Notes under the pieces: generated by a model
What the model saw: the letters and a program-made list of their open reading frames with translations, nothing else
What the model was told of the DNA's origin: nothing
The model's database searches: none
Source of the DNA: a virus
Lineage: Duplodnaviria > Heunggongvirae > Uroviricota > Caudoviricetes
Strand: one strand, 5' to 3'
DNA: 64,000 nucleotides
Virus record (IMG/VR): IMGVR_UViG_2541047913_000007
Made by a program: the position numbers and the translations under genes
Shown here: piece by piece, positions 1 to 64,000 of the stretch
Position numbering within the stretch: position 1 is the first letter of the stretch
Layout: each line of letters begins with the position of its first letter

Positions 1-1563
1 GAACCGTACGGCAATTTCACCCCCCTTGCTGAGAAGATTTTTTGCCTCCTCCACTGCAACAGTACGGAACATTTTCCAGGACGTCAGTTTACCGGGCTGT
101 TTTTCCAGTCGCAGCGCTTTCCGTCCACCGTCATCAGTCACAGTGCCTTTGCCACCGGCAGCCCCCCACTGCTGCTCTGTCCATACACCATTTCCACTGT
201 TCGCATCATATTCAGCCACCGTCCTGGTACTGCTCACGGCCTCATCATGACCAGTACCAGCAACACCGCCATCCTGCGGTTTCTCAACACCCGGTACCCC
301 CGGACTGACATCATCACCGGGAGTTGTACCACCCGACTGCGGTGCGCTCTGCCCGGTAAGGAACGATAATGTCCGCCCGGCGTACTGCAAAATGGCACCT
401 GCCAGGCGGTCTGAAACAATGCCTCTTCGCGCCCATGAACTGAAGTGCGTTTTACGATCGGCTGCCGTCCAGTTACTGGCAGTGCGTGACGCAGCGCCAT
501 AGTATCCCGCCGGGATAATGTCCGGATCTTCTGACGGCTCGTTTGTCGGCACATTCACACCATGCTCATCCGTCATCAACGGCACAAAGAAGATTTTTTT
601 TGCGGATTTCGTCTTGTATGCACCATACACCGCATCGTATTGCGAAGAATAAGTCTGCTTCCAGTAGTAGGTCGTGTCGCCACAAATCCAGGGAACCGAT
701 GACGGAGAGCCCCCGATACACTGACCTCCGAATTCCGACAGGTCAGAACGATATTTTTCCACCATGGAATCAAACAGCCCCGGCTGAGTGGCGTATGCAC
801 CCTGTTTCAAATCAAACTCGCCCTGCATCCAGACCACTGCAAGCAGAATATTTTTAGGGTTAGCCTTCAGTGCGGCCTGAGTACGGGTAAGCAGGTCCTT
901 GTACAGTGGCTTATCTACACCCCAGCGTGCCGAGGTCTCGCTTGCGCCGGTGGATTCGCTGAAAGTACCTTCATCGCCCTCCAAAAATGCAGAACCACCA
1001 CGGCAGCACGGAACCAGAAGAATACCGGCATTCGCCGGAATAAACGGCAGCAGTTTTTTGGCGATATGCAGCCCCTGCCCCACGGTTCCGTACTGCCCCT
1101 TTGACAAGTCCGCTTTCGGATGGTTAAGACGGCTCATGTCCTGTACATCATGCAGACAATGGTCCGCCGGAATGATGTCGTTATATTTACAGGCGACACC
1201 ACCCGGTGTCACCGTACTGCGACGCGCCAGTTGCTTAATGCGCGGGTCCGGACGGTCATATGTCTCCGGCAGCGGCAACCCTTCACCAAAAGACATTGAG
1301 TTTGACTGCCCCGCCAGAACAACAACAAAGTAATACTCCGGTTCGCTGGTGGTGCTGATAACTGTGCCTTCTCCATCCGACGGCTTCACCACCACAGGTG
1401 TGGTGACATCACCTTCCGCCGCAATGGCCTGCATCAGGGTATAAGGCGTGATGGCGACAGGGCTGCCAAATGGCTGCCACCCCTCCTTCAGTTTTTGTGT
1501 CAGTCGCTCCGCAAGGTCTGACGGCGACGCCGCCCTGACCACATCGTAGTGTTTAAATGTCAT
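1..1563 (-). CDS. NanS-p-like sialate O-acetylesterase (DUF1737 N-terminus + SGNH/SASA domain), N-terminal 521 codons; C-terminus beyond window
   Basis: Minus-strand frame open from ATG at 1561-1563 to position 1; translation begins MTFKHYDVVRAASPSDLAERLTQKLKEGWQPFGSP and contains VLAGQSNSMSFGEG (GQSN esterase motif); absent from ORF track because no stop inside window. Confidence 0.7.
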   Translation of the reverse strand, partial: MTFKHYDVVRAASPSDLAERLTQKLKEGWQPFGSPVAITPYTLMQAIAAEGDVTTPVVVKPSDGEGTVISTTSEPEYYFVVVLAGQSNSMSFGEGLPLPETYDRPDPRIKQLARRSTVTPGGVACKYNDIIPADHCLHDVQDMSRLNHPKADLSKGQYGTVGQGLHIAKKLLPFIPANAGILLVPCCRGGSAFLEGDEGTFSESTGASETSARWGVDKPLYKDLLTRTQAALKANPKNILLAVVWMQGEFDLKQGAYATQPGLFDSMVEKYRSDLSEFGGQCIGGSPSSVPWICGDTTYYWKQTYSSQYDAVYGAYKTKSAKKIFFVPLMTDEHGVNVPTNEPSEDPDIIPAGYYGAASRTASNWTAADRKTHFSSWARRGIVSDRLAGAILQYAGRTLSFLTGQSAPQSGGTTPGDDVSPGVPGVEKPQDGGVAGTGHDEAVSSTRTVAEYDANSGNGVWTEQQWGAAGGKGTVTDDGGRKALRLEKQPGKLTSWKMFRTVAVEEAKNLLSKGGEIAVRF

Positions 1564-1744
1564 GAATCCTCCCTGGCGGGATAATGTTGTGAGTCAGATA
1601 AGGAGCGAGCTGAAGTCCGGAAGTTACAGGACAATGGCAGGAGGAAGACTACAGCCCGCAATACGAAAAAGGCCGCGCAGTTGCGCAGCCTTATGAATTC
1701 TGGTTAAAATCCATTCGATTATAAAAATGTATATCTCATGCTGT

Positions 1745-1776
1745 TGCCCGAACCCACTCGGGCTTTTTTTTGCCCA
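1745..1776 (+). terminator. Hairpin plus T8 tract (gcccgaacccactcgggc tttttttt), intrinsic terminator-like on plus strand
   Basis: Inverted repeat followed by run of T read directly. Confidence 0.4.
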
Positions 1777-1783
1777 CAAGAAA

Positions 1784-2035
1784 GCCCCTCCGGAGAGGGG
1801 CTAAAGCCGCGTATCTGTATCATCATGCACATGGTGCCGGGTGCCTCCCGGTGAGTTCAGCCCGGTGCCACTAAACCCGCGTCATTCTCGTTTTGATAAT
1901 CAGAGATTATACCGTCACCAGTCGCCCCTCCGCTCAGGGGGATTCACCATGCGAAATTTTTTTAACAAATGCCCAGTCTGACAGGCAACTGTCAACTTAC
2001 TGAATTGTGAGCAACATAGCATTTAACGGGGAACC
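1784..2035. repeat. Direct repeat unit A (~250 bp) with internal hairpins gcccctccggagaggggc and cccctccgctcaggggg
   Basis: Long blocks shared with unit B: aaagcccctccggagaggggct, gccgggtgcctcccggtgagttcag, gggggattcaccatgc, ctgaattgtgag. Confidence 0.7.
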
Positions 2036-2049
2036 TGTTTTCTGCAGTA

Positions 2050-2082
2050 AAAAGGCCCACCGGAGCGGATGGGCCTGGAAGG
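2050..2082 (-). terminator. Hairpin ggcccatccgctccggtgggcc followed by T-tract on minus strand
   Basis: Inverted repeat plus tttttact on minus strand, in spacer between repeat units. Confidence 0.4.
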
Positions 2083-2268
2083 ATAGCGGTCATGTGATGC
2101 CGGTTTCCCGGTAACTCAGCACCGGTATCTGAGTCAACGTTTTCTCTACTGGGTCATTTCCGATACGCCCTGCCTGCTGACAGGCTTTCATCACATCTGA
2201 AAATATAGCACCCTGACTGATACTGTAGTACCTAAGGTTCCAGAAACTGTGATGTATCCGGCACAGAA

Positions 2269-2520
2269 AAGCCCCTCCGGAGAGGGGCTGGAGAGTGGCG
2301 CTATGTGCCATTGCATGATGCCGGGTGCCTCCCGGTGAGTTCAGTATCAGCACCTGAACCCGCACAGAAAGGATAAGGGTCGGTGACAAAACACCAGTCG
2401 CTGATTGCCCCTCCGCACAGGGGGATTCACCATGCCAGTTTCTTTTAACAAACTCCCCGCAAACCAGACAACAGTCAACCGCCTGAATTGTGAGGTATTT
2501 AAAAATTTCAACGGGTAACT
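2269..2520. repeat. Direct repeat unit B (~250 bp), diverged copy of unit A
   Basis: Same conserved blocks as unit A in same order. Confidence 0.7.
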
Positions 2521-2618
2521 GATACCCTGCTAATCGCCTGATGCTTTCTTTTTCAGCAACGGGAAAGCAACAACCACCACACCCACCAGCCGCCCATTTA
2601 CCACAAATAAAAAAGCCT

Positions 2619-2939
2619 TCAGGACTGAAGGCGTCTGTAACAACCGAACTGATAGTCTGCCAGCCCCGCCATAACAAGCTGGGTCAGTATTAACTGGCAG
2701 CGTTCACGTGAAAGGTAAGTATTCTGCGCAATCTCCCCGACTGTCGCCGGTTCGGTGGCACTTAATTCATTAAACACCACTCTGGCGGTTTCGGTCATAT
2801 CCTGCTGTTTTAGCATGTCTTTTTCCATTTTCTGGTTAACGTAACATACCAATAACTCTTGTCGGAAAAGCCAGCAAGCTGAAAGACCGGTATTCGCAAC
2901 CACCAGCGCGTTTAATGTTCTGTGCCGTTTTTCAGGCAT
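2619..2939 (-). CDS. Hypothetical small protein, possible winged-helix DNA-binding fold, in the position occupied by stx in Stx phages; start uncertain
   Basis: ORF-track 106 aa; ATG abuts the U-tract of the upstream terminator so the true start may be an internal Met. Confidence 0.4.
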   Translation of the reverse strand: MPEKRHRTLNALVVANTGLSACWLFRQELLVCYVNQKMEKDMLKQQDMTETARVVFNELSATEPATVGEIAQNTYLSRERCQLILTQLVMAGLADYQFGCYRRLQS

Positions 2940-2963
2940 AAAAAAACCCGCAAAAAGCGGGCT
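2940..2963 (-). terminator. tR'-like intrinsic terminator downstream of Q (hairpin cccgctttttgcggg plus U7 on minus strand)
   Basis: Perfect 5-bp GC stem and 7 T on minus strand, ~80 nt after the Q stop. Confidence 0.6.
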
Positions 2964-3040
2964 CTTTCAAATGTCCATGTCTGCTATTCGCCTCGTGGTA
3001 CGGCTTTGCGAAGCGTACCGGAATTGAAGCAGTTTTTACG
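2964..3040 (-). promoter_or_regulatory. Putative late promoter pR'/qut region between Q stop and tR'-like terminator
   Basis: Position only, by analogy with lambda Q-pR'-tR' organisation. Confidence 0.3.
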
Positions 3041-3607
3041 TCAAAAAGCAATAACTTTTTTCTCTATACCAAAAGCCATAACCATTGGTTTGTACAAAAT
3101 AAATTCTGCCACCTTTAGCCAATGCTCAATGCGTCTTTCACAGGTTCTTAAACTCCATTCCGGGTGTGCATCATTCAGCAGTTCAGCCATTTTGCGCTTA
3201 GTCATCCCCCGCCCCACATAACGCTGACTCAGGACATTGAGCAGCCCGGGATAGCCTGCCAGGACTTCGCCAATAACCCTGTCGATTATTAACGCCTCTG
3301 AATCGGTACAATGTGCCAGCCAGCTTTTTTGATTGCCGTTGATCATATCCCGCAAAAAAGCCTCAAGTTCAGGTTTGTCCAGACCAGCTTTTTTCATCCT
3401 CCGGAGCGCCTCGTTAATTGCCGTTTTTGTCAGCTTTTTAGAGGTCAGTAATTGGTTGAACATATTTCCCGTCTTACCGCCGCCAATATACGACCAACGC
3501 CCCCACATCCGTAATCGCCCTTGGATCCAGACTGCTTCCAGCGTTTTTAGGCGTAAATGCTCGCCGCTTTTGCCTGTAATTTCCGGATATATCATATTTA
3601 CGCTCAC
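3041..3607 (-). CDS. Late-gene antiterminator Q (lambdoid Q family)
   Basis: 188 aa, directly downstream of rusA with GTGA stop/start overlap, followed by intrinsic terminator; context and size typical of Q. Confidence 0.7.
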   Translation of the reverse strand: MSVNMIYPEITGKSGEHLRLKTLEAVWIQGRLRMWGRWSYIGGGKTGNMFNQLLTSKKLTKTAINEALRRMKKAGLDKPELEAFLRDMINGNQKSWLAHCTDSEALIIDRVIGEVLAGYPGLLNVLSQRYVGRGMTKRKMAELLNDAHPEWSLRTCERRIEHWLKVAEFILYKPMVMAFGIEKKVIAF

Positions 3608-3969
3608 TCACTCTCAATTTTGTAAATCTTCACACCCAGCCGTCCACCAGATACTGGCTGACCACGTACAATATTGATTTCATCAAACTGCTCGTCATCA
3701 ATGAGCACTCCCGCATGCGTCAGCGCATCCAGCGGTGCTTTCAGAATGTTGTCCAGGTCGCGACGACGCTTATCCGGTGGCTCTGCAATCACCTTTATCG
3801 CCAGCCTTCCGGACAGGCTTAATTTCAGCCGCTGCTGGCGAACAATAAGCGCCACAGCCCGGCGATAACGCTTTCCCTCCTCCGAGATAAAATATGTGCT
3901 GCCACGGCGTCGCCAGTAAGTGTTCACCGTCGGCGGGTAAGGCAAAACAAATTCTATGCGTTCGGTCAT
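3604..3969 (-). CDS. rusA: RusA Holliday-junction resolvase
   Basis: 121 aa; motifs PYPPTVNTYW, RRRDLDN, LIDDEQ closely resemble E. coli RusA. Confidence 0.85.
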   Translation of the reverse strand: MTERIEFVLPYPPTVNTYWRRRGSTYFISEEGKRYRRAVALIVRQQRLKLSLSGRLAIKVIAEPPDKRRRDLDNILKAPLDALTHAGVLIDDEQFDEINIVRGQPVSGGRLGVKIYKIESE

Positions 3970-5028
3970 TTATGCTTTCCACTTCAGAACACCCGAATTT
4001 CTCGCGTGCATTAAAAAACGAATCAGCAACAACAACTGACTGCCGTGTTTTTCTTCAAAATCTTTTACTCCGGCATGTAGTTTGTTATGGCATTTACGGC
4101 ACAACGGAATAACAAACAAATCGTCAGCCTTTGTTCCCATACCTCCCAGTCCATGACCAATGATGTGATGCGGATCATCTGCCTGATTGCCACACGTCAT
4201 GCATTTCTGCGTTTTTACCCAGCGCGTGTATACAGGCATCTCTTTCCGTTGTGGTTTCTGGCGCTGGAGGTACTGAGCCGGAGACTCCGGATCAACGGCG
4301 ATGCTTACTAACGTCTTTTCCTGGGGTGGGGGCTGTTGCTGGTGGACGTGAAGTGGCAGCGCAATATTTTTTGTGCGCTGCTTCAGTATGCTGATGGCTG
4401 TCTGTTCTCCCGGTACGATGTCACTCTCACGGTATACGGAGCGGATTTTTTCCACCGGTAATCCCAGCGAACGACGCAATACAGACTCCGGAAGCGCATC
4501 AGCCACCTGATGACAAACCGCCCACCAGCATAACTCTGCCAGCGACAGTTCCCGCTCCTGTGTGCCATTCATTGCGTGACGTATGACATCAATCATCCTG
4601 GCTGCCAGATTCTGCTGAGCAAGTTGATCGAGTGATTCTGATGTCTGGTCGCGCAGCTGGTTGTCACAGTGCCAGCACAACACCATCGCGCCGGTACCGT
4701 AACGGTGAATGACGGTTTCGCTGTGATGATAATCACCGTGTGGCCACTGGCAGGATTTCACGTGACGTAATAACCAGTCAGACAGTGCACCAGCGCCACC
4801 CGCAGCACGAATCACCCGTTCGTTGCTGAAAAATGGCAGTAATGTTTTATCCTCTGCCAGCGGCTGTCGAACGGCAGGAACGACTCCGGACGGCAGATTA
4901 CGCATGCTTTTCGGTTCCGGCTCCACCAGTACCCGGGTATTGTGGAATACCGGCATGGATTCACGGCCCGGCTTAACGATCACCAGCCCGAGTTCCGGTA
5001 CCAGAACAGGTCGAAGTAATACCCGCAC
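3970..5028 (-). CDS. DUF968 family phage protein (YdfU-like), HNH-like C-terminal cysteine/histidine motif; start uncertain
   Basis: 352 aa; C-terminal CMTCGNQADDPHHIIGHGLGGMGTKADDLFVIPLCRKCHNKLH; conserved position upstream of rusA-Q. Confidence 0.65.
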   Translation of the reverse strand: MRVLLRPVLVPELGLVIVKPGRESMPVFHNTRVLVEPEPKSMRNLPSGVVPAVRQPLAEDKTLLPFFSNERVIRAAGGAGALSDWLLRHVKSCQWPHGDYHHSETVIHRYGTGAMVLCWHCDNQLRDQTSESLDQLAQQNLAARMIDVIRHAMNGTQERELSLAELCWWAVCHQVADALPESVLRRSLGLPVEKIRSVYRESDIVPGEQTAISILKQRTKNIALPLHVHQQQPPPQEKTLVSIAVDPESPAQYLQRQKPQRKEMPVYTRWVKTQKCMTCGNQADDPHHIIGHGLGGMGTKADDLFVIPLCRKCHNKLHAGVKDFEEKHGSQLLLLIRFLMHARNSGVLKWKA

Positions 5029-5029
5029 G

Positions 5030-5308
5030 TTACCTCCAGATGCGTTGCTGGAATGTGCGGGACGGACGCGGTGGGCGTTCAGAGTAAGGAAGCCTGACGG
5101 AGATTATCCAGTGACGATAATCGAGGCTGAGGGTTTTCCTAAACTCATACCCACGTCTGCGGTAGTTCTGAATCAGCCATTCGGCCTGTTCTTCAGTGCA
5201 TGGGGCGTGCTGTAACCTGTCAGATTTGAATGCATGAGAACGCCGCCCGTGCCTGCTGGCAAAGACGGCTGAATTATCAGAATTGTATAATTTGGTATCG
5301 TGCGCCAT
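5030..5308 (-). CDS. Hypothetical phage protein (start taken at internal ATG)
   Basis: ORF-track frame 5030..5389 begins with TTG; first ATG gives MAHDTKLYN... Confidence 0.35.
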   Translation of the reverse strand: MAHDTKLYNSDNSAVFASRHGRRSHAFKSDRLQHAPCTEEQAEWLIQNYRRRGYEFRKTLSLDYRHWIISVRLPYSERPPRPSRTFQQRIWR

Positions 5309-5384
5309 CGGTTGTCTCTGCTGGCGCAGCAGGTGCCAGTTGTTCAGGCTGGCGTGCGAATTGTAAACCAGAATGCCAGGAAAA

Positions 5385-5412
5385 AACAAAACCCGCCGAA
5401 GCGGGTTAAGTG
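5385..5412 (-). terminator. Intrinsic terminator downstream of hok (hairpin cccgcttcggcggg plus U-tract)
   Basis: Inverted repeat followed by ttttgtttttt on minus strand. Confidence 0.5.
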
Positions 5413-5475
5413 CGGGTGCGTTGAGGATGCCTGACTCATCAGAGGTGGCGAGGGATTTCTCCCTCGCCAGGTCTC

Positions 5476-5631
5476 TTACTCCTCAGGTTCGTAAGCTGTG
5501 AAGACAGCGACCTCCGTCTGGCCGGTTCGGATTCGTACCTCGCAGAGGTCTTTCCGCGTTACCAGTGCCGTCACAATGACGGTAATACAGATGACGATCA
5601 GGGCGACTAACATCGCCTTTTGCTGCTTCAT
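5476..5631 (-). CDS. hok: Hok/Gef family type I toxin (HokD/RelF-like, 51 aa)
   Basis: MKQQKAMLVALIVICITVIVTALVTRKDLCEVRIRTGQTEVAVFTAYEPEE is near-identical to E. coli HokD. Confidence 0.9.
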   Translation of the reverse strand: MKQQKAMLVALIVICITVIVTALVTRKDLCEVRIRTGQTEVAVFTAYEPEE

Positions 5632-5639
5632 AGCCTGCT

Positions 5640-5720
5640 TCTCCTTGCCTTTCGGCGTGTAAGAGGCTAACCTACATGTGACTAGCATGAAATTGGCCTC
5701 AGATTAATGTTAAGCGTCCT
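5640..5720 (+). ncRNA. Putative Sok-like antisense RNA region opposite the hok/mok leader (position inferred, not delimited)
   Basis: Established hok/sok architecture; no boundaries verified in sequence. Confidence 0.25.
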
Positions 5721-5867
5721 GCAAGACGCATAATGTTAACTGGGGCTTTTCTCTATCTGCCGTTGGTGTTCATGCCCGAGGCAGATAGCCTCAAGCACCC
5801 GCAGCAATTCTACTTAACTCACGTCACCTCGCCAATATGAAATCAATCAGAAAGGTGATCCATAAAA

Positions 5868-6554
5868 TCACTCCTTCTCTTCTTTTCCGTAGTGGAGTTG
5901 GCCAATTTTGATAAGAGGGCGTCCCTGAGATTTGCGGTGTAGATTGGTATCGCGCAGAGAATACACACAGCCACAATATTCCTGCTGATAGAATTTTTCG
6001 CGCTTGCTGATTTCAATCATACGGGACGAGCCGCCCTGCTTGCGCCAGTTATAATCCCAGTACACCATACCCGGATAATGCGCAACAGCTCGCCGCCCAC
6101 ACTCGTTAACCTGCTGCATATTTTTCCAGCGTGAAATGCCCAGTGAACTGCTGATCACACTGAAACCATTTTCAGCAGCGTACAACGCTGTCCGCTCAAA
6201 ACGCATGTCAAAACACATGGTACAACGGATCCCCCTCTCAGGCTCCCATTCCATTCCTTTGGCACGTTCAAACCAGTTGTCGGTGTCGTAATCAGCATCG
6301 ATAAACGGCACGCCGTGTTGTTCAGCAAAGCGAATATTTTCATCCTTACGAATTAAATACTCTTTCTGAGGATGAATGTTCGGGTTGTAGAAAAAGATGG
6401 TGTAGTCGATTCCCGAGGCCTGAAGCGCCTCCATCACTTCACCGGAACATGGAGCACAGCAAGAGTGCAGTAGTAGTTTGTTTGCCCCGTTTGGGAGTTC
6501 CAATTTAGGCCGTTTGAAATCAGCAATAGTCATAAATATTTTTATTGGGGTCAT
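5868..6554 (-). CDS. DUF208 / QueH-like protein (epoxyqueuosine reductase family candidate)
   Basis: 228 aa; N-terminal [14 protein letters not shown] and C-terminal [11 protein letters not shown] cysteine motifs characteristic of DUF208. Confidence 0.6.
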
Positions 6555-6707
6555 GAAAATAGCACAGAGTGTAGCATCAGAGCAGGGCTATCGGGAATAT
6601 ATGTCTAAATCTGGTAATATCTGGTTTTGACGCAAAGCGGACAACCACGCTGGCTCTACCCTGCGCCATGAAAATGTCAATTCACATCTGAACTAATGCT
6701 CTTTAAT

Positions 6708-7103
6708 CTAGTAACGTCTAAAATACCTAACATTTCCTTGATAAAATGCCAGTACACGCTGCATAACTTCGCTCTGGCGGCACTCACGACAAATTATGTT
6801 CTGCCGTCTGTTGTAACGACGTATTTCTCCGTCAGGTAACTTTCGAATCAGTGTCGGGTCAGCAGCCTTCTCCGGTGTCTTACGCCATACGCGATACGCC
6901 TGCTCTGATGGAAATACCCCGCAATCAGAGAGCCAGACATCACCACTGGCCGCAAGCGCACCAGATAAACGACGAATAGCGGTCTTACTGACACCCGTTT
7001 TATCTGCCAGTTGTCGAAAAGTTTCTCGTCCGCTCAGGCGCACGAATTCCACAATGCGCGCCTTCACTTCTTCCCGCTCTTCTGGTGTAAATACTTTTGC
7101 CAT
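6708..7103 (-). CDS. Hypothetical phage protein with HTH-like segment
   Basis: ATG at 7103 preceded by ggagg; segment LADKTGVSKTAIRRL. Confidence 0.45.
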   Translation of the reverse strand: MAKVFTPEEREEVKARIVEFVRLSGRETFRQLADKTGVSKTAIRRLSGALAASGDVWLSDCGVFPSEQAYRVWRKTPEKAADPTLIRKLPDGEIRRYNRRQNIICRECRQSEVMQRVLAFYQGNVRYFRRY

Positions 7104-7118
7104 AAGCGCCTCCGGCAA

Positions 7119-7844
7119 TCACTTTTCCGACACAATACGACCGGATGAATCGACAATCTGTCGAACAATATCCCGGTGCTTGTTCAGCTCCCGCAGCGCG
7201 GCGCAGACTCGCTCCCACTTCTGAACCTGACCTTTTGCCCGGCGCAGCTCGCGGTTAGCCACATGCAGCGATGGTAAAATCAGACCATCCGGATGTTTTC
7301 TGGTGAACGACGGCTGTGACTGCACTGTGACCGCCACACTTTCCGTTTTTATTTCTTCCTGTGTTTCTGCTTCCCGGACAGGTAACGCAACACCTGCTGG
7401 CTGAGGAAAGGCTTTACCATCGGTTTCCGCTACGGATGCAGCTTCCGGCTCTGCCGGTAAATCAGCGCCCGGTATGCAGTAACGAAATTTACCGCCCTGA
7501 TTCACGCGAATCAGACGCCCTTTGCTGATTGCCATGGCCAGCGATGAATTCGCCCGGCGGGAGGTAATCCCGAACATCAGTGCCAGCTCATCCGCCGTTT
7601 GTGGGCCATGTTGTTCAATCGCCTCAGTCAGCATTTGCGCTGTCACTTTCGGTACCGGTGACACCGGTTCACTTTCACCAGCCTGAATCAGCCGCCACAT
7701 CGAACCCTTGTTATCCGCTTCACCGCGGCGCTTCAGTTTCCACAGTTCGTTGACCGCATCTTCACGGCTGATTCCAAGGCGGGCCGCCACTACCTGTGAA
7801 GAGGCTCTTTTCAGTGCTTTCAGTGCGTCAAATACGGTTTCCAT
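7119..7844 (-). CDS. Hypothetical phage early protein with N-terminal winged-helix-like domain (DUF1627-like)
   Basis: [38 protein letters not shown]-terminus; ATG at 7844 preceded by ggagg. Confidence 0.45.
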
Positions 7845-7877
7845 TAAAATTTCCTCCGACAAAATCGTTTCTCAGAT

Positions 7878-8543
7878 TCAAATAAAACCAGCTGCCTTCC
7901 GGCGTTCGTATTCCTGTTTCAGCCGTTCAATTGGCGTTGGCCCTTGCGGGTGTTTCGCCCCTTCCAGTTGTCGTCGCACTGGCGGAACACTCATCCCGTT
8001 ACCAACATGCTTTGCCCATTTCGTCAGTTGCCGTTCCGCAAGTCGTTTTAACTCACCCTGCGTCATCTGGCGCTCAATCCCTCTGGTACGCATTTCGAGG
8101 CAGATGTGGTACAGCACAGGCTGTGGCCACGGGTATTTATCACTCCCGTCGTATCGCCAGGATTCATTGCGCCAGCGCCGGTACTCTTCCATCACTGCAT
8201 CCACCGTAAGACCAAATGGATTTGCCCCACTCTCCGAAATCAGTGCAACAAACTCAGCCAGGTCCGGGGGCCACGTTTCACCCGCCCGGCAGCGGTCCAT
8301 GCACTGACGGCAGACCAGCCGGATTTGCTGTTCAGTCATCGCGCCAATCTGGGCAATCCAGAGCTTCGAAGGTGCGGCCCCGTTCTTCTGGGTCCAGCGG
8401 TTCGAATACACCTCCCCCATAAGCTCCCACAGCTTCCAGGCCGTTTCCGTCGCTGATAAATCCGTTTTCACGTTCCCACTGCTCACGTGCTGCCCGAATT
8501 TCCTGAACTGCCCGTGATGCGGTGCCACCTGGTGCTGCTGCAT
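7878..8543 (-). CDS. Lambda P-like replication protein (helicase loader); 5' end overlaps O-like ORF in another frame, start uncertain
   Basis: C-terminal YPWPQPVLYHICLEMRTRG...TQGELKRLAERQLTKWAK parallels lambda P; adjacent to O-like gene. Confidence 0.6.
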   Translation of the reverse strand: MQQHQVAPHHGQFRKFGQHVSSGNVKTDLSATETAWKLWELMGEVYSNRWTQKNGAAPSKLWIAQIGAMTEQQIRLVCRQCMDRCRAGETWPPDLAEFVALISESGANPFGLTVDAVMEEYRRWRNESWRYDGSDKYPWPQPVLYHICLEMRTRGIERQMTQGELKRLAERQLTKWAKHVGNGMSVPPVRRQLEGAKHPQGPTPIERLKQEYERRKAAGFI

Positions 8544-9372
8544 GGTTTACCCCCTTGCTGACTGGTTTTACCTGTGCCCTGACGTGCTGCACGTGGCGGG
8601 CAAATTTCTGCTCCCACTGAACCTGCGTGAAAACCTTCCCCTCCGCCATCCAGTAATCCCGGAATGCGGCAAGCTCTGCAGGTGTAAATTCCGGCTCAGG
8701 CAGAGCCATACCCCACACTGCTGCCCGTTGTCGAAAATCCGACGACGGCTGCCAGACAGTAGTCATCGAAAATTTCCCGATCGGTTCGCTCAGGCCGTCC
8801 AGGTATTCAGGTTCGGCTGTCTGCAACGGCGCACCATGCGACTCACCGGTTGGAGCACTCTCGCGCATGCGCGCGTTATGTGTGGGGTTTAATTCTGTAT
8901 CTGTATCTTTATCTGTCGTGACTTGTCGTGACGGATGCGTGACACGTCGTGACTCATCGTGACAATCAGCATCATATTTCCGCAGCTTTTCGCGCTCCCG
9001 CTGCGCTCTCTTGCGCTCTGCCGGGGATTTTGCCGTTTGCGAAACGTTACCATTGTCCTCTTTCAGCACCTGACGTTTTTCCCATCCGGAAATAAGGTCA
9101 CCATCCAGAACCCGCCCCTGCATTGCATGCAAAATTGAATCAATTACGTCTTCCGTCACATCAAGCGCACTTGCTAAATCTTCCGTCGTGACATCAATGT
9201 GACCACGTAGTGACACGCCGTGACATGTCGTGACATTTCGTGACGCACTCACCAGAAGGTGGATATACACCGCCATCACTGTTGCGATTGGCTGTCCTGA
9301 GACCCTGGCAATGGTTCGCCATTTGGGATCATTTGGCATGTCATGCCACAATCTGAGCCAGGCATTAGCCAT
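8332..9372 (-). CDS. Replication initiator (lambda O-like / replisome organiser) containing two iteron clusters
   Basis: 346 aa from ATG at 9372; iterons embedded in coding sequence; position between cro-like/ydaT-like and P-like. Confidence 0.65.
   Translation of the reverse strand: MANAWLRLWHDMPNDPKWRTIARVSGQPIATVMAVYIHLLVSASRNVTTCHGVSLRGHIDVTTEDLASALDVTEDVIDSILHAMQGRVLDGDLISGWEKRQVLKEDNGNVSQTAKSPAERKRAQREREKLRKYDADCHDESRRVTHPSRQVTTDKDTDTELNPTHNARMRESAPTGESHGAPLQTAEPEYLDGLSEPIGKFSMTTVWQPSSDFRQRAAVWGMALPEPEFTPAELAAFRDYWMAEGKVFTQVQWEQKFARHVQHVRAQVKPVSKGVNHAAAPGGTASRAVQEIRAAREQWERENGFISDGNGLEAVGAYGGGVFEPLDPEERGRTFEALDCPDWRDD
8912..8965. repeat. Iteron cluster 1 (about 5 copies of CGTGAC-containing ~10-bp repeats), putative replication origin element
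   Basis: ctgtcgtgac ttgtcgtgac ggatgcgtgac acgtcgtgac tcatcgtgac. Confidence 0.7.
9183..9245. repeat. Iteron cluster 2 (about 6 copies of GTGAC-containing repeats)
   Basis: ccgtcgtgac...tgtgac...tagtgac...gccgtgac...tgtcgtgac...ttcgtgac. Confidence 0.7.
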
Positions 9373-9440
9373 ACTCACCTCATCTGATACCGAACTTTAC
9401 CCTCGAACATCCGGAAGAAATCCGGCATGAATATTGTTGG

Positions 9441-9866
9441 TCAATGCACGACAACAGCATTACCAGGCTGACCACCACTGTTAGTCAGGGTGCCCCAGGC
9501 GATCGCCGCTGCGACAAAATCATCCACATCTTTCACCAGCCGATCCCTCCGTTCGACGATCTCACGGTAATATTCAGAGCTGTGACTGCGCATACGGGCC
9601 ACCAGCAGAGGCGGCATTGCCTTTTCGATCGCCGGTAACAGAGCCTGAATTTTTTCAACAGCATCAGGGGTGTCTTTATCCAGCCAACGGAAAATTTTCT
9701 GGGTATTACGAGCCAGGGCTTCCGGATGGCTGTCGTCGTACAGTTCCGGGAACGTCATTCCCAGCTCGAAATACGCTTTGGTAATTTTCGCAGCCGGTAC
9801 TTTTTCGCCGTCCGGATGCGCCCAGACATTCATCGCCATGCGGATGTGTTCATGCTTGATTTTCAT
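9441..9866 (-). CDS. YdaT-like protein (Rac-type early protein in the cII position)
   Basis: 141 aa immediately downstream of the cro-like gene, overlapping its end. Confidence 0.45.
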   Translation of the reverse strand: MKIKHEHIRMAMNVWAHPDGEKVPAAKITKAYFELGMTFPELYDDSHPEALARNTQKIFRWLDKDTPDAVEKIQALLPAIEKAMPPLLVARMRSHSSEYYREIVERRDRLVKDVDDFVAAAIAWGTLTNSGGQPGNAVVVH

Positions 9867-10131
9867 GAATCAAGCTCCTAGAAAGTGGTTGTGTTAACGT
9901 TTTGGTATCTTCCAGCTCGGGCCAAATATTCATCCAATCAAAAGGCCTTAGTTGCTGACGTGTAACTTCACCATTACTGGCTCGCTCAATAAGGACACAT
10001 AACGATGCCCCTAACACTTGACCTTTACTCAATGCTTTTCTTAGATAACCGATGCTGGTACCACACTCGCATGCAAACATACGCTGTTCATCTGACGAAA
10101 GAGAATTGAGAAATATTCTTAATTCTTCCAT
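9850..10131 (-). CDS. Cro-like/YdaS-like HTH regulator
   Basis: 93 aa with HTH segment CECGTSIGYLRKALSKGQ; aaggag SD; divergent from repressor gene. Confidence 0.6.
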   Translation of the reverse strand: MEELRIFLNSLSSDEQRMFACECGTSIGYLRKALSKGQVLGASLCVLIERASNGEVTRQQLRPFDWMNIWPELEDTKTLTQPLSRSLIHENQA

Positions 10132-10231
10132 AGCTACTCCTTAGTAAACACAGCAAAGAATACCCGCAGGTAAACAAAAGTCAATACCCACAGGTTGTTT
10201 ACCTTACGGTAATCGCATCTATTATTTACCT
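10132..10231. promoter_or_regulatory. Divergent promoter/operator region between cro-like and repressor genes
   Basis: Inverted repeats caggtaaacaa...ttgtttacct and near-palindrome ttacggtaa. Confidence 0.5.
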
Positions 10232-10651
10232 ATGGACAAATATGAATTTAGACGACAGCAACTCATCAAAATTCGTGATGAGAAATGCGATGGTAAAGCG
10301 GTTAACGTGGCCAGAAAGATCGGGCGCGAGCCTTCTTATGTATCAAGAATGTTGTACCCAGAGGGGAAAAAGGGAAAAAAACGGATCGCTGATGATATGG
10401 TGGAGATTATCGAAGAGTCCTTTGGGTTACCCCGGGGATGGATGGATGGTATCGTTTCATCATCAACGAACACAGCCTCCAGTTATGAAACAAGGGTTCT
10501 AACGCCACGACAACGTATTTTTTTAGATCTCTTAGACGAACTGCCAGAAAGTGAAGCGGATAAATTATTAAAAACTCTTGAAGAGAAAAAACAGTATTAC
10601 AATATGATCTACGAAGAAATCCGTAAAAAGAAAGCACAAAACGCATCATAG
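10232..10651 (+). CDS. Phage repressor-like DNA-binding protein
   Basis: 139 aa, HTH-like segment AVNVARKIGREPSYVSRML; essentially leaderless ATG; divergent from cro-like. Confidence 0.55.
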   Translation: MDKYEFRRQQLIKIRDEKCDGKAVNVARKIGREPSYVSRMLYPEGKKGKKRIADDMVEIIEESFGLPRGWMDGIVSSSTNTASSYETRVLTPRQRIFLDLLDELPESEADKLLKTLEEKKQYYNMIYEEIRKKKAQNAS

Positions 10652-10692
10652 CTCACCAAACAACTAGTCACCAGTTAAGACACCGCAAAAAT

Positions 10693-10738
10693 TTACCCAT
10701 AGGTATTTACTTTTTGAATACCTATGGGTATCCTTCTT
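10693..10738 (+). terminator. 13-bp perfect inverted repeat (cccataggtattt...aatacctatggg) followed by T-rich tract
   Basis: Palindrome read directly, 40 bp after repressor stop. Confidence 0.4.
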
Positions 10739-10915
10739 TTCATACCAACCCACCCCGCCCCACAGAATGCAGGGCAATACTTCGAGTTACCCGGCAGTGG
10801 TCAGGGGTTAAGTAGCCAGCCCGAGGCGTATGAACATGACGGCGGGAACACTTTGTATAACAGCGCAGCAGGTTTTTGTTCCGCTACCCCGGCGTTAAGG
10901 GGAAATGAGGTCAGC

Positions 10916-11068
10916 ATGGATACTATCGAGCTTGGCAACAGCGAATCTCTGGTATGCGGCGTGTTTCCCAACCAGTACGGCACGTTTACCGCGATGACGT
11001 ATACCAAAAGTAAAACGTTTAAAACCGAAGCTGGCGCGCATCGCTGGTTAGCAAGAAACTCCGACTGA
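10916..11068 (+). CDS. Hypothetical small protein (50 aa)
   Basis: ATG preceded by gagg; within ORF-track frame 10724..11068. Confidence 0.3.
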   Translation: MDTIELGNSESLVCGVFPNQYGTFTAMTYTKSKTFKTEAGAHRWLARNSD

Positions 11069-11481
11069 TGAGGTTGACGATGGAATTTAAAGATTTACCA
11101 GTACCATTCCAGGAAATGGCATCGAATGTGGTTCGCTCTCAACTGGCGACTCTTGACCTGAGTACCGTAGAAAAAGAAACCATCGATACTATATCCGGTA
11201 ACGTGCGTCGTGCCTTTATAGGTCTGTATGAAGAGAAGCGCCTATTCGGCGGACAGAATTCGCCTGAAAACAAGAATCAAGCAAATGATGAGAAGCTGAA
11301 ACACATTATCGCCTTACTTTTGGAAGACGCAAAACGTCTACAGCAACTGGAACCAAATGCAGGCACAGAGGCCCGCATTTGGATTGCCATGAAATCACTC
11401 AAATGTGAAAGCAGTGATTATTTCAAAACAACAATTAAAACTACTCAACTTTCGGGAGAGCTACTGAAGAAATTGCCATAA
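11068..11481 (+). CDS. Hypothetical phage early protein
   Basis: 137 aa ORF, TGATG overlap with upstream ORF. Confidence 0.4.
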   Translation: MRLTMEFKDLPVPFQEMASNVVRSQLATLDLSTVEKETIDTISGNVRRAFIGLYEEKRLFGGQNSPENKNQANDEKLKHIIALLLEDAKRLQQLEPNAGTEARIWIAMKSLKCESSDYFKTTIKTTQLSGELLKKLP

Positions 11482-11725
11482 GAGCATGGTCTTTCTCTTG
11501 TTCTGCAAGATGAGCATTAATACCTGGTATGGTTTTTTCAAATTTATCTATCTGTTGAATAACAACTTCGCGGTATACGTTTGTTTTTGTACCACCAAGC
11601 GCAGCCGTTAATGCAGAAAGCATATTTAGTATCATATCAGTACGATATGAAAAGAATCCTGATAGCTTCATCTTGTTTTTCAATAATAGATTGCAGGGCC
11701 TCAATTTGCTTTTTATCCATTTCAC
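11441..11725 (-). CDS. Hypothetical protein (GTG start; a 27-codon ATG ORF with better SD exists in another frame)
   Basis: ORF track; convergent with 11068..11481. Confidence 0.25.
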   Translation of the reverse strand: MKWIKSKLRPCNLLLKNKMKLSGFFSYRTDMILNMLSALTAALGGTKTNVYREVVIQQIDKFEKTIPGINAHLAEQEKDHALMAISSVALPKVE

Positions 11726-12281
11726 CCTCCTGAGGGTTGGTAATTAAGGAGTTCTCCACGGGTCAGGTGGAGTGCGTGCGCCGGACACGGGTGAGCATCC
11801 GGCACTGACAGTTTACTGAAAGGATATGTCCCTGAAAAGTCAGGGCATAACGCGAAAGCGCACGGCGAAATTGGTCTCTCTGTACGGTGTCGTTAAATTT
11901 AGTTCGACCGTGCACTTCCGGTTGTGGCACTCCGCGAAATGGCGCGGCGGTAAGTATGGCTGGGGTTTCCTCCATTGCTCCAGAAAATGCACCGGGTTGT
12001 CAGGTTGACCATACGCTTAAGTGACAGCCCCGCCACAATACCCATGCGTAGTCTTTGGTGGCATCAGTTCTACTCCGTGACTGCTCTGCCACCCTTTTTA
12101 AAGTGAATTTTGTGATGCGGTGAATGCGGCTATGCGCACGCGGAACAGTTAAAACCGTAAAGTGGTCTTTTACGGGGCGTAACGGGCATCCTTCTGTATT
12201 CCGGCGTTAATTGTTAACTGGTTAACGTCACCTGGAGGCACCAGGCACTGCATCACAAAATTCATTGTTGAGGACGCGATA

Positions 12282-12470
12282 ATGGAAACGTTATTACCAA
12301 ACGTTAATACGTCTGAAGGTTGTTTTGATATTGGAGTTCTGCTCAGTAACCGGGAGTTTACTGAAGATGCCATTAAGATGAGAAAATATGAACCTTATCT
12401 TCTCAATGATAATTCCATACTTTCCAGAATTGCCCTTCTTGAACTTGGTATTATCGGAGAACAGCAGTGA
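12282..12470 (+). CDS. Hypothetical small protein (62 aa)
   Basis: ATG preceded by gagga; ATGA overlap with next ORF. Confidence 0.4.
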   Translation: METLLPNVNTSEGCFDIGVLLSNREFTEDAIKMRKYEPYLLNDNSILSRIALLELGIIGEQQ

Positions 12471-12655
12471 CTTCAGCATTTGCACTGGTGATGACCGTTT
12501 TTCTTATAACGGGTGAGCCACAAAATGTGATTACCGGAATTTATGACAGTAAGTCATCCTGCATTCAGGTAAGGGACGAACAAAAAATCCCCGGTGAATG
12601 CCTCCCGTTAAAAAAAGTATCGCTGTACCTGAATAACGAAACACCGGCTGGATAA
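12467..12655 (+). CDS. Hypothetical small protein with hydrophobic N-terminus (62 aa)
   Basis: MTSAFALVMTVFLITG N-terminal hydrophobic segment; translationally coupled to upstream ORF. Confidence 0.4.
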   Translation: MTSAFALVMTVFLITGEPQNVITGIYDSKSSCIQVRDEQKIPGECLPLKKVSLYLNNETPAG

Positions 12656-12747
12656 CCCGCCAGCCATATTAACGCCATACCAACGGATTAAAAATGCCAG
12701 CAATGGCAGGAATTTGTTCATCCTTAAAATGGTTATGAGGTTTATCA

Positions 12748-15186
12748 ATGAACGCTGATAAAGAAGAAATTGCACTATATTACGAAGCCAAAAATGACAA
12801 AGTCAGAAAACGCCTTGGGATTAAAGGTGGTTTTTACTGGCGCACAGCAAAAAAATTATCGGTTGCAATATCACGCGGTGTTGCTGCAATGGACGATGCC
12901 GGATTTGACGAAGAGGATTTTAAAAAACCCATCCGCGTCCATTTACCCGTTGTGAATGACCTTCCACCGGAAGGTGTGTTTGATACTGAATTCTGCAACC
13001 GATACGAAAAAGGCGGAGAAGATGGTATCACAATGATATTTATAGCGCCCTCCCCCTCAGTTCAGGACAAACCAGCCAGCACTGACAATACCAACGTCAA
13101 TGGCGAAGACATGGCTGAGATTGAGGATAATATGCTCCTGCCGATTTCCGGTCAGGAACTGCCCATTCGCTGGCTTGCGCAACATGGCAGCGAAAAACCG
13201 GTAACGCACGTTTCACGAGAAGAACTTCAGGCATTACATATCGCACGAGCTGAAGAACTACCGGCTGTTACTGGCCTGGCTATTTCCCACAACACAAAGC
13301 TGCTCGACCCGCTGGAGATTCGCGACCTTCACAAATTGGTACGCGACACTGACAAAGTTTTCCCTAATCCCGTTAATTCCAGTCTGGGGTTCATGACTGC
13401 TTTTTTCGAAGCATACCTGGACACTGACTATACCGATCGAGGTCTGCTGACAAAAGAGTGGATGAAAGGAAATCGTGTTTCTCGCATCACCCGCACGGCT
13501 TCCGGTGCAAATGCCGGTGGCGGAAATAAAACCGATCGTAATCCTGACTTAGTACACACTCTCGATACTCTGGATGTGGAGGCTGCAGCAGCCACGCTTC
13601 CGATGGATTTTAATATTTATGAAATTCCCGGGAGCGTTTATCGTCGCGCAAAAGAAATCGTCCTGAAAAAAGAAAGTCCGTTCAGGGAATGGTCCGCAGC
13701 ACTTCGCGCAACCCCTGGTATCCTGGACTATTCCCGCGCAGCTATTTTTGCACTTATCCGAAGCGCCCACCCTGAGTTTTATCACTACCCGGGGCGCCTT
13801 CAGGGGTATATCAATGCCAACCTGACAGAAACTGATCACGAGAATCCCACAGCTGAAACGCTCATGGCTGCCCGGCATACACCGGAAAAAGATATCCTGG
13901 AAGAAATTAACGGCGGACTGGCTGCTGAGTGCAAAACAGAAGAAGAAAAAAATGATGAAGATAACCCGCAACCATCTGGCGCAATGGCAGATGAACAGGC
14001 AACGGCTGAAACAATGGCAGCGGATACAGTTGAACATCATCAGGACCCGCAGCCGCTGGATGACAAGTCACAGGTAAAAGTTACCGCTGACGAAGTAAAC
14101 AAAATTATGCAGGCAGCCAATATCAGCCAGCCTGACGCCGATAAGTTGCTTGCTGCCTCTCGCGGAGAATTTGTTGCAGGGATTAGCGACCCGAATGATC
14201 CGAAATGGGTAAAGGGGATTGAAACCCGCGATTCTGTAAACCAGAACCAGCAAGAATCGGAACAGAACGACCAGAAAGCGGAACAAAACAGCCCAAATGC
14301 GTTACAAAACGAGCCAGAAACGAAACAGCCTGAACCAGTGGCGCAACAGGAAGTGGAAAAAGTCTGCACCGCCTGCGGTCAGACCGGCGGCGGCAACTGC
14401 CCTGATTGTGGCGCGGTGATGGGCGACGCAACATACCAGGAAACATTCGATGAAGAGTATCAGGTTGAAGTTCAGGAAGATGATCCGGAGGAAATGGAAG
14501 GCGCTGAACATCCACACAAGGAGAATGCTGGCAGCGCTCAGGATCACGCCAGCGATAGTGAAACTGGCGAGACGGCAGATCCCTTAATTACGGTGAACGG
14601 TCATCACGTTATCACATCCACCAGCAGGTTGTGGCACCATCTGATGATTGACCTTGAAACCATGGGAAAAAATCCTGATGCCCCGATCATCTCAATAGGT
14701 GCAATATTTTTCGATCCGCAAACCGGAGATATGGGACCGGAATTTAGTAAGACTATCGATCTGGAAACTGCTGGCGGGGTCATTGATCGGGACACCATTA
14801 AATGGTGGCTTAAGCAATCACGCGAAGCGCAATCTGCCATTATGACCGATGAAATCCCGTTAGATGATGCACTGTTACAATTGCGGGAATTTATCGACGA
14901 AAACTCCGGTGAATTTTTTGTTCAGGTCTGGGGAAATGGAGCCAACTTCGACAACACGATTTTGCGCCGTTCATACGAACGGCAGGGGATCCCCTGCCCG
15001 TGGAGTTACTACAACGATCGCGATGTACGCACAATCGTTGAGCTGGGGAAAGCCATAGACTTCGATGCCAGAACTGCTACCCCATTCGAAGGTGAGCGCC
15101 ATAATGCACTTGATGACGCCCGTTATCAGGCAAAATACGTTTCAGCTATCTGGCAAAAACTGATCCCGAGTCAGGCTGATTTTTAA
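12748..15186 (+). CDS. Large early protein with acidic linker, CxxC zinc ribbon and C-terminal DEDDh (DnaQ-like) 3'-5' exonuclease domain
   Basis: 812 aa; [16 protein letters not shown]; exonuclease motifs [33 protein letters not shown]. Confidence 0.7.
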
Positions 15187-15257
15187 TGTTCAACCGTCGT
15201 CGGTTGCAATTGGTATTCTGCAACCGGCGTTCATCTGATGTAAGAGATAAAGAATCG

Positions 15258-15509
15258 ATGAGCGAAGTAATCATGATCGTCTCTCCTGGCAAATGGGTAT
15301 CCGAAGAGCAGTTAATTGCACTTAAAGGAATCAAAAAGGGAACGCTAAAAAAAGCCAGGGAAAAATCGTTTATGGAAGGAAGGGAATATAAGCATGTCGC
15401 TCATGACGGTATGCCATGGGATAACAGTCCATGCTTTTACAACCTGGAAGAAATTGATCGCTGGATTGAGCGCCAGGCATCTGCAAGACCAAGACGTCAT
15501 CTTGCTTGA
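15258..15509 (+). CDS. xis: Excisionase-like protein
   Basis: 83 aa immediately upstream of integrase. Confidence 0.5.
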   Translation: MSEVIMIVSPGKWVSEEQLIALKGIKKGTLKKAREKSFMEGREYKHVAHDGMPWDNSPCFYNLEEIDRWIERQASARPRRHLA

Positions 15510-15528
15510 CTAAAAGCAACACGAACCA

Positions 15529-16824
15529 ATGAGAGAAGCTGAAATGAAATATCCGACAGGCGTGGAAAACCATGGAGGGAAATTACGTATCTGGTTTGTT
15601 TATAAAGGTGTAAGAGTCCGGGAAAATCTTGGGGTTCCTGACACAGCAAAAAACAGACGCATTGCAGGTGAGCTACGCGCCTCTGTTTGTTACGCAATAA
15701 AAACTGGCGCTTTCGACTATGCAAAACAGTTTCCCGCCTCACACAATCTGGAAAAATTTGGTGAGGCCCGACAAGATTTAACCATAAAAGAACTGGCTGA
15801 AAAATTTCTGGCACTGAAAGAAACTGAAGTCGCAAAAACGTCACTCAACACGTACCGTGCCGTCATCAAAAATATTCTGAGCATAATCGGTGAAAAAAAT
15901 CTTGCATCATCGATTAATAAAGAAAAATTGCTGGCAGTACGTAAAGAGTTACTGACTGGATACCAGATCCCCAAAAGTAACTATATTGTTACACAACCAG
16001 GGAGATCGGCTGTTACCGTAAATAATTACATGACAAATCTTTACGCCGTGTTCCAGTTTGGTGTTGATAACGGTTATCTGGCAGACAATCCATTTAAGGG
16101 GATCTCACCATTAAAGGAGTCGAGAACCATCCCGGATCCACTTTCGCGGGAGGAGTTTATCCGCCTTATTGACGCGTGCAGAAATCAGCAAGCCAAAAAT
16201 TTATGGTGTGTTTCCGTTTATACTGGGATTCGCCCTGGTGAACTCTGTGCGCTTGGATGGGAAGATATAGATCTGAAAAATGGAACAATGATAATCAGAA
16301 GAAATCTGGCAAAAGACCGTTTTACAGTACCAAAAACACAGGCGGGAACCAATCGTGTGATTCACCTTATTAAGCCCGCAATCGACGCTCTCCGGAGTCA
16401 GATGGCACTAACGAGACTGAGCAAAGAGCATATCATCGATGTTCACCTCAGAGAATTCGGCAGAACAGAGAAACAAAAATGTACCTTTGTTTTTCAACCT
16501 GAAGTGTCAGCGAAAGTAAAAAATTATGGTGACCATTTTACCGTTGACTCAATAAGGCAGATGTGGGACGCAGCGGTAAAGCGTGCCGGAATCCGCCATC
16601 GCAAATCGTATCAGTCGAGACACACTTATGCCTGCTGGTCGTTAACAGCAGGAGCTAACCCGGCATTCATTGCAAACCAGATGGGCCATGCAGATGCGCA
16701 AATGGTGTTTCAGGTGTACGGGAAATGGATGTCAGAAAATAATAATGCGCAGGTAACGCTGTTAAATACACAGTTAAGCGAGTTTGCCCCAACCATGCCC
16801 CATAACGAAGCAATGAAAAATTAA
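15529..16824 (+). CDS. int: Tyrosine site-specific integrase
   Basis: 431 aa; C-terminal RHTYACW and HAD...MVFQVYGKW catalytic-region motifs; terminal position next to host gene. Confidence 0.85.
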   Translation: MREAEMKYPTGVENHGGKLRIWFVYKGVRVRENLGVPDTAKNRRIAGELRASVCYAIKTGAFDYAKQFPASHNLEKFGEARQDLTIKELAEKFLALKETEVAKTSLNTYRAVIKNILSIIGEKNLASSINKEKLLAVRKELLTGYQIPKSNYIVTQPGRSAVTVNNYMTNLYAVFQFGVDNGYLADNPFKGISPLKESRTIPDPLSREEFIRLIDACRNQQAKNLWCVSVYTGIRPGELCALGWEDIDLKNGTMIIRRNLAKDRFTVPKTQAGTNRVIHLIKPAIDALRSQMALTRLSKEHIIDVHLREFGRTEKQKCTFVFQPEVSAKVKNYGDHFTVDSIRQMWDAAVKRAGIRHRKSYQSRHTYACWSLTAGANPAFIANQMGHADAQMVFQVYGKWMSENNNAQVTLLNTQLSEFAPTMPHNEAMKN

Positions 16825-17011
16825 TTTAATATTTATCAAATAGTTAACACGCATGACTCTTGAAATCCATAAATTCAAGCGCAGTGCCCAGCCATCCCGA
16901 TACTGCTGCTTTCACCAAATCCTTAGTGCTTCTTTCATGTTTTTCTATTGTCATAATGGTTATCTCTAAAAAAGAGGTAAGATGCGTACTACTTACTCGC
17001 CGTTATTGGTA
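16825..17011. other. Prophage 1 attachment junction (attR side) between int and rspB
   Basis: Intergenic AT-rich 187 bp between integrase stop and rspB stop. Confidence 0.4.
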
Positions 17012-18031
17012 TTATTCAGAAAAAGTGAGTAAGACTTTGCAGCAATGTTTTTGATCCTGTTCAAATAAACTAATGGCATCAGCAACATGCTGGAAATCAA
17101 ACGTATGGGTAATTAATTTTTCTGGTTTAATTAACCCTTTACTTAACCAGTCGATAACAACCGGAAATTTATTTGCATTTAAGCGTGAAGAGAAAATAGA
17201 GAGTTCTTTTCCGGTAATTCCTTGCTGAATCACTTCAGACGGTTCACTGGAGAAGCCCATCAATACAATACGTGCCGCTGGAGAAGCCAGCGTTACGGCC
17301 TCTTTCAGGATAGAAGGATGACAAGCCGCATCGATAATTAATGTCGGCTTGATGCCTTTTTCAGCGAAAATCTCGCCAAGCGGTGTCTGGCTGTTATTAA
17401 TCGCCCAGTCTGCCCCGCTCTCTTTCGCTTTTTCCAGTCGTTCATCAATGCGATCGGCAACAATCACATTTTTAACGTTATAGACGCCTTTTAATACCTG
17501 AACGATCGTCAGGCCGATTGGACCGGCACCATAAACCAGAACGGTATCATTTTCAGTCGGTTGACCATGACCGGTAACGTTAGCCGCAATGGTAAAAGGT
17601 TCGATCATCACCGCATATTGATCGGCCACTGCTTCAGGAATTTTCCACGCATTTTTTGCCGGAACCACGGCATATTCACTGAAACCACCGTCAGCGTGCA
17701 CACCTAATACAGCAAGTGTCGTACAAACGTTCGGCTTACCTATAGAGCACGGATAGCAATGCCCACAGCTGACCACCGGATCGACAGCAACGCGTTCACC
17801 GACTCTGGCGCTTTCCACACCTTCACCCACCGCATCAATGACGCCAAAGAATTCATGACCAATGACGCGCGGATATTTCGCAAAAGGATTATGCCCACGG
17901 TAAATATGGCTATCTGAACCACAAATTCCGGCAAGTTTCACTTTTACTCGTACTTCACCCGCTGACGGGGTGGGTATTTCACGTTCGATAATCGACAGTT
18001 GATTCGGTTTTTCAATTAAAATGCTTTTCAT
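17012..18031 (-). CDS. rspB: Starvation-sensing protein RspB (Zn-dependent alcohol dehydrogenase family)
   Basis: MKSILIEKPNQLSI... GHEFFG and Cys Zn motifs. Confidence 0.9.
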   Translation of the reverse strand: MKSILIEKPNQLSIIEREIPTPSAGEVRVKVKLAGICGSDSHIYRGHNPFAKYPRVIGHEFFGVIDAVGEGVESARVGERVAVDPVVSCGHCYPCSIGKPNVCTTLAVLGVHADGGFSEYAVVPAKNAWKIPEAVADQYAVMIEPFTIAANVTGHGQPTENDTVLVYGAGPIGLTIVQVLKGVYNVKNVIVADRIDERLEKAKESGADWAINNSQTPLGEIFAEKGIKPTLIIDAACHPSILKEAVTLASPAARIVLMGFSSEPSEVIQQGITGKELSIFSSRLNANKFPVVIDWLSKGLIKPEKLITHTFDFQHVADAISLFEQDQKHCCKVLLTFSE

Positions 18032-18042
18032 TACCTTACTCC

Positions 18043-19257
18043 TTACCAGTTCCACAGCGTGCCATCTTCCAGACGTGCGACTGGCAGATAAGCAGGTTCA
18101 TAGGGATATTTCGCCGCCAGCTTTTCATCGAATTCGATGCCAAGACCCGGTTTGTCTCCCGGATGCATATAGCCGTTATCGAAAGTCCAGTTGTGCGGAA
18201 AGACTTCGAGCATTTGTTCGGAATAACCCATGTACTCCTGGACACCGAAATTGGGGACCCACAGATCAAAGTGCAGCGCCGCAGCCATGCAGACTGGTGA
18301 CAAATCGGAAGGACCGTGTGAGCCAGTACGTACCTGATACAGCGAAGCAAAATCGGCAATCCGGCGCATACCGGTAATTCCGCCTGCATGGGTCAGCGTG
18401 GTGCGGATATAATCGATGAGTTGCTCTTCAATCAGTTGTTTGCAGTCCCAGATGCTGTTGAAGACTTCACCCACTGCGATGGGTGTGACGGTATGTTGGC
18501 GAATGAGACGGAAGCATTCCTGGTTTTCCGCAGGCGTCGGGTCTTCCATCCAGAACATGCGATAATCTTCAATGCTTTTACCAAAGCGCGCCGCTTCAAT
18601 AGGCGTTAAGCGATGGTGCATGTCATGCAGCAAATGTTCATTAAAACCAAACTTGTTACGTACCGCGTCAAACAATTTCGGCATGAAATCGAGGTATTTC
18701 TCCGTCGACCACAGCTGCTCTTCCGGCCACTGTCCTTTGGTTGCGGGTTCATAAGCCAGACCTTTACCTTTCGACATGCCGTAGGTGGTTTTCATACCAG
18801 GGATTCCGCACTGCACGCGGATGGCTTTGAATCCCAGCTCCTGATGACGGGCATAATCATCCAGAGCTTCATCAATACTGTGACCGGTGGTATGGCAATA
18901 AACCATCACCCCTTCACGAGACGCGCCGCCGAGTAACTGGTAAAGCGGCATGTTGGCAGCTTTGGCTTTAATATCCCACAGCGCCATATCAACCGCTGAA
19001 ATGGCCGACATCGTAACCGGACCGCGACGCCAGTAAGCACCTTTATAGAAAAACTGCCAGATATCTTCGATACGGTGCGCATCGCGACCAATAAGCTGCG
19101 GACAAAGGTGATCCTGCAAATAAGAGGCCACGGAAAGCTCACGTCCATTGAGGGTGGCATCCCCAAGGCCCGTAATACCGTCCTCAGTGGTGATTTTTAA
19201 TGTGACGAAATTACGCCCCGGACAGGTAACAAAAACTTCAGCCTTTACGATCTTCAT
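18043..19257 (-). CDS. rspA: Starvation-sensing protein RspA (mannonate dehydratase/enolase superfamily)
   Basis: [40 protein letters not shown]... Confidence 0.9.
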
Positions 19258-19462
19258 GTTCGATTCCTTGCATCGCTTGTCGTGATGCATGAAATCTACG
19301 CAACTGAGCTACTACCATACAAGTATAAAGATCGAAAAAAGCCGGAGTGATCACAAAAAAAGGCGTATATTTGCGCTGTGAATGGTTGACAAAAGATGAA
19401 ATAGAATACCTTTTGTCAGCTGACACTTCCTCTTATCTTATTGATAAAATGGATTTATGTTC

Positions 19463-19789
19463 CTACGTGCGCCCCCAGCCCGCAACAATGATCAACATGC
19501 CGCAAAGCGCAATCAACGCACCCGTCCAGTCATAAAGAGTCAGTTTCACGCCATCCACAACGCGCAGCCACATCAACGCCGTGCAGACATAAACGCCACC
19601 ATAAGCCGCGTAAACACGCCCACTCGCCGCTGGATGCAACGTTAACAACCAGACAAACAGCGCCAGTGAAATCCCCGCCGGAAGCAACAGCCAGATACTG
19701 GCGTTTCGTTTTAACCACAACCAGGGCAGAAAGCATCCAATAATTTCACACAGCGCAGTAGCAAAAAATAGTAACGTTGTTTTAATCAT
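19463..19789 (-). CDS. ynfA: UPF0060 membrane protein YnfA
   Basis: [26 protein letters not shown]..., 108 aa. Confidence 0.85.
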
Positions 19790-19923
19790 CTTTGTCACTT
19801 ATTGACATCATGTATAGTTATAGGGCGACATAATATCATCAATATAAACACCCTCCTGGTACGTTTTGCGTTCGCAGTGGATGGTGTAGAATCACCTTTA
19901 ATCATTCATACAGGGAATGAATT

Positions 19924-20265
19924 ATGAAAATCACTCTCAGCAAACGAATCGGCCTGCTCGCTTTTCTGCTGCCTTGCGCACTGGCACTGAGCACAACTGT
20001 TCATGCCGAAACTAACAAACTGGTGATTGAGTCTGGCGACAGTGCACAAAGCCGCCAGCACGCCGCTATGGAAAAAGAGCAATGGAATGACACGCGCAAT
20101 CTGCGTCAGAAAGTGAATAAACGCACTGAAAAAGAGTGGGATAAAGCCGACGCCGCTTTTGATAACCGCGATAAATGTGAGCAAAGCGCCAACATCAATG
20201 CCTACTGGGAGCCAAATACTTTGCGCTGCCTGGACCGTCGAACTGGCCGCGTTATTACCCCCTAA
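19924..20265 (+). CDS. ynfB: YnfB (UPF0482) secreted protein
   Basis: 113 aa with signal peptide, conserved position. Confidence 0.85.
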
Positions 20266-20299
20266 CCTGTTATTGATTTAAGGAATGTAAGGACACGTT

Positions 20300-20860
20300 A
20301 TGCCAAGCGCCCACAGTGTTAAGCTACGCCCGCTGGAGCGTGAAGATTTACGCTATGTACATCAACTCGACAATAACGCCAGTGTGATGCGTTACTGGTT
20401 TGAGGAACCCTACGAAGCCTTTGTTGAACTCTCTGATCTGTATGATAAGCATATTCACGATCAGAGCGAACGACGCTTTGTGGTGGAATGTGACGGCGAA
20501 AAAGCCGGTCTGGTGGAGCTGGTGGAAATTAACCATGTACATCGCCGGGCAGAATTTCAGATAATTATCTCCCCGGAGTATCAGGGGAAAGGTCTGGCAA
20601 CCCGTGCCGCCAAATTAGCAATGGACTATGGCTTCACCGTTCTCAATCTCTATAAGCTGTATCTGATCGTCGATAAAGAGAATGAAAAAGCGATTCACAT
20701 TTACCGCAAGCTTGGCTTTACGGTTGAAGGTGAATTGATGCACGAGTTCTTTATTAATGGTCAATATCGTAATGCCATTCGCATGTGTATATTCCAGCAT
20801 CAGTATCTGGCAGAGCACAAAACACCGGGTCAGACTCTCCTGAAGCCGACCGCACAATAG
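20300..20860 (+). CDS. speG: Spermidine N1-acetyltransferase SpeG
   Basis: 186 aa GNAT protein, conserved position. Confidence 0.9.
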
Positions 20861-20862
20861 CA

Positions 20863-21573
20863 TTAATAATAATCGATCGTATTTTTGATGGTGTAAACCC
20901 GTTCGACGGCGGGTTTTACTCCTTCATCAACAATGATCAGCTGACAGTCCACCGGATTAGCGTGACTGTCATATTCACAGCTCTGTTTTACATTACCAAC
21001 CCGTTGATTATTCAGTAAAGTAACCGCTGTGTAATCTAATTTTTTGATCGGATCCGTTGATGGCGTGGCGCTGACAGATAATGTTTTGTCGTTACTTTTC
21101 GTGGTTTTACCCAGCGGATAACCCTGATCATCATAGCGATATTCCATCTGCATTTGTTTGCTGCTGGCTTTAATCACGAAGCCATTATCATCGGTTTCCC
21201 AACTCACCCCGGCAGAAGGTAATTCTGCTAGCTGGCATTTTCCCTGTAAACGTACTCTCTTCTCCAGCGTCTCGGCATCACGGTAATAATTGGCGTCCAG
21301 TACCAGAGCGACCACGGTATTATTTTCCAGATCCAGTAATTCGAGTGAATCAAAACAGCCTTCTTCCGACAAAGTCCCAGAAACACGTTTCGTCACTTCA
21401 CCTTGCTCATCCATTAATGTCTGAGTGAAATCTTTTACCGGACCACGCAGCGGATCAAAATCGAATTCATTAGAGAAACTGGCCATCTCAGGGGTAAATG
21501 AAAGTGTTACCTCTGTGCGGTCACATCCTGTGAGGAATATCGCGAGTAAGCATGGTAGTAATTTGTATTTCAC
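20863..21573 (-). CDS. ynfC: Lipoprotein YnfC (UPF0257); GTG start
   Basis: MKYKLLPCLLAIFLTGC lipobox when started at GTG 21573. Confidence 0.8.
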   Translation of the reverse strand: MKYKLLPCLLAIFLTGCDRTEVTLSFTPEMASFSNEFDFDPLRGPVKDFTQTLMDEQGEVTKRVSGTLSEEGCFDSLELLDLENNTVVALVLDANYYRDAETLEKRVRLQGKCQLAELPSAGVSWETDDNGFVIKASSKQMQMEYRYDDQGYPLGKTTKSNDKTLSVSATPSTDPIKKLDYTAVTLLNNQRVGNVKQSCEYDSHANPVDCQLIIVDEGVKPAVERVYTIKNTIDYY

Positions 21574-21680
21574 AACAGTCACCAGAGAGTAGAGATGATT
21601 CTCAATCATAGTAGCAAATACAGTACTTTACACGTTAAATGCTATGCTTAAAGAAGTTATCTTCGCGTAAGGAGCTTATG

Positions 21681-21986
21681 ATGAAACTCTCAACCTGCTG
21701 TGCCGCGCTTCTGCTCGCCCTCGCCTCACCCGCGGTACTCGCCGCGCCGGGATCCTGTGAGCGCATACAGAGCGATATATCACAGCGCATTATCAATAAT
21801 GGCGTACCCGAAAGCAGCTTCACGTTAAGTATTGTACCCAATGACCAGGTTGATCAGCCTGATTCCCAGGTCGTCGGCCATTGCGCTAATGATACGCATA
21901 AAATTCTCTATACCCGCACCACCAGCGGTAACGTCTCTGCTCCCGCGCAGTCTACCCAGGATGGCGCGCCTGCCGAACCGCAGTAA
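21681..21986 (+). CDS. ynfD: YnfD (DUF1161) periplasmic protein
   Basis: MKLSTCCAALLLALASPAVLA signal peptide, 101 aa. Confidence 0.8.
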   Translation: MKLSTCCAALLLALASPAVLAAPGSCERIQSDISQRIINNGVPESSFTLSIVPNDQVDQPDSQVVGHCANDTHKILYTRTTSGNVSAPAQSTQDGAPAEPQ

Positions 21987-22184
21987 TACATTATCGACTG
22001 AACGCCGGATACGACACATCCGGCGATTTGAACATACAACATAATCCCACCTTATTACTCATACCCTTCTATTGATATGGATTAATAATTCTTAACCCAA
22101 AATGGGTAGACTCCCTCTATTGTTAGCGCGCTAAATATTCAGTATATAAACATTTATATAACGATAAAGAACAGGGAGTGAGTT

Positions 22185-24611
22185 ATGTCTAAAAATGACC
22201 GAATGGTGGGCATCAGCCGCAGAACACTCGTTAAATCAACCGCGATAGGTTCTCTGGCGCTGGCTGCAGGCGGTTTTTCTTTACCGTTCACCCTGCGCAG
22301 TGCAGCGGCAACGGTACAACAGGCCAGCGAAAAAGTGATCTGGGGTGCCTGTTCCGTCAACTGTGGTAGCCGCTGTGCACTTCGTCTACATGTTAAAGAT
22401 AATGAAGTGACCTGGGTGGAAACTGACAATACCGGCAGCGATGAGTACGGCAACCATCAGGTACGCGCCTGTTTGCGCGGTCGCTCCATCCGCCGGCGTA
22501 TTAATCATCCCGATCGCTTGAATTACCCAATGAAACGCGTGGGTACACGCGGTGAAGGCAAATTCGAACGGATTAGCTGGGATGAAGCCCTGGATACTAT
22601 CGCCAGTAGCCTGAAAAAAACCGTCGAACAATATGGCAATGAGGCTGTATATATTCAGTACTCTTCGGGGATTGTTGGCGGCAATATGACCCGCTCTTCG
22701 CCATCAGCCTCGGCGGTCAAACGCCTGATGAACTGCTACGGCGGTTCACTCAATCAGTATGGCTCCTACAGCACCGCGCAAATTTCCTGTGCCATGCCCT
22801 ACACCTACGGCAGTAATGATGGCAACAGCACCACGGATATTGAAAACAGCAAGCTGGTCGTGATGTTTGGTAACAACCCGGCAGAAACCCGCATGAGCGG
22901 CGGTGGCATCACTTATCTTCTTGAAAAAGCGCGCGAGAAATCGAACGCCAAAATGATTGTTATCGATCCGCGATATACCGATACGGCTGCTGGTCGTGAA
23001 GATGAATGGCTCCCTATTCGCCCGGGCACCGATGCCGCGCTGGTTGCGGGTATTGCCTGGGTATTGATTAACGAAAATCTCGTTGATCAACCTTTTCTCG
23101 ATAAATACTGCGTCGGCTATGACGAAAAAACCTTACCCGCAGATGCACCCAAAAATGGTCACTATAAAGCCTATATTCTTGGTGAAGGTGATGATAACAC
23201 AGCGAAAACGCCGCAGTGGGCTTCGCAAATTACCGGTATCCCGGTAGACCGTATCATCAAACTGGCGCGTGAAATTGGCACAGCAAAACCCGCTTATATC
23301 TGCCAGGGCTGGGGGCCGCAACGCCAGGCAAACGGCGAACTGACTGCACGCGCTATTGCTATGTTACCTATTTTGACGGGCAATGTCGGCATCAGCGGCG
23401 GAAATAGTGGCGCGCGTGAATCGACCTATACCATTACCATAGAACGCCTGCCGGTGCTGGATAATCCGGTCAAAACGTCAATCTCCTGCTTCAGCTGGAC
23501 AGATGCTATCGATCATGGTCCGCAAATGACGGCAATCCGCGACGGCGTCCGCGGCAAAGATAAACTGGATGTGCCCATTAAGTTCATCTGGAACTACGCG
23601 GGAAATACCCTCGTTAATCAGCATTCTGACATCAACAAAACGCATGAAATTCTGCAAGACGAATCGAAATGCGAAATGATTGTGGTCATCGAAAACTTTA
23701 TGACCTCATCGGCAAAATATGCCGACATTCTGCTGCCAGACCTGATGACCGTTGAGCAGGAAGATATTATTCCTAACGACTACGCCGGTAACATGGGATA
23801 TCTCATTTTCCTCCAGCCAGTCACCAGCGAAAAATTCGAACGTAAACCGATTTACTGGATCCTGAGTGAAGTCGCGAAACGTCTTGGACCTGACGTCTAT
23901 CAAAAGTTCACTGAAGGTCGCACGCAGGAACAATGGTTACAACATCTGTACGCCAAAATGCTTGCCAAAGATCCGGCGTTACCGTCTTACGACGAACTGA
24001 AAAAAATGGGTATCTATAAGCGTAAAGATCCCAATGGTCATTTTGTCGCCTACAAAGCATTTCGTGACGACCCCGAGGCAAATCCACTTAAAACACCTTC
24101 CGGTAAGATTGAAATTTATTCCAGCAAGCTGGCGGAAATTGCCCGTACCTGGGAACTGGAAAAAGATGAAGTGATAAGCCCACTGCCAGTTTATGCCTCT
24201 ACCTTTGAAGGCTGGGACTCCCCTGAACGTAGAACCTTCCCACTTCAACTGTTTGGTTTCCATTACAAATCCCGTACTCACTCGACCTACGGCAATATTG
24301 ATCTCCTGAAGGCTGCCTGCCGTCAGGAGGTGTGGATCAACCCTATAGATGCGCAGAAACGTGGGATTGCCAACGGCGATATGGTGCGGGTGTTTAACCA
24401 TCGTGGCGAAGTTCGGCTACCAGCCAAAGTGACACCACGCATTCTCCCTGGGGTTAGCGCTATGGGCCAGGGAGCCTGGCACGAGGCCAATATGTCTGGC
24501 GATAAAATCGACCATGGCGGCTGTGTGAATACGCTAACCACTCTGCGCCCTTCACCACTGGCGAAGGGAAACCCGCAGCACACTAATCTGGTCGAGATCG
24601 AAAAAATATAA
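22185..24611 (+). CDS. ynfE: Molybdopterin oxidoreductase YnfE (DMSO/selenate reductase family catalytic subunit, Tat signal)
   Basis: 808 aa; twin-arginine motif SRRTLVK; 4Fe-4S CSVNCGSRC. Confidence 0.9.
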   Translation: MSKNDRMVGISRRTLVKSTAIGSLALAAGGFSLPFTLRSAAATVQQASEKVIWGACSVNCGSRCALRLHVKDNEVTWVETDNTGSDEYGNHQVRACLRGRSIRRRINHPDRLNYPMKRVGTRGEGKFERISWDEALDTIASSLKKTVEQYGNEAVYIQYSSGIVGGNMTRSSPSASAVKRLMNCYGGSLNQYGSYSTAQISCAMPYTYGSNDGNSTTDIENSKLVVMFGNNPAETRMSGGGITYLLEKAREKSNAKMIVIDPRYTDTAAGREDEWLPIRPGTDAALVAGIAWVLINENLVDQPFLDKYCVGYDEKTLPADAPKNGHYKAYILGEGDDNTAKTPQWASQITGIPVDRIIKLAREIGTAKPAYICQGWGPQRQANGELTARAIAMLPILTGNVGISGGNSGARESTYTITIERLPVLDNPVKTSISCFSWTDAIDHGPQMTAIRDGVRGKDKLDVPIKFIWNYAGNTLVNQHSDINKTHEILQDESKCEMIVVIENFMTSSAKYADILLPDLMTVEQEDIIPNDYAGNMGYLIFLQPVTSEKFERKPIYWILSEVAKRLGPDVYQKFTEGRTQEQWLQHLYAKMLAKDPALPSYDELKKMGIYKRKDPNGHFVAYKAFRDDPEANPLKTPSGKIEIYSSKLAEIARTWELEKDEVISPLPVYASTFEGWDSPERRTFPLQLFGFHYKSRTHSTYGNIDLLKAACRQEVWINPIDAQKRGIANGDMVRVFNHRGEVRLPAKVTPRILPGVSAMGQGAWHEANMSGDKIDHGGCVNTLTTLRPSPLAKGNPQHTNLVEIEKI

Positions 24612-24668
24612 CCCACGACAACCATAAATTCTGGCATGACATTTTGTTTGAAAAGCAATAAGTGAGTA

Positions 24669-27095
24669 ATGATGAAAATCCATACCACAGAGGCGCTCAT
24701 GAAGGCTGAAATCAGCCGTAGAAGTCTGATGAAAACCTCCGCACTTGGCAGTCTTGCGCTGGCAAGCAGTGCTTTCACTCTGCCATTTTCTCAAATGGTC
24801 CGGGCGGCAGAGGCTCCGGTAGAAGAGAAAGCGGTCTGGAGTTCCTGCACCGTTAACTGCGGGAGCCGCTGTCTGTTACGTTTGCATGTGAAAGATGACA
24901 CCGTGTACTGGGTGGAGTCTGATACGACAGGTGACGACGTCTACGGTAATCATCAGGTTCGCGCGTGTTTACGCGGGCGCTCTATCCGCCGACGGATGAA
25001 TCATCCTGATAGGTTGAAATATCCCATGAAGCGCGTCGGCAAACGCGGTGAAGGTAAATTTGAATGGATAAGTTGGGACGAAGCCCTGGATACCATCAGT
25101 GATAATCTTCGGCGGATCCTAAAAGATTACGGCAATGAGGCTGTACATGTCCTGTACGGAACAGGCGTAGATGGCGGAAACATCACCAACTCAAACGTCC
25201 CGTACCGTCTGATGAACTCTTGCGGTGGTTTTCTCAGTCGCTATGGCAGCTACAGTACCGCACAGATCAGTGCCGCAATGAGTTATATGTTCGGTGCCAA
25301 TGATGGCAACAGCCCGGATGATATCGCCAATACGAAACTGGTCGTTATGTTCGGAAATAACCCGGCAGAAACGCGGATGAGCGGCGGTGGTGTCACTTAC
25401 TACGTCGAGCAAGCCCGCGAACGTTCAAACGCACGCATGATCGTCATCGATCCACGTTATAACGACACAGCTGCCGGGCGTGAAGATGAATGGCTGCCCA
25501 TTCGCCCAGGCACCGATGGCGCACTGGCCTGTGCGATTGCCTGGGTACTGATTACTGAAAACATGGTCGATCAGCCATTTCTCGACAAATATTGTGTTGG
25601 TTACGATGAAAAAACTCTGCCCGCCAACGCACCACGTAACGCGCATTATAAAGCCTATATTCTGGGCGAAGGGCCTGACGGCATAGCTAAAACGCCGGAA
25701 TGGGCAGCAAAAATCACCAGCATCCCGGCAGAAAAAATTATCCAGTTGGCACGAGAGATCGGTTCAGCAAAACCTGCTTATATTTGTCAGGGTTGGGGGC
25801 CACAACGACATTCCAACGGCGAGCAAACGTCCCGCGCTATTGCCATGCTTTCCGTTCTCACCGGTAACGTCGGCATAAACGGCGGCAACTCAGGTGTACG
25901 CGAAGGTAGCTGGGATCTGGGGGTAGAATGGTTCCCGATGCTTGAGAACCCTGTTAAAACGCAGATTTCCGTCTTTACATGGACAGATGCCATCGACCAT
26001 GGTAAGGAAATGACCGCGACCCGTGATGGTGTTCGTGGAAAAGAAAAACTGGATGTCCCCATCAAGTTTTTATGGTGCTACGCCAGTAACACATTGATCA
26101 ATCAACATGGCGACATCAATCACACCCATGAGGTGCTTCAGGATGACAGCAAGTGCGAGATGATTGTTGGCATTGACCACTTCATGACGGCCTCGGCTAA
26201 GTATTGCGATATCCTGTTGCCCGACCTGATGCCAACAGAGCAAGAAGACCTTATCTCTCATGAATCTGCAGGGAATATGGGCTATGTGATCCTCGCCCAA
26301 CCCGCAACCTCTGCAAAATTTGAACGCAAACCCATCTACTGGATGCTGAGTGAAGTCGCCAAACGCTTAGGACCAGACGTTTATCAAACCTTTACTGAAG
26401 GTCGCAGTCAGCATGAATGGATCAAATATCTCCATGCGAAAACGAAGGAACGTAACCCTGAGATGCCCGACTACGAGGAGATGAAAACGACCGGGATCTT
26501 TAAGAAAAAATGCCCGGAAGAACACTACGTCGCTTTCCGCGCATTCCGTGAAGATCCCCAGGCAAACCCGTTGAAAACACCTTCGGGGAAAATCGAAATT
26601 TATTCTGAACGACTGGCGAAGATTGCGGATACCTGGGAATTGAAAAAAGATGAAATTATTCATCCCCTTCCAGCTTATACGCCAGGTTTTGATGGCTGGG
26701 ACGATCCCCTGCGGAAAACCTATCCACTGCAGTTAACGGGCTTCCACTACAAGGCGCGTACCCACTCCAGCTACGGCAATATTGATGTGTTACAGCAGGC
26801 CTGCCCACAAGAGGTGTGGATCAACCCCATTGATGCTCAGGCTCGCGGTATCCGTCATGGCGATACCGTGCGGGTATTTAACAATAATGGAGAAATGCTG
26901 ATTGCCGCAAAAGTGACTCCGCGTATTCTGCCTGGCGTTACCGCCATCGGGCAAGGTGCGTGGCTTAAAGCGGATATGTTTGGTGACCGGGTCGATCACG
27001 GCGGCAGTATCAATATTCTGACCTCTCACCGCCCTTCACCGCTGGCAAAGGGAAACCCGTCGCACAGCAATCTTGTCCAGATCGAAAAGGTTTAA
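24669..27095 (+). CDS. ynfF: Molybdopterin oxidoreductase YnfF (paralogue of YnfE)
   Basis: 808 aa; Tat motif SRRSLMK; CTVNCGSRC. Confidence 0.9.
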   Translation: MMKIHTTEALMKAEISRRSLMKTSALGSLALASSAFTLPFSQMVRAAEAPVEEKAVWSSCTVNCGSRCLLRLHVKDDTVYWVESDTTGDDVYGNHQVRACLRGRSIRRRMNHPDRLKYPMKRVGKRGEGKFEWISWDEALDTISDNLRRILKDYGNEAVHVLYGTGVDGGNITNSNVPYRLMNSCGGFLSRYGSYSTAQISAAMSYMFGANDGNSPDDIANTKLVVMFGNNPAETRMSGGGVTYYVEQARERSNARMIVIDPRYNDTAAGREDEWLPIRPGTDGALACAIAWVLITENMVDQPFLDKYCVGYDEKTLPANAPRNAHYKAYILGEGPDGIAKTPEWAAKITSIPAEKIIQLAREIGSAKPAYICQGWGPQRHSNGEQTSRAIAMLSVLTGNVGINGGNSGVREGSWDLGVEWFPMLENPVKTQISVFTWTDAIDHGKEMTATRDGVRGKEKLDVPIKFLWCYASNTLINQHGDINHTHEVLQDDSKCEMIVGIDHFMTASAKYCDILLPDLMPTEQEDLISHESAGNMGYVILAQPATSAKFERKPIYWMLSEVAKRLGPDVYQTFTEGRSQHEWIKYLHAKTKERNPEMPDYEEMKTTGIFKKKCPEEHYVAFRAFREDPQANPLKTPSGKIEIYSERLAKIADTWELKKDEIIHPLPAYTPGFDGWDDPLRKTYPLQLTGFHYKARTHSSYGNIDVLQQACPQEVWINPIDAQARGIRHGDTVRVFNNNGEMLIAAKVTPRILPGVTAIGQGAWLKADMFGDRVDHGGSINILTSHRPSPLAKGNPSHSNLVQIEKV

Positions 27096-27105
27096 AGAGT
27101 AGCCC

Positions 27106-27219
27106 ATGACCACACAATATGGATTTTTTATCGATTCCAGCCGCTGTACTGGCTGTAAAACCTGCGAACTGGCGTGCAAAGATTTTAAAGTTGGTTACGT
27201 ATCGTTTAAAATCAATTAG
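27106..27219 (+). pseudogene. ynfG: ynfG truncated after ~27 codons by prophage 2 insertion (ferredoxin-type Fe-S subunit)
   Basis: MTTQYGFFIDSSRCTGCKTCELACKD then unrelated sequence and stop after 37 aa. Confidence 0.8.
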
Positions 27220-27269
27220 ATAGCCCGTCATTTCTGCGCTCACACGTCCCAACATTGAAAAACATGCAA

Positions 27270-27312
27270 AGCTTTGTAAGCCAATGCAAAGCTTTGTGTG
27301 TCTCACTTTTGT
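27270..27312. repeat. Direct repeat atgcaaagctttgt x2 near prophage 2 end (possible integrase arm-type sites)
   Basis: Two copies 22 bp apart about 90 bp inside the junction. Confidence 0.3.
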
Positions 27313-27634
27313 CCCAATACCAATCCGAATCCACCCTTTGTCATCATTGAGAAATGGCAAGGAAGAAAAGGATGTTACTGCACGATTTGACAAATCCGCC
27401 AGAGCTATCGCATACTGATCGCACTGAACAAATAAGCGGTCTCCGCACCCGATAGCTTTGCGGCTTTTTTATGCCTGCAATTTGGCATAGTTACATCCGT
27501 ACAAAGGTCGGGTGGAGAGGCGTAATACAACACCCGCAAGGGGAATATGCCCAGAGCTTCTTATTTGGCTCAGTTGACACCCGACCGCCAGCTACTAACT
27601 GGCGGTTATAAACTAAACAAATAAGGAGGTCATC

Positions 27635-27919
27635 ATGACCAGTCAACTCATCCCCGTATTCAACGGTTCTATCTCAAACCAAGCAGCCCTTCTATGCAAT
27701 GCTCGCAATCTACACGCTTTCCTTGGGGTTGGTAAACGCTTTGCATCGTGGATAACAGAACGTATTGCTGAATATGGTTTCGTTGAAAAACAGGACTATA
27801 TGATTGCTTCCCAAATTCGGGAAGCAAAAGGTAGAGGCGGTCACAACCGCAAGGAATACCACCTCACCCTCGACACAGCCAAAGAGCTTGCGATGGTTGA
27901 CGACTGCGTCCAATACTGA
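27635..27919 (+). CDS. AntA-domain antirepressor-like protein, short copy (94 aa)
   Basis: MTSQLIPVFNGS...EYHLTLDTAKELAMV; identical RBS ataaggaggtcatcATG as second copy. Confidence 0.6.
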   Translation: MTSQLIPVFNGSISNQAALLCNARNLHAFLGVGKRFASWITERIAEYGFVEKQDYMIASQIREAKGRGGHNRKEYHLTLDTAKELAMVDDCVQY

Positions 27920-28168
27920 CTATACTCCGCGCCGAGGCCTCGAAAACCTCCCAAAAGCGGATTAAACCAACCCCGTCAGTGTTGGATTTTTTATGCCTGT
28001 TATTCAGTGATAGCACAGTGTGCGGTCACATCCCCGATCAATGTCGGGAGGGCGACGAATACAACACCCGCAAGGGGAATAAGTCCGCGGTATCTTTTGG
28101 GCCGTTTCGAGCCTCCCGGCACCACATCTTGTGGTGGCATTTCTCGAAAAAAGCCAAAGGAGGTCATC

Positions 28169-28798
28169 ATGACCACTCAACTCATCCCTGTGTTTGAAGG
28201 TACAATCTCAAATGAACCTACGCTTCTGGTGAACGCGCGTGATTTGCATGGATTTTTAGAGGTAGGTAAAGATTTTTCTAACTGGATACGGGCCAGGCTA
28301 AACGAGTATGGATTCGTAGAAAATTTAGACTACATTCTATTTTCGCCAAATTTGGCGAAAACTCCAGGCCGCCGCCGCAAGGAATACCACCTCACCCTCG
28401 ACACAGCCAAAGAGCTTGCGATGGTTGAACGTAACGAAAAAGGTCGCCAGATCCGCCGCTACTTCATCGAGTGCGAAAAGAAACTTCGCAACATTCAGCC
28501 AGTACAAGCAGAACCACAGCCGCAATTCACAGCCGAGGAAATCATCCTCCTTTGCTACATGCAGCTCTGGATGGAAAAAGCCCAGGACCTCAGCAAACAC
28601 CTGTATCCCATCATGAAAGAGCTGAACTCCTCATACACGAACAAGCTGTATGACATTGCGTTTGAGACCATCTACATGGTGACGAAGAACAGAGATGCGT
28701 TACTGAGGGAAGTAACACGTCTCGACATGTCAAGTTCCGTTATCCAACGAGCCATGCCAATGCTGAAAAGCCTGCGGGCAAGGCAATTCGAATTCTGA
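28169..28798 (+). CDS. AntA/AntB-type antirepressor-like protein (209 aa)
   Basis: MTTQLIPVFEGTISNEPTLLVNARDLHGFLEVGKDFSNWI...KEYHLTLDTAKELAMVER. Confidence 0.65.
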   Translation: MTTQLIPVFEGTISNEPTLLVNARDLHGFLEVGKDFSNWIRARLNEYGFVENLDYILFSPNLAKTPGRRRKEYHLTLDTAKELAMVERNEKGRQIRRYFIECEKKLRNIQPVQAEPQPQFTAEEIILLCYMQLWMEKAQDLSKHLYPIMKELNSSYTNKLYDIAFETIYMVTKNRDALLREVTRLDMSSSVIQRAMPMLKSLRARQFEF

Positions 28799-28802
28799 AA
28801 CT

Positions 28803-28828
28803 AAAGGAGCTTCGGCTCCTTTTTTCAT
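28803..28828 (+). terminator. Intrinsic terminator after ant copy 2 (ggagcttcggctcc plus T6)
   Basis: Perfect hairpin and T-tract. Confidence 0.65.
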
Positions 28829-28994
28829 GCCTGAACGACAACGCCGCTGAAATCGAAGAGTTAATACAATAAAGAGAAGAGCTCAGTACATTAGATAAAC
28901 ATTTTTTATCATTATCTCATTGCCTTTATTCAAAAAAATAGTTACATAACGTTACTAGGTAAAATGCAAACCCTCGCTATTTTTATCAGATTGT

Positions 28995-30221
28995 ATGCCG
29001 GTAACTATAACAAAAATCAGAACTGGAGAAGATGTTTTGTCAGCAGCCATTCACCGCATTGAATGGTTGTTTGAAACATTCTCTTCTGTATGTTTATCTT
29101 TTTCTGGCGGTAAAGATTCCACTGTACTTTTCCATCTTGTAGCCGAAGTGGCCTACAGGAAGAAACGTCGTTTTTCTGTATTGTTCATTGACTGGGAAGC
29201 CCAGTATCAATGCACCATTGATCATATACAGAAGATGCGGATGATGTACCAAGATGTAACAGATACCTTTTACTGGGTTGCACTTCCCCTGACGACAGTA
29301 AATGGTGTCTCGCAGTTTCAGCCTGAGTGGATATGCTGGGAGCCCGGTGTAGAGTGGGTTCGACAGCCACCGGAAGATGCTATTACTGATATGGCGTATT
29401 TCCCCTTTTACCGCTACGCCATGACTTTTGAAGAATTTGTCCCAGCTTTTTCTTCCTGGTTCGCAAGTAACCAATGTAGCGTGGCAATACTGACTGGAGT
29501 CCGCGCGGATGAATCTCTTAACAGATTTATGGGACTGGTTTCCCAACGAAAACTGAGATATGCAGATGATAAACCCTGGACCACGGCGTCACCTGAAGGT
29601 TTTTACTACACCATGTATCCGCTGTATGACTGGAAAACCAACGATATCTGGGTATATAACGCTAAAACCTGTGCAATCTACAATCCTCTGTATGATTTGA
29701 TGTACCGTGCAGGCATTCCTCTACGTAATATGCGTGTCTGTGAGCCTTTTGGCCCGGAACAGCGTAAGGGACTATGGCTTTATCATGTTCTGGAGCCAGA
29801 AACTTGGGCACGGATGTGTGAACGAGTATCTGGTGCTGCCAGTGGGGCTCTTTATGCCAATGAAAGCGGGGCCTATTTTGCCCTGCGTAAACGGATGTCA
29901 AAACCATCCCATCATACCTGGCGCAGCTATGCGTTCTTCCTGCTGGACGTAATGCCGGAAAGAACGGCTGAACACTACCGCAACAAGATAGCAGTTTACC
30001 TGCGCTGGTATCAGAACCGGGGATTCCCGGATGATATCCCGGATGAACAGGAAAATGATCTGGGCTGCCGGGATGTTCCCTCCTGGCGACGTATTTGTAA
30101 GACTCTCATAAAGAATGATTTCTGGTGCCGAACGCTCTCCTTCAGCCCCAACAAACCCCGGCACTATGAACGTTACCTGCAGCGTATGAATGAAAGGAGG
30201 AAGGAATGGGGAATTCTGTGA
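28995..30221 (+). CDS. ibrA: IbrA-like PP-loop ATP pyrophosphatase (PAPS reductase family with C-terminal extension)
   Basis: 408 aa; PP-loop SFSGGKDS near N-terminus. Confidence 0.65.
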   Translation: MPVTITKIRTGEDVLSAAIHRIEWLFETFSSVCLSFSGGKDSTVLFHLVAEVAYRKKRRFSVLFIDWEAQYQCTIDHIQKMRMMYQDVTDTFYWVALPLTTVNGVSQFQPEWICWEPGVEWVRQPPEDAITDMAYFPFYRYAMTFEEFVPAFSSWFASNQCSVAILTGVRADESLNRFMGLVSQRKLRYADDKPWTTASPEGFYYTMYPLYDWKTNDIWVYNAKTCAIYNPLYDLMYRAGIPLRNMRVCEPFGPEQRKGLWLYHVLEPETWARMCERVSGAASGALYANESGAYFALRKRMSKPSHHTWRSYAFFLLDVMPERTAEHYRNKIAVYLRWYQNRGFPDDIPDEQENDLGCRDVPSWRRICKTLIKNDFWCRTLSFSPNKPRHYERYLQRMNERRKEWGIL

Positions 30222-30850
30222 CACCAGAGGTGGAGGTGCTGAGCAAGATGATTCGACAGTACTTCAGTCAGGAACAATCTGAAGAGAAAACCATACAGGC
30301 CCTGAACCATCTCCGCTGCGTACTCCATGAGATCAGCCCCTTTGCTCAAGAACCAGTGGACTGTGTGCTGTGGGTAAAAGCGGATGAAATTGTCGCTAAC
30401 GATTATAATCCCAATGTCATGGCCCCAAGCGAAAAAAAATTACTGAAACAATCTCTGGAAAAAGACGGTTTTACTCAACCAATTGTTGTTTCGGAAGAAA
30501 CAAGCCATTACCTGGTGGTGGATGGTTTTCATAGGCAGTTACTAGGTAGAAGAACAGTTACTGGAAAACGCCTGAAAGGCTGGCTACCAGTAACCTGTAT
30601 TAATCCAGACCGAAAGGGACAAACCTCACGTATTGCCGCGACTATCCGACATAACAGAGCCAGGGGGAAACACCAGATAACCTCAATGTCTGATATTGTC
30701 AGAGATCTTTCACGTCTTGGCTGGACTGATGAACGTATCGGAACAGAACTGGGGATGGACCAGGATGAAGTTCTGAGGTTAAAGCAGATTAGCGGGCTAA
30801 CGGAGTTATTTCAGCAGGCAGATTTCAGCCCTGCATGGACTGTTACATAA
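30206..30850 (+). CDS. ibrB: IbrB-like ParB/sulfiredoxin-fold nuclease-domain protein
   Basis: 214 aa; ANDYNPN and VVDGFHR ParB-N-like motifs; 16-nt overlap with ibrA-like. Confidence 0.65.
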   Translation: MGNSVTPEVEVLSKMIRQYFSQEQSEEKTIQALNHLRCVLHEISPFAQEPVDCVLWVKADEIVANDYNPNVMAPSEKKLLKQSLEKDGFTQPIVVSEETSHYLVVDGFHRQLLGRRTVTGKRLKGWLPVTCINPDRKGQTSRIAATIRHNRARGKHQITSMSDIVRDLSRLGWTDERIGTELGMDQDEVLRLKQISGLTELFQQADFSPAWTVT

Positions 30851-30938
30851 AGTTAGGTTAGGCCTGTGGAGCCGGGGAATCGGAATTAAACATCTTCCCT
30901 CCCCGGTAAATACAAATAAGGGCTGAACATCATCCCGA

Positions 30939-31463
30939 CTACCTCAGATCACCTAATAATATATCAAGATTATTTTGCGCATTAATGCTATTCGCCATTA
31001 CTGTTGCTGCTTCTGGCAACTTTCCAAGAGCAATAAATATATTCTTAAGGCTGATTGGAATTGATGAACCATGCGGATCGCGCCACTCACCGCAAATTCT
31101 GTGAGTTTCATCACAAAGCCTGAACGCATCCCAACCTCCATATTGACCAAAAATTATGTCCATTGACTCTATTTCTGCGGGCGATAACTCCCCCAGCTCA
31201 TCAACAGAAGAAAATGTACGCCACATTTCAACCTTATGATCCGCTACATCAGATATCCATGATTCCCACGGACTGTACTCGTTTTCACTTCCATCCTTAA
31301 CCAAAGAATATGTCTGCGATAAAACGGGTCCTTTGTTCATAGAGAAATAATGATCACCACTAATGGGAAAACCATACAACTCCATTGCTTTGCGGTCAGA
31401 GAGATACATCAGCTTAATGAAACGCATAGATCCGCCATGTTTTTTCAGCAAATACGCTGCCAT
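30939..31463 (-). CDS. Panacea (DUF4065, SocA-like) domain protein
   Basis: 174 aa; N-terminal MAAYLLKKHGGSMRFIKLMYLSDR typical of DUF4065. Confidence 0.55.
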   Translation of the reverse strand: MAAYLLKKHGGSMRFIKLMYLSDRKAMELYGFPISGDHYFSMNKGPVLSQTYSLVKDGSENEYSPWESWISDVADHKVEMWRTFSSVDELGELSPAEIESMDIIFGQYGGWDAFRLCDETHRICGEWRDPHGSSIPISLKNIFIALGKLPEAATVMANSINAQNNLDILLGDLR

Positions 31464-31613
31464 TTACGCAACTTTTTCTTCATTAAACATAAATCGGCTC
31501 TCTGTCTCACATGAAATACTCTTTCTGACTATATGTTAATAGCTCCGGTTATTACAGGTTAATGTGTGTTTATTTCTTAATCAGCCCCGCACTTCCGTAC
31601 GGGGCCATTTCTG

Positions 31614-34600
31614 TTAATCCACTCCCACTTTTTTGTTGTACTCGCGGTTAAAGCGATCCACGGCAACCTTCATATCCCGCTCTACCGATTTCACCATCGC
31701 CGCCTGCTGCGCCAGACTGAGAGAACTGTCGGCATAAATGGCATCGCGCTGTTTGCGCAAATCCTTCAGTCTCTTCCGGGTATCCTGCATAAGCCCGTTC
31801 ATCAACAATTTTCCGTTGTTCTCGTCAATGAACGCCGTTCTTTCTGCACCGGTCAGACTCTTCAGCTCTGCGTGATACTGCGCAACCTCTGTCATCCGGT
31901 CGTACATCTTCTGCTGGTCTGCATACGGCATCACCTCACCCGAAATTTTCCCCAGGAAGGGCACCTGCTGCTCCGGTATATCAATACCGTTCAGCGATTT
32001 CACCGCCGCATCTGTGGTTTTGGAAATGAAGCGCCCTGTCCCTCCGGAGATATAGTCAATCCAGAATTTCAGCGATTCCGGTGTGATATCCACCGCGCCG
32101 GGACGATACTGGCTGCCACCTGAGAACGCATTCAGCCAGGATGCAAACGCCTTGTACGCCTCAGGCGTTGAACGTCTGCCCAGTTGGCTGTCCGGTTTCG
32201 GTGTGCCAAATGGCATGTTCTCCTGGTAAATCTGCGCCCCCATGAAGTTTTCATTCATGGCAAGGTTCGCAAACGGACGCAGAATGGTCGGCGCTGCATT
32301 TTTCAGCAATGCCCCGGACAGTGTTTCCGACGTTTCACTGCCCACAGGACTGAATGCCCCCAGGATACCACCGACAACATTACCGGCAGCACGTGAAGCA
32401 GTCAGGTCGCCCGCTGCCACACCTTCAGCAGTATGCCCGAGCAGGAAGAAAACGTTGTACCCGTAAGGCAGAGGAATACTCCAGTACTCTCCGGCCTTGC
32501 CCCCGAACACCGATTTCATAATGACGAGGTTACGCTCTTTCACATGAGACGGCACCTTGTCATACCAGTTAACCCCGTCATCATCCTCCCCCGCAACACT
32601 GCGGTTAAGCGAGCCAAGCAGATAACCCGCTCCCACAGCTGCAAGCGCGATTTTCTGCGGTACATTGAGATTCTTCCAGCGAAGGCGCTCCGGTAACGGC
32701 CCGTCGCCATTAAGATGTCCGAGCGTTCTCACCAGGTTTGCGGTCCCCTGAATGCTGGCGTTGGCAAACATATACAGCGAGTTCATCAGCGCTCCCTGCT
32801 CACCACGACGGTTAAAGTTCACCGTCATGTTTTTGGCAAGAGATGCCGCCTGCTGGCGTGACAAACCGGCATCACGGGCGTGTTTATAGGCAGAAAGACG
32901 CAGAGCGTTTTCAACCGCGCCGTTGGCATCCTCGACCAGGTTCAGGAACGAATGCCATGCACCGATACTCTGGCCTTTCCATCCTCCCTTCGCCAGCGAT
33001 ACAAGGCGATCCATTTCCTTCTGCTGGCCTTCAAGGTCACCCATGTTAAACCAGCCGGTTTTACCTCCATCCTCAACAAACTCTTTCCACACCTTCTGCC
33101 ACTGCGCACCGTTGCCCGTGAGGGTTTTACCACGCAGACTGGCGTATACGGCAGACATGGCAGACCGGCTGTCTTTCACCACAGCCAGGGCGGATAAGTT
33201 ATCCAGCCCTTTCAGTTTACCGTCGCTCCTTCCCTGCTCAGCCTTCAGGTTCATCACCGCCGTCTGCACGTCACGGATGAAGTTACTGACCAGAAATTCC
33301 GGGTTATACGACGTGTTCACCGTTGCCAGGAAACGGTTAACTTTCCCCAGCGTACGGATTACGGCGTTACTGGTTTCCGGCCCCATGTTCTTCATCGCAC
33401 GCATCAGGCGCGGGTCATGGAGTTTGATGTAGTAAGTTTTGCCGTCCTTTTTGGTGGTGAAGTAGCGATCCGCCATCATTGCCATAGGCACCGGACGTTC
33501 AACAACTTCGCGACGGGTTTCGCCGGTTTCCGGATCAACACGCTCTGCAATCGCCCGCATGGTGTCCGGTTTGTCATCAGTGAATACCTGCCAGTAATCC
33601 TTATCGGGATTATCCTGCACCAGTTTCAGGAAGGCGTTACCCACTTCGTTTTTGCGATTGCGGATCAGCGATTCGCTCAAATCCTGTATCGCCTGAGTGG
33701 AAGGAGACTGTGCGCGGGATGCACGCCCCATGGCCTGCCTGCTTTCACGTCCGCCGATGGTGAAGCCCTTACCTGTACGGGGCAGTGACACCACACCGTC
33801 AACATCCTGACCTTTCAGGGGAACGTAGTAACGGTAGGCGTTCTGCCAGGCATCCACCACACCGCTCTCTTCCAGTCCGGCCTCACGGATAAGCTCACGG
33901 CGACGGGCCAGCATATCGTCAACAATCCCTGCCAGACGGTCATACTGTGCCTGTTTGCCACTGTTACGCACACGCTGCATGATTTCCGCCGCTTCCGCGT
34001 TGGTCATCCCCGAACCGCCGTCCGGCATTTTCGGGTTGATTTTCGCGATATGCGCGTTACGTTCCGGCGCGTGACGGGCGTAGAGGTACTCATCCAGATC
34101 GGCCTGCGCAATTTTGTAGTCCGCCAGTAATTTAGCCAGTGGCTGAACGTAGCGCTCCTTCATCACGTTCAGGTCGTTTTCCGCCTTCCCGTGGAAGAGT
34201 TCTTCCGCCATATAAGCGTTGTTACTGTCGTCTATTTTTCCGCCAGTTTTACGGATATTCTCCTGAACAGCTTTCAGCACCTGGAATTTATCCTGCATCT
34301 GGCGCACAAAACGCGATGCAATTGTCTCTTCCGGTGTCAGACTGCTGGTACGGGAGTAATACGGCCCCTTGCGAATATCTTCAGGATAGAGTATTTTATC
34401 TACAGAGCCGCGATAAGAACGCTCCTCTTTGGGCAATTGGAGCCCACTGTACTGAGGGTTATCGCGGCTTAATTTCTCCTTCCGGTAAAGCGTTAATCCA
34501 GCCATTTCCATACTTTTCAGCTTTTTCCCGTTTTCCGTACCGTAAACAGATGCCACCTTGTTAATTTCCAGACGTTTATCTGTCGCCTTCATATGCACTG

Positions 34601-37600
34601 CCGAGACGACCGGATCACCATTTTTATCCACAGCATCAAGCAGCATCACAACCGCATTTCTTTCTGTCGCGGAACGGTAAATTGCATCCGGATTGTGCAT
34701 CAGTTCCGGAAGTCTCTCGATAACATCCATTGGCACCACATGTTTCACGCCATTGGTAGCCTTCCGCACAGTGTCGCGGGAGATAACCAGCGGCAAATCT
34801 GGTGCGCCAAGGTGGCGCAATACCGGCGGCGTACGCCCGATGTTTGCAGTCATTGCACCAGAACGTAACGACTTCATCATTCTGGCAAGGTCATCACGAT
34901 AACGCTCGCCCTCACCTTCCGGCACTTTGAACGGATCAGGCTTACCGCTACGGGAGTACTGAGACGATGCGCCAGCGCCATCCTCACGCGGCGTGTAACC
35001 TTCCCGCACACGCTGGCCTAACGTGCGAATAGTTTCGCGAACAAGTCTGATATCGTTCAGCTCTGTCGGCTTCAGTAACCCCGTGCGACGCAGTACCCCT
35101 TTGACCAGGGCAACAACACGCTCCCACGCCGCCACAAATTTATTCGGCTGTTTCTCCGCCATATGTGCCAGAAATTCACCTGCCTGCACTTCCGGTGATT
35201 CCTTACCATAAGACGCATCAACCTTACGCCAGGCGTCACGGATGGTGGCGTTATCACTGTCACGGGTTTTCAGTACGGTCTTAATAATCGTCTGATATTC
35301 CGCTGGCGTGACTACATGCTCCATTGCATGGTGAATAATCTCGTGACGTAACTTCTCGCGAACGGTCCGCCCGTCAGGGATGTTATCCGCCACCAGGACA
35401 ATTTCACGTTTATCCGGACGATAGAACGCATGCACCCTGCCGTAACCGTCGAACGATTCACCCGCCAGCGCTTCAGCCTCTTTCTGTGACTTCACCACGC
35501 GGACCTTCAGGTCACTGTCCTTAATGCCACTCATCACGCCACGGGCAACCGCTTCAACCTGCGGGACCGGGCTGCCTTTGGCTTCCGCACTGCGGTTAAC
35601 ATCCGAAATGAGATTGCCTTCAGGTGTGCGGGTCACGCCCTTACGGGAATAAAACGCAACGCCCTTGTCCGTCTCACGGGTTTTCAGCGTACTGAACAGG
35701 TGATCGAATGCATCACGAATACCGCCATCCAGTTCCGCATTCGTCGGATAAGCCCAGGTGTTATCTGTGTTGTGCTCAGGTGCCTTACGGATATTGACCA
35801 GATAATCATTCTCCACGCCAGCCGTACGCGCTTTATCCTGAACATAACGCTCAAAGGCACGCGCCGCCATTTCAACATCCGTTGACCAGTACGGTTTTGA
35901 GCGCACCTCATCGAGAAGCGCTGAACGACGCGGCATGTCACTGCTGTTGATCGCTTTCATCACGCCTTTAAACGCGTCGTAAACCTCCTGACGTACCGGA
36001 TATTCCGCATCAACATATCTGCCGTCTTTAAATACGCGCCCGGCACGCTGTGCTTCCGTCATATAGTCGCCACCTGACGTGATCTTCCCGTCAGTGGAAA
36101 CATCATAACGACCAAAATAATTATCCAGTGAATGGAACCATTCGTGGGCCAGCGCCCCCGGTCCGTTACCTTTTGTCAGGTTGATTGCCACCTCACCCGG
36201 CTCATAGTGTGCCGCCGCCTTACCCTTACCACGGGCACCAAAAGCAAGCCCAAGACGACCGTTCAGAGAAAGCGCTTTTGTCGGCACGTTCAGCACATCA
36301 GCCAGGTCATGCAGCGAGTCATAAGCCCGGTTCAAATCAGCCTGACGACGCGGACCTTCCACATAATTACCAAACTGCACACCACGAAAACCAAACGCAT
36401 CACTGAACTGCTCCGGCGAAACATCCCCCTTGCGGCGTTCTGGTCCGGTACGATCGCGGTTGGTGGCGTTACGCTGCTCCTCACGCGAAATCTCCCGCAT
36501 CTCCTTCACATGACGAACAAGCTCATCACGATGTGAATCAATGTACTTACGCGCATCACTGGCTGACTTAAAGCCACCTCTCACCCGCATTTTGTTTTTG
36601 CCGTAAGCGATAAAAATATCGCCACTACGGGTATTCCGGTAAACGTCAAAGCTGATTTTGTCATCTGGTGACGGTGCTGTTTTTTCATCACCTTTCGCCC
36701 GTGACTTTTCCTCCTGCTCTGCAAACCAGGCTTTCGCCTTTGTCAGTAATTCATCCCTGCTTTCCGAGAAAAAGAGGTTACTCCCCTTATTGTCCTTATT
36801 GCGCAGTGAATAAAGTTTCTGTGGCGGATCGTAACGCTTCCCTCCGGCCGCCTGATACACACCGGATACCACCCGATAAGCAGAAGCCTTGTCCATCTGT
36901 GAAGGTGGCAGCGTGCGTAACAGTTGCCAGGTATCCGCATAACGGGAAGGCATTCTTCCCTCCATCCACTCAGCAAGCCGTCCGGCAGTCACTTTTCCTT
37001 CCAGCATTCCCGCCACGCTTGTGCGGATGCTCTTTACACTCTCCACCCACTTCACCGCATTGAGTTTCGTTTTCGCGGGAATATCACTGCGGTACAGCGC
37101 AATCATTGCCAGTGTGTCAGCGTCGGCCCCTTCGTTCGCCAGTTTTGCATAGTCCGGTTTCGGGAACACTTTGCTCAGCGGCTGCGTGAAATAATCCCTG
37201 TCTTCCAGCGTTTTACCCAGTGTTTCGGCAAGCTGTGCATAACGGTGTTTTGCCGCGCCCTTAATCTCCTCACCAAAGTCTTCAATTTTTGCACCACGCG
37301 CCTGCTGGTGAGTGCTCGGTTTATCTACCGGCACCGGCACCGGCACCGGCACCGGCACCTCAGTATCCGGAACATCGGTTATGGTCTGGCGATTATCCCC
37401 GGTCTGTCTGCGCGCTTCTGCCTGCTGTGCCAGTTCCGGAAGGGAGTCACGAACCATACGAGGGAGTGATTCAGGATGTGGCATATCAACCCCACGCTGT
37501 TCAGGTGCAGGAAGTCCTTCACGCACTGGTGCTGTGGCGTTCTGCTCATCCGGTGATGGCAGACCACGACGAACCGGTTCGCCCTCCAGTATTTCCCCCT

Positions 37601-39995
37601 GGCGACCAGCGGCATTTTCCGGTGCCTGCGCACGTCCTTTCTGGAAACTCTGGCCCTTCACCTCACCGGTTGTGGTAAAACGACCACCACGTCCGGCCTG
37701 ATTTTCATCCGGCGTACGCGCCACTTCTCCTGGTAACGGATATCCCTGTCCGGGATGAATATCGCCGGGAGCGGGAAGGCGTGGACGCTCAGTTAACTCC
37801 TGTGCTGTCGGACCGGCATCACCTTCAGCCATCTGTGAACGTACAAGCTCCTCTGCCGTCGGCGCGTTGCCACGGGCAAGGCGGGCCTGCACTTCTGTAT
37901 CATCCCCCGTGAAACCACGGAATCGCGGGTCACGCATGAACGCGGGCTGCTCCATCGGTTCAGCATCAGCAATACGCTCTCCGTCAGCCAGGGTGTTAAT
38001 GGTCTCCGTTGCCACATCTTCAGAGAACGCAGGATTATCCATTTCAACGGCATACTGATTCTCGCCTTTCTTCACTACGGACGGTTTCAGGCCGGTGGCG
38101 CTGGCATTGCGGAAAACGTCGCTCCCCAGAGCACTTTTTTCATCCGTGAAATAACGGTTGTCCGGACGCACCTTTTCAATGCGTTCTGCTGGTCTGGACG
38201 CACCACTCCCGTTAATTTCAATACGAACTTCATCCGGATCGCGGAACCGCACCGTCGGGTAAATACTCCCGTCGCCATCATCCGCATTTTCCGGCTGTGG
38301 CTGTGCCTCCGGTCTGGCCTCCTGCTGAGGGCGAAGCACATCACGGATAGCCTGTAACTGCTGCTCTTCAGTATCAGTACGCCCTTCCTTCAGGCTGAGT
38401 TTTCGGTATTCCTCAAGCAGTTCAGGGCGCGGCTTCGCCTTCAGCTCATCCATCACCGCCTGTCGCTTCGCCTGTTCATCCAGTTCATTTAACAGCTGGC
38501 TGGCGGCTTCCCGGCGATGAACGGCAGACGTGTCTCCCTCAGGTGCCATATCCGCATCAGCATACTGTTCCAGAAGTTGCTCGCGATTCATGCCCTGCAT
38601 GGATTCGCGATGCTGTGCCACCGGATCAGCCGGTTCGGGTTGCGGGGCTGCTTCACCCTGCTGTACGACTTCAGCCTCACGCATGGCGGTTTCTTCTGCG
38701 GCCTGACGTTTTCCACGATATCCGGCAACCGCACCGAACGGTGCGCCCATCGCTGCACCAAGAGCGGCTCCTTCGATCGTTGCGTCAGCTACCCCCTCCC
38801 ATGGTGATATATCCATTCCGGCAGTCTCACGCAACGTCATATTTTCCTGGTAACGCGAATAGCCGCCCTGCGCCGCATTAATCGTCCCCTGTTCCGTGGC
38901 ATTTCTGACAATGCCGCTTTTAACGGTCTTCGCCGTGCCCCGCATCGCCAGATTAAACAACTGAGCATCGCCCAGTTTTGCCGCCATGGCATTCACAGCC
39001 AGCAATTCAGGATCGGTTGCCAGCTGCGCGCGCACCTCATCGGCAACACGCTCTTTTGCCAGATCCATTTTCTGGCGATCAGTAAGCTGTGCGTGCTGCG
39101 GATCTGCATCAATTGACAAAAACGTCTGCTGAAATTTCGGGGACTTCGCCAGCTCAGAGTAATCCGCGTTAAGAACAGAGTCTGCTGCTGCCATTGCACT
39201 CTGCCCCTGTGCGCTGGCTGAGGAATGGGTGATCAGGCCTGCCTGGAATAAATCCGGCATTTTTTTATCGACAGCTTCTGCTGCCAGTGCGGTAGCTCTT
39301 TCCGGCTGCATCCCTGCCGCAATGTATTTTTTCTCCAGCCCGGCGGTCAGCACTTTTCGCAGAGTGACTTCACCCAGCTTTTTAGTCACACCGCCTGCAA
39401 CCATATCAGGTACAAGGGCACCAATCAGGTTTACGCCCTTCGCCACCCAGACCGCAGAATCATCATATCCTTCAGTCATCGGTGTATTCAGCGCCCGCTG
39501 CGCCCCCGGCGACATCTTGCCAGTCAGCCATTCATCCGAGGCTTTAGCGCCGCCACTGACTGCCTTGCCTGTGACCTTCAGACCTTTACCGACAGTATCA
39601 GTAACCGCATTTTTTCCATCAGGCAGAGTGTCGATGACCTCATCCGCCCCCTTGCTGCCACCGACAAAAATATCCTGAACAGTTGCGACTCCCGGCAGCC
39701 CCATACGGCTGAACTCATTTAAAATACGCGCCCCTGTTTTTACCGGGTTCTGAATCATCGCATCACCGAGTCCACGGGCCATTTCCCCTGCCCCCCGGAC
39801 GGACTGGGCGACACCTTTCCCCATAGTTGGCAATACATCGCCCAGGCTGAACGACGTGCTGTTGTCCTTCCAGCGATTGGGATCGGAGAAAAACGCATCA
39901 TAGCTGTCAGTCTCGCCCGGCTGCTGAATGTTCAGGCTGTTGCGGTTCTGGTTGCCAAATTGCGCTTCAGGGCGCTGTTCATCGGAATAAGCCAT
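31614..39995 (-). CDS. Giant 2793-aa virion-associated/polyvalent-type protein with two HExxH zincin-like motifs and acidic Pro-rich linkers
   Basis: Single uninterrupted ORF; ALAHEWFHSLDNYFG and LRHEIIHHAMEHV; PVPVPVPVPV tract. Confidence 0.75.
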   Translation of the reverse strand: MAYSDEQRPEAQFGNQNRNSLNIQQPGETDSYDAFFSDPNRWKDNSTSFSLGDVLPTMGKGVAQSVRGAGEMARGLGDAMIQNPVKTGARILNEFSRMGLPGVATVQDIFVGGSKGADEVIDTLPDGKNAVTDTVGKGLKVTGKAVSGGAKASDEWLTGKMSPGAQRALNTPMTEGYDDSAVWVAKGVNLIGALVPDMVAGGVTKKLGEVTLRKVLTAGLEKKYIAAGMQPERATALAAEAVDKKMPDLFQAGLITHSSASAQGQSAMAAADSVLNADYSELAKSPKFQQTFLSIDADPQHAQLTDRQKMDLAKERVADEVRAQLATDPELLAVNAMAAKLGDAQLFNLAMRGTAKTVKSGIVRNATEQGTINAAQGGYSRYQENMTLRETAGMDISPWEGVADATIEGAALGAAMGAPFGAVAGYRGKRQAAEETAMREAEVVQQGEAAPQPEPADPVAQHRESMQGMNREQLLEQYADADMAPEGDTSAVHRREAASQLLNELDEQAKRQAVMDELKAKPRPELLEEYRKLSLKEGRTDTEEQQLQAIRDVLRPQQEARPEAQPQPENADDGDGSIYPTVRFRDPDEVRIEINGSGASRPAERIEKVRPDNRYFTDEKSALGSDVFRNASATGLKPSVVKKGENQYAVEMDNPAFSEDVATETINTLADGERIADAEPMEQPAFMRDPRFRGFTGDDTEVQARLARGNAPTAEELVRSQMAEGDAGPTAQELTERPRLPAPGDIHPGQGYPLPGEVARTPDENQAGRGGRFTTTGEVKGQSFQKGRAQAPENAAGRQGEILEGEPVRRGLPSPDEQNATAPVREGLPAPEQRGVDMPHPESLPRMVRDSLPELAQQAEARRQTGDNRQTITDVPDTEVPVPVPVPVPVDKPSTHQQARGAKIEDFGEEIKGAAKHRYAQLAETLGKTLEDRDYFTQPLSKVFPKPDYAKLANEGADADTLAMIALYRSDIPAKTKLNAVKWVESVKSIRTSVAGMLEGKVTAGRLAEWMEGRMPSRYADTWQLLRTLPPSQMDKASAYRVVSGVYQAAGGKRYDPPQKLYSLRNKDNKGSNLFFSESRDELLTKAKAWFAEQEEKSRAKGDEKTAPSPDDKISFDVYRNTRSGDIFIAYGKNKMRVRGGFKSASDARKYIDSHRDELVRHVKEMREISREEQRNATNRDRTGPERRKGDVSPEQFSDAFGFRGVQFGNYVEGPRRQADLNRAYDSLHDLADVLNVPTKALSLNGRLGLAFGARGKGKAAAHYEPGEVAINLTKGNGPGALAHEWFHSLDNYFGRYDVSTDGKITSGGDYMTEAQRAGRVFKDGRYVDAEYPVRQEVYDAFKGVMKAINSSDMPRRSALLDEVRSKPYWSTDVEMAARAFERYVQDKARTAGVENDYLVNIRKAPEHNTDNTWAYPTNAELDGGIRDAFDHLFSTLKTRETDKGVAFYSRKGVTRTPEGNLISDVNRSAEAKGSPVPQVEAVARGVMSGIKDSDLKVRVVKSQKEAEALAGESFDGYGRVHAFYRPDKREIVLVADNIPDGRTVREKLRHEIIHHAMEHVVTPAEYQTIIKTVLKTRDSDNATIRDAWRKVDASYGKESPEVQAGEFLAHMAEKQPNKFVAAWERVVALVKGVLRRTGLLKPTELNDIRLVRETIRTLGQRVREGYTPREDGAGASSQYSRSGKPDPFKVPEGEGERYRDDLARMMKSLRSGAMTANIGRTPPVLRHLGAPDLPLVISRDTVRKATNGVKHVVPMDVIERLPELMHNPDAIYRSATERNAVVMLLDAVDKNGDPVVSAVHMKATDKRLEINKVASVYGTENGKKLKSMEMAGLTLYRKEKLSRDNPQYSGLQLPKEERSYRGSVDKILYPEDIRKGPYYSRTSSLTPEETIASRFVRQMQDKFQVLKAVQENIRKTGGKIDDSNNAYMAEELFHGKAENDLNVMKERYVQPLAKLLADYKIAQADLDEYLYARHAPERNAHIAKINPKMPDGGSGMTNAEAAEIMQRVRNSGKQAQYDRLAGIVDDMLARRRELIREAGLEESGVVDAWQNAYRYYVPLKGQDVDGVVSLPRTGKGFTIGGRESRQAMGRASRAQSPSTQAIQDLSESLIRNRKNEVGNAFLKLVQDNPDKDYWQVFTDDKPDTMRAIAERVDPETGETRREVVERPVPMAMMADRYFTTKKDGKTYYIKLHDPRLMRAMKNMGPETSNAVIRTLGKVNRFLATVNTSYNPEFLVSNFIRDVQTAVMNLKAEQGRSDGKLKGLDNLSALAVVKDSRSAMSAVYASLRGKTLTGNGAQWQKVWKEFVEDGGKTGWFNMGDLEGQQKEMDRLVSLAKGGWKGQSIGAWHSFLNLVEDANGAVENALRLSAYKHARDAGLSRQQAASLAKNMTVNFNRRGEQGALMNSLYMFANASIQGTANLVRTLGHLNGDGPLPERLRWKNLNVPQKIALAAVGAGYLLGSLNRSVAGEDDDGVNWYDKVPSHVKERNLVIMKSVFGGKAGEYWSIPLPYGYNVFFLLGHTAEGVAAGDLTASRAAGNVVGGILGAFSPVGSETSETLSGALLKNAAPTILRPFANLAMNENFMGAQIYQENMPFGTPKPDSQLGRRSTPEAYKAFASWLNAFSGGSQYRPGAVDITPESLKFWIDYISGGTGRFISKTTDAAVKSLNGIDIPEQQVPFLGKISGEVMPYADQQKMYDRMTEVAQYHAELKSLTGAERTAFIDENNGKLLMNGLMQDTRKRLKDLRKQRDAIYADSSLSLAQQAAMVKSVERDMKVAVDRFNREYNKKVGVD
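37327..37356. repeat. Hexanucleotide tandem repeat (ACCGGC)x5 inside giant gene, encodes (PV)5
   Basis: accggcaccggcaccggcaccggcaccggc. Confidence 0.8.
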
Positions 39996-40063
39996 ACAGA
40001 CTCCATAAAAAAACCCGGCACAATGACCGGGTATCAGGAAATAGTATTAACGGGAATGGTGAA

Positions 40064-41329
40064 TTACTGCGCGTAATTCTGTTTCAGACCACGGATAAAC
40101 TCAGATGCAGAGGCCGCACTATCATCTCTGGCCTGTTCCCCCCTGGCCTTTTGAATACGGAGAAAATTCGCATACCCGTTCTCCAGCAATTTCTGATTCT
40201 GAGGCTCCAGCATTTCTGGCTGACGGGAAGCAACTTCTCTGGCGAATGCCTGCTTATCCGGATCATCACCCGCCCAACTGGTAATCCCTTGTTGAATTTT
40301 TTGCTGCTGAATTTTCTGCTGATGTTGCGGTGAACCAGTTGCAGCGTAATACTCATCCACCGCCGCCTGAGCATTCCCGCCGTTCTTGATCGCTTCCGCC
40401 GCTACACTGCTGGCTCCTTCCTGAAGTTTCGCCAGAGAAAGTCCCTGCTGCTTCGGCGTGAAATAGCCGAAATTTTTCGAAATTTCCGCGAATTTACTGC
40501 GATCCCTGACAAGCTCAACAGCCTTATCAACAGGCACCGCCAGCACGGTTTGATCATCAGGATGTGCACTGCCGTATTCTGTTACAGGTTTATGCGCGGT
40601 GGAGCCATCGCTGTATGTGAGATCAAGGCCAATAAGTACGTACCCTTCCTGCTGCGCCGGTACGATACTGCCAATCCTGGCCTCTTTTATCGTCTTTTTC
40701 CCGGTTGAATCGGGCATGCCAATACGCTGTTGCAGTTCCGGGCCAAACACCCCGGAAAGGACATCAAGATTCTCCGGCGTATTAAGTGAAGCGATAGCCC
40801 TGTCTGGCTTGTCATCAAAGATTTTTTGCAGGTTGTTCACGGCCTGACCCGCTTTCGCTACATAGCCATCATTCGCCATCAGCCTCAGCGGATTACCCTC
40901 TGACAACTGGCCGTAAAGACGCATTGCTGCATCCCGATCGCCAGCATCCACAGCCTTTCCAAGCGCCGCCATCACAGGCTGATCGCGCGCCAGCATATCG
41001 TTATACTCAAGCCGTCGCTGGTTGTATTTCTGCATCCGGAGTCGCTGCTGCTCCATACCCAGCGACGCATTCCGGTAATTCTGGTTGGCGTTAAACTCCC
41101 TTTCCTGCAGTGCATAATTACGGTCGTCGACTTTGGCTCTGTAATCAAAGTTCCGCTGATCAACGTCTTTATTATGTTCAAACTGCGACTGTGCAAATTC
41201 AAAATCGCGCTCGTTATTTTTCTGTTGTTGAGCAAGCTGTGCTTCTCGCAAACCAAGTTCCTTACGACGGGTCATTGCCTGGTCAACCGTGCTGAATCCG
41301 GCAAGTAAACCCTGTGCAAATCCGCTCAT
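40064..41329 (-). CDS. Hypothetical virion/internal protein (421 aa, Q/N-rich coiled-coil-like)
   Basis: ORF track; immediately upstream of giant gene. Confidence 0.45.
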   Translation of the reverse strand: MSGFAQGLLAGFSTVDQAMTRRKELGLREAQLAQQQKNNERDFEFAQSQFEHNKDVDQRNFDYRAKVDDRNYALQEREFNANQNYRNASLGMEQQRLRMQKYNQRRLEYNDMLARDQPVMAALGKAVDAGDRDAAMRLYGQLSEGNPLRLMANDGYVAKAGQAVNNLQKIFDDKPDRAIASLNTPENLDVLSGVFGPELQQRIGMPDSTGKKTIKEARIGSIVPAQQEGYVLIGLDLTYSDGSTAHKPVTEYGSAHPDDQTVLAVPVDKAVELVRDRSKFAEISKNFGYFTPKQQGLSLAKLQEGASSVAAEAIKNGGNAQAAVDEYYAATGSPQHQQKIQQQKIQQGITSWAGDDPDKQAFAREVASRQPEMLEPQNQKLLENGYANFLRIQKARGEQARDDSAASASEFIRGLKQNYAQ

Positions 41330-41339
41330 TCACCACTCC

Positions 41340-41591
41340 TTAAAACAAAGAACCAGCAATACCACCTATGACAGCACCAATAGCCGCACCGGGGAGACCA
41401 CCAACAGCAGCGCCCATAGCTGCACCCGTACCAATTCCCGTGCCGATATTCTGTTTGTTCTGCGCTTTCTGTTGCGCCGCCATCTGTTTGTTCGCGGCCT
41501 CAATTTCTTCACGTCGTCTGTCGGCATCACTTATTCCCTGTAATGCCTCACGCCGCGACTGATTCGCAATATCCAGTAAACCGTATCCCAT
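41340..41591 (-). CDS. Small glycine-zipper membrane protein (83 aa)
   Basis: GTGIGTGAAMGAAVGGLPGAAIGAVIGGIAGSLF C-terminus. Confidence 0.45.
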   Translation of the reverse strand: MGYGLLDIANQSRREALQGISDADRRREEIEAANKQMAAQQKAQNKQNIGTGIGTGAAMGAAVGGLPGAAIGAVIGGIAGSLF

Positions 41592-41600
41592 ATTGCCCCC

Positions 41601-42047
41601 TTACGCTGACACCAGTTTTCCGCCAACACTCAGTTGTTGTCTTGCAGGTGCAGAAGCCCCCGTCAGTATGTTCATCTGGCGATCCTGCTCTGCTTCACGG
41701 ATACCATTTTTCGCGCCAGCAATTGCCAGAGCATTACGCAAACCCAGTGTGTTACTGTTGGGATTATCCGGGCGGCTTACCCCGTATCTCGCCATCTGGT
41801 TATCCTGCGCCATCTGCGCTGTACGGAGACTGGAAGTGGCAAGGCCGCCCACCCGGGCAAGCTGTGCATTCATCAGGCTGTTGTTCTCACCAAGGTCAGC
41901 CAGCCTTGCCACGCGGGGCAAATATCTGGTTCGCCAGTCGTCGTATTGCTGGCGTGTCAGCGCGGCGGATGTCTGCCAGTCACCCTGTGGGCGGGCTGCG
42001 CCTGAATAACCAGCCCTTGCGAGAGTTTCGTATTTGCCATACTCCAT
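41601..42047 (-). CDS. Hypothetical phage structural-module protein (148 aa)
   Basis: ORF track, operon context. Confidence 0.4.
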   Translation of the reverse strand: MEYGKYETLARAGYSGAARPQGDWQTSAALTRQQYDDWRTRYLPRVARLADLGENNSLMNAQLARVGGLATSSLRTAQMAQDNQMARYGVSRPDNPNSNTLGLRNALAIAGAKNGIREAEQDRQMNILTGASAPARQQLSVGGKLVSA

Positions 42048-42049
42048 AA

Positions 42050-42706
42050 TTACAGTCTCCAGTTCTGAGCCTGATGCTGAATAGCATTAGCGCCGGTGCC
42101 TGGCGTTTTAGCGCCGCCACCACCTCCGTTACCGCCAGCCTTATGCATCGCGTACGCACCTACAGCTCCCAGACCAGCGCCAACAAGAGAAGCTCGCCCC
42201 TGTTGTTTCGTAAACGCAGCCTGTGCGTCCGATTTAGCTTTTGCCAGACTGCTGTCTGCCAGCGAGTTAAAACTCTGTAACGCATCTGCCTTCTGACCGG
42301 AACCGAGAGCCGCAACATCCTGTAGCCCGGCAATATATTTATCTGCCTGCGATACCTGCCCCCGTGTGGTCGTGTCAATCTGCCCGATCACCTGGTCGCT
42401 TTGATTTGCATCCATTACTGCATTAAAACGACCACTGGATGGGTCAACGCCGGACTGAGCAAGATTACCCGCCAGCTCCCTTCGCGCTTCACCAAACTGT
42501 TTCTGATACCCAAGATTTGTTGTGCCTGCGATATTTTCGTACTGCTGCTCACTGTTAAGGTCATCGACCTTTTTCATGAAGTTATCTTCTGCCGGACGGA
42601 GAATATTTTTGTAATCCTGCCACCCTTTCCAGGCCACCTCTTCCTGTGCTATTTGCGCTGCTGTTGGTTTTACTTTGGTATCACCACCACCTTTACTTCC
42701 GCCCAT
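42050..42706 (-). CDS. Hypothetical phage structural-module protein (218 aa, Gly-rich C-terminus)
   Basis: ORF track, operon context. Confidence 0.45.
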   Translation of the reverse strand: MGGSKGGGDTKVKPTAAQIAQEEVAWKGWQDYKNILRPAEDNFMKKVDDLNSEQQYENIAGTTNLGYQKQFGEARRELAGNLAQSGVDPSSGRFNAVMDANQSDQVIGQIDTTTRGQVSQADKYIAGLQDVAALGSGQKADALQSFNSLADSSLAKAKSDAQAAFTKQQGRASLVGAGLGAVGAYAMHKAGGNGGGGGAKTPGTGANAIQHQAQNWRL

Positions 42707-42799
42707 AATGGCTCCTCAGATAACAAAAAACCCTGCCGGAGCAGGGTCAGAATGTGAATTGCAATGTGGGTTTACGCTCGATGATGAATACAGTGGCAG

Positions 42800-43201
42800 T
42801 CAGACTGCTATCCTGAACACCATGAAGCCATCCTCATCATCCGGCATTCGCTCAAAGCCCAGACGTTTTCCCAGCCGGATAAATCCTCGTCTTGCCGTAT
42901 GAAATTCGGCCCAGCGTCCGCCAGCCAGGCGGGTTAATGTCTTCACCTCCGGCAGATAACGCTCAACACTCTTACTCCCCGTACACACGCCCAGTAACAC
43001 CAGAACATAAGGGATACCATCGTCACTGAGCACAGAACGCAGCACCAGAAAACCATCCGGCGCTTCAAAGCAAAACGCCTGCTTTTTAAGGCAGGCGTCT
43101 TTAACTTCATTCATAAATTCAGGGTTGCGGGAATTTCTCACAACACGCTGCATATACCGGAGAATTCTGTCGTCCATTCTCTCACCTGAAACGGGTGCCA
43201 T
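42800..43201 (-). CDS. Hypothetical protein (133 aa)
   Basis: ORF track. Confidence 0.4.
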   Translation of the reverse strand: MAPVSGERMDDRILRYMQRVVRNSRNPEFMNEVKDACLKKQAFCFEAPDGFLVLRSVLSDDGIPYVLVLLGVCTGSKSVERYLPEVKTLTRLAGGRWAEFHTARRGFIRLGKRLGFERMPDDEDGFMVFRIAV

Positions 43202-43257
43202 ATCGGCTGAACCTCAGCAACCAGTTGACGGGGACTTTCGTCCCCGTCGCGGTTTTC

Positions 43258-43398
43258 CTACTGCTTACACTGTAAGAACGCCGCAAACTCCGCTCCCCAC
43301 AAATTCAGCCGGAACTCACACAACGAGCCGTGTAACATCCAGATGGTGAAGATTACCGTCATACAAATTGTGACGGTGATGAGCGATTTTTGCGACAT
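43258..43398 (-). CDS. hok: Hok/Gef family type I toxin, HokA-like (46 aa); not in ORF track
   Basis: Codon-by-codon translation MSQKSLITVTICMTVIFTIWMLHGSLCEFRLNLWGAEFAAFLQCKQ; ggagg SD 8 nt upstream. Confidence 0.6.
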   Translation of the reverse strand: MSQKSLITVTICMTVIFTIWMLHGSLCEFRLNLWGAEFAAFLQCKQ

Positions 43399-43582
43399 AG
43401 CGCTTGCCTCCTGAGTGGAGAGGCGCTAACCTTCTACTTGCTTAAGGTATGATGGTTAGGGCCTCGGGTTAAACAAAATGTTTGACTCGGGGCCTTTCCA
43501 CATCAGGCCTTCAGGTTCTCCCTCCAGCCATCAGCCGAAAGGCACCCGCGCATAATCTACGATTTTTGCCCTGCACGGGCAA

Positions 43583-43610
43583 CAAAAAACCCGCCATCAC
43601 AGCGGGTTAT
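43583..43610 (-). terminator. Intrinsic terminator downstream of lom-like gene (aacccgctgtgatggcgggtt plus U6)
   Basis: Hairpin and T-tract on minus strand about 20 nt after lom stop. Confidence 0.55.
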
Positions 43611-43630
43611 GACATGTTGTCGGGTATTAC

Positions 43631-44365
43631 TCAGAATTTCAGGCCAATGCCTGCAAATAAACCATCAGTTTTCCAGTCGCCAGAGCCTGAGCTTTCATAA
43701 GTGACGTCCATAGTAACACTTTCATTGAAGTTAAATTGCGCGCCGACAGACCATGCAATAGACGTTTTTTTGGTGCTGTTACTTTCAGAAAAACTACCGG
43801 CACCATGATTAAGATTGTCGTTAATTTTCAAGTCAGTGGTGACTTTTGCACCCCCCATACCAGCCATTGCATACACACTGAGGTATTCGTTAAACCGCCA
43901 CGAAGGACCGGATAGTAGACTCCAGTAATTAGCCCTGATATCAGTTCTCGCTGAAGCTGCCGGATTTTTAACCTCTCTGGATTCATCTCCTGGGTTAATA
44001 TCAATAAATGCCTGCGCATTAGTCATAGAACGCGCCCATGTAAAAGATGTTATAACACCAATCTCATCCGTTATCTCATAACGATACCTGATGCTCATCC
44101 CCTGAGGAGATTTGCCTTTGCCATCATGCCCCCGGACAGAAGCATCTGCATATTCGCCTGAATTGAAGTAGTGTCTGTTTGTAAAACGGTTAAAAGTATC
44201 AAGATTATAAAGACTTAAATCCTTAACAAAATTGTTCAGTCCAGAGAGCTGAAGATGAGCGTATCCGAAAGAAACTGTACTGTCACCTTGTGCTGCACAG
44301 GCAGGGGCTGCTACAAAACTCATCACAAAAGTTGTGCACGCAAAAATAATTCTGGTATGTTTCAT
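43631..44365 (-). CDS. lom: Lom/Ail/PagC-family outer-membrane beta-barrel protein
   Basis: 244 aa with signal peptide; C-terminus YESSGSGDWKTDGLFAGIGLKF matches lambda Lom C-terminus. Confidence 0.75.
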   Translation of the reverse strand: MKHTRIIFACTTFVMSFVAAPACAAQGDSTVSFGYAHLQLSGLNNFVKDLSLYNLDTFNRFTNRHYFNSGEYADASVRGHDGKGKSPQGMSIRYRYEITDEIGVITSFTWARSMTNAQAFIDINPGDESREVKNPAASARTDIRANYWSLLSGPSWRFNEYLSVYAMAGMGGAKVTTDLKINDNLNHGAGSFSESNSTKKTSIAWSVGAQFNFNESVTMDVTYESSGSGDWKTDGLFAGIGLKF

Positions 44366-44451
44366 TTTTAGACTTTTCCTATAATAAAATAACCCCGTAT
44401 TATCTAAGATGAATTTAGTTTTATTACTTAATATTCATACTGACAGGCATA

Positions 44452-45078
44452 TCAGTCATACATTGATGAATTAATGACCAACACTTTATCTATATACGGC
44501 TTCCGAATATCCCATGTTGCACGACCGGAATAATGCTCACAGGAATATATTTTATTTCCTGTAGCACCAGTAGATGTGGTGTAAATCGGTCGGTCATAAG
44601 GTGTTCGTTTCCAGTTATAATATCCAACCAGTGCAGGCATAATTGCGCATGGATATCCAAGATCCTTCTCAAACTTGATATCAACTGGTATTAACTTCGC
44701 GTCAAGCAGCATCATTTCGCCATGGTAAATCATCTCACCCGACGGGTTATACATGGCGATACCATACTCAGAAGGTTGAGTAACCATATTCGCAAAAGCA
44801 TAAACAGTCGTAACACCGGGATTCGTTCCCCTGACAATTTGATGAAGCCTTAAGGCATGATATCCATCAATCTGTTCATGCGTGTACATGACATCGGCCT
44901 TCTTCTCTGTTCTGATAAAGAAAAAACAACTTTTTCCTGACGGAATTGACGTTTTAAAAAAAGCCTTCTCAGTCGCCGGAATAGTTCCCTTATTGATCAG
45001 ACACTGAGGCGTAAACCCCGGGCTTATCCACAAGCTGCCATCTGGTTTCGTAATGCTTAAACCATACATACAACTCAC
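44452..45078 (-). CDS. Hypothetical protein (208 aa), tail-fibre-region accessory
   Basis: ORF track. Confidence 0.35.
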   Translation of the reverse strand: MSCMYGLSITKPDGSLWISPGFTPQCLINKGTIPATEKAFFKTSIPSGKSCFFFIRTEKKADVMYTHEQIDGYHALRLHQIVRGTNPGVTTVYAFANMVTQPSEYGIAMYNPSGEMIYHGEMMLLDAKLIPVDIKFEKDLGYPCAIMPALVGYYNWKRTPYDRPIYTTSTGATGNKIYSCEHYSGRATWDIRKPYIDKVLVINSSMYD

Positions 45079-45353
45079 CCCCAGAATGTATAAATATATG
45101 ACCCCATCCCCTGCTCAAGATTTGACCACGTCACCGTATTGCCATTAATGGTTATCTTCGGTACTTTCCGGTCCTTAAATACATTATTCCACGGAAATAA
45201 TGAACAGACTGCCTGCAATGTTTTCCCTTCTGGTTTATTCGTATACGTTTTTGATCCCGACTCCGCCGTAAACCTGTCCAGGAAAAATATGGGAGTAAGC
45301 ACGCCCGTAACATTAACGTTATTTCTGTTATAAATGGCAAAACCGTATTCCAA
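45075..45353 (-). CDS. Hypothetical protein (92 aa)
   Basis: ORF track, overlaps downstream ORF start. Confidence 0.3.
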   Translation of the reverse strand: MEYGFAIYNRNNVNVTGVLTPIFFLDRFTAESGSKTYTNKPEGKTLQAVCSLFPWNNVFKDRKVPKITINGNTVTWSNLEQGMGSYIYTFWG

Positions 45354-45367
45354 TACTCACCTCCTGA

Positions 45368-64000: not shown

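What the first reader, a model, noticed from the sequence alone, without database searches (positions are those of the whole stretch)
1745..2560. Two ~250-bp direct repeat units bounded by strong hairpins in the Q-to-late junction (the stx position)
Units at about 1784-2035 and 2269-2520 share long identical blocks. On the minus strand each ends in a GC hairpin (gcccctctccggaggggc) followed by a U-tract and contains a TTGACT-like hexamer upstream. That resembles small promoter-to-terminator transcription units (candidate duplicated sRNA genes or Q-dependent leader elements) rather than coding sequence. Additional terminator-like hairpins of both orientations flank them. No stx or tRNA genes are present where Stx phages carry them.
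Basis: seen in the sequence. Interest (0 to 1): 0.6.

Follow-up and report, generated by a model that had tools for sequence, protein, structure and literature searches.

The report
Tandem STnc100 prophage small-RNA genes
The two repeats are copies of a known prophage small-RNA gene family (STnc100, the family of the Hfq-bound RNA next to the Shiga-toxin genes); a third diverged copy lies between them and a known type of anti-sRNA gene faces them, so the locus is real but largely already described.

Summary
The units at about 1772-2035 and 2259-2520 (minus strand) are 74% identical, and each ends in the hairpin GCCCCTCTCCGGAGGGGC.

Both units are members of Rfam RF02076 (STnc100), scoring 165.5 and 138.1 bits against a gathering score of 47. 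In Sakai phage Sp5 this family lies 75 nt after stx2B and corresponds to the Hfq-bound sRNA EcOnc27/sRNA103. PasD of EPEC is a distant relative.

- The spacer between the units (2047-2220) is a third, diverged paralogue that keeps every helix.
- The plus-strand hairpin at 1746-1763 is the terminator of an AsxR/AgvB-class anti-sRNA (1716-1768). With copy 1 it forms the "convergent sRNA dyad" that Tree et al. (2014) described for the moron slot downstream of Q.

There is no stx gene, no tRNA gene and no conserved reading frame.

The triple array is found in about 12% of complete E. coli genomes, in two sequence lineages with compensatory changes, so it is not a recent duplication.

At family level I found strong covariation for a pseudoknot that is not in the Rfam structure, and a corrected register for helix P2. 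The 3' linker, the probable seed, differs between copies and recombines between family members.

The most likely mechanism is separately transcribed, Hfq-binding, base-pairing sRNAs whose terminators are read through by Q-modified polymerase. This is inferred from homologues, not shown for this locus. Verdict: a known kind, of modest interest.

The parts
1772..1981 (-). STnc100 copy 1, the promoter-distal copy and the one that faces the anti-sRNA. The predicted RNA runs from about 1952 to 1775 (about 178 nt).
   Evidence: RF02076 at 165.5 bits, gathering score 47. The minimum-free-energy fold gives P1, P2, P4, P5, a single-stranded linker and a terminator, z = -2.24.
1783..1802 (-). Intrinsic terminator of copy 1 (AGCCCCTCTCCGGAGGGGCT followed by TTCTTGTG), and the probable 3' Hfq-binding site.
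   Evidence: In the Sp5 homologue the Hfq-CRAC peak covers the last ~80 nt (PMC4104026 supplement; coordinates converted).
1803..1830 (-). Variable linker V2 of copy 1 (GUGCAUGAUGAUACAGAUACGCGGCUUU), the probable seed.
   Evidence: Only 10 of 27 positions are identical to copy 2. Mean probability of being unpaired is 0.79 for the central 24 nt (CAUGAUGAUACAGAUACGCGGCUU), against 0.42 for the whole RNA.
1959..1988 (-). Inferred proximal promoter of copy 1: -35 TTGCCT (1983-1988), an 18-nt spacer, and TGT-TAAAAA (-10 at 1959-1964).
   Evidence: Read from the sequence. Divergent family members have TTGnnn, 17-18 nt, then TAnnnT at the same distance from P1. HK639 has TTGACT-18-TAATTT at this position. 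The PasD 5' end maps here. This is an inference, not a mapped start site.
2047..2220 (-). Third, diverged paralogue ('mid'). The predicted RNA runs from about 2197 to 2047 (about 150 nt). Extended -10 TGCTATATT at 2202-2210; terminator at 2053-2076.
   Evidence: RF02076 at 30.1 bits, below the gathering score. The fold keeps P1 through compensatory changes (GAUGUGAUG/CAUCACAUG), and also P2, P4, P5 and the terminator, z = -2.77. It is about 59% identical to both STnc100 and PasD. It occurs in 673 of 5426 E. coli genomes.
2259..2464 (-). STnc100 copy 2, the promoter-proximal copy. The predicted RNA runs from about 2435 to 2262 (about 175 nt). Terminator at 2270-2289; -35 TTGTCT at 2466-2471; -10 TAAAAG at 2442-2447.
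   Evidence: RF02076 at 138.1 bits. Fold z = -2.32. Its 3' tail is shared with 28 family instances, 19 of which carry the EcOnc06 probe target.
1716..1768 (+). Convergent anti-sRNA gene of the AsxR/AgvB class. Terminator at 1746-1763; -10 TAAAAT at 1705-1710.
   Evidence: RF02703 AsxR at 63.0 bits, equal to its gathering score; AgvB at 43.4 bits. The 3' 36 nt are identical to EcOnc03 (AsxR differs at 2 of them), and the 5' ~17 nt are a distinct variant.
1669..1692 (-). A further minus-strand terminator, lying between the sRNA dyad and the esterase gene.
2530..2643 (-). Remnant of a DUF3927 small-protein gene just upstream of copy 2, as is found upstream of PasD in EPEC.
   Evidence: Pfam DUF3927, E = 6e-4, profile positions 31-50 of 53, below the curated cut-off. 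Compare the intact genes.
2619..2939 (-). Small ORF with weak similarity to winged-helix proteins, occupying the slot that stx2AB fills in Sp5 (RefSeq calls 2619-2816). A minus-strand terminator lies at 2615-2632.
   Evidence: A homologue lies upstream of STnc100 in 30 of 101 viral loci.
3041..3607 (-). Q-like antiterminator gene (context).
   Evidence: Pfam DUF1133, E = 2e-105; Phage_antitermQ at 32.6 bits, cut-off 26.
1..1563 (-). nanS-p-type sialate O-acetylesterase gene, cut by the window edge (context).
   Evidence: Pfam DUF1737 plus SASA. 59% identical to Sp5 ECs1207.

Best explanation
The locus is an array of three same-strand genes for STnc100-superfamily small RNAs: copy 2, a diverged middle paralogue, and copy 1. 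A convergent AsxR/AgvB-class anti-sRNA gene faces copy 1. The array sits in the cargo ('moron') slot of a Qin-type lambdoid prophage, between the Q antiterminator gene and the esterase and lysis genes. This is the slot where Stx phages carry stx, followed by one such dyad.

Each RNA has three parts:
- a conserved, pseudoknotted 5' domain of about 125 nt (closing helix P1, hairpin P2, a pseudoknot between the strand after P2 and the loop of hairpin P4, and hairpin P5);
- a short single-stranded linker that differs between copies and is the probable seed;
- a G+C-rich intrinsic terminator that also serves as the Hfq 3' binding site.

In the lysogen each gene would be transcribed from its own sigma-70 promoter and stop at its own terminator. 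This would give RNAs of about 150-180 nt (possibly also about 235 nt from an upstream start). These would bind Hfq and base-pair with host or prophage mRNAs through the linker, so the three copies would have different targets. After induction, Q-modified RNA polymerase would read through all the terminators to reach the late genes.

Shown here: family membership, the anatomy, the structure with covariation, the non-coding nature, and the conserved position and conserved array.

Inferred from homologues: expression, Hfq binding and trans-acting base-pairing.

Inferred from sequence only: the promoters, the start sites and the identity of the seed.
For: Membership: RF02076 at 165.5 and 138.1 bits against a gathering score of 47. 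The 5' domain alone scores 110 bits and resembles no other Rfam family.

Same architecture as Sakai Sp5: stx2B, then STnc100 (207.7 bits), then convergent AsxR, then nanS-p.

Published evidence on homologues:
- EcOnc27 is Hfq-crosslinked and seen on Northern blots, and the convergent dyads occur in at least 8 Sakai prophages (PMC4104026).
- The Northern probes for EcOnc04, 05, 06 and 27 all target family members.
- EDL933 STnc100 copies are transcribed and one was confirmed by Northern blot (PMC5331693).
- The distant relatives PasD1 and PasD2 are Hfq-dependent, 172-173 nt long, and have RIL-seq targets (PMC8550237).

Structure: P1, P2, P4 and the pseudoknot all show compensatory changes. In the swap test the duplex energy of cognate partners averaged -10.8 kcal/mol against -6.5 for permuted partners, and 0 of 5000 permutations reached the observed value. 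45 of 46 sequences can form a duplex of at least 5 bp, using many different sequences.

Non-coding: no frame is open in more than 23 of 46 members, and core lengths are not multiples of three.

Position: a Q gene lies upstream in 76 of 101 viral loci, and an esterase or holin lies downstream in 39 and 37 of 81.

The array is conserved. The middle element occurs in 673 of 5426 genomes, in two lineages about 91% identical, in the same order and with compensatory changes.

Modularity: V1 and V2 diverge (11 of 40 and 10 of 27 positions identical) while the core and terminator are conserved. Natural recombinants carry swapped 3' modules.
Against: There are no expression, Hfq-binding or target data for this locus or for these exact sequences.

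The inferred -10 elements are weak (TAAAAA and TAAAAG lack the final T), and the consensus promoter scan found none on the minus strand.

The published size of EcOnc27 (about 235/247 nt) does not fit the proximal start site (about 180 nt) and remains unexplained.

No direct target of any STnc100 member has been validated. The effects of sRNA103 on espA appear to be indirect (PMC5030294).

A conserved pseudoknotted domain of about 125 nt is unusual for a plain seed-pairing sRNA and hints at an additional or different function.

The fold z-scores are modest (-2.2 to -2.8).
Confidence: 0.72

Rival explanations
1. The conserved pseudoknotted 5' domain is the functional part. It would be a protein- or ligand-binding RNA, or a nuclease-resistant RNA module (for example a decoy or a scaffold). 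Hfq/seed pairing through the linker would be secondary or absent.
For: The 5' domain is far more conserved than the linker. It contributes 110 of the 165 bits. It has a four-way, cloverleaf-like topology with a covariation-supported pseudoknot. The pseudoknot persists even in PasD (AAUGAUC/GAUCAUU) and in the middle paralogue. No direct mRNA target of any STnc100 member is established.
Against: In EcOnc27, Hfq crosslinks to the 3' 80 nt. PasD has a target motif complementary to its linker, and many RIL-seq partners. The linkers are predicted to be unpaired. No known protein or ligand partner exists, and the domain resembles no riboswitch, tRNA or ribozyme family.
Confidence: 0.18
2. The units act mainly in cis on the late operon. 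They would form a stack of terminators that keeps the esterase and lysis genes silent in the lysogen, or Q-dependent leader/qut-type elements. The short RNAs would be by-products.
For: At least six minus-strand terminators lie between Q and the esterase gene, against 2.7 terminator-like sites (both strands) in shuffles. The elements always lie on the late-transcript strand between Q and the lysis genes. In a few loci the element starts only about 180-210 nt after Q.
Against: The family occurs behind at least four different Q types at very variable distances, and after stx2AB in Sp5, whereas qut sites are specific to one Q and sit at the promoter. Selection clearly acts on about 125 nt of structure upstream of each terminator, which a plain terminator does not need. 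Each unit carries its own promoter-like element at a conserved position.
Confidence: 0.08
3. The units are remnants of a recent tandem duplication or of a decayed protein-coding gene, and have no function.
For: RefSeq annotates 'hypothetical protein' ORFs over parts of the region in some genomes. A DUF3927 remnant lies next to copy 2.
Against: There is no conserved frame and no Pfam hit for the overlapping ORFs. Base-pairing is kept by compensatory changes. The three-unit order is kept in two lineages in about 12% of E. coli genomes, and the middle unit shows compensatory substitutions. The copies differ precisely in the loop and linker modules, not at random.
Confidence: 0.02

Closest known systems
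EcOnc27 / sRNA103 (STnc100 copy 3' of stx2B in Sakai Sp5 / EDL933 933W), paired with AsxR
   Same: Same Rfam family. Copy 1 is 77% identical to it. The order is the same: cargo gene, then STnc100, then a convergent anti-sRNA, then nanS-p. The 5' domain and the upstream block TCACAATTCAG..GTTGAC are shared.
   Different: Here the cargo is a small winged-helix-like ORF rather than stx2AB, and there are no tRNA genes. There are three sRNA genes in tandem instead of one. The linker (the probable seed) is entirely different. The anti-sRNA has a different 5' region.
EcOnc05 / EcOnc06 (Sakai Sp4 / Sp17; EcOnc06 is the convergent partner of AgvB2; about 222 and 177 nt)
   Same: Both are STnc100 family members. 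The 3' tail of copy 2 (linker plus terminator) is the one carried by most instances that match the EcOnc06 probe. The 177-nt size fits the proximal start site inferred here.
   Different: The internal hairpin V1 of copy 2 differs, so it does not carry the probe target. Their identity to the Sakai loci themselves was not checked directly.
PasD1 / PasD2 of EPEC E2348/69
   Same: Distant relatives with the same slot (DUF3927 gene, then the sRNA, then esterase or holin), the same P1 and P2, and the same pseudoknot logic. They are Hfq-dependent, and their seed lies next to the terminator.
   Different: They are only 58-65% identical to the window's three units and fall below the STnc100 gathering score (41 and 38 bits). 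They lack the P5 hairpin. Their UGUGAG seed context is absent from the window's copies, which have unrelated linkers. The Pas copies (PasA, PasD) are reported to be dispersed rather than tandem (bioRxiv 10.64898/2026.05.13.724894).
AsxR / AgvB / EcOnc03 anti-sRNAs
   Same: The element at 1716-1768 (+ strand) reaches the AsxR gathering score. It shares the conserved 3' region and the position convergent to an STnc100-type gene.
   Different: Its 5' variable region, which determines which sRNA it sponges, matches none of the three. Its target is unknown.
Tandem sRNA paralogues such as OmrA/OmrB and PrrF1/PrrF2 (from my own knowledge; cited)
   Same: These are adjacent, separately transcribed paralogous sRNA genes in which conserved parts sit next to parts that differ between the copies.
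   Different: They are core-genome genes with no sequence relationship to this family. Here there are three paralogues with a large structured domain, carried on a prophage.

Membership tests
Rfam RF02076 STnc100 | Covariance-model score at or above the curated gathering score (47 bits) | tested here: met
   Copy 1 scores 165.5 bits and copy 2 scores 138.1 bits, both over the full model length. The middle unit scores 30.1 bits and so does NOT meet it; it is a relative outside the curated family boundary, like PasD.
Rfam RF02076 STnc100 | Conserved secondary structure (closing helix, internal hairpins, 3' terminator) | tested here: met
   The minimum-free-energy folds of all three units reproduce P1, P4, P5 and the terminator; P2 appears in copy 1 and the middle unit, while copy 2's minimum-free-energy fold uses an alternative pairing there. 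Family covariation supports P1, P2 and P4. The Rfam register of P2 fits less well (91.3% of cells paired, 0 covarying pairs) than a register shifted by one (99.6%, 3 covarying pairs).
Rfam RF02076 STnc100 | Discrete small transcript; Hfq association | not testable with these tools
   Known only for homologues (PMC4104026, PMC5331693, PMC8550237).
Convergent sRNA dyad of the lambdoid moron site (Tree et al. 2014) | An anti-sRNA of the AsxR/AgvB class transcribed towards an sRNA on the late-operon strand, 3' of Q/PR' and the cargo gene and 5' of the conserved esterase ORF | tested here: met
   AsxR model at 63 bits at 1716-1768 (+ strand), facing copy 1, which ends at 1772 (- strand). Q-like gene at 3041-3607 and esterase gene at 1-1563. 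The layout is the same in Sp5.
PasD (EPEC) | Close sequence similarity to PasD1/PasD2, including the UGUGAG seed next to the terminator | tested here: not met
   58-65% identity, and the linkers are unrelated to that of PasD. These are relatives, not members.
PR'-qut-tR' late leader (lambda 6S RNA / StxS type) | Starts at the Q-dependent late promoter directly after Q and is specific to one Q type | tested here: not met
   Here the units begin about 570 nt or more after Q, behind another terminator and an ORF. The family follows at least four Q types at distances of 184-3600 nt.
tRNA / tmRNA | Recognised by ARAGORN or by the Rfam tRNA models | tested here: not met
   ARAGORN finds none in the window. 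No tRNA or tmRNA hit on the 5' domain at E <= 10.
Protein-coding gene or pseudogene | A reading frame conserved among relatives, or similarity to a protein family | tested here: not met
   The best frame is open in 23 of 46 members, and core lengths fall in all three classes modulo 3. The ORFs that overlap the units have no significant Pfam hit.

The most novel reading that the evidence does not exclude
STnc100-superfamily RNAs may be two-part molecules. A conserved, pseudoknotted, cloverleaf-like 5' domain of about 125 nt, whose fold is not annotated in Rfam and matches no other family, would have its own function (a protein or ligand partner, or nuclease resistance). It would be joined to freely exchangeable seed-plus-terminator modules. 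Lambdoid prophages would maintain a fixed array of three non-redundant paralogues, present in about 12% of E. coli genomes, as an 'sRNA cassette' in the slot that Stx phages use for the toxin.
Probability: 0.3. Interest if true: 0.55.

Novelty: already known. Interest (0 to 1): 0.3.

Why it matters
The slot after Q in lambdoid prophages carries Shiga toxin and other virulence cargo. The sRNAs next to it are thought to connect prophages to host regulation: AsxR and AgvB are proven sRNA sponges, and variants in the STnc100 region after stx2 were recently linked to clinical outcome (PMC12711010).

This locus shows that a non-Stx prophage can fill the slot almost entirely with regulatory RNA genes. 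There are three STnc100-type paralogues with different probable seeds, plus an anti-sRNA. The arrangement is conserved and common in E. coli, yet it is unannotated in RefSeq.

The pseudoknot and the corrected P2 register would improve the family model. They would also guide mutational tests on a family whose function is still unknown.

Tried and rejected
1. The genome-contig scan with the 16-mer CATGGTGAATCCYCCT returned only chance hits in unrelated phyla, because the pattern was too short for 596 Gb. The two-block pattern against viral contigs worked.

2. Idea: the convergent anti-sRNA sponges its STnc100 neighbours. The duplex energy of its 5' region with each of the three RNAs is no better than that of dinucleotide shuffles (195-260 of 300 shuffles are as good). 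Rejected.

3. Idea: the TTGACA/TTGACT hexamer is the -35 element. It lies 25 nt (a 25-nt spacer) upstream of the only A/T-rich -10-like element. Divergent members align a TTGnnn element 8 nt further downstream. Judged unlikely, though an upstream start near CTCACAATTCAG, which would explain the 235/247-nt EcOnc27 species, cannot be excluded.

4. Idea: the middle unit is a PasD variant. It is equally distant (about 59%) from PasD and from STnc100. Rejected.

5. Idea: the 5' domain belongs to a known riboswitch, tRNA or ribozyme class. No Rfam hit at E <= 10 apart from STnc100.

6. HK639 caught my attention because I recall it as a phage with put-type antiterminator RNAs. The STnc100 copy there lies in the gap between Q and the holin gene and has its own consensus promoter. 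Nothing links it to put-type antitermination.

7. Counting the pseudoknot on the MAFFT alignment is blurred by register drift (62.9% of cells paired). I therefore relied on the alignment-independent swap test and did not build a covariance model.
Full report
OBSERVATION.
- The repeat finder gives three collinear blocks at a spacing of 483-487 bp: 88 nt at 80%, 31 nt at 97% and 28 nt at 93% identity.
- Globally the units are 74% identical, and the alignment score is 20 sd above shuffles.
- Each unit ends, on the minus strand, in GCCCCTCTCCGGAGGGGC followed by an interrupted T-tract. TTGACA and TTGACT lie upstream.
- Terminator-like hairpins are enriched: 10 against 2.7 +/- 1.7.
- The window has no tRNA gene and no stx similarity.
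- The neighbours are a Q-like gene (3041-3607, minus strand), RusA, DUF968 and hok/sok upstream, and a nanS-p-type esterase gene (1-1563, minus strand) downstream. DicF at 12043 marks a Qin-type prophage.

WHAT IT IS.
- Both units are full-length matches to Rfam RF02076 (STnc100): 1981..1772 at 165.5 bits and 2464..2259 at 138.1 bits, against a gathering score of 47.
- The 'spacer' between them (2220..2047) is a third, weak match at 30.1 bits.
- The plus-strand hairpin at 1746-1763 is the terminator of an AsxR/AgvB-class anti-sRNA at 1716-1768 (63.0 bits, equal to the AsxR gathering score).
- In Sakai phage Sp5 the same order is found: stx2B, then 75 nt, then STnc100 (207.7 bits), then convergent AsxR, then nanS-p.
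- Tree et al. (PMC4104026) described this as 'convergent sRNA' dyads in the moron site 3' of PR' in at least eight Sakai prophages. The Sp5 STnc100 copy is their Hfq-crosslinked EcOnc27, also known as sRNA103 in EDL933.
- Their Northern probes for EcOnc04, 05, 06 and 27 all target members of this family.
- EDL933 has 11 transcribed copies, one confirmed by Northern blot (PMC5331693).
- A 2026 preprint (10.64898/2026.05.13.724894) shows that the EPEC sRNAs PasD1 and PasD2 are distant STnc100 relatives. These are 172-173 nt long, Hfq-dependent and have RIL-seq targets (PMC8550237).
- The finding is therefore a correct recognition of a known sRNA family.

NOT CODING AND NOT A Q LEADER.
- Across 46 diverse family cores, no frame is open in more than 23, and core lengths fall in all three classes modulo 3.
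- The ORFs that overlap the units have no Pfam hit. Only a DUF3927 remnant lies beside copy 2.
- In 120 viral contigs the element lies downstream of a Q gene in 76 of 101 loci, and upstream of an esterase or holin gene in 39 and 37 of 81 loci. It is never found in the reverse arrangement.
- The upstream Q genes are of at least four different types and lie at 184-3600 nt. This argues against a Q-specific qut leader.

ANATOMY AND STRUCTURE.
- Minimum-free-energy folds of the three predicted RNAs give the same plan: closing helix P1, hairpin P2 (replaced by an alternative pairing in copy 2's minimum-free-energy fold), hairpin P4, hairpin P5, an unpaired linker and a terminator. The z-scores are -2.2 to -2.8.
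- I built a structure-blind MAFFT alignment of 46 cores. The cores were selected by two exact anchor sequences, so P5 and part of P1 and P2 are invariant by construction.
- On that alignment, P1 has three covarying pairs (A-U to G-C in 18 sequences).
- P4 has seven covarying pairs out of eight.
- P2 fits a register shifted by one from Rfam's: 99.6% of cells paired with three covarying pairs, against 91.3% with none.
- The strand after P2 pairs with the loop of P4, forming an H-type pseudoknot. Examples are CUGGUG/CACCGG in copy 1, AUCAGC/GCUGAU in copy 2, and elsewhere CCAGUC/GACUGG, GCCAGGUC/GACCUGGC and ACUGGAUA/UAUCCAGU.
- Five of the six pseudoknot pairs covary even on the structure-blind alignment.
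- 45 of 46 sequences can form a duplex of at least 5 bp.
- Cognate partners pair at -10.8 kcal/mol on average, against -6.5 +/- 0.4 for permuted partners, and 0 of 5000 permutations reach the observed value.
- The pseudoknot is also visible in PasD and in the middle unit.
- It is absent from the Rfam consensus structure line and is not mentioned in the preprint.
- The 5' domain matches no other Rfam family.

THE COPIES DIFFER IN MODULES.
- Between copy 1 and copy 2 the terminator (21 of 23), P1-P2 (30 of 36) and P4-P5 (39 of 50) are conserved.
- The internal hairpin V1 (11 of 40) and the linker V2 (10 of 27) are not.
- The linkers are predicted to be unpaired. They correspond to the Hfq-crosslinked part of EcOnc27 and to the position of the PasD seed.
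- Natural recombinants exist with the 5' domain of copy 2 joined to the tail of copy 1, and the reverse. Others join an STnc100 5' domain to a PasD-type tail.
- The tail of copy 2 is the one carried by most EcOnc06-type instances.

THE ARRAY IS CONSERVED.
- 13 of 120 viral loci have at least two same-strand copies, often 468-490 bp apart.
- The middle unit occurs in 673 of 5426 complete E. coli genomes. 345 have it at 99% identity or more, which matches the 344 genomes that carry at least 80% of the 921-bp region. A further 327 have it at about 91% identity.
- The second lineage has the same order: Q, tRNA-Ile, DUF3927 gene, STnc100 (138 bits), a middle-like unit (30 bits), STnc100 (134 bits). 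Its middle unit shows compensatory changes in P2 and a U.G to U-A change in the pseudoknot.
- The middle unit is about 59% identical to both STnc100 and PasD, so it forms a third branch.
- The viable phage HK639 also carries an STnc100 gene and other terminated units in its gap between Q and the holin gene.

PROMOTERS (inferred).
- When divergent members are right-aligned on P1, they show TTGnnn, then 17-18 nt, then TAnnnT, often preceded by TGn, ending about 7-12 nt before TGGTGAATCC. HK639 has TTGACT-18-TAATTT at this position.
- In the window this corresponds to TTGCCT-18-TAAAAA for copy 1, TTGTCT-18-TAAAAG for copy 2 and TGCTATATT for the middle unit.
- The predicted RNAs are then about 178, 175 and 150 nt. 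This fits the mapped 5' end of PasD and the ~177-nt size of EcOnc06.
- It does not fit the 235/247-nt size of EcOnc27. An extra start near the conserved CTCACAATTCAG block would give about 235 nt. This point remains open.
- The -10 elements are weak, and the consensus scan found no minus-strand promoter.

MECHANISM AND VERDICT.
- Most likely these are separately transcribed, Hfq-binding sRNAs that base-pair through copy-specific linkers. Their terminators would also block late transcription until Q acts.
- Membership, structure, position and the non-coding nature are shown here. Expression, Hfq binding and targets are inferred from homologues.
- The main rival is that the conserved pseudoknotted domain has a function of its own.
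- The family, its slot and the dyad are already described.
- What this work adds is the tandem three-paralogue array and how common it is, the pseudoknot and the P2 register, and the modular exchange of 3' tails.
- Interest is modest.

Noticed in passing
window 1716-1768 (+): An AsxR/AgvB-class anti-sRNA gene with a TAAAAT -10 element at 1705-1710. Its 3' 36 nt are identical to EcOnc03 (AsxR differs at 2 of them). Its 5' ~17 nt (CGAUUAUAAAAAUGUAU) match none of the three characterised anti-sRNAs, so the sRNA it would sponge is unknown.
   Followed up: partly
window 2943-2966 (-), with 2967-3050: A strong intrinsic terminator (GCCCGCTTTTTGCGGG followed by T7) lies about 75 nt after the Q-like stop codon. 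The fold z-score is -3.84. A possible promoter TTGCTT-17-TTCAAT overlaps the end of the Q gene. It looks like a PR'-tR' short leader, analogous to StxS or lambda 6S RNA.
   Followed up: partly
window 2619-2939 (-): A small ORF (65 aa as called in RefSeq, 106 aa at its longest) with weak winged-helix hits (TrmB, MarR; below the cut-offs) occupies the place of stx2AB. Homologues lie upstream of STnc100 in 30 of 101 viral loci.
   Followed up: partly
window 5476-5800 (-): A hok/sok type I toxin-antitoxin module: sok at 113 bits, plus a HokD-like ORF at 5476-5688. A sub-threshold isrK-like match lies next to it at 5386-5467 (27.8 bits, gathering score 50).
   Followed up: no
window 12043-12094 (+): A DicF sRNA gene (58.9 bits). 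It marks the immunity and division-inhibition region of a Qin-type prophage.
   Followed up: no
window 27506-27594 and 28043-28128 (+): Two matches to the sRNA-Xcc1 family (69 and 73 bits), about 540 bp apart and outside the prophage late region.
   Followed up: no
window 31614-39995 (-): A very long ORF of 2793 aa. It was not examined.
   Followed up: no
L246 (phage HK639, NC_016158) 1966-2920: The 950-bp gap between Q and the holin gene holds no CDS. It contains four annotated terminators, a tRNA, an STnc100 gene with a consensus promoter, and two further terminated units of unknown identity. One of these gives a sub-threshold isrJ-like hit directly after Q.
   Followed up: partly
L127, L172, L224 and other viral loci: Tandem pairs of diverged STnc100 genes also occur in other lineages, including Klebsiella-phage-like contigs, at spacings of 233-958 bp. 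Family members are mosaics of exchangeable 5' domains and 3' tails, including tails of the PasD type.
   Followed up: partly
window 2000-2011 and 2483-2494 (minus strand CTCACAATTCAG): A block conserved upstream of the E. coli STnc100 copies contains CUCACA, which is the RIL-seq target motif reported for PasD. This may be a coincidence for a 6-mer, or it may matter if a longer (~235-nt) transcript includes the block.
   Followed up: no

Follow-up and report, generated by a model that had tools for sequence, protein, structure and literature searches.

Escherichia coli lacks de novo synthesis of vitamin B12 and must import it, and organisms that carry both of the epoxyqueuosine reductases, QueG and QueH, are reportedly few. 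QueG is one of four cobamide-dependent enzymes in E. coli (PMC11841063), while QueH is the cobamide-independent alternative (PMC6461909), and the presence of both enzymes in Staphylococcus aureus has been interpreted as a response to the availability of the cofactor (PMC13443448). The queuosine (Q) modification affects the reading of NAU and NAC codons; in E. coli, biofilm formation, virulence and stress phenotypes have been connected with it (PMC10570037, PMC9508795), and NAU-rich genes have been connected with biofilm and virulence (PMC10570037). In a 2019 survey of the deazaguanine genes of viruses, homologs of QueA, QueG and QueH were reported to be absent from the viruses studied (PMC6884629), and no description of a phage-borne QueH was found in the searchable literature. 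The locus described here is a queH gene carried by a lambdoid prophage. Its identification is not new, since the protein and its QueH name are already in RefSeq (approximately 1,000 genomes), and both the enzyme and this type of genomic setting are known.

The window (the whole stretch of 64,000 nucleotides that was analysed) starts with the early half of a lambdoid prophage, which takes up its first ~16.9 kb (1..16900, from the late-operon start to the integrase, as mapped from the L007 annotation). Mapped in the same way to window coordinates, the integrase lies at ~15529-16824 and rspB at ~17012-18031; the prophage is integrated beside rspB, and host chromosome (rspB, rspA, ynfA-H and onward) fills the rest of the window. 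The minus-strand gene order is cro, ydaT, an O-like gene, P, DUF1627, DUF977, queH, hok/sok, a hypothetical gene, DUF968, rusA and a Q-like antiterminator. The early-operon genes for DUF977, DUF1627, replication protein P and the O-like/DnaT-like protein (6708..9378, minus strand; ORFs and the RefSeq annotation of the near-identical JNEC-KY177 prophage) are located upstream of queH in the direction of transcription and form one flank of the slot that it occupies. On the other side lies the hok/mok/sok type I toxin-antitoxin locus (5476..5800, minus strand), recognised from a mok ORF at 5476-5688, the RefSeq hokD CDS and the Rfam sok model (113 bits at 5626-5800). The sequence-only reading had placed the gene beside hok, between hok and the replication module of a nin-type region, and the gene order agrees: with the replication genes on one side and hok, DUF968, RusA and the Q-like antiterminator on the other, the region is equivalent to the nin region of lambda. 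The hok/sok locus itself is functionally unconnected with queH. A prophage at ompW with another replication module has the queH-hok pair too, as does the isolated temperate phage HannyBb, where queH is annotated only as 'hypothetical protein'.

The open reading frame was found exactly where the sequence-only reading had put it, as a maximal ORF of 228 aa at 5868..6554 in the program-made ORF list, and the present analysis adds its strand (minus). The true coding sequence is, however, probably the shorter one of 221 aa at 5868..6533 (minus strand), which begins at Met8 (ATG 6533-6531) and not at the first ATG of the ORF at 6554, and which is identical to WP_000150294.1, named "epoxyqueuosine reductase QueH" by RefSeq. 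Both the RefSeq CDS and the chromosomal queH homologs begin at this same methionine, and a TGCTAC element in the leader is conserved at a fixed distance from the conserved ATG, which argues for Met8 as the real start and would place the ATG at 6554 within the 5' leader. Later starts were also encountered. The PHROGs family of the protein, phrog_3217, is labelled 'unknown function', and its profile (188 positions) aligns only from residue 41 on (residues 41-228, window 5868-6434); the Prokka-style annotation of one homolog likewise begins ~36 codons late. Gene callers seem to choose Met41 after the SD-like GGTGAAGTG, losing the CCAPC motif, and this late start may be the reason why the phage family was never connected to QueH.

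The QueH (DUF208) assignment, previously suggested by two cysteine motifs, is borne out by a profile match far above the cut-off and by conserved cysteines; neither of the outcomes that the sequence-only reading had named as refuting the assignment, a missing DUF208 match or a loss of the cluster-binding cysteines, was seen. Both motifs are present, the 11-residue one at residues 27-37 and YCGC at residues 193-196. The Pfam profile PF02677 QueH (DUF208) matched over positions 1-174 of 175 with 221.5 bits (E=1.1e-65; curated cut-off 23.5 bits), and the solved QueH of Thermotoga maritima (PDB 7lc5) was matched with E=7.6e-22, residues 20-196 of the 221-aa form aligning with chain residues 4-178 of 192. 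An NCBIfam profile search of the window protein gave no match, and the naming of the protein as QueH by PGAP evidently comes by a route other than NCBIfam. The conservation of ligand residues was assessed in an alignment of 95 sequences, comprising the window protein, T. maritima chain residues 4-178, 80 loci from different species and several homologs of 32-50% identity. The six metal-binding cysteines common to 7lc5 were invariant in all 95 sequences, down to 32% identity; C32, C33, C111, C114, C194 and C196 of the window protein correspond to C9, C10, C87, C90, C169 and C171 of the T. maritima enzyme. The PDB deposits include C9S and D13N mutants of T. maritima QueH. The equivalent of Cys9 is kept in the window protein, while the position of Asp13 is taken by Cys36. 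A cysteine is found at this position in 94 of the 95 sequences and an aspartate in T. maritima alone, so CCAPC, the form of the window protein, is the usual one in this sample, and the crystallised enzyme deviates from it. An eighth cysteine, Cys152 (codon at ~6099-6101), is missing from T. maritima QueH and is kept in 84 of the 95 sequences, with S, A, I, L or T in the others.

Comparison with other prophages by blastn delimited the queH mosaic block to 5862..6649 (minus strand), which comprises the gene and ~115 nt of leader. In HannyBb-type phages (L002, L193, L197), queH forms a separate block of 788 bp with ~92.5% identity, parted from the hok block by a 373-bp insertion. The hok-side homology of queH-less prophages stops at 5865, right at the queH stop codon, and the viral contig L240 carries queH without hok. 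These sequence boundaries indicate that queH and its leader move as a unit among prophage backbones. Other genes fill the slot between DUF977 and hok in related backbones: an NgoMIV restriction endonuclease and a cytosine methyltransferase plus DUF551 (L096, 478-2488), an alpha/beta-hydrolase on the opposite strand in O157:H7 (L097, 4347-5120), or two hypothetical genes (L095, 4360-6339). Among related E. coli prophages, the slot is a hotspot for cargo or defence genes. The earlier description of the gene as a moron largely holds: queH is a block that is either present or absent at a fixed slot, with a conserved promoter-like element of its own, but no terminator for it was found. A scan from the queH stop (5868) to the promoter-like site of hok (5835..5807, sigma-70 scan) gave none, the first terminator being located after hok at 5407..5390. 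Apart from sok, the Rfam matches in the window were weak, sub-threshold ones near hok. One of these was to isrK, an Hfq-binding sRNA of Salmonella prophages (5386-5467, minus strand; 27.8 bits against a gathering score of 50, E=0.002); the isrK-like stretch overlaps the post-hok terminator, and the hypothetical gene, DUF968, rusA and the Q-like gene follow directly downstream of it.

Upstream of queH, an extended -10 promoter-like element (TGcTACACT, 6568..6576, minus strand), 34 nt upstream of the Met8 ATG, is predicted to be the native queH promoter. When 10 prophage and chromosomal leaders were aligned, the TGCTAC hexamer proved invariant between flanks that have diverged beyond recognition, and 16 loci from the clade of Escherichia-prophage and Enterobacter-group genes had the exact hexamer at -40 to -45 (background 1.15% per random 80-nt window). 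More broadly, 73 of 89 queH loci had a -10-like hexamer at -52 to -23 against a background of 31%; the p-values for the element are overstated, as the sequences are related and intergenic DNA is AT-rich, though the pattern is still clear. A two-hexamer sigma-70 scan upstream of queH gave no minus-strand promoter, with counts not above those of shuffled sequence, and the promoter was thus called solely from the comparative conservation of the -10 element. The 65 nt that directly precede Met8 share 77% identity with the sequence preceding the chromosomal queH of Enterobacter hormaechei. Judging from these leaders, queH very probably arrived with its native promoter, and it can probably be transcribed on its own from this predicted site. 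Control by a riboswitch or another regulatory RNA was considered and rejected, as an Rfam search upstream of queH in the window and at nine chromosomal loci yielded nothing, neither a cobalamin nor a preQ1 riboswitch. Thus, no riboswitch ties queH expression to B12, nor does anything else in the sequence.

The gene was detected in 995 of 5,426 complete E. coli genomes (~18%, about a fifth), where RefSeq names it 'epoxyqueuosine reductase QueH'. As queG is present in all 5,426, every queH carrier has both reductases. The exact 221-aa protein, named QueH, occurs on at least 1,000 contigs. Some genomes have two queH copies, such as NZ_CP069893.1 (E. coli FDAARGOS_1286), two being the maximum number of places per genome; three places in the complete E. 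coli genomes are on plasmids. Among 50,697 phage records, HannyBb was the only credible queH phage. The record 'Acinetobacter phage MD-2021a' (L093, CAKLQH020000001.1, 328 kb) was rejected as a bacterial chromosome contig in which soxR, cynX, tadA and LysR-type genes flank queH, and QueH phage records assigned to Staphylococcus, Listeria and 'Bacteriophage sp.' were set aside because they are flagged UNVERIFIED (UNVERIFIED_ORG for Staphylococcus and Listeria). In IMG/VR (2.9 million viral contigs), 189 contigs match patterns of the window protein, and the best 80 of these 189 encode this very protein; scanning IMG/VR with a general QueH motif gave 197 relatives in all.

Some of these relatives belong to other genetic backgrounds. 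In another prophage lineage (L185, 5965-8548, IMG/VR 2923634449_000004, and the related L187 and L192), an 87% identical queH occupies the same post-replication slot together with an adjacent AIPR abortive-infection gene. The two are there transcribed opposite to the replication genes, so queH must be transcriptionally autonomous in this lineage. Elsewhere, queH was found on a contig that also bears a cI-like repressor and a colicin M-like gene (L190), and in integrase-linked islands (L200, L237). A low-GC (32%) phage contig (L183, 4908-6573, IMG/VR 2061766007_000167), which also has its own clamp-loader and Pol III beta genes, encodes a QueH of 37% identity directly after a RecA-like gene; this QueH seems to have been acquired independently, perhaps by a virulent phage.

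The closest relatives of the window gene are chromosomal queH genes of other Enterobacterales (Enterobacter, Kluyvera, Erwinia, Serratia, Proteus, Providencia and others), with 80-91% identity. In Erwinia, Serratia, Rahnella, Pectobacterium, Sodalis, Proteus and Providencia, the gene order around queH is conserved in a genus-specific manner and is free of phage genes; in those genera queH is a chromosomal gene inherited vertically. In Enterobacter, Kluyvera and Scandinavium (86-91% identity), queH is found at varying sites among metabolic genes, and phage neighbours of queH are common to the Escherichia and Shigella loci only. Relative to the Enterobacter copies, dS was at least 1.0, at or near saturation, so the capture is not recent.

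Taken together with the cofactor requirements of the two reductases, a reading in which the prophage carries a functional QueH, captured from an Enterobacteriaceae chromosome with its promoter and now serving as cargo that gives the lysogen a B12-independent last step of Q synthesis, appears reasonably likely. According to this model, the queH product would be a cobalamin-independent iron/iron-sulfur enzyme that converts epoxyqueuosine (oQ) into Q at position 34 of tRNA-Asn, -Asp, -His and -Tyr. The gene would have been taken from an Enterobacteriaceae chromosome together with its own promoter, and would now travel with lambdoid prophages of Escherichia and Shigella as the 788-bp block, in the slot that separates their replication genes from hok/sok. 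Lysogenic conversion would then allow Q synthesis to be finished when cobalamin is scarce or QueG is limiting, in the manner of a MetE/MetH pair. As every E. coli has the B12-requiring QueG and makes no B12 de novo, a B12-independent backup is the most likely role for the gene. From cofactor chemistry and gene co-occurrence we infer the B12 part of this model. The model further supposes that QueH would be active in E. coli, would be expressed in the lysogen and would bring a benefit under B12 limitation.

An alternative beneficiary is the phage itself. After induction, queH could be expressed from the early-right (pR-type) operon, so that more Q-tRNA would make phage translation faster or more accurate. 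The gene lies on the strand of cro, the replication genes and the Q-like antiterminator, no terminator separates them, and owing to this co-orientation queH could be expressed mainly by read-through in lytic growth. Infection by a Shewanella phage raises queG expression and the Q/oQ ratio, so the oQ-to-Q step can shift during infection (bioRxiv 10.64898/2026.03.05.709803). The codon usage of the prophage does not reflect such a benefit, however, and lends no support to the phage manipulation of queuosine that the sequence-only reading had offered as a possibility. Q-decoded codons make up a share of 0.141-0.144 in prophage genes and 0.129-0.153 in host genes, i.e. without enrichment, and NAU use is slightly lower in prophage genes than in neighbouring host genes (0.55-0.56 versus 0.60-0.64), while control pyrimidine-ending codon pairs are alike in prophage and host. 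Codon-usage support for a benefit to the phage was accordingly discarded. A link to phage tRNA genes was likewise rejected: the window has no tRNA genes and hence none of the Q family, and the tRNAs of the complete related prophage are Arg, Arg and Ile only. Further, queH keeps its own conserved promoter element, and most related prophages do without the gene altogether. Tuning of lytic translation is therefore considered unlikely.

It could also be argued that queH contributes nothing and merely hitch-hikes with the addictive hok/sok locus or with a successful prophage backbone. Such a passenger would be compatible with hok adjoining queH in most copies, with host QueG already performing the reaction, and with 707 of the 995 queH copies being at least 99% identical, as would be expected from a recent spread of one allele. 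The more diverged prophage copies are less easily reconciled with neutrality. Between the window gene and that of HannyBb, dN/dS was 0.068 (dS 0.30), and between the window gene and a Shigella prophage copy 0.059 (dS 0.16); such low ratios indicate that the gene has been maintained as a working protein while phage-borne. Of the 995 queH genomes, 985 keep at least 80% of the gene. Nor is the association with hok a strict one, since queH is found without hok in L240 and parted from it by an insertion elsewhere, and independent prophage lineages (L185, L190) have queH as well. A neutral passenger thus seems distinctly improbable.

[quoted passage not shown]

The reading of queH as a B12-independent backup for the lysogen is plausible and testable, and of modest interest. 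If it is true, ~18% of the E. coli strains sequenced so far would be unlike K-12 in whether their tRNAs bear Q or oQ when B12 is absent, a strain-level and phage-borne difference in the translation apparatus that would be missed by studies of K-12, and a tRNA-modification enzyme would join the list of prophage fitness cargo. More tentatively, and with rather less confidence than in the backup reading itself, it may be proposed that a temperate phage uncouples Q maturation from the B12 supply in about one-fifth of E. coli and thereby shifts the translation of NAU-rich genes in B12-poor niches, which would be the first lysogenic-conversion function to act on the queuosine pathway.

In comparison with known systems, the window protein resembles T. 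maritima QueH (7lc5) and the PF02677 family in its full-length profile match, its six cysteines and the extent of the domain. It differs in a C-terminal tail of ~25 residues past the PF02677 domain, and in being encoded by a prophage and not at a conserved chromosomal locus. Like the morons and lysogenic-conversion cargo of lambdoid phages in the nin-equivalent region, queH is an optional gene at a fixed slot, is swapped with unrelated cargo and has a promoter-like element. Unlike them, it was detected without a terminator of its own, and its cargo is a housekeeping tRNA-modification enzyme and not a virulence, exclusion or defence gene. QueH is predicted to catalyse the same reaction as host QueG, and every queH-positive E. 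coli genome has the two genes, but the two enzymes are non-homologous, QueG requiring a cobamide (PMC11841063) and QueH being independent of it (PMC6461909), and queG is core (5,426/5,426) whereas queH is accessory (995/5,426). A parallel is offered by MetE/MetH pairs, in which two non-homologous enzymes with differing cobalamin needs serve one reaction in one genome (PMC6461909). No B12 riboswitch or other B12-linked regulation was found for queH, in contrast to these pairs, and the B12-independent partner is here supplied by a prophage and varies from strain to strain.

Follow-up and report, generated by a model that had tools for sequence, protein, structure and literature searches.

The gene under study, carried by the 64 kb stretch of DNA that was analysed as a whole (hereafter the window), encodes a protein of 812 aa which, from its sequence, is almost certainly a chimera, namely the non-catalytic N-terminal scaffold of RecE (aa 1-615) prolonged by a DexA/Rv2179c-type DEDDh domain (aa 616-812). 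It lies at the end of an early-left operon of the dicBF type (DicF, DicB, YdfD-like protein, exonuclease, xis and int) in a lambdoid prophage located at the Qin site, and it is a common and catalogued Escherichia coli gene, not a new kind of system. Overall, the best explanation is that of a chimeric nuclease of the early-left operon serving as an accessory in DNA-end processing, a reading to which we grant about an even chance. The 812-aa open reading frame (ORF) originally called on the + strand was found intact with its ATG start, 8 nt 5' of which stands a ribosome-binding GAGG (Shine-Dalgarno), and a protein identical to its product (P0011) is on record in NCBI. The gene is organised as follows:

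12748..15186 (+), complete gene (812 aa), RecE N-terminal scaffold joined to a predicted DEDDh exonuclease (ORF, ATG start)
12748..13056 (+), alpha/beta head domain, aa 1-103
12913..13314 (+), match to Pfam Exonuc_VIII (PF06630), aa 56-189 (E 1e-33, 117.4 bits for a cut-off of 25)
13105..13917 (+), helical domains, aa 120-390 (AF2 helices, mostly pLDDT >85)
13918..14352 (+), acidic and mostly disordered linker, aa 391-535 (AF2 pLDDT mostly <50)
14365..14409 (+), CxxC-x7-CxxC zinc-ribbon-like motif, C540, C543, C551 and C554 (regex search, alignment)
14588..14592 (+), mosaic junction at aa ~614-615, where similarity to recE ends in both DNA and protein (K-12 recE-recT alignment, BLASTP)
14618..14625 (-), Chi site GCTGGTGG, ~30 bp past the junction
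14635..15153 (+), DEDDh 3'-5' exonuclease domain, aa 630-802, with D635, E637, D735, H785 and D790 (Pfam PF16473)

The N-terminal domain, originally considered unknown, is instead the N-terminal region of RecE, as indicated by the PF06630 match, by the NCBIfam RecE profile and by BLASTP, where aa 58-615, zinc ribbon included, share 57% identity with aa 50-592 of E. coli K-12 RecE. This alignment stops at query residue 615, corresponding to RecE residue 592, and DNA similarity to K-12 recE-recT is lost at about nt 14590. Likewise, the NCBIfam RecE equivalog NF007259 returns a score of 895, below its cut-off of 1269, with profile positions 1-603 out of 877 matched and no others. Respective to RecE membership, the Exonuc_VIII region is thus present, while both the PD-(D/E)XK domain and an adjacent RecT are absent. 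As for the zinc ribbon, described beforehand as a fused element, the CxxC-x7-CxxC motif is real but belongs to the RecE region and does not form a separate module; it is modelled by AF2 as short strands with a pLDDT of ~80, and is an optional part of the scaffold, kept in K-12 RecE but missing from all 37 of the more distant family members examined. Within the family, aa ~240-390 are the part with the widest distribution, many representative matches covering query residues ~240-380 alone, and two residues, F219 and W238, are almost invariant across the family. The linker (aa 391-535) has a high content of E, D and Q, with two short helices (aa 447-471 in the AF2 model) as the exception to its disorder. 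Since the first homologue search was saturated with near-identical E. coli entries, the diversity of the family was obtained from the representative search only, in which the scaffold carries a DEDDh domain in 14 representative clusters and a RecE nuclease in at least 22. Another 10 scaffold members match neither nuclease and have no Pfam domain in their tails, save P0245, which is a RecE-N::RecT fusion; these tails may correspond to truncations or to unrecognised domains.

Past the junction, the C-terminal region matches the Rv2179c-like family PF16473 over its entire profile (positions 1-177 of 177) with 225.9 bits for a cut-off of 27 (E 3.7e-67). The motifs DLETMG, NGANFD and HNALDDA pointed out by the original prediction are real, in that they supply D635 and E637, D735, and H785 and D790, respectively, and these five residues are invariant in the alignment with T4 DexA and the standalone homologues. 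The AF2 model of the domain has a mean pLDDT of 87.5 and Foldseek retrieved as best match T4 DexA (8kel, E 1.6e-11, TM-score 0.72), followed by RNase T, DnaQ and Orn, all four with a probability of 1.00 (RNase H-like fold), the structural neighbours also including REXO2 and the CBASS-associated Cap18. The assignment to a DnaQ-like DEDDh nuclease, as opposed to one of the lambda-Exo/RecE type, is therefore borne out by both PF16473 and Foldseek; a RecE PD-(D/E)XK fold was looked for at the C-terminus and a DEDDh domain was found in its place. As far as can be judged from sequence, the protein would probably be an active 3'-5' exonuclease acting on DNA. DNA is favoured over RNA as substrate because (i) among solved structures the nearest relative is T4 DexA, a DNA exonuclease (PMC12153337), (ii) the standalone homologue of mEp235 sits between the SSB gene and abc2, beside an Erf-like annealase gene, and (iii) the scaffold otherwise bears a DNA exonuclease; the substrates may nonetheless include RNA since the Pfam family is named for an exoribonuclease.

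The surroundings of the gene are those of a Rac/Qin-type early-left operon, with the following features:

10232..10651 (+), putative transcriptional regulator of the prophage, first in the leftward operon (phrog_5736, E 6.4e-70)
12043..12094 (+), DicF sRNA, upstream in the same operon (Rfam RF00039, 58.9 bits for a gathering score of 48)
12282..12470 (+), DicB cell-division inhibitor (Pfam PF05358, E 3.7e-38)
12467..12655 (+), YdfD-like DUF1482 protein (Pfam PF07358, E 7.6e-15)
15186..15509 (+), excisionase, DUF1233 (Pfam PF06806, E 3.4e-31, ORF aa 29-97), the true start of which is probably internal
15529..16824 (+), tyrosine integrase (Pfam Arm-DNA-bind_2 and Phage_integrase)

The regulator is divergent from YdaS- and YdaT-like genes, and the YdfD-like gene holds the position of ydfD in K-12. 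As originally noted, the exonuclease gene occupies the recombination-gene slot of lambdoid phages, directly upstream of xis and int, and the end of the prophage adjoins rspB, i.e., the Qin attachment site, followed by rspA, as is also the case in K-12 and in L002, which carries a related gene. In K-12, the dicB promoter transcribes ydfD and ydfE too, under the repressor DicA (PMC11430063). When a promoter of its own was sought for the exonuclease gene by consensus scan, fewer sites were found than in shuffled sequences.

The lack of a RecT/Bet partner next to the gene, already perceived in the original prediction, extends to the prophage as a whole. Over the 64 kb, tblastn with RecT gave no real match (best E 0.07) and tblastn with the RecE C-terminal domain gave nothing; Pfam and PHROGs scans of 27 other prophage ORFs detected no member of the RecT, Beta, Erf, Sak or Sak4 families, nor any of the anti-RecBCD proteins Gam, GamL, Abc2 and MuGam. 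No annealing protein is annotated in the related complete prophages examined or found beside the distant relatives. Of the neighbourhoods examined, the two of RecE-type genes continue with a RecT gene or with one of RecT size, and in all eight of DEDDh-type genes xis and/or int come immediately after; the absence of an annealing protein is a conserved trait of the DEDDh-type genes. The prophage part of the window contains 7 Chi sites in 16.9 kb vs. 2 in 47 kb of chromosome, and 32 kb of a related prophage contain 11, of which 9 are co-oriented; this enrichment belongs to the whole prophage and, alone, does not implicate the exonuclease gene. The Chi site at 14618..14625 is kept in the related gene of L002, at ~570 bp from the gene end in both. 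Chi-rich lambdoid phages devoid of a Rec module form a described class, into which this prophage fits, and sporadic DnaQ-type nuclease genes near int have been noted in lambdoid phages (PMC12315714).

A full-length copy of the gene is present in 1243 of the 5426 complete E. coli genomes, i.e., about a quarter. The dN/dS ratio of the whole gene is ~0.19 against two homologues, with 0.12-0.23 for the head, middle and linker; the DEDDh domain gives 0.15 in one close comparison, 0.40 in another and 0.12 vs. a distant homologue; these ratios indicate purifying selection on every domain. Considering the identical protein in NCBI, this prevalence and a dN/dS of about 0.15-0.2, the gene stands far beyond chance. 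The same architecture and gene order recur in homologues from other genomic and metagenomic contigs with a scaffold identity of 30-40% only, and the same architecture is found in Escherichia phage vB_EcoS-640R1, the record of which was deposited as a phage genome.

Because the prophage has no annealase, no RecBCD inhibitor and dense, co-oriented Chi sites, we propose that the enzyme is an end-processing accessory and not one half of an exonuclease/annealase pair. Upon induction, derepression of the operon would lead to production of the exonuclease, whose two-metal 3'-5' activity would strip nucleotides off free 3' ends of DNA, be they single strands or 3' tails, while the RecE-type scaffold would provide the same tethering or assembly function as in RecE. 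The enzyme would as such aid a phage reliant on the host RecBCD and RecA, e.g., by trimming 3' tails to ends onto which RecBCD can load. This specific role in DNA-end processing for a RecBCD/RecA-dependent phage is put forward tentatively. RecBCD already loads onto blunt ends and ends with short overhangs, which counts against the need for a trimming enzyme of phage origin. It also counts against such a role that DnaQ-like 3'-5' exonucleases usually inhibit homologous recombination instead of promoting it (PMC12315714).

Among the other readings, several database records label such proteins exodeoxyribonuclease VIII or RecE family exodeoxyribonuclease, and with some 600 RecE-like residues at the N-terminus a true RecE, i.e., a 5'-3' recombination exonuclease, could have been expected; with no RecE nuclease domain, an equivalog score of 895 for the 1269 needed and no RecT, this is refuted by sequence and has practically no chance of being correct. 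It is also highly unlikely that the gene is a functionless relic, in which recombination destroyed a recE-recT module and left a hybrid ORF persisting in decaying prophages: many carrier prophages are indeed defective, the K-12 counterpart ydfE is an IS2-truncated pseudogene, and truncated or oddly fused versions are frequent in databases, but the full-length ORF is intact in all 1243 genomes counted above with the low dN/dS extending to all domains, the five catalytic residues are all invariant, and homologues with as little as 30-40% identity in the scaffold retain both the architecture and the gene order, the architecture being present in vB_EcoS-640R1 too.

Two further readings retain the nuclease activity but assign it another target. 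In an HREX-type defence, the DEDDh domain would selectively digest incoming phage DNA with modified cytosines, such as the 5hmC of T-even phages, and shield the host from superinfection. The C-terminal domain does belong to the DexA family, prophages frequently harbour defence genes, and DicB, encoded in the same operon, protects against some phages. EcD, an E. coli homologue expressed from a plasmid, is reported to degrade T4 DNA and to block T4 (PMC12153337). Yet the domain does not qualify when judged by that study, as the DexA residues put forward for 5hmC recognition, W152 and D169, have Y755 and A769 as their counterparts (the alignment near D169 being uncertain) and the tetramer residue D90 of DexA, missing in EcD, is kept as D707. 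In addition, the gene belongs to a repressor-controlled early-left operon (PMC11430063), and the PADLOC defence profiles gave no match for the exonuclease gene or its small neighbours, which altogether makes this defence improbable. Of note, defence against phages with modified DNA comes from the literature as a fourth functional option, beyond the three listed in the original prediction, namely recombination, anti-defence and degradation of host nucleic acids. Alternatively, an RNA-directed or anti-defence exonuclease would degrade RNA 3' ends, signalling oligonucleotides or retron msDNA to counter host immunity at induction. Early expression, when counter-defence would be of use, is in line with it, and so are the naming of the Pfam family after the exoribonuclease Rv2179c of Mycobacterium tuberculosis and the structural proximity of RNase T, Orn, REXO2 and Cap18; however, the closest solved relative is a DNase, the standalone homologues sit in DNA-recombination modules, the domain is fused to a scaffold otherwise bearing a DNA nuclease, and there is no match to known anti-defence families. 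A literature search on Rv2179c in phages or prophages returned nothing relevant and no paper in its support, and we regard this reading as quite improbable.

Returning to the chimera, its architecture bears on how such genes are named and on RecE itself. Annotation should follow the C-terminal domain, since the labels exodeoxyribonuclease VIII and RecE family point to a 5'-3' recombination nuclease, which is impossible here. In close as well as distant copies, the same scaffold comes with either PD-(D/E)XK or DEDDh domains, which speaks for a RecE N-terminus whose action depends neither on nuclease polarity nor on RecT. This N-terminus boosts linear-linear recombineering, and the nuclease swaps on the scaffold amount to a natural experiment on the function of that region. 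A bolder view, which we consider rather unlikely, is that the N-terminal ~600 residues of RecE constitute a nuclease-agnostic delivery module that lambdoid phages equip with exonucleases of opposite polarity, with the DEDDh form as a second, annealase-free recombination strategy. Should it be true, the DEDDh form would shape DNA ends for the host RecBCD and RecA in Chi-rich phages or, alternatively, also be a nuclease against phages with modified DNA, and the RecE N-terminus would gain a testable function. In any case, with a full-length copy in roughly one complete E. coli genome in four, in annealase-less, Chi-dense prophages, the gene is an obvious candidate for DNA-end handling in lambdoid phages devoid of a Rec module.

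Compared with known systems, the founder of PF16473, the 3'-5' exoribonuclease Rv2179c of M. tuberculosis, is related to the C-terminal domain at the level of the family profile only, being absent from the PDB sequence matches, and is a bacterial standalone RNase. Among solved proteins, T4 DexA (8kel, 8ken) is the top match in sequence and in structure alike, sharing the DEDDh fold and the catalytic residues, where D7, E9, H186 and D191 of DexA fall in invariant columns common to both, but identity is ~20-26% and DexA is a standalone protein of 227 aa with extra loops from a virulent phage. EcD/HREX (HAK9828821.1; PMC12153337) is another DexA-like family member of E. coli and, alone among the homologues, has a reported phenotype, anti-T4; it is however a short standalone protein with Ala at the position of DexA D90, in contrast to an 812-aa fusion with Asp there. 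From the published primers, EcD starts with MIDTET and ends with TIPETY (PMC12153337); on the basis of these ends it is not among the 240 homologues retrieved, and a 20-mer gave chance matches only in viral and genome collections. Cap18 (7t2s) is distinct from EcD.

Further relatives are found in lambdoid phages. The standalone DnaQ-like Exo of epsilon34 and mEp235 (PMC12315714) shares 59% identity with the C-terminal domain and is likewise encoded in the early-left operon, but is ~180 aa long, lacks the RecE scaffold and is embedded between Erf-like annealase/SSB genes and abc2, whereas the window gene stands alone beside xis and int. Respective to the canonical lambdoid Rec module (PMC12315714), the prophage differs by having neither a strand-annealing nor an anti-RecBCD protein and by being rich in Chi. 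With RecE of the Rac prophage of K-12, the protein has in common the 57% identity, which covers the CxxC-x7-CxxC motif and the acidic linker, as well as the place of the gene in the early-left operon of Rac/Qin-type lambdoid prophages; in the literature, this N-terminal region of RecE has no assigned function (PMC11611040). It differs in that a DEDDh 3'-5' domain takes the place of the PD-(D/E)XK 5'-3' domain (RecE ~593-866), the first ~57 residues show no relationship, and recT, ralR and rcbA do not follow downstream. As a direct homologue, ydfE of the K-12 Qin prophage was rejected for want of pairwise similarity, the link running only via an intact 823-aa form. No similarity is detectable between the ydfE-type head (~first 250 aa) and that of the window protein, and the K-12 copy is dead, but locus and operon position are the same (dicF, dicB, ydfD, ydfE, int, rspB): ydfE corresponds to the first 256 codons, truncated by IS2, of this 823-aa protein (P0250; also in L002), which matches the window protein in the middle region, the zinc ribbon and the DEDDh domain.

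The exonuclease gene is an uninterrupted ORF of 812 codons (window 12748..15186, + strand), which starts with an ATG and is preceded by GAGG 8 nt upstream. The three motifs quoted for it in the original prediction are all found in the encoded protein, where they hold D635, E637, D735, H785 and D790; once the C-terminal 197 residues are aligned with twelve standalone homologues plus T4 DexA, these five columns are invariant. An identical protein, seen on 26 contigs, is present in NCBI (e.g., EOX22144.1 and EFA6267246.1) under the names “exonuclease” or “3'-5' exoribonuclease,” and of 5426 complete E. coli genomes, 1243 contain a full-length DNA match to the gene, which PGAP labels “exonuclease” or “3'-5' exonuclease.” The initial observation of this gene is real, far beyond chance.

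The N-terminal domain, originally considered unknown, belongs to a recognisable family, namely the RecE N-terminal region. Residues 56-189 correspond to PF06630 (Exonuc_VIII, E 1e-33), while residues 1-615 align with positions 1-603 of the 877 in the NCBIfam RecE equivalog profile, with a score (895) below the cut-off (1269) because the final third of the profile is unmatched. By BLASTP, residues 58-615 share 57% identity with residues 50-592 of K-12 RecE, and this stretch takes in the acidic tract as well as the zinc-ribbon motif (C540-x2-C543-x7-C551-x2-C554, CNACGQTGGDNCPDC in RecE); the predicted zinc ribbon is thus present but forms part of the RecE-matching stretch. Beyond residue 615, BLASTP gave no alignment to K-12 RecE, whose nuclease domain spans residues 564-866 (PMC11611040). 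At the DNA level, the gene is near-identical to K-12 recE across the zinc ribbon and acidic region, then diverges abruptly at ~14590. About 30 bp 3' of this point lies a Chi octamer (14618-14625, - strand), conserved in the ydfE-type gene of a related E. coli prophage at the same site (L002, 30122-30129). Its placement could be mere chance, Chi being frequent in this genome, or could record the recombination event behind the mosaic joint. The function of the RecE N-terminal domain is itself called unknown, its sole reported effect being enhanced linear-linear recombination (PMC11611040). In an AF2 model built from 41 diverse family members (mean pLDDT 73.6), the following regions of the scaffold are predicted.

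Regions of the scaffold in the AF2 model
aa 1-103, alpha/beta head, confident
aa 120-250 and 260-390, two helical regions
after the helical regions, long acidic linker, low confidence
at the cysteine motif, small strand-containing element, pLDDT about 80

As for the C-terminus, residues 630-802 match PF16473, the Rv2179c-like 3'-5' exoribonuclease domain (E 3.7e-67), and the sole PDB sequence match of this domain is DexA. The AF2 model of residues 616-812 (mean pLDDT 87.5) has T4 DexA as its best solved structural match (8kel, E 1.6e-11, TM-score 0.72); RNase T, a DnaQ domain, Orn and REXO2 rank behind it. The Pfam and structural matches bear out the assignment to DEDDh exonucleases as opposed to a PD-(D/E)XK fold. 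The protein tail, ...LIPSQADF (residues 806-812, window 15163-15183) or near variants, is kept in DEDDh domains of the E. coli group, not in distant homologues. Considering the RecE scaffold matches, the DEDDh C-terminus and the loss of RecE similarity together, the protein is a chimera, in which the non-catalytic N-terminal region of RecE carries a DEDDh domain replacing the RecE nuclease domain. A true RecE, for which that nuclease domain is missing, is refuted by the sequence.

Such a hybrid ORF could be a functionless relic persisting in a decaying prophage. By the Nei-Gojobori method, dN/dS against two E. coli homologues is 0.12-0.23 for the head, helical region and linker; for the DEDDh domain it is 0.15 and 0.40, and 0.12 against a distant homologue. 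One short segment exceeds 1, on very few changes. All domains of the protein are under purifying selection, which therefore argues against a decaying relic, as does the conserved synteny.

The scaffold is shared with other nucleases. With residues 1-615 as query, 1.84 billion representative proteins yielded only 263 clusters, and sorting of the long members by nuclease type with local phmmer gave (i) 14 clusters with the DEDDh fusion (e.g., P0241, P0252, P0286, P0301, and P0311), and (ii) at least 22 clusters with the RecE nuclease (e.g., P0251, P0262, and P0266). The homologue P0242 is 84% identical to the window protein over its first 260 residues but ends in a RecE nuclease, and as such nuclease exchange on the scaffold is both ancient and recent. 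Nine further homologues (P0248, P0303, P0310, P0319, P0322, P0327, P0355, P0378, and P0340) have tails of 240-450 residues without RecE nuclease, DEDDh or Pfam match, which may represent a C-terminal domain of a third type, nuclease-less “RecE-2” proteins, as mentioned in PMC12315714, or truncations. In P0245 (703 aa), the RecE N-terminal region (Exonuc_VIII) is joined straight to a RecT domain and the nuclease domain is absent, probably because an in-frame deletion removed the DNA where recE meets recT.

Gene neighbourhoods follow nuclease type. Next downstream of the RecE-type genes come RecT (P0251) or, for P0266, a RecT-sized protein without an assigned family. The latter, a 271-aa protein at the usual place of RecT (contig L014, 6565-7380), has no Pfam match on record and phrog_3657 (unknown function) as sole match; it could be an unrecognised type of annealase. 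Directly 3' of every DEDDh-type gene examined, i.e., that of the window, three E. coli relatives and four distant relatives with 30-40% scaffold identity, lie xis and/or int. The absence of an annealase is therefore conserved with the scaffold-DEDDh architecture rather than the result of a local deletion.

In the window, the gene belongs to a leftward operon, in which it is followed only by xis and int.

Genes of the exonuclease operon, in order
10232-10651, putative regulator (phrog_5736), operon position 1
after the regulator, DUF1391 protein
ahead of DicF, two ORFs without an assigned function
12043-12094, DicF sRNA (Rfam)
12282-12470, DicB
12467-12655, YdfD-like DUF1482 protein
12748-15186, + strand, exonuclease, following the YdfD-like gene
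15186-15509, DUF1233 excisionase
15529-16824, integrase

Between the DUF1391 gene and DicF (11068-11725), a 137-aa ORF (+ strand, phrog_1363) is overlapped by a 94-aa ORF (- strand, phrog_18692), and prophage relatives carry other cargo at this position, e.g., relBE in the related prophage L001. With rspB, rspA and ynfA lying 3' of the integrase, this prophage end is the site at which Qin is attached in K-12; there, K-12 has in succession dicF, dicB, ydfD, ydfE (pseudogene), IS2, intQ (pseudogene) and rspB. Pairwise comparison detected no similarity between K-12 ydfE and the window protein. K-12 ydfE (K-12 Qin region L011, 5079-5999) does, though, match P0250 over residues 1-256 at 99% identity. 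P0250 is intact, with 823 aa and a YdfE-type head, and matches the window protein in its RecE-like middle region, in its zinc ribbon and in its DEDDh domain; this form is also at the Qin site in strain JNEC-KY177. Because of these two matches, ydfE is an IS2-truncated stump of the exonuclease gene family whose head domain is of another type, and the head domains of the scaffold family are interchangeable. Since in K-12 the dicB promoter, reading through ydfD and ydfE, is repressed by DicA (PMC11430063), analogy suggests that the exonuclease gene is expressed once the operon is derepressed and not while the lysogen is quiescent. Around the gene, a scan for consensus promoters returned fewer sites than it did on shuffled sequence, and thus does not bear on this point.

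The claim that no annealing partner accompanies the gene holds throughout the prophage: neither RecT nor the RecE nuclease domain as tblastn queries found a match in the 64 kb window, and Pfam and PHROGs scans of 27 other prophage ORFs revealed RusA, a DUF968/HNH protein, O- and P-like replication proteins, Q, QueH and hok/sok, with no annealase, SSB, Gam or Abc2. The annotation of a related prophage, from the tail tape-measure gene to the integrase, is likewise without these four. QueH, an epoxyqueuosine reductase (5868-6554, - strand, Pfam E 1.1e-65) also annotated in the related prophage, lies between the replication genes and a nin-like region, and the hok/sok-type toxin-antitoxin locus (5476-5800, - strand) comprises a MokW/Hok-like ORF and sok RNA (Rfam 113 bits). 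Located 3' of the Q-like antiterminator gene, two STnc100 sRNAs in tandem (1772-1981 and 2259-2464, - strand) and the AsxR “anti-stx2” sRNA (1716-1768, + strand) form a layout typical of Stx-phage-like late control regions.

Chi octamers number seven in the 16.9-kb prophage part (window 1-16900), five of them on the minus strand, and two in the other 47 kb of chromosome, against a chance expectation of only 2.2 for all 64 kb; the related prophage (L002, 1-32400) has 11 in 32 kb, nine on one strand. Among lambdoid phages, 22% are without a Rec module and this group is Chi-abundant, its prototype, LLS, growing better with RecBCD (PMC12315714). The Chi-dense window prophage resembles this class, and its exonuclease gene fits the sporadic DnaQ-type nuclease genes described near int in lambdoid phages (PMC12315714).

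The RecE scaffold thus bears an intact DEDDh active site under selection, and is encoded in an operon under induction control, unaccompanied by an annealase. The domain would act as a two-metal 3'-5' exonuclease on DNA 3' ends, DNA being favoured as substrate because its closest relative of solved structure degrades DNA, standalone relatives of the domain sit in recombination modules and the scaffold otherwise carries a DNase. One such relative, in mEp235 (59% identical to the C-terminal domain), sits between the SSB gene and abc2, adjoining an Erf-like annealase gene, a location that ties the domain to DNA transactions; an RNA-directed or anti-defence role, for which this analysis found no support, would be less likely. 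The preferred role, tentative and with the odds somewhat against it, is that the enzyme may process ends in a phage using host RecBCD/RecA, e.g., by removing 3' tails so that RecBCD would load and reach the phage Chi sites. Its main weakness is the general tendency of DnaQ-like exonucleases to lower recombination (PMC12315714).

Defence of the HREX type, where a DexA-family domain digests 5hmC phage DNA, has a precedent in EcD, a DexA homologue of E. coli that degrades 5hmC DNA and blocks T4 (PMC12153337). Judged by the criteria of that study, the window domain does not qualify: DexA W152 and D169 correspond to Y755 and A769, with some uncertainty in the alignment around D169, and at the tetramer position DexA D90, where EcD has Ala, the domain has Asp707. 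Moreover, the operon is repressor-controlled and PADLOC returned no match to the exonuclease gene. From its described features, EcD probably falls in the standalone clade of ~185-190 aa, several members of which have Ala and Trp at the D90 and W152 positions.

The exact protein is already catalogued, as are the Pfam architecture and the PHROG families to which it belongs, and DnaQ-type nuclease genes close to int were noted for lambdoid phages in a 2025 paper. The literature yielded no paper explicitly describing the RecE-scaffold/DEDDh chimera or its ydfE link. As such, the chimera and its link to ydfE are refinements of known things rather than a new kind of system.

Follow-up and report, generated by a model that had tools for sequence, protein, structure and literature searches.

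A prophage of the POCJ13/75-02 group in ynfG, a documented phage landing site

Within the 64,000-nucleotide stretch of DNA analysed here, which we call the window, the ynfEFGH-dmsD operon reads as far as the beginning of ynfG and then gives way to phage genes. This raises the question of whether a prophage has split ynfG at a specific site, and whether the other prophage end makes the gene whole again. We conclude, with a probability of about 0.93, that a temperate lambdoid phage of the POCJ13/75-02/PhiR5_2 group integrated site-specifically into ynfG, splitting and inactivating the gene. The phage would be of the short-tailed 933W/Stx-phage type, and its tyrosine integrase would have exchanged strands within the sequence TTTAAAG in ynfG codons 27-29. 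The window would then hold the int-distal junction (ynfE-ynfF-ynfG(1-85)/phage), and the int-proximal junction (int-52 bp-ynfG(79-618)-ynfH-dmsD) would be expected about 24-26 kb past the window end. The phage would bring no substitute for the 5′ end of ynfG, so that integration would leave a 28-residue stub with cysteine group I and a promoter-less, start-less remainder with groups II-IV. YnfG would thus be lost for as long as the prophage stays in place, and the gene would become whole again on precise excision. The far junction and the integrase lie beyond the window end (64000) and were read in two proxy genomes, DETEC-S792 and UPEC-245U, the best matches among 5,426 complete E. coli genomes.

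The int-distal junction was read directly in the window. The first gene of the interrupted operon, ynfE (22185-24611, + strand), is an intact open reading frame (ORF) of 808 amino acids in the ORF list, and its position agrees with that of the annotated ynfE in UPEC-245U and K-12. It is followed by ynfF (24669-27095, +), also intact in the ORF list with 808 amino acids counted from the first ATG; annotated ynfF homologues begin one codon after this ATG. The start of ynfG lies 10 bp past the ynfF stop. In an alignment to the uninterrupted gene, nucleotides 1-85 of K-12 ynfG (NC_000913.3) were 100% identical, from the ATG onwards, to window positions 27106-27190 (+), which corresponds to codons 1-28 and the first base of codon 29. 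At 27191 the similarity drops abruptly from complete identity to none. The ORF list and its translation show a 37-codon ORF at 27106-27219 (+), reading MTTQYGFFIDSSRCTGCKTCELACKDFKVGYVSFKIN and then a stop, which consists of 28 YnfG residues, the last being F27-K28, and the nine residues VGYVSFKIN. This nine-residue tail is an accidental read-through into phage DNA. The only cysteines of the four-cluster set found on the 37-residue product are those of group I (C14, C17, C20 and C24), which form the first CxxCxxCxxxC cluster motif, and a tblastn search of the whole 64 kb window with full-length YnfG returned the N-terminal stub as its sole match, with no 3′ part of the gene. The same 5′ fragment is annotated in the proxy genomes as an incomplete '4Fe-4S binding protein' pseudogene.

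These results bear on an earlier note on this DNA, made from the sequence alone, which had placed a prophage inside ynfG and described the gene as diverging into phage DNA with a stop after 37 codons. The insertion is borne out by the switch in the alignment at 27191 and the 36.8 kb of phage genes that follow, and the position and description of the 37-codon ORF are correct. The host-derived residues that the note had quoted are real but fall two short, as the alignment extends to F27-K28. The comparison with an uninterrupted ynfG that it had proposed revealed no intact ynfG across the junction and allowed the attachment core to be defined.

To locate this core we compared four sequences: the bacterial attachment site (attB) of K-12, the window junction, the far junction of DETEC-S792 and UPEC-245U, and the deduced phage attachment site (attP). 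The four share nothing but the 7-bp sequence TTTAAAG, at 27184-27190 in the window, which occupies ynfG codons 27-29. The window junction is the int-distal one, equivalent to lambda attR. The deduced attP reads ...AGCAACAACTTTAAAGTTGGTTACG... and contains a perfect 14-bp palindrome, CAACTTTAAAGTTG, which is how two inverted core-type integrase sites flanking an overlap would be expected to appear. No single record in the phage collection spans a contiguous attP (int side, core and window side). All five matching phage records are in prophage-linear form and broken at the core, with those of POCJ13 and 75/02 ending exactly at TTTAAAG, and attP was therefore deduced rather than observed. The organisation resembles that of lambda in having a tyrosine integrase, a 7-bp identity between attP and attB, inverted core-type repeats and an int gene adjoining the attachment site. 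Unlike lambda attB, which lies between gal and bio, the target here is inside a coding sequence. An alternative target class was ruled out, as ARAGORN predicted no tRNA in the window that could have served for tRNA-targeted integration.

The DNA next to the core carries a signature of its own. The first 100-108 bp past the core are 99% identical to POCJ13 and 75/02, and the attachment arm next to the core is that of the POCJ13/75-02/PhiR5_2 group. Within the phage collection, the 196-bp int-distal arm (27191-27386) matches only POCJ13 and the 75/02 Stx phage, both from its first base, and PhiR5_2, from base 17. Among the matches listed, other 933W-like Stx phages (PA52, PA36, Stx2 II and other PA phages) match only from 27387, and these phages use other integrases. 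As the match of these phages begins only at 27387, the arm at 27191-27386 belongs to the integration module specific for ynfG. It contains a 17-bp hairpin (27262-27301, +; ΔG −22.7 kcal/mol, z −4.3) formed by two direct copies of ATGCAAAGCTTTGT and located 72 nt past the core and, in the circular phage, about 125 nt downstream of the int stop. In the proxies, the int-proximal arm has a single copy of ATGCAAAG as well. The hairpin is a candidate arm-type or accessory-protein binding site, terminator or sib/tI-like element. Lambda likewise has sib/tI just past att on the int-distal arm, a resemblance in position only, and an Rfam search of the junction gave the hairpin only a sub-threshold chance match (mir-19). 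A putative terminator at 27443-27470 was dropped, as it folds no better than shuffled sequences (z −1.1). Scans of both junctions for consensus promoters and terminators stayed at or near the shuffle expectation and were given no weight; terminator-like sites at the far junction were about twice as frequent as in shuffles, and the only one between int and ynfH falls in sequence native to ynfG.

The visible part of the prophage (27191-64000, 36.8 kb) runs off the window in the lysis region, and its early half and the other junction lie beyond. Pfam searches identified two AntA-type antirepressor ORFs, a truncated first one (27635-27919) and a full-length one ending at 28798, as well as an IbrA-like PAPS-reductase/DUF3440 protein and a Panacea-domain protein. 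The truncated first antA is also found in relatives. Annotation of near-identical genomes adds an IbrB-like protein, for which no Pfam family was matched, and Hok, Lom, tail fibre, N4-gp56-type major capsid, portal, terminase and lysis genes. The 933W-type module is thus represented by the polyvalent protein, Lom, tail fibre, N4-gp56-type capsid, portal and terminase.

Several features of this region were observed alongside. Two matches to the Rfam family sRNA-Xcc1 (RF02221), at 27506-27594 (+, 69.1 bits) and 28043-28128 (+, 73.4 bits), both score above the gathering threshold. The first directly precedes, on the 5′ side, the truncated AntA-domain antirepressor ORF and the second the full-length one, and they look like a conserved leader element of ant genes. 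The IbrA-like gene (28995-30221, +) overlaps the IbrB-like gene (30206-30850, +), and a convergent gene at 30939-31463 (−) encodes the Panacea-domain (SocA-like antitoxin) protein, with no obvious toxin partner. The IbrA/IbrB-like and Panacea genes are accessory cargo at the prophage end. A single ORF of 2793 amino acids (31614-39995, −) contains LPD5, LPD1, MuF_C and LPD38 domains, and we take it to be the 'large polyvalent protein' typical of 933W-like phages. A tail-fibre stretch at 52221-52698 aligns neither with DETEC-S792 nor with PhiR5_2 and is a local mosaic replacement in host-range genes. The DETEC-S792 prophage contains an IS200C element (35501-36207 of its locus, corresponding to window position ~58275) that is absent from the window, and this insertion is the one structural difference between the two. 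At its other end, the window includes a second lambdoid prophage (1-16900) that adjoins rspB at the position of Qin in K-12. Its predicted genes include int (15529-16824), xis (15186-15509) and an exonuclease gene (12748-15186), and its RNA elements include DicF (12043-12094), sok (5626-5800), two copies of STnc100 (1772-1981 and 2259-2464) and the 'anti-stx2' sRNA AsxR (1716-1768).

A search with window positions 27191-52000 (24.8 kb) matched 237 phage records in all. The closest isolated phage is PhiR5_2 (PV340546.1), with 97.0% identity over 95% of the query, the same gene order as in the window and no stx. It differs from the window's prophage in that its deposited record is of a free phage and gives K-12 MG1655 as the host. 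Our literature search for PhiR5_2 returned no paper describing it, and hence no documented integration site from that source. POCJ13, the 75/02 Stx phage and many 933W-like Stx phages were 90.6-91.4% identical over 72-74% of the same query. POCJ13 (phiPOC-J13; KJ603229 / NC_025434) has the same attachment point as the window's prophage and a 933W-like late and accessory region (74% covered at about 91%), but it carries stx1a and has a mosaic genome, the identity of about 91% being interrupted by gaps. The 75/02 Stx phage (KF766125) and the Stx1a prophage of RM10410 have both been reported in ynfG; they differ from the window's prophage in encoding Stx1a and are about 91% identical to it in shared modules. 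The slot in which stx would be found, between the Q antiterminator and the nanS-p/lysis genes, lies beyond the window. In DETEC-S792 this slot contained no stx-sized ORF and no tRNA, and in UPEC-245U it contained no stx-sized ORF.

The insertion in the window lies at the same nucleotide position of ynfG, with the core TTTAAAG, as those of POCJ13 and 75/02, and the site has been described before. Gray et al. (2014) located phiPOC-J13 in S. flexneri S1742 by genome sequencing and junction PCR; new lysogens carried it in S1742 of strain 2457T and in ynfG of E. coli MG1655, and integration was concluded to be site-specific (PMC4193171). The S. sonnei phage 75/02 also uses the S1742/ynfG site (PMC5447701), and Carter et al. 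(2023) reported a 62.5 kb Stx1a prophage within ynfG of E. coli O113:H4 strain RM10410 (PMC10562709). We found the window's junction in 55 of the 5,426 complete E. coli genomes, including the RM10410 chromosome. A K-12 probe spanning the site matched at 5,409 places in 5,326 records, which puts the number of genomes where it is split in two at about 83. Separately, the K-12 ynfF-ynfG probe was covered for less than 80% in about 640 E. coli genomes, the cause being unrelated to the prophage. In the rows that we sampled from these genomes, the match usually started at probe base 224 and the upstream gene was a generic molybdopterin oxidoreductase, which suggests that a variant or recombinant 3′ end of ynfF is common. 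We conclude that ynfG is a documented landing site of the POCJ13/75-02 phage family, that the window's prophage is one more member, and that this is already known. The observation is confirmed and its interpretation supported, the mechanism being ordinary integration by a known integrase into a known target.

We next turned to the far prophage end, as seen in the two proxies. DETEC-S792 is 99.2% identical to the window over positions 15001-40000, and UPEC-245U is 99.8% identical over a 1-kb junction query. Against window positions 27000-64000, DETEC-S792 is colinear at 98.3-99.4% identity except for about 0.5 kb in the tail-fibre stretch noted above. From core to core, the prophage measures 61,246 bp in DETEC-S792 and 62,955 bp in UPEC-245U. 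In both genomes a 387-residue tyrosine integrase (WP_001387389.1) is encoded at the prophage end, co-directional with the ynf operon, and is 100% identical to that of PhiR5_2 and 99.7% identical to those of POCJ13 and the 75/02 Stx phage. After int, both genomes continue with 52 bp, the remaining 540 nt of ynfG, ynfH and dmsD. By analogy, the far-end ynfG piece of the window's own genome is predicted to start as TTTAAAGATCTTGGCCC... (ynfG nt 79-618).

A less orderly history would be that the prophage has decayed to a remnant that can no longer excise, its int end having been deleted or rearranged, in which case ynfG would be permanently destroyed. The far end does lie beyond the window and the first antA copy is truncated. 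Decay also occurs in this lineage, since the closest genome carries both IS200C and an internal stop in ynfF (1935-4358 of the DETEC-S792 locus), a stop that is absent from ynfF of the window. Against this, the structural genes visible in the window are without exception full-length ORFs, colinear with those of the isolated and plaque-forming PhiR5_2, the truncated antA is shared with relatives, and int and the far junction are intact in both proxies. By extrapolation from these relatives the window's prophage would be complete, and we consider a remnant unlikely.

Far less probable still is that the other prophage end rebuilds a functional ynfG and the insertion is silent, as with phages that bring a duplicate gene end into tRNA genes or icd. 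Integration at a gene end that is restored in the process is common among integrases, and the two attachment arms here are partly similar, with 12 of 16 bases shared between the phage sequence AGCAACAACTTTAAAG and the host sequence TGCAAAGATTTTAAAG. But this insertion lies near the 5′ end of the gene, and the phage would have to bring a promoter, a ribosome-binding site, a start codon and the whole of cysteine group I. Read in the ynfG frame, the far junction of both proxies is TAG-AAT-GAG-TTA-AGC-TCA-CGC-TTT-CAA-GTG-GTG-AGC-AAC-AAC-TTT-AAA-GAT (NELSSRFQVVSNN-FKD...). On the phage side this frame contains a TAG 13 codons before the core and neither an ATG nor a cysteine, and in these two genomes the phage-derived sequence fails to complete the gene. 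From F27 on, the far fragment is exactly residues 27-205 of K-12 YnfG, so that cysteine groups II-IV sit on a piece with no start. PGAP calls both ynfG pieces of the proxies pseudogenes and flags the far one as missing its N-terminus. Translation could conceivably begin at a GTG-GTG pair located five to six codons upstream of the far core, but the N-terminally shortened YnfG that resulted would have no cysteine group I. Sixteen cysteines, every one of them a ligand, bind the four [4Fe-4S] clusters of DmsB-type ferredoxins. With group I split from groups II-IV, neither piece of ynfG can function.

The reading of the junction as ordinary allelic variation or an assembly chimera has in its favour only that a single junction is visible in the window, and it is barely credible given the abrupt change at 27191 from 100% to no similarity, the 36.8 kb of phage genes beyond it, and the recurrence of the identical junction, both in 55 independently finished genomes and in lysogens that published work has verified by PCR.

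Site-specific integration that splits ynfG thus remains our preferred reading, and the gene is not reconstituted, as extrapolated to the window's genome from its relatives. The earlier note had suggested inspecting the other prophage end and had made disruption of the Fe-S subunit conditional on that end not rebuilding ynfG; examined by proxy, the end in the two closest genomes offers neither an ATG nor the four N-terminal cysteines, and no rebuilding has taken place in them. Its further claim that ynfH and dmsD would be cut off from their promoter agrees with the proxies, in which these genes lie 61-63 kb from the ynfE promoter.

What does the insertion mean for ynf/dms physiology? Loss of the electron-transfer subunit should abolish the YnfEFGH selenate reductase, and operon-driven transcription of ynfH and dmsD is probably reduced. 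DmsD is required for the maturation of DmsABC and for selenate reduction (PMC12096835; PMC12724226), and for this reason the polar effect could reach beyond the ynf enzyme. An in-vitro genomic-SELEX peak of a minor sigma factor has been reported inside ynfG, downstream of the core (PMC5493296). The polar effect may therefore be incomplete, as this site and the co-directional upstream int could feed transcription of ynfH and dmsD. The literature searched gave nothing decisive on a dmsD-specific promoter, the SELEX peak being the sole hint, and we found no data there on ynfH/dmsD expression or on the cost of lysogeny after ynfG insertion.

Gene order and orientation allow for a more elaborate role, in which the insertion is more than a knock-out, either through anaerobic modulation of induction or as a reversible switch of DMSO respiration; we regard either as distinctly doubtful. 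Transcripts of ynfEF now head toward the co-directional antirepressor genes (27635-28798). In the first version, the FNR-activated ynfE promoter would read through ynfEF and the stub into these antirepressors, so that prophage induction could respond to anaerobic conditions in the gut, provided that the hairpin at 27262-27301 does not act as a terminator. In the second, the 61-63 kb insertion would starve dmsD, which encodes a Tat chaperone essential for DmsABC, of operon transcription, and lysogeny would impair DMSO/S-oxide respiration until excision reversed it. For active lysogeny, the insertion has the prerequisite of being precise, reversible and within a coding gene; condition-dependent excision that restores the gene without lysis is putative.

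Current understanding of this phage family is unchanged by the locus, and its residual value lies in annotation and in a possible physiological cost to dmsD and selenate reduction. The annotation of this genome should show ynfG as a pseudogene split by a prophage and should place that prophage in the POCJ13/75-02 integration group. Stx1a-converting phages of Shigella and E. coli belong to this group, so that the state of the ynfG site, occupied or free, matters for tracking the acquisition of Stx phages. Lysogens are predicted to lose YnfEFGH-dependent selenate reduction and may under-express DmsD.

Follow-up and report, generated by a model that had tools for sequence, protein, structure and literature searches.

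The window analyzed here is the whole stretch of viral DNA under study, 64,000 nucleotides in length, and positions 27380-28830 of it lie at the end of an E. coli prophage that is inserted in ynfG. As the first-pass annotation had stated, two AntA-domain genes encoding 94 and 209 amino acids lie in this region, and the Pfam search confirmed both. Pfam PF08346 (AntA/AntB) was found in the products of gene 1 (E 7e-25) and gene 2 (E 3e-26), with scores of 87.8 and 92.3 bits against a gathering cut-off of 27, which places both products in the PF08346 family. The gene 2 product also contains P22_AR_C (29.5 bits; cut-off 22.4), giving it a full-length P22-type antirepressor architecture, and RefSeq names it "phage antirepressor Ant". 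The Pfam search found no P22_AR_C in the gene 1 product, in agreement with the earlier observation that the first copy lacks the C-terminal domain. By domain annotation, both proteins are putative antirepressors.

RefSeq flags gene 1 as partial, and the BLAST breakpoints showed that the homology of full-length relatives to gene 1 stops at 27900. Judged by these data, gene 1 is a truncated antirepressor that was cut at a recombination junction. The first-pass annotation had held that leaders without conserved structure, together with a first copy that is an inactive fragment, would speak against its reading. A conserved leader structure was found (see below); copy 1 is truncated at 27900, yet its open reading frame has been kept intact in three diverged variants. 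The features of the region are as follows:

27387-27416, plus strand, promoter-like site of module 1 (TTGACA, 18 nt, CATACT; consensus scan, 10/12 match)
27423-27436, plus strand, upstream target copies of module 1: a1 ACTGA (27423-27427) and b1 CAAATAAG (27429-27436), then the conserved AAGCGG (complementarity)
27443-27477, plus strand, module 1 hairpin CCGCA...TGCGG followed by U6 and ATGCCTG (sequence), counterpart of the IsrK and phage P1 leader terminator
27506-27594, plus strand, three-way-junction RNA of module 1 (Rfam RF02221, sRNA-Xcc1; covariance model and fold), with helix P1 (27506-14 with 27578-86), P3 loop b' (27558-67) and J3/1 strand a' (27570-77)
27584-27606, plus strand, P4 hairpin of module 1, between the RNA and the downstream targets (fold); an equivalent hairpin occurs in most listed leaders
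27611-27629, plus strand, predicted downstream targets of module 1: a2 AACTA and b2 CAAATAAGGAGG over the Shine-Dalgarno AAGGAGG at 27623-29 (duplex prediction)
27635-27919, plus strand, gene 1, AntA domain only, 94 aa (Pfam, BLAST breakpoints, RefSeq)
27897-27926, plus strand, promoter-like site of module 2 (TTGACG, 18 nt, TATACT; consensus scan), straddling the junction with gene 1
27934-27960, plus strand, a1 hairpin of module 2 (GAGG...CCTC) with loop a1 CTCGAAA (27939-45), b1 CCCAAAAG (27950-57) and AAGCGG (complementarity)
27967-27999, plus strand, module 2 hairpin CCAAC, loop CCCGTCAGT, GTTGG, followed by U6 and ATGCCTG (sequence)
28043-28128, plus strand, three-way-junction RNA of module 2 (RF02221; covariance model and fold), with helix P1 (28043-51 with 28112-20), b' (28092-28100), a' (28105-11) and 3' tail ACC (28121-23)
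28120-28137, plus strand, P4 hairpin of module 2 (fold)
28143-28163, plus strand, predicted downstream targets of module 2: a2 CTCGAAA (28143-49) and b2 GCCAAAGGAGG (28153-63) over the Shine-Dalgarno at 28157-63 (duplex prediction)
28169-28798, plus strand, gene 2, AntA and P22_AR_C, 209 aa (Pfam, RefSeq)
28806-28833, plus strand, strong terminator GGAGC-TTCG-GCTCC followed by T6, ending in CATGCCTG and closing module 2 (sequence)

The identical ribosome-binding site and conserved upstream block reported earlier were both recovered. The ribosome-binding stretch AAGGAGGTCATCATGACCA is the same in the two copies (27623-27641 and 28157-28175), as is the block AATACAACACCCGCAAGGGGAATA (27524-27547 and 28058-28081), which is the core of RF02221. 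A hairpin with TTTTTTATGCCTG is present before each gene (27443-27477 and 27967-27999), as had also been noted, and a third U-run with CATGCCTG follows the strong terminator at 28806-28833. With one mismatch at most, the window holds 4 occurrences of the motif of this element where 0.19 were expected, and none of 100 shuffles gave as many as 4. In both upstream hairpins, the stem has 5 bp and the loop 9-11 nt; they are weak, and a simple terminator scan called neither of them. Across loci, the stem sequences vary yet still pair (4-6-bp stem, covarying), the U-run is present, and the hairpin loop CCCGUYAG is conserved at many loci. Pairing of this loop with the 5' strand of helix P1 was considered and rejected; it was good in module 1 and poor in module 2.

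A consensus scan found 5 promoter-like sites in the region against 3.2 expected, which is not above chance, and these sites are consensus matches only. The sites before the two modules may function as promoters. The predicted transcription start of module 1 is near 27423, at a1, and that of module 2 is near 27933. In single-module relatives, homology to module 1 begins at 27381-27387, and the homology common to module 2 and the modules of other genes begins at 27933/27934. The scan found no minus-strand promoter-like site in either leader; the sole one in 27100-29100 is at 27210-27182.

We then analyzed the leaders with covariance models. Both copies matched Rfam RF02221 (sRNA-Xcc1), with 69.1 bits at 27506-27594 and 73.4 bits at 28043-28128 against a gathering score of 53, and both matches span model positions 1-87 of 87. 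Since both copies match the full length of the model above its gathering score, chance is excluded for the leader. Folded in isolation, the module 1 RNA adopts the Rfam structure (-35.8 kcal/mol, z -3.2). In the full leaders of both modules, a nested alternative fold that competes with helices P1 and P3 is the minimum-free-energy structure, and in module 2 this whole-leader fold includes the a':a2 and b':b2 pairs. Pairing between the Shine-Dalgarno and P3 appeared in the RNAfold minimum-free-energy fold of 18 of 79 leaders, a figure that was not used as support because RNAfold cannot draw pseudoknots. In the remaining leaders, the Shine-Dalgarno-P3 contacts would require a pseudoknot or pairing in trans.

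In both modules, the RNA is predicted to pair with the downstream targets of its own gene. In module 1, a':a2 is weak (about 4 bp) and b':b2 is a 10-bp helix of UUCUUAUUUG with CAAAUAAGGA, the duplex between the RNA and its cognate targets being -18.8 kcal/mol. In module 2, a':a2 has 7 bp, b':b2 has 8 bp and the duplex is -19.8 kcal/mol. The upstream copies a1/b1 are likewise complementary to a'/b' of their own RNA (-17.1 kcal/mol in module 1 and -19.1 kcal/mol in module 2). For the RNA of module 2 and the target of module 1, the duplex energy was just -6.1 kcal/mol. Module 1 RNA against the module 2 target gave -17.8 kcal/mol, almost equal to its own target, and this pairing uses bases that are paired in P3. 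Thus, two features of the C4-type functional class were found: single-stranded a'/b' complementary to downstream a2/b2, with b2 over the ribosome-binding site, and, in both modules, second target copies (a1, b1) upstream of the RNA.

To extend the analysis beyond the window, leaders of the family were collected from viral contigs and bacterial genomes. An ATG with a Shine-Dalgarno lies 85-145 nt after the core (mode 102-120) in 92 of 124 instances in viral contigs. In the bacterial set, an open reading frame with a Shine-Dalgarno starts 60-200 nt from the core in 112 of 120 instances, and 88 non-identical leaders have it at 85-135 nt. In the 79 phage leaders and the 88 bacterial leaders, the gene start is about 100-120 nt after the RF02221 core. 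The downstream genes are usually of the antirepressor type: among 92 downstream phage proteins, Pfam found KilA-N in 20, AntA in 18, P22_AR_N in 14, Bro-N in 14, Rha in 10 and ORF6N in 8, and these six domains are strongly enriched.

Whole-leader MAFFT alignments kept the 5' three-way junction in register and lost the register of a2/b2, the helix shifting by 1-2 bases at equal length. For this reason, pairing was tested by register-free comparison of cognate with permuted duplex energies (5000 permutations, hairpin P4 left out). In the 79 phage leaders, cognate pairing gave z=-11.1 for a':a2 and z=-16.8 for b':b2, with 0 of 5000 permutations as good and a negative control at z=+0.7. The upstream copies also pair with their cognate RNA family-wide (z=-9.7 for a1 and z=-12.6 for b1). 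In the independent replicate, 88 bacterial-genome leaders gave z=-6.6 and z=-10.8, with the control at z=0.0. Distinct helices number 61 for a':a2, averaging 6.8 bp, and 68 for b':b2, averaging 9.8 bp, and b2 ends 2-10 nt ahead of the AUG. Among the integron copies of Xanthomonas, variation in the P3 loop is not matched by a compensating change at the Shine-Dalgarno, and the pairing rule is less clear there.

The results suggested, with a probability that we put at roughly 0.72, that each antirepressor gene stands behind a self-contained antisense-RNA module of the phage P1 immI (c4)/Gifsy-1 IsrK type, in which the RNA is sRNA-Xcc1. The family match, the fixed distance from core to start codon, the cognate complementarity of a'/b' to a2/b2 and to a1/b1, and the collinearity with phage P1 immI are directly supported by the data. 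Because the RNA is complementary to the ribosome-binding site of its own gene, RNA-mediated silencing of the antirepressor is the most likely direction of control.

Such a module, about 250 nt long and of the same kind ahead of each gene, carries on one strand a promoter-like site, a1 and b1, the weak hairpin with its U-run, the RNA of about 87 nt, P4, a2, b2 and the AUG. The a1/b1 segments would be decoy copies of the targets, and the weak hairpin with its U-run would be a leaky terminator. The three-way junction of the RNA would leave the P3 loop (b') and the 3' junction strand (a') single-stranded. With b2 overlapping the Shine-Dalgarno, RNA bound to a2/b2 would block ribosome binding, so that no Ant would be made; the RNA may do so while still part of the read-through transcript or once excised from it. 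Shorter transcripts ending at the U-run would carry a1/b1 and could titrate the RNA, turning translation on in the manner of IsrK. The many different a'/b' sequences may provide phage-specific immunity (heteroimmunity).

We then compared the modules with known systems. The covariance models C4 (RF01695), c4-a1b1 (RF03163) and isrK (RF01394) gave no match in 26500-29500 at E<=1, while the same search on phage P1 found C4 at 68.8 bits and matches to the c4-a1b1 and isrK models. Homology of the modules to these systems therefore rests on the architecture and a short pairwise alignment. The annotated order in the phage P1 record is a1, b1, c4 (48343-48419), a2, b2 and the icd ATG. The alignment of phage P1 with the window runs across the terminator and the spacer, with the module 1 hairpin and U-run aligned to phage P1 48278-48305 (CCGCA...TGCGGTATTTTTGTGTCC), and the part of phage P1 that matches the isrK model, a1b1 and the terminator, is the one that aligns with the window hairpin and U-run.

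The modules resemble phage P1/P7 immI (c4-icd-ant). On one strand of each, a promoter is followed by a1, b1, a hairpin with a U-run, the roughly 80-nt RNA, a2, then b2 overlapping the Shine-Dalgarno, and finally a gene leading to the antirepressor. In both RNAs, a stem closes a structure with two hairpins, a' lies in the 3' junction and the loop of the second hairpin holds b', and the C4 consensus has the same topology as the window RNA, with a UUAU|GG 5' flank and a CACC 3' tail. The ends of c4 are made by RNase P, and in phage P1 it is the 5' end that RNase P makes. Like c4, the window RNAs have UAU|G at the 5' flank and (A)CC as the 3' tail; the resemblance of UAU|G and RCC to the c4 ends, together with an 88-nt species in Xanthomonas (PMC2996969), gives hints of possible excision. 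In phage P1/P7, c4 stops ant translation at the ribosome-binding site, and specificity likewise lies in short complementary segments that differ among phages (PMC12197685).

However, sRNA-Xcc1 is another covariance family and stands outside the C4 clan. Helix P1 has 9 bp in the window RNA versus about 17 bp in phage c4, P2 carries an invariant asymmetric internal loop in place of the plain UUCG hairpin of c4, the extra hairpin lies ahead of a2 rather than between a2 and b2 as in phage P1, and the target Shine-Dalgarno belongs to the antirepressor gene itself rather than to the small upstream open reading frame icd. The invariant P2 internal loop, which has no c4 counterpart, counts against the c4-type model. 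Also counting against it are the weak a':a2 helix of module 1, the near-equal predicted pairing of module 1 RNA with the module 2 target, the low share of leaders (18 of 79) with nested Shine-Dalgarno-P3 pairing, the uncompensated P3 loops of the Xanthomonas integron copies, the chance-level number of promoter-like sites and the lack of matches to the C4, c4-a1b1 and isrK models.

The Gifsy-1 IsrK-STnc1160/orf45-anrP system of Salmonella (RF01394) also resembles the modules. It comprises a short RNA ending at a leaky terminator, a read-through, translationally inactive antirepressor mRNA and, in between, a processed RNA of about 80 nt that is complementary to the short RNA (PMC4825925). It differs in that the isrK model has no match in the window and that anrP is translationally coupled to orf45; in Gifsy-1 the short RNA was shown to activate, which would be expected by analogy in the window modules. 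The CI RNA of satellite phage P4, compared by its description in the summary in PMC4825925, is similar in being processed from an untranslated leader and in pairing upstream and downstream of itself (seqA/seqC), but it acts by premature transcription termination of replication genes, not by occlusion of an antirepressor ribosome-binding site.

The first-pass annotation had likened the leaders to P22 ant/sar, in which the antirepressor is silenced by a small RNA pairing with the ribosome-binding region. The P22 sar RNA is read from the other strand and spans the ant ribosome-binding site, whereas the regulator in the window lies upstream on the same strand. That analogy fails: the complementary elements share one strand, as they do in phage P1 c4 and IsrK, and the consensus scan showed no promoter-like site on the opposite strand of the leaders. 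The broader suggestion of regulated leaders divided: small-RNA or antisense control aimed at the antirepressor ribosome-binding site stood, and a classical terminator/antiterminator attenuator gained no support, as the alternative small hairpin (GCGG/CCGC) was seen in module 1 only. Other candidates were also rejected. A self-cleaving ribozyme has no known core here and nothing in Rfam, and an HK022 put-like antitermination RNA would leave the Shine-Dalgarno complementarity unexplained. The Shine-Dalgarno among the pairing partners, at a fixed distance to the AUG, points to mRNA and ruled out an integron attC site or single-stranded-DNA promoter.

It is conceivable, if improbable, that the leader acts purely in cis as a riboswitch or protein-binding element, with the junction and the P2 loop binding a host or phage factor and a':a2 and b':b2 as an expression platform masking or exposing the Shine-Dalgarno, without processing or action in trans. 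The P2 internal loop is invariant in RF02221 RNAs, and a 23-nt P2 core is invariant across phyla while all else varies, which is typical of a binding pocket; the nested alternative fold of both window leaders and the fixed distance from core to start codon fit this idea as well. However, a simple riboswitch would not be expected to have the upstream decoys a1/b1 or the collinearity with phage P1 immI, Xanthomonas has a discrete 88-nt species (PMC2996969), and the downstream genes have no common metabolic theme. Factor sensing and the c4/IsrK-type antisense module are not mutually exclusive, and both can hold.

That sRNA-Xcc1 is an independent trans-acting sRNA gene whose mRNA targets are unlinked, and lies upstream of antirepressor genes by chance, is very unlikely and already disfavoured by these data. 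It would agree with the Rfam type of RF02221 ("Gene; sRNA"), with the 88-nt RNA of Xanthomonas, whose ends were mapped (PMC2996969), and with unlinked bacterial and plant targets predicted for homologues (PMC12189769). In the sources consulted (PMC2996969, and Chen et al. 2011 by its title, via PMC3531072), sRNA-Xcc1 of Xanthomonas campestris is presented as an integron-encoded, HrpG/HrpX-controlled trans-acting sRNA with no targets assigned there. The window copies belong to the same covariance family but are leaders tied to the ribosome-binding site of the adjacent gene. The fixed start-codon distance in 92/124 phage and 112/120 bacterial instances, the cognate-specific pairing with the gene's own Shine-Dalgarno in 68 different helices and the enrichment of six antirepressor-type domains downstream argue against chance placement. 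Within the literature covered, our search found no paper tying sRNA-Xcc1 to c4, IsrK or antirepressor leaders.

That no RNA regulation exists, the repeats being common promoter, terminator and ribosome-binding elements kept alike by mosaic-phage recombination at DNA-level cassette boundaries, is highly improbable: module boundaries do coincide with mosaic breakpoints (27933-28183, 27900), gene conversion could account for the identical ribosome-binding site and first five codons, and a 54-nt identical tract lies within the genes (28375-28428), but recombination leaves unexplained both the compensatory variation between distant segments and the covariance-model match above the curated threshold.

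The antisense modules themselves do appear to move as units. The AntA coding regions of the two genes are about 70% identical, and each module resembles modules of other phages (87.5% and 98%) more closely than it does the adjacent module, so that the tandem duplication put forward earlier was overstated and a recent one is not supported. The accompanying proposal of modular, cassette-like units was borne out: module 2 (27933-28183) recurs at 80-87% identity before genes with different N-terminal domains, which fits cassette-like shuffling. The comparisons suggest that two modules of different specificities were brought together by recombination and that gene 1 was truncated in the process.

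Control at this locus would be a variant, with sRNA-Xcc1 as its RNA, of the already known c4/IsrK antisense control. If so, a widespread "orphan" sRNA, which automatic annotation of many genomes labels as trans-acting and of unassigned function and which has been discussed as a virulence or inter-kingdom RNA (PMC12189769), would be re-read as a phage immunity device. The primary target of a c4/IsrK-type leader would be the adjoining gene, and genome-wide target predictions would warrant caution. Many lambdoid and Stx-type prophages would then have a second, RNA-based immunity layer over their antirepressors, with a bearing on prophage induction and Stx phage cross-talk, and the short a'/b' code would predict which prophages silence or induce each other. 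A bolder extension, which we offer tentatively and hold to be rather doubtful as a whole, is that the sRNA-Xcc1 family may be the most widespread c4-type phage immunity RNA, a movable unit of about 250 nt which recombination can place before any antirepressor-like gene. The invariant P2 loop might dock a conserved host factor and so tie the release of antirepressor to the state of the host, two modules in tandem with a'/b' codes of their own, as in the window, might be two independently addressable induction/anti-immunity switches, and the 94-aa AntA-only product might be a functional mini-antirepressor or a decoy. In the present data, RF02221 was found in Pseudomonadota and Desulfovibrio, with single hits in Acidobacteriota, Bacteroidota and Verrucomicrobiota.

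The two antirepressor genes are each preceded by a regulatory leader of about 250 nt (modules 1 and 2). A Rfam scan identified a conserved 24-nt block in these leaders, AATACAACACCCGCAAGGGGAATA, as the core of RF02221, the sRNA-Xcc1 family. The first-pass annotation had described two AntA genes sharing this block, an RBS and a hairpin element, with the first copy lacking the C-terminal domain. This observation was confirmed, since both genes matched AntA, the block is identical in both modules, AAGGAGGTCATCATGACCA is common to both upstream regions and a hairpin followed by TTTTTTATGCCTG precedes each gene; P22_AR_C was matched in gene 2 only. The TTTTTTATGCCTG motif occurs again 3' of gene 2, and the window holds 4 copies versus 0.19 expected.

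Genes and leader RNAs (gathering score 53)
27635-27919, gene 1, 94 aa, Pfam AntA
28169-28798, gene 2, 209 aa, Pfam AntA and P22_AR_C
27506-27594, module 1 RF02221 RNA, 69.1 bits, full length
28043-28128, module 2 RF02221 RNA, 73.4 bits, full length
27523-27546 and 28057-28080, hairpin P2 of the two RNAs, internal loop 5' AUACAAYA, 3' GAA

The RF02221 model is a three-way junction with a closing stem, hairpins P2 and P3, a junction strand J3/1 of 6-7 nt and a short 3' tail, and the isolated module 1 and 2 RNAs are predicted to adopt this fold. In P2 the asymmetric internal loop is invariant and the CCC/GGG tip is GNRA-capped, while the P3 loop is variable. sRNA-Xcc1 was described from Xanthomonas, where an 88-nt RNA had its ends mapped (PMC2996969), and its catalogue entry is that of a trans-acting sRNA. 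Passing mentions place it before symE in integron cassettes of Xanthomonas (bioRxiv 10.1101/2025.06.18.660453) and before an APSE-phage ORF6N gene (bioRxiv 10.1101/2020.03.17.996009), and five tandem copies lie in a Xylella island (PMC12189769).

When the leaders were read side by side, the P3 loop (b') was complementary to a stretch ending in the Shine-Dalgarno sequence (SD; target b2), and J3/1 (a') to a segment lying a few bases 5' of it, on the 3' side of a fourth hairpin, P4 (target a2). In both pairings, the two partners vary in concert between loci.

Pairings of the window RNAs with their own targets
27558-67 with 27618-27, module 1 P3 loop UUCUUAUUUG with CAAAUAAGGA
Module 1 J3/1 with its target, weak, about 4 bp
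28094-28100 with 28154-60, module 2 P3 loop CUUUUGG with CCAAAGG
28105-11 with 28143-49, module 2 J3/1 UUUCGAG with CUCGAAA

We then compared the RNAduplex energies of each RNA segment with each target window in 79 non-identical phage leaders, setting cognate pairs against 5000 permutations and making no use of the alignment register. The cognate energy was -5.8 versus -3.6 kcal/mol when permuted for J3/1 and its target (z -11.1) and -11.2 versus -6.8 kcal/mol for P3 and the SD window (z -16.8), with 0 of 5000 permutations as good as observed in either case. The control pairing of P3 with the other window was not significant in these leaders (z +0.7). Among the phage leaders, the J3/1 helices come in 61 distinct forms (mean 6.8 bp) and the P3-loop helices in 68 (mean 9.8 bp), the latter ending 2-10 nt before the AUG. 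The result was replicated in 88 bacterial leaders (z -6.6 for J3/1, -10.8 for P3 and 0.0 for the control). RNAfold has no way of drawing the loop-SD contact together with P3; it gave a nested SD-to-P3 alternative in only 18 of the 79 leaders, yet in both window leaders. Cross-pairing between the window modules is predicted to be asymmetric, with no fit of the module 2 RNA on the module 1 target (-6.1); the module 1 RNA is predicted to reach -17.8 on the module 2 target, but only via bases paired in P3.

In the Xanthomonas integron-type loci L124, L148 and L170, the P3 loop varies between species (CUAUGA, CUACUA, CUACGU) and the SD region downstream is constant; therefore, the loop-SD pairing rule is weak in these copies, the founding members of sRNA-Xcc1. 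Several leaders (e.g., loci L064, L069 and L027) have an extra a2 copy in the P4 loop (e.g., UCUCAAAA) besides the a2 after P4.

A scan of viral contigs for the core AATACAANACCCGNAAGGGGAAT gave at least 120 loci. Among the viral matches listed, 92 of the 124 instances have an ATG with an SD 85-145 nt past the core, mostly at 102-120 nt. The 92 downstream proteins listed are all distinct, yet they carry six antirepressor-type N-terminal domains (KilA-N in 20, AntA in 18, P22_AR_N in 14, Bro-N in 14, Phage_pRha in 10 and ORF6N in 8). A bacterial scan with one genome per species also gave at least 120 loci; the matches listed span Gamma-, Beta- and Alphaproteobacteria and Desulfovibrio, plus single ones in Acidobacteriota, Bacteroidota and Verrucomicrobiota. 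An SD-preceded ORF starts 60-200 nt from the core in 112 of the 120 bacterial loci listed, and at 85-135 nt in 88 non-identical leaders. The same domain set, chiefly Bro-N, was found in 51 of these 112 proteins, and the remainder included one SymE and many small proteins without a Pfam match. Since a downstream ORF with an SD lies near the core in both sets, the sRNA-Xcc1 RNA is a gene-linked 5' leader and not a free-standing gene. In the Pseudomonas loci L123, L126, L146, L166 and others, the Bro-N start is about 180-190 nt after the core versus about 110 nt; the longer spacing may leave room for a small leader ORF like icd or orf45, or the start may be mis-called.

The design is that of c4, the antisense RNA of phage P1 immI, which is processed by RNase P. 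The phage P1 record has, in order, promoters, a1, b1, the c4 RNA (48343-48419), a2 (48423-29), b2 (48452-59), the icd start (48470) and ant1/ant2. Like sRNA-Xcc1, the C4 consensus in Rfam is a three-way junction, with UUAU before the closing stem, two hairpins, a 3' junction strand of 7-8 nt and a CACC tail. The junction strand of phage P1 c4 is the complement of a2, and its second hairpin loop that of b2. The sRNA-Xcc1 leaders share this design, including a UAU/G 5' flank and an RCC tail. Between its b1 and c4, phage P1 has a hairpin and U-run, covered by the isrK model, that align with the window hairpin and TTTTTTATGCCTG.

Alignment of phage P1 with module 1
Phage P1: CCGCA...CCGATATTGCGGTATTTTTGTGTCC ... 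GTTACGCCCGAATTAT/GGTGGGG
Module 1: CCGCACCCGATAGCTTTGCGGCTTTTTTATGCC ... GTTACATCCGTACAAA/GGTCGGG

This likeness predicted a1 and b1 copies 5' of the hairpin in the window modules, and both were found.

Upstream copies and promoter-like sites
27423-27, module 1 a1, ACTGA
27429-36, module 1 b1, CAAATAAG
27939-45, module 2 a1, CTCGAAA, in the loop of a GAGG/CCTC hairpin
27950-57, module 2 b1, CCCAAAAG
27387-27416, module 1 promoter-like site, consensus match only
27897-27926, module 2 promoter-like site, consensus match only

The upstream copies were cognate-specific across 69 leaders (b1, z -12.6; a1, z -9.7). A conserved AAGCGG following them is merely the end of b1, a mimic of AAGGAGG. The promoter-like sites would place a putative transcription start right at a1. 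The C4, c4-a1b1 and isrK models did not match at the window modules, and sRNA-Xcc1 is outside the C4 clan in Rfam; therefore, the window RNAs are members of RF02221 that probably work like c4, and not members of RF01695. Taken singly, the RNA family, AntA genes and c4/IsrK mechanism were already known. What appears unrecorded in the Rfam clan assignment and the literature searched is sRNA-Xcc1 as a c4-type leader with both a1/b1 and a2/b2 sites, and its position before antirepressor-type genes in several phyla.

In phages P1 and P7, c4 binds the ant-operon mRNA about the RBS and blocks antirepressor synthesis, and the two phages are heteroimmune because their c4 pairing codes differ (PMC12197685). 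In Gifsy-1, transcripts from one promoter either end at the IsrK terminator as a short RNA or read through. The read-through product, the isrK-orf45-anrP mRNA, is translationally inactive and is the source of a processed, roughly 80-nt RNA complementary to IsrK; the short IsrK RNA turns translation on in trans (PMC4825925). By analogy with both systems, the junction RNA of the window modules would most likely cover b2/SD and a2, in cis or following excision, so that no Ant is made. Short a1b1 RNAs with 3' ends at 27470 or 27992 would titrate the junction RNA and release translation, with specificity set by the a'/b' code.

The main rival is a cis leader that senses a factor, which could coexist with the antisense design. 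The P2 internal loop, which has no counterpart in c4 and is not accounted for by antisense pairing, may bind such a factor. This loop and the GNRA-capped CCC/GGG helix are unchanged from E. coli phages to the single Acidobacteriota matches, in scans that themselves required the core as query.

The antirepressor cassettes had also been read as a tandem duplication. A recent duplication is not borne out: the coding regions are only about 70% identical, and each module has closer relatives elsewhere. Module 1 is nearest to L109 (87.5% identity), a single-module locus with a full-length gene, and module 2 to locus L009 (98%). The homology of gene 1 to its full-length relatives ends at 27900, exactly at the start of the module 2 promoter-like site; therefore, gene 1 was shortened by a recombination event. 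The shortened ORF (ending ...AMVDDCVQY) is uninterrupted in three diverged versions, from one of which gene 1 differs by 15 synonymous and 22 non-synonymous codons. Past the gene 2 terminator, 28820-28875 holds a U-run and CATGCCTG, followed about 30 nt on by AATACAAT (28863-28870), which equals bases 1-8 of the RF02221 core; a third module, cut off by the ibrAB-like insert, may have left this stump. At 2933-2990 (- strand), a terminator (CCCGC-UUUUU-GCGGG, U7 and AUGCCUG) shares its tail with the ant modules and likewise precedes a small TGCC...GGCA inverted repeat. It has no RF02221 RNA after it, and the next ORF encodes a small unrelated protein.

The window is E. coli chromosome. Strain EC2 matches 27190-28860 at 99.9% identity, and 528 of the 5426 complete E. 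coli genomes have this region at least partly. Flanking it in EC2 are ynfF and the 4Fe-4S gene ynfG, interrupted past codon 28. Next come 'antA/AntB antirepressor (partial)', 'phage antirepressor Ant', a PAPS-reductase/IbrB-like pair, a Panacea-domain gene, an 8.4-kb LPD38 gene and tail-fibre genes. From this order, with ynfG cut short, the modules lie at the extreme end of a prophage that sits in ynfG and has its junction near 27191. The nearest phage records are PhiR5_2 (97.6%) and numerous Stx-converting and Shigella phages with one or both antirepressor genes.

ATGCAAAGCTTTGT is directly repeated at 27262-27301, just within the prophage end and 70-110 nt from the ynfG junction. Each of the two copies holds the palindrome AAAGCTTT, and the pair may be an arm site for a recombinase or accessory protein. 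At 28995-31463, an IbrA/IbrB-like pair (PAPS_reduct and DUF3440, weak ParB_N) adjoins the ant modules downstream, and a Panacea-domain gene lies beyond it on the opposite strand; the related strain has the 8.4-kb LPD38 polyvalent-protein gene. In EC2 (L001, 8384-17422), an approximately 6.6-kb island with a site-specific integrase and hypothetical genes splits ynfE, 5' of the ynfF that the window contains. A second prophage remnant, lambdoid/Stx-like, lies in the window at 1716-2464, 5626-5800 and 12043-12094, with AsxR (+), two tandem STnc100 (-), sok (-) and DicF (+) RNAs, all above the Rfam gathering scores.

Follow-up and report, generated by a model that had tools for sequence, protein, structure and literature searches.

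Described systems related to IbrAB

Sandt, Hopper and Hill reportedly cloned, in 2002, a two-gene operon from Escherichia coli ECOR-9 as an activator of prophage eib genes. Both ibrA and ibrB (immunoglobulin-binding regulator) are said to be required, and the operon is said to map near 35.8 min in an "IbrAB island" with an antirepressor and Stx2-phage homology beside it. The ECOR-9 eib genes reportedly number four, on separate prophages that lacked the activator when transferred. The 2002 study is cited for ibrB-dependent Eib expression (PMC7649339), and no biochemical study of IbrAB or of the related YbdNM was found in the literature searched.

YbdN and YbdM of E. coli K-12 are paralogues of this pair, with the same two-domain architectures, gene order and overlapping genes, and with full-length identities of 57% (IbrA/YbdN) and 61% (IbrB/YbdM). 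Unlike ibrAB, ybdNM is a core chromosomal locus that is conserved across Enterobacterales, is accompanied by ybdL and the divergent LysR repressor gene citR/ybdO, and is not phage-borne. It is repressed under laboratory conditions, reportedly by CitR, and citR is itself described as H-NS-regulated (PMC9068703).

Similar architectures are found in DNA modification systems. DndB pairs with DndC and DpdB with DpdA, the DpdB ATPase driving base insertion, and ParB-methyltransferase fusions are enriched in prophages. DndB-DndC and BrxP resemble IbrAB in combining a PAPS-reductase-family PP-loop ATPase with a ParB-superfamily protein of the DGxHR type, and they act on DNA. IbrA differs in having a DUF3440 domain in place of the accessory domains of DndC or BrxP. 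DpdB-DpdA and the phage ParB-methyltransferase fusions also couple a ParB-like NTPase to a DNA-modifying catalytic unit, whereas the catalytic partner in IbrAB is a PP-loop ATPase rather than a transglycosylase or SAM methyltransferase.

A third comparison is with ParB relatives that control transcription. Shigella VirB, a relative of ParB, binds CTP and counter-silences H-NS; KorB of RK2 is a CTP-dependent sliding clamp and repressor. Like IbrB, these proteins have a ParB N-terminal domain and a helix-turn-helix (HTH), and they are associated with the activation or de-silencing of AT-rich genes gained by horizontal transfer. IbrB has DGFHR where they have the GERRxR CTP-binding box, does not have a C-terminal dimerisation domain and is always paired with an enzyme. 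Homology holds at the superfamily level only.

The ibrAB locus and its prophage

The window, a stretch of 64,000 nucleotides, contains a pair of plus-strand genes that overlap by 16 nt (Table 1). A sequence-only reading of this DNA had matched the pair to the IbrAB module, quoting the motifs SFSGGKDS, ANDYNPN and VVDGFHR. The overlapping genes and all three motifs are present (IbrA residues 35-42, IbrB 64-70 and IbrB 104-110, respectively), and the match proves to have been understated. An exact-sequence look-up in UniRef returns IbrA (RepID Q8KU24_ECOLX) and IbrB (RepID Q8KU23_ECOLX), and phage record PV340546, 99.9% identical, annotates the pair as IbrA and IbrB. The genes are thus ibrA and ibrB themselves, already described, and not merely IbrAB-like.

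The proteins are sequence-identical to those of ECOR-9 and share the same gene overlap. As in the reported description of ECOR-9, the pair in the window lies at the ynf locus and is bordered by antirepressor genes and by DNA of the Stx-phage type. The difference is that the "island" is here visibly the right arm of a prophage that is complete and inducible and itself carries an Eib-like gene. Identity to the pair on the O157 island is 91% for IbrA and 87% for IbrB.

Table 1. Positions of ibrAB, its neighbours and the candidate target gene in the window
Feature	Position	Strand	Basis
Truncated ynfG (4Fe-4S subunit) and chromosome/prophage junction (~27190)	27106-27190	+	RefSeq annotation; genome comparison
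AntA-family antirepressor, truncated	27635-27919	+	Pfam; RefSeq annotation of identical locus
AntA and P22_AR_C antirepressor	28169-28798	+	Pfam; RefSeq annotation of identical locus
AT-rich spacer (34% GC) upstream of ibrA, presumed ibrAB promoter region	28799-28994	+	Sequence, GC content
ibrA	28995-30221	+	408 aa; ORF
Translational-coupling junction, AGGAGG Shine-Dalgarno and ibrB ATG within last ibrA codons	30193-30221	+	Sequence
ibrB	30206-30850	+	214 aa; ORF
Panacea (SocA-like) domain gene, convergent with ibrB	30939-31463	-	Pfam SocA_Panacea 2.5e-19
LPD38-domain virion protein (2,793 aa), last late gene of 933W-type prophage	31614-39995	-	ORF; annotations
Eib-like YadA-family trimeric autotransporter gene (371 aa), candidate IbrAB target	49180-50295	-	ORF; YadA_anchor 4e-16
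AT-rich region (39% GC) upstream of Eib-like gene, duplicated ~175-bp units, candidate silenced promoter region	50296-51102	-	GC content; repeats

The host element is a 933W/Stx-type temperate prophage that is 99.9% identical to phage PhiR5_2; the record of this phage type names K-12 MG1655 as host. Prophage-free genomes match the window only up to position 27190, and ibrA starts 1.8 kb inside this ynfG-side end. Both antirepressor genes sit between the prophage end and ibrA. The same prophage carries hok/gef.

The pair had been proposed to be a prophage-end moron transcribed opposite to the structural genes, beside antirepressor and Panacea genes, and these points hold. All structural genes, including that for the LPD38 protein, lie on the minus strand. 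Prophages at the ynfG junction occur in 55 genomes and only 19 of these have ibrAB, homology to other ibrAB copies ends at the ORF boundaries, and the pair lies behind a terminator-like hairpin and the AT-rich spacer. The hairpin (28803-28825, AAAGGAGC-TTCG-GCTCCTTT followed by a T run) closes the antirepressor gene. A functional partnership with the Panacea gene was rejected, since this gene runs towards ibrB and is absent beside ibrAB in other contexts; it is a variable neighbour outside the conserved module.

Within the operon, a perfect AGGAGG lies 5 nt ahead of the ibrB ATG, inside the ibrA 3' end, and the same 16-nt overlap is seen in many phage and genome homologues. A promoter scan found no strong sigma-70 consensus in the spacer upstream of ibrA, and the upstream regions of five ibrAB contexts gave no alignment and no conserved promoter. 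No conserved parS-like site or palindrome was found in or near the operon, and the conservation of inverted repeats within it goes no further than the codon level.

Among 5,426 complete E. coli genomes, 19 have this same cassette. Pairs related to it are found on islands, plasmids and prophages in 1,930 E. coli genomes (~36% of the complete genomes). Homologues also occur in phages and genomes of Bacteroidota, Clostridia, Alphaproteobacteria and Verrucomicrobia, and in contigs of Asgard archaeal MAGs.

The Eib-like adhesin gene

The pair had been described as co-resident with an eib gene about 19 kb away. An adhesin gene with a YadA anchor does lie in the same prophage, at a distance of 18.3 kb, but its likeness to Eib is confined to the C-terminal 115 residues. 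These comprise the YadA anchor (1.7e-18 against PDB) and a 47-aa stalk segment that matches EibD (3.3e-7). The N-terminal 250 aa are unrelated to the solved parts of Eib, and source annotations name only a "YadA C-terminal domain-containing protein". All 19 genomes with the ibrAB cassette carry this gene in the same prophage; because these prophages are one lineage, the co-residence is not independent evidence of functional coupling. A 16-mer that is repeated upstream of the Eib-like gene has no further copy in the window.

The IbrA and IbrB proteins

IbrA has two halves. Residues ~1-240 form a PP-loop ATP pyrophosphatase domain of the PAPS-reductase/FAD-synthase/CysD-type fold, and residues ~240-408 form a basic α-helical DUF3440 domain. 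The families suggested by the sequence-only reading are recovered by Pfam with scores above the gathering cut-offs (DUF3440 5e-33; PAPS_reduct 1.5e-16), and the SGGxDS motif and adenine-nucleotide alpha-hydrolase fold place IbrA in the PAPS-reductase/PP-loop ATPase superfamily (PF01507). The GKDS core of the PP-loop, D66, E68, R170, E173, S174, R247 and R277 are invariant in family members down to 28% identity. In the viral fold library, all hits of IbrA were further "PAPS reductase" proteins. The DUF3440 domain gave no fold match. No informative domain fusions were found among long IbrA homologues, whose extra segments look like insertions or gene-calling artefacts.

The cysteines of IbrA bear on its chemistry. 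Four to five are conserved in close homologues and none is family-wide in a wider alignment; C249, for example, occurs in only 58 of the 73 members of the family. A mechanism based on Fe-S or persulfide was therefore rejected, and Dnd-like sulfur chemistry by IbrAB appears unlikely because no cysteine is conserved across the IbrA family.

IbrB consists of a ParB N-terminal domain (NTP-binding type, DGxHR variant) and a ParB-type HTH, and ends without a C-terminal dimerisation domain. The ParB fold proposed earlier is weak in a single-sequence Pfam search (ParB_N 1.6e-3, 18.9 bits against a gathering cut-off of 26.3) and is supported at the level of profiles. IbrB matches PHROG 2159, "ParB-like", at 5e-91, and among the other PHROG families it matches phrog_498 best (8e-9), the ParB domain of phage DNA methyltransferases. 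A family profile against PDB finds ParB (1.5e-5) and Noc (6e-3), and the Noc alignment extends through the HTH region. IbrB thus belongs by profile to the ParB/Srx superfamily, with the ParB fold and the box II and box III NTP-binding motifs, although the single-sequence Pfam score stays below gathering. Family invariants are D106, G107, H109, R110, T146-G154 (TIRHNRARG) and H156, whereas position 155 (K in the window) is variable. The predicted structure, from a shallow alignment, has a pLDDT of 45 and gives no usable 3-D model. A role as the partition ParB of a ParABS system was rejected: there is no parA nearby, the 214-aa protein does not extend beyond the HTH, and no conserved palindrome was found.

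Membership in the Dnd, BREX and PADLOC families was also rejected. IbrA scores 17.8 bits against a DndC cut-off of 290 and has no family-wide cysteine, and IbrB has no match to the DndB or DpdB models; the Dnd/Dpd analogy is therefore architectural only. No DndA, DndD, DndE, cysteine desulfurase or restriction partner was found in the ibrAB neighbourhoods examined. PADLOC (PADLOC-DB v2) returned no defence system and no match to IbrB, and its IbrA matches are weak and partial (BrxP 1.6e-7 over the N-terminal 80 aa; DndC 4.5e-5).

Pairing, partners and contexts

A survey of gene neighbourhoods covered 159 phage and genome loci (80 viral, 79 genome). The two genes are adjacent on one strand in 77 of the 80 viral and 78 of the 79 genome loci. 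In each of the four exceptions a contig end cuts the locus, so adjacency holds in 155 of 155 testable loci. Three extra partners recur: a GNAT-like protein (32/159 loci), an SNF2-like ATPase (20/79 genome loci) and a small protein, x2, which is fused to IbrB in two loci. The prophage in the window has the minimal, two-gene version of the module.

Phage loci have replication genes, NinB, NinG, RusA, a C5 methyltransferase and terminase as neighbours, and the module is common in lytic-type phage contigs. Copies in E. coli adjoin PerC and AraC regulators and adhesin or fimbrial genes; the copy on the O157 island adjoins an MkoA/MkoC-like helicase protein. Some Clostridia copies lie among the housekeeping genes murJ, hup, purA and clpC, a setting that points to a cellular rather than a phage role.

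Possible modes of action

A tentative first choice, based on domain content and gene context, is that IbrAB is a ParB-guided, ATP-dependent module for DNA modification or remodelling that de-silences AT-rich cargo such as eib. IbrA and IbrB would act on DNA as one obligate unit, a step suggested because the genes are adjacent in every testable locus and frequently share the 16-nt overlap with its internal Shine-Dalgarno. IbrB, through its ParB N-terminal domain and HTH, would bind DNA in a nucleotide-gated manner and recruit or position IbrA; DNA targeting is proposed because IbrB aligns with ParB and Noc through both regions and finds the ParB domain of phage methyltransferases as its best outside match. 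IbrA would then spend ATP to adenylate a nucleic-acid group, leading to modification or processing, as may be expected because the GKDS core is invariant and the DUF3440 half is basic. This chemistry is probably not sulfur insertion. DndB-DndC, DpdB-DpdA and the ParB-methyltransferase fusions are precedents for partnering a ParB-like protein with an enzyme that modifies DNA, and the DNA-metabolic phage neighbours and recurrent extra partners also favour this reading. The failure to find a conserved parS-like site, the lack of DndB or DpdB matches and the housekeeping setting of some Clostridia copies speak against it.

In a lysogen, the outcome may be relief of silencing at AT-rich, horizontally acquired genes such as eib. 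The Eib-like gene is a plausible target because GC content is 39% in its upstream region and 34% in the spacer before ibrA, compared with 50% across the window, and because the ybdNM paralogues are reported to be repressed by CitR, whose gene is described as H-NS-regulated. Activation of eib by IbrAB could be by an indirect route. In lytic and temperate phages that have the module in the replication/nin region, the same activity may mark or remodel phage DNA.

A second, rather less probable reading is a pure transcription switch. IbrB would be a VirB/KorB-like NTP switch of the ParB family that loads on DNA and counter-silences H-NS at the promoters of eib and other AT-rich cargo. The part of IbrA would be limited to control of IbrB, for which it might supply, consume or attach a nucleotide, and nucleic acid would undergo no covalent change. 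H-NS counter-silencing by VirB and the sliding clamp and repressor KorB are precedents, and IbrB has the ParB N-terminal domain and HTH that such a role calls for. Activation of gene expression is the only phenotype reported for IbrAB (Sandt et al. 2002, as cited), and in the sources homologues go by the names "co-activator of prophage gene expression" or "transcriptional regulator". The PerC, AraC, adhesin and fimbrial neighbours of the E. coli copies and the AT-rich regions upstream of candidate targets fit as well. However, a switch of this kind leaves unexplained the constant, conserved catalytic PP-loop partner, the location of the module in the replication/nin region in a variety of phages without eib, and the recurrence of the GNAT-like and x2 partners. 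Moreover, the CTP motif of ParB and VirB is GERRxR, whereas IbrB has DGxHR.

It is improbable that the pair modifies RNA or tRNA, in the manner of TilS, TtcA or TtuA, and so raises translation of AT-rich, rare-codon cargo such as eib. Eib activation was reportedly scored in the original work largely at the protein level, which such a role would accommodate, and GNAT domains, recurrent beside ibrAB, act on tRNA in some systems. However, the closest folds to IbrA are FAD synthase, CysD and PAPS reductases rather than tRNA enzymes, and the family does not conserve the cysteines that Fe-S- or persulfide-dependent thiolases need. The ParB-HTH protein that is the obligate partner is of a DNA type, and the neighbourhoods are DNA-metabolic.

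The sequence-only reading had raised a role in defence or counter-defence, which the analysis neither supports nor disproves. Anti-phage defence, by superinfection exclusion or abortive infection, is likewise improbable. Here IbrB would be a ParB/Srx-fold nuclease or NTPase effector and IbrA its sensor or activator, at a prophage cargo site. Published ParB/Srx proteins are capable of nuclease or NTPase activity, and the prophage-end position beside a Panacea (antitoxin-type) gene, the hok/gef of the same prophage, the MkoA/MkoC-like neighbour of the O157 copy and the inclusion of PhiR5_2 in the phage panel of a study of prophage-encoded defence could all be read in this way. Yet, besides the PADLOC results, the architecture is unmentioned in two recent large defence-discovery papers, lytic-type phage contigs and core positions (ybdNM, the Clostridia housekeeping loci) are atypical of defence genes, and over-expression of YbdM costs only ~10% in growth rate (PMC8764527).

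An auxiliary metabolic role, with IbrA a genuine PAPS reductase that increases sulfur assimilation by the host, is suggested by database names ("phosphoadenosine phosphosulfate reductase") and by the PHROG category "moron, auxiliary metabolic gene" but can be dismissed with considerable confidence, as IbrA falls far below the equivalog cut-offs for CysH (32.9 vs 154 bits) and CysD (33.9 vs 195), has no invariant catalytic cysteine, and combines a canonical ATP-type PP-loop with an extra DUF3440 domain and a constant ParB-HTH partner.

The DNA modification reading can be extended, more speculatively and with considerable doubt. IbrAB/YbdNM, together with x2, the GNAT-like protein and the SNF2-like ATPase, might constitute a widespread ParB-guided PP-loop system that installs a new, non-sulfur covalent DNA modification, different from those of Dnd, Ssp and Dpd and from methylation. 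Phages of many phyla would apply it to their own genomes, and in E. coli it would have been recruited by prophages and islands for turning on silenced genes for surface factors.

Significance

The locus itself adds little, as ibrAB has been named since 2002, is labelled by annotation pipelines and is present in an identical public phage record. The remaining interest lies in the biochemistry of a very common pair, found in over a third of complete E. coli genomes and with paralogues in K-12. The PhiR5_2-type prophage is a convenient test bed, with the presumed regulator and a candidate Eib-like target in cis and K-12 MG1655 as host. If DNA modification or counteraction of nucleoid silencing proves true, it would explain how prophages control serum-resistance and immunoglobulin-binding adhesins, and two E. 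coli genes that have long carried y-names, ybdN and ybdM, would gain a function.

Identity of the gene pair

The two overlapping plus-strand genes, ibrA and ibrB, are present as the sequence-only reading described them, with the motif SFSGGKDS at IbrA residues 35-42 and the motifs ANDYNPN and VVDGFHR at IbrB residues 64-70 and 104-110. The overlap is 16 nt. A perfect AGGAGG within the 3' end of ibrA lies 5 nt upstream of the ibrB start codon, which indicates that the two genes are probably translationally coupled.

Exact-sequence look-up in a 15-billion-protein collection returns 'IbrA n=6 Tax=Enterobacteriaceae RepID=Q8KU24_ECOLX' for the first product and 'IbrB n=3 Tax=Escherichia coli RepID=Q8KU23_ECOLX' for the second. 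The sole match in the phage collection is Escherichia phage PhiR5_2 (PV340546, 61.5 kb, host MG1655), at 99.9% identity over the 2-kb query, and its record carries the annotation 'IbrA / IbrB, co-activator of prophage gene expression'. The proposed resemblance to IbrAB was thus real and correctly read, and the pair is almost certainly ibrAB itself. The locus itself is not new, being the type ibrAB pair and annotated in public records.

Coordinates of the principal features in the window
Feature	Position	Strand	Remarks
Second prophage, integrase end	~8900-16800		Qin/Kim-like; adjoins rspBA
Chromosome/prophage junction	~27190		~85 bp into ynfG
RF02221 match	27506-27594	+	69 bits
RF02221 match	28043-28128	+	73 bits
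ibrA	28995-30221	+	408 aa
ibrB	30206-30850	+	214 aa
Panacea (SocA-like antitoxin) domain gene	30939-31463	-	convergent with ibrB
166-aa ORF	48621-49121	-	directly downstream of the Eib-like gene
YadA-anchor protein (Eib-like) gene	49180-50295	-	371 aa

Prophage setting

The full PhiR5_2 annotation and the RefSeq annotation of an identical locus identify the prophage as lambdoid and of the 933W type. Its features include an N4-gp56-type capsid protein, a giant LPD38 protein, lom, hok/gef, and a tail tip fibre; the other end, outside the window, contains the integrase, and the 933W-type structural genes are shared with the O104:H4 Stx2 phage. The order from the junction is two ant genes (AntA-family antirepressor ORFs), ibrAB, and then the 933W-type structural genes. 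Transcription of ibrAB runs inward from the ynfG-side end and the late operon runs opposite, with the late genes following the Panacea gene on the minus strand and beginning with that for the 2,793-aa LPD38 protein. All of the claimed neighbors (antirepressors, Panacea gene, opposite-strand structural genes, and Eib-like gene) were located, and "prophage-end moron" is a fair description of ibrAB.

The eib genes are reportedly activated by overlapping ibrA and ibrB acting jointly, and the "IbrAB island" is said to map near min 35.8 on K-12 and to contain antirepressor homologues and Stx2-prophage-like DNA. The gene order in the window fits this island closely, and the locus is very probably the published ibrAB setting. 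PMC7649339 credits the founding study, by Sandt, Hopper & Hill (2002), with the finding that Eib expression is enhanced in an ibrB-dependent manner.

Upstream of ibrAB, a terminator-like hairpin closes the ant gene and is followed by a 196-bp spacer (34% GC), in which a consensus promoter scan found no strong promoter before ibrA. Both matches to RF02221 (sRNA-Xcc1, Rfam; gathering threshold 53 bits) fall in a leader directly upstream of an AntA-family antirepressor ORF, and may be cis-regulatory or antisense-targeted RNAs that control antirepressor expression. The Panacea gene has no obvious toxin partner and is separated by 150 bp from the end of the giant virion protein gene. Because a second prophage has its integrase end (replisome organiser, YdaT-family protein, ydfA, dicB, ydfD, exonuclease, excisionase, and integrase) by rspBA, the window contains parts of two prophages around an rsp-ynf chromosomal segment.

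The candidate target gene

The adhesin appears to be Eib-like in part only, since its YadA anchor (1.7e-18) and a 47-residue stalk segment resembling EibD (3.3e-7) give matches, whereas the N-terminal 250 residues have no comparable Eib or YadA match. The source databases name it only "YadA C-terminal domain-containing protein." The DNA upstream of the gene is AT-rich, and the interval 50296-51102 contains a duplicated unit of ~175 bp. Two exact copies of the 16-mer TACGAAAATTCTGTAT, at 50683 and 50860, are the only ones within the window; GGGGAGC...GCTCCCC hairpins with T runs are found at 50777-50805, at 50947-50975, and again at 48413-48441. The downstream 166-aa ORF matches nothing in Pfam or PADLOC, the 15-billion-protein collection contains no identical sequence, and the C terminus of the product looks HTH-like by eye.

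Distribution in E. coli

In a set of 5,426 complete E. coli genomes, a prophage occupies the same ynfG junction in 55, and the ant-ibrAB-Panacea cassette is present in 19. All 19 carry a YadA-like gene in the same prophage, so the claimed co-residence with an eib gene is real, yet it reflects one prophage lineage and is therefore not independent evidence of coupling. Related prophages carry the YadA-like gene but lack ibrAB; both are missing from the O104:H4 Stx2 phage.

Pairs of the ibrAB type (~84% nucleotide identity) are present in 1,930 genomes (36%); a single genome has as many as four such places, and 66 of the places are on plasmids. The three other contexts examined are a B2-strain island, a plasmid copy beside AraC-type and fimbrial genes, and an O157 island copy that adjoins a PerC regulator and a helicase protein resembling MkoA/MkoC. 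In the latter (O157:H7), the PerC-family regulator is downstream and, in the interval L003:5797-8477, the 722-aa helicase-type protein (PADLOC Mokosh MkoA 5.5e-44, MkoC 1e-40) is directly upstream of ibrAB with a 171-aa ORF. Homology between ibrAB copies does not extend past the ORFs, and their upstream regions do not align, so the mobile unit is the bare two-gene cassette.

The wider IbrAB/YbdNM family

K-12 YbdN and YbdM are full-length paralogues of IbrA and IbrB (57% and 61% identity). The LysR regulator CitR/YbdO represses ybdNM, and its own gene is said to be under H-NS control (PMC9068703); YbdM has been called "completely uncharacterized" (PMC8764527). Among the candidates scored, the family comprises >6,800 90%-identity clusters at E <= 1e-10; at E <= 1e-30 it comprises 317 50%-identity clusters. 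A viral contig scan yielded 80 loci (IbrA 46-100% identity), and a genome scan that sampled one genome per species yielded 79, spanning Enterobacterales, Bacteroidota, Clostridia, Bacilli, Alphaproteobacteria, Verrucomicrobia, Helicobacter, and Asgard archaeal MAG contigs. When every ORF at these loci was re-scored with the family HMMs, a same-strand IbrB homologue adjoined IbrA at 77 of the 80 viral and 78 of the 79 genome loci; the four exceptions are all cut by contig ends, so pairing holds at 155/155 testable loci. The genes are found in either order and commonly overlap by 16 nt. Neighbors in environmental phages include replication genes, NinB, NinG, RusA, a C5 methyltransferase, HNH, and terminase; some Clostridia copies lie amid housekeeping genes.

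Three accessory partners recur: 1) x2, a 132-aa protein family without a Pfam or PHROG match, lies between the ibrB-like and ibrA-like genes at 44/80 viral loci (L036-L087); 2) a small GNAT-like protein lies between or just upstream of the pair at 32 loci (15 viral, within L026-L087, and 17 genome), with a viral representative that clears the Pfam GNAT cut-offs and a genome representative that is weak and below them; and 3) an SNF2-related ATPase (~420 aa) is directly upstream of the IbrA homologue at 20 genome loci outside Enterobacterales. The genome loci with the latter two partners fall in the range L113-L167. At two genome loci (L125:5848-7035 and L133:6856-8001), x2 is fused to the C terminus of the IbrB homologue, which links it to the module in Rosetta-stone fashion. 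The window has none of these three partners. Three IbrA homologues of 630-671 aa (P0345, P0358, and P0367) have a large insert without a Pfam match between the PP-loop region and DUF3440; these inserts may be inteins or mis-joined gene calls.

Protein features and proposed mechanism

The assignment of IbrA to the PAPS-reductase family is borne out by Pfam matches above the curated cut-offs (PAPS_reduct 1.5e-16, DUF3440 5e-33). For the ParB fold proposed for IbrB, the single-sequence ParB_N match is weak and under the cut-off (1.6e-3), but IbrB matches PHROG 2159 "ParB-like" at 5e-91, and a family profile built from 57 sequences matches the solved N-domains of ParB (1.5e-5) and Noc (6e-3), the Noc alignment extending through the helix-turn-helix. 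The PHROG, profile, and Noc comparisons support the ParB assignment. Outside PHROG 2159, the top PHROG for IbrB corresponds to the ParB domain of phage DNA methyltransferases (8e-9). IbrB residues D106, G107, H109, R110, T146-G154 (TIRHNRARG), and H156 are invariant, position 155 is variable, and a conserved ParB-type HTH (LGMxxDEVLRLKQ) follows the invariant run. Structure prediction for IbrB gave a failed model (pLDDT 45).

In a 73-sequence IbrA alignment reaching down to 28% identity, the PP-loop GKDS core, D66, E68, R170, E173, S174, D217, R247, R277, and three tryptophans are invariant. No cysteine is kept throughout (C249 58/73, C378 57/73, C368 46/73, C275 19/73, C33 13/73). Because each is dispensable somewhere, the pattern speaks against true PAPS-reductase chemistry and against a sulfur mechanism of the DndC or thiolase kind; it favors adenylation or adenylyl transfer that depends on ATP. 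IbrA combines an acidic catalytic half (pI 5.3) with a basic DUF3440 half (pI 9.5), the latter being compatible with nucleic-acid binding.

As judged by sequence comparison, IbrA and IbrB form an obligate two-enzyme unit, with an intact ATP-pyrophosphatase site and a ParB-N plus HTH partner, and the phage neighborhoods of such modules are DNA-metabolic. In the proposed mechanism, IbrB would bind DNA in a nucleotide-gated manner and bring IbrA there; IbrA would adenylate a nucleic-acid group and so modify or process the nucleic acid; and in lysogens, silencing of AT-rich cargo such as eib would be relieved. The proposal draws on architectural precedents: DndB/DndC, DpdB/DpdA, in which the DpdB ATPase drives base insertion, and ParB-methyltransferase fusions, which are enriched in prophages. 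The likeness to the Dnd and Dpd pairs is not one of family membership, as IbrA falls short of the DndC models and no model of DndB or DpdB matches IbrB. Taken as a whole, this mechanism is tentative, at somewhat below an even chance.

A pure transcription switch of the VirB/KorB type is an unlikely explanation. Modification of RNA or tRNA is improbable, as is a defence function, which the sequence-only reading had entertained and which finds no support from PADLOC or from two recent defence-discovery papers. Genuine sulfur metabolism is scarcely credible.

Two aspects are modestly new: an intact, inducible phage has the "island" as its arm and also bears the candidate target gene, and x2, the GNAT-like protein, and the SNF2-like ATPase are recurrent, unreported third components. 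It is doubtful, yet conceivable, that ParB-guided IbrAB pairs would constitute a new class of PP-loop DNA modification.

Follow-up and report, generated by a model that had tools for sequence, protein, structure and literature searches.

A 174-amino-acid (aa) Panacea-domain open reading frame (ORF), designated panA' here and located downstream of the giant virion gene of a 933W-like prophage, is most probably what remains of a PanA-PanT type II cassette in decay, namely its antitoxin half, orphaned and partly damaged. It resides in an IMG/VR virus record of which a stretch of 64,000 nucleotides, "the window," was analyzed as a whole. The evidence seen here comprises the homology of the protein, the identity and predicted fold of the partner encoded beside its relatives, the lesions in the window allele, and a series of decay states at the same site in sister phages. 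The original prediction had offered an orphan antitoxin as one of three readings, and this was the right category: the partner gene was lost, and a stub of 6 codons was left behind.

The Panacea ORF and its surroundings

The predicted product of panA' matched the Pfam model SocA_Panacea (PF13274) with an E value of 2.5e-19 and 70.7 bits, above the gathering score of 25.7 bits, with residues 16 to 127 aligned to model positions 2 to 112/113. The assignment to the Panacea (DUF4065) domain, which had been made from the letters of the DNA, was therefore correct. A RefSeq entry identical to the window protein is named "Panacea domain-containing protein" (WP_032144006.1). In a comparison with the PHROG profiles, the match to phrog_1281 began at profile position 15, and a local hidden Markov model (HMM) of PanA aligned to panA' from position 10 onward. 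This domain is shared with the SocA-SocB system of Caulobacter crescentus, on which PF13274 was founded. SocA serves ClpXP as an adaptor to promote the degradation of SocB and is not a binding inhibitor. Unlike SocA, panA' has no SocB-like partner at its locus, and the partner of its relatives has a predicted MazF fold.

The window prophage is a 933W-like short-tailed lambdoid (Sepvirinae), inserted beside ynfF. Over the 1.8 kb surrounding panA', identity was 100% to several Escherichia coli chromosomes and 99.3% to phage PhiR5_2. The stretch between the giant gene and the prophage end varies among phages; it carried the Panacea gene, ibrB, ibrA, and antA in the window and L0135, L0136, hokW, and others in 933W. 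In the accessory region of 933W, a stretch of about 420 bp downstream of L0135 was 91.6% identical to window positions 5404 to 5820; the window may therefore contain another prophage, or the remnant of one, with accessory sequence in common with 933W.

The placement of the gene had also been described correctly: panA' was located on the same strand exactly 150 bp past the 2793-aa gene and was convergent with ibrB (Table 1). The earlier statement that the gene is solitary and has no small partner on the same strand was borne out by a scan of both flanks. The 88-bp downstream spacer at positions 30851 to 30938 contained no ORF of at least 20 aa, and positions 31464 to 31613 contained only short ORFs that were off-frame or antisense.

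Table 1. Features of the panA' locus in the window and of the corresponding site in 933W (locus L002)
Feature	Position	Strand	Basis or remark
ibrA	28995-30221	+	Pfam PAPS_reduct/DUF3440; RefSeq name
ibrB	30206-30850	+	Weak Pfam ParB_N match; RefSeq name; convergent with panA'
panT stub (lost toxin)	30886-30933	-	DNA alignment with paired loci; blastn of 933W locus
panA', 174-aa Panacea-domain ORF	30939-31463	-	Ancestral PanA codons 10 to end; ORF list, translation
9-bp repeat unit AAGCTGATG (K-L-M), one copy	31407-31415	-	Family consensus is two copies
panA ancestral 5' end	31464-31490	-	ATG at 31488-31490, then TAA at 31464-31466; sequence and alignment
Giant gene/panA spacer	31491-31613	-	Conserved across Sepvirinae
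Hairpin, 10-bp, GC-rich, just past the giant-gene stop	31583-31606		-20.5 kcal/mol, z -4.9 versus shuffles
Giant gene, 2793-aa polyvalent virion protein	31614-39995	-	Pfam LPD5, LPD1, MuF_C, LPD38
933W L0135, 62-aa "hypothetical protein," internally deleted PanT	L002 3755-3943	-	phrog_1925
933W unannotated 31-codon ORF, panA stub	L002 4008-4103	-	395-bp deletion

The spacer and the 3' end of the giant gene had matches in 186 phage records and 979 genomes of E. coli, and identity was 96 to 98% in the matches listed. The hairpin just past the giant-gene stop was likewise conserved across Sepvirinae; a U-tract was lacking on the minus strand, but on the plus strand the hairpin was followed by a T-rich run. 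It may terminate either the late operon or convergent transcription. A sigma-70 promoter scan of the spacer yielded no sites. The only terminator-like call in the spacer scan was positioned inside the panA 5' end and looked spurious. A hairpin between panA' and ibrB did not exceed shuffled sequences in stability (z -0.09).

Paired relatives and the fold of the partner

The closest full-length homologues of PanA were encoded in an E. coli P2-like prophage (69% identity), a Salmonella lambdoid (59%), and Mixta and related contigs (57 to 58%). All of them had a gene for a 133- to 142-aa protein directly 3', which overlapped the PanA gene by 4 nt or followed after a gap of about 9 nt. For a count of such pairs, HMMs were built for the PanA and partner families and run on loci retrieved with the PanA alignment. 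The partner was found directly downstream of PanA in 77 of the 78 determinable GTDB loci, which represent species-representative genomes, and in 71 of the 79 IMG/VR loci. PanA was positioned just upstream in all nine GenBank phages that encode the partner. The premise of the original prediction that Panacea proteins are usually toxin-paired antitoxins holds for these genomic and viral relatives. Five of the eight unpaired IMG/VR loci were the window's own allele, and one, L154, had a partner stub of 47 aa; a solitary PanA was rare at genome loci (1 of 78) and at viral loci outside the window lineage (3 of 74). L154 stems from an unrelated IMG/VR phage, in which a full-length PanA is followed by this stub (positions 3031 to 3174), so that the same fate was reached there independently.

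The cassette of PanA and partner also occurred in P2-like, lambdoid, and integrase-adjacent contexts without the giant gene. Intact copies were located at positions 5974 to 6944 of locus L010 (E. coli P2-like prophage), 4001 to 4989 of L014 (prophage between zur and yjbJ), and, in Salmonella-type lambdoids, 3943 to 4877 of L011 and 5001 to 6049 of L013. The hotspots occupied were the gap between the gpA side and the portal gene of P2, the position beside the integrase at the zur site, and the interval between Q and the lysis genes. A PADLOC v2 scan of PanA and the partner gave no matches. The intact cassette of PanA and a MazF-fold protein is a candidate anti-phage or addiction module.

An AlphaFold2 (AF2) model of the partner, with a pLDDT of 97.1, displayed the MazF/Kid fold with an SH3-like barrel. 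The partner of 130 to 140 aa can thus be predicted confidently to be a MazF/Kid-fold toxin. Its family comprised 2169 cluster representatives at an E value of 1e-3 or below in an exhaustive HMMER search. Comparison with Pfam, using single sequences and 84 family members, identified no model with a significant match. Membership in PemK_toxin (PF02452) failed, with a single sub-threshold match (E = 0.11) among these 84 partners. The partner profile yielded no match among the PDB sequences.

The partner family is very probably the toxin cluster T6 of Kurata et al. (2022, PMC8832971). This gammaproteobacterial PanT cluster was described with the order antitoxin then toxin and with overlaps of -1 or -4; its toxins have no CDD match but an HHpred match to EndoA/PemK/MazF. 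The only validated T6 member, from Pseudomonas moraviensis, inhibits translation and is neutralized by PanA (Kurata et al. 2022). The connection was made by strain and architecture and not by accession sequence: the partner HMM matched a protein at locus L104 of Halomonas (Vreelandella) stevensii S18214 (E = 1.5e-47; ATGA overlap), a locus that the PanA HMM matched as well, and Dataset S1 of that study places H. stevensii S18214 in T6 with the order A|T and an overlap of -4. Neither the window protein nor the E. coli zur-site pair was among the accessions of this dataset. The relatives of panA' agree with T6 in several respects: the Panacea antitoxin stands alone and carries no additional N-terminal domain, the order is antitoxin-toxin with a 4-nt overlap or a distance of a few nucleotides, and the partner of 130 to 140 aa has a predicted MazF/Kid fold and no Pfam or CDD match. 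Arrest by the toxin and neutralization by PanA via complex formation have been demonstrated for other pairs, including a T6 member. By homology to T6, the toxin lost from the window was presumably a translation-inhibiting endoribonuclease that was neutralized by direct binding of PanA.

Lesions in the window allele and decay in sister phages

The window differs from a T6 pair in three lesions: the toxin gene is reduced to a stub of 6 codons, codon 9 of the antitoxin gene is a nonsense codon, and three residues of the antitoxin are deleted. The toxin stub begins with ATGATGTTCAGCCCTTAT at positions 30916 to 30933, which codes for MMFSPY, compared to MSFTPYRRGT in intact partners and MMFTPYRRGTI in L0135 of 933W. 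Homology to panT stopped at about 30915/30916, after approximately 6 codons, and the frame reached a stop after 15 codons; the blastn match of the 933W locus to the window covered positions 31013 to 30916. A tblastn search of the 64-kb window with the intact partner gave no other trace of a toxin. The ibrAB cassette abuts the junction that removed panT.

At the other end of the gene, the ancestral 5' end consisted of the ATG and seven sense codons (MFNEEKVA), followed by a TAA that abuts the annotated ATG. In the alignment, the codon at this position, ancestral codon 9, was CAA (Gln) in 933W, in 75/02 Stx, and in three paired homologues; CAA was likewise the codon of all relatives compared, and the N-terminus "MFxExKxAQMAAYLL" was conserved in the PanA family. 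The TAA at ancestral codon 9 indicates that the annotated ORF is a restart at Met10.

The third lesion concerns the 9-bp repeat unit AAGCTGATG. One copy was present in the window, 933W, and 75/02; two copies in CDC03-98 and L018; and three in cM8a (by locus, two copies in L005 and L018 and three in L003). Two copies represent the family consensus KLMKLL/M, so that the window protein is without three residues, of which K and L are at least 90% conserved. This variation in copy number resembles the product of strand slippage in a gene undergoing decay.

Between the window and PhiR5_2, panA contained four non-synonymous and no synonymous changes, compared to no changes in ibrB, two synonymous changes in ibrA, and none in either spacer. 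One further non-synonymous panA change was present in L012, which made all five within-lineage substitutions non-synonymous. D150N, S158L, and Y170N (ancestral numbering) were derived in the window allele relative to its relatives. The pattern is only suggestive of relaxed constraint, with five substitutions being too few for an estimate of selection, and four of them, which lie within 93 nt, may have come from one recombination patch. The 174-codon body of panA' contained no further frameshift or stop and kept all invariant and nearly all of the at least 90% conserved residues of the family. Measured against a working PanA-PanT pair, however, panA' fails on the adjacent toxin gene and on the full-length antitoxin frame. 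The window gene derives from the PanA-PanT family but is no working toxin-antitoxin pair.

The same site in sister phages was surveyed with a 29-mer from the panA 5' end, which retrieved 30 IMG/VR loci; together with the annotated loci, 38 were compared. All loci with a Panacea body had the TAA at codon 9, and all loci with CAA were cut to 31, 60, 63, 66, or 91 aa. The body-keeping forms encoded either 174 aa or, due to the in-frame loss of 78 bp from the Panacea core, 148 aa. The large majority of Sepvirinae lost the Panacea body, in at least five different ways; at this site it was kept in about 2% of loci, with 1 case among 186 phage records and 18 among 979 genomes of E. coli. No intact 183-aa panA and no intact toxin gene after the giant gene was found in IMG/VR, among the GenBank phages, or in the complete genomes of E. 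coli, of which 5426 were covered; this search comprised a distant blastn comparison of the P2-like module with the complete E. coli genomes and the 29-mer scan of IMG/VR.

In 933W, a 395-bp internal deletion removed the core of panA but kept both ends, resulting in the 31-aa stub. The window and 933W have in common the site after a giant LPD5/LPD38 gene, the spacer, and the first 27 to 40 codons of panA. They differ in what was kept: 933W lost the Panacea core and retains an internally deleted toxin, whereas the window retains the Panacea body and has lost nearly all of the toxin. The intact partner matched phrog_1925, the profile of L0135, at an E value of 6.5e-10. The widespread stubs of 60 to 91 aa (phrog_3658 and phrog_28947) are further deletion products.

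These states can be arranged into a course of events. An ancestral 933W-like phage (Sepvirinae) would have carried panA-panT as a moron right after the giant gene and the late operon. In the window lineage, a deletion would have joined about codon 6 of the toxin to the end of the ibrAB cassette; in 933W, an internal deletion would have inactivated the toxin instead. With the toxin gone, the antitoxin would have become dispensable and could accumulate lesions such as the nonsense codon 9 and the loss of K-L-M. A nonsense mutation in the antitoxin should be tolerable only without the toxin, and for the window lineage, this fits a loss of the toxin first. Ribosomes that terminate at the TAA may reinitiate at the abutting ATG and so still produce the 174-aa protein, and late transcripts that depend on Q could extend beyond the hairpin past the giant-gene stop into panA'. 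At present, panA' probably has no required function.

Alternative roles and biological meaning

Three features stand against a mere relic, namely, the intact body, the TAA-ATG layout suited for reinitiation, and the persistence of the allele. They are compatible with a recently orphaned gene and also with retention for a function. Such a function could be that the 174-aa PanA, made by reinitiation or late read-through, neutralizes T6-type PanT toxins of other prophages or of host defence islands, in counter-defence or as an anti-addiction gene. This is unlikely on balance, although several observations speak for it. All invariant family residues are kept in the body, and the TAA allele persists in PhiR5_2, an active phage grown on K-12, as well as in 18 or more E. 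coli genomes with differing hosts and chromosomal positions. Possible targets exist in E. coli with the P2-like hotspot locus, the PanA of which is 69% identical, and the prophage locus at the zur site. Two substitutions were able to broaden the specificity of PanA (Kurata et al. 2022, PMC8832971). Against the reading, published work describes PanAs as cognate-toxin specific. A precedent is provided by orphan antitoxin-like counter-defence genes of phages, for instance against DarTG1, which resemble panA' as phage-borne antitoxin homologues without a toxin; they are reportedly intact, conserved, and experimentally active (PMC11825919), whereas panA' is damaged and mostly deleted in sister phages. 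Retention for such a role is further opposed by the loss of the body, which most Sepvirinae deleted in at least five ways and about 2% of the loci kept, by the nonsense codon, by the loss of 12 conserved N-terminal residues, by the exclusively non-synonymous substitutions observed, by the spacer scan without a promoter consensus, and by the rarity of a solitary PanA elsewhere.

The two other proposals of the original prediction did not withstand the comparison of loci. It is highly improbable that panA' confers immunity to a toxic domain at the C-terminus of the giant virion protein. Only its position speaks for such a role, with the same strand and a distance of 150 bp, but the cognate toxin of the family is encoded by a separate downstream gene with a predicted MazF fold, and in P2-like, lambdoid, and other settings, the cassette exists without the giant gene. 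Pfam assigned LPD38 and no toxin domain to the C-terminus of the giant protein. In 933W-type phages, the last approximately 195 codons of the giant gene are conserved at 96.5% DNA identity, yet these phages contain only the 31-aa PanA stub; across the 933W-type phages listed, with 96 to 98% identity in this 3' end, stubs of 31 to 91 aa are left. Co-inheritance of the Panacea body with the 3' end of the giant gene fails, given the 1 copy kept among the 186 phage records and the 18 among the 979 genomes of E. coli. An accessory module with ibrAB, in which panA' would be a component or regulator beside a PAPS-reductase-like and a ParB-like protein, has just as little probability. The window ibrB allele was present in 19 complete E. 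coli genomes, in all of which the Panacea gene is adjacent, and a sensory role for Panacea has been proposed (Ernits 2023). These 19 genomes, however, form one near-identical lineage, so that the co-occurrence of ibrAB and panA' counts as a single event, and the adjacency coincides with the deletion junction at which the toxin was lost. Homologues of ibrB with about 81% identity occur in about 800 genomes of E. coli with no panA adjacent, and homology stops at the ibrB stop. The genes are moreover convergent and form no operon, and the relatives of PanA are paired with the MazF-fold gene and not with ibrAB. IbrA itself weakly matched the PADLOC models BrxP and DndC.

Biological importance is improbable for panA' itself. 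Should it nevertheless be used, it would represent a counter-defence or anti-addiction gene that arose from a domesticated antitoxin, directed, for instance, against the PanAT of the E. coli P2 hotspot. The intact cassette, in which PanA is joined by the unnamed MazF-fold partner family of more than 2000 cluster representatives, recurs in prophage hotspots and has no counterpart in PADLOC v2. Several "hypothetical proteins" of Stx phages, including L0135 of 933W and the stubs of 31 to 91 aa, are explained as debris of one PanA-PanT cassette. The locus is a natural series of toxin-antitoxin decay in prophages, in which the window lineage would have lost the toxin first and the antitoxin after.
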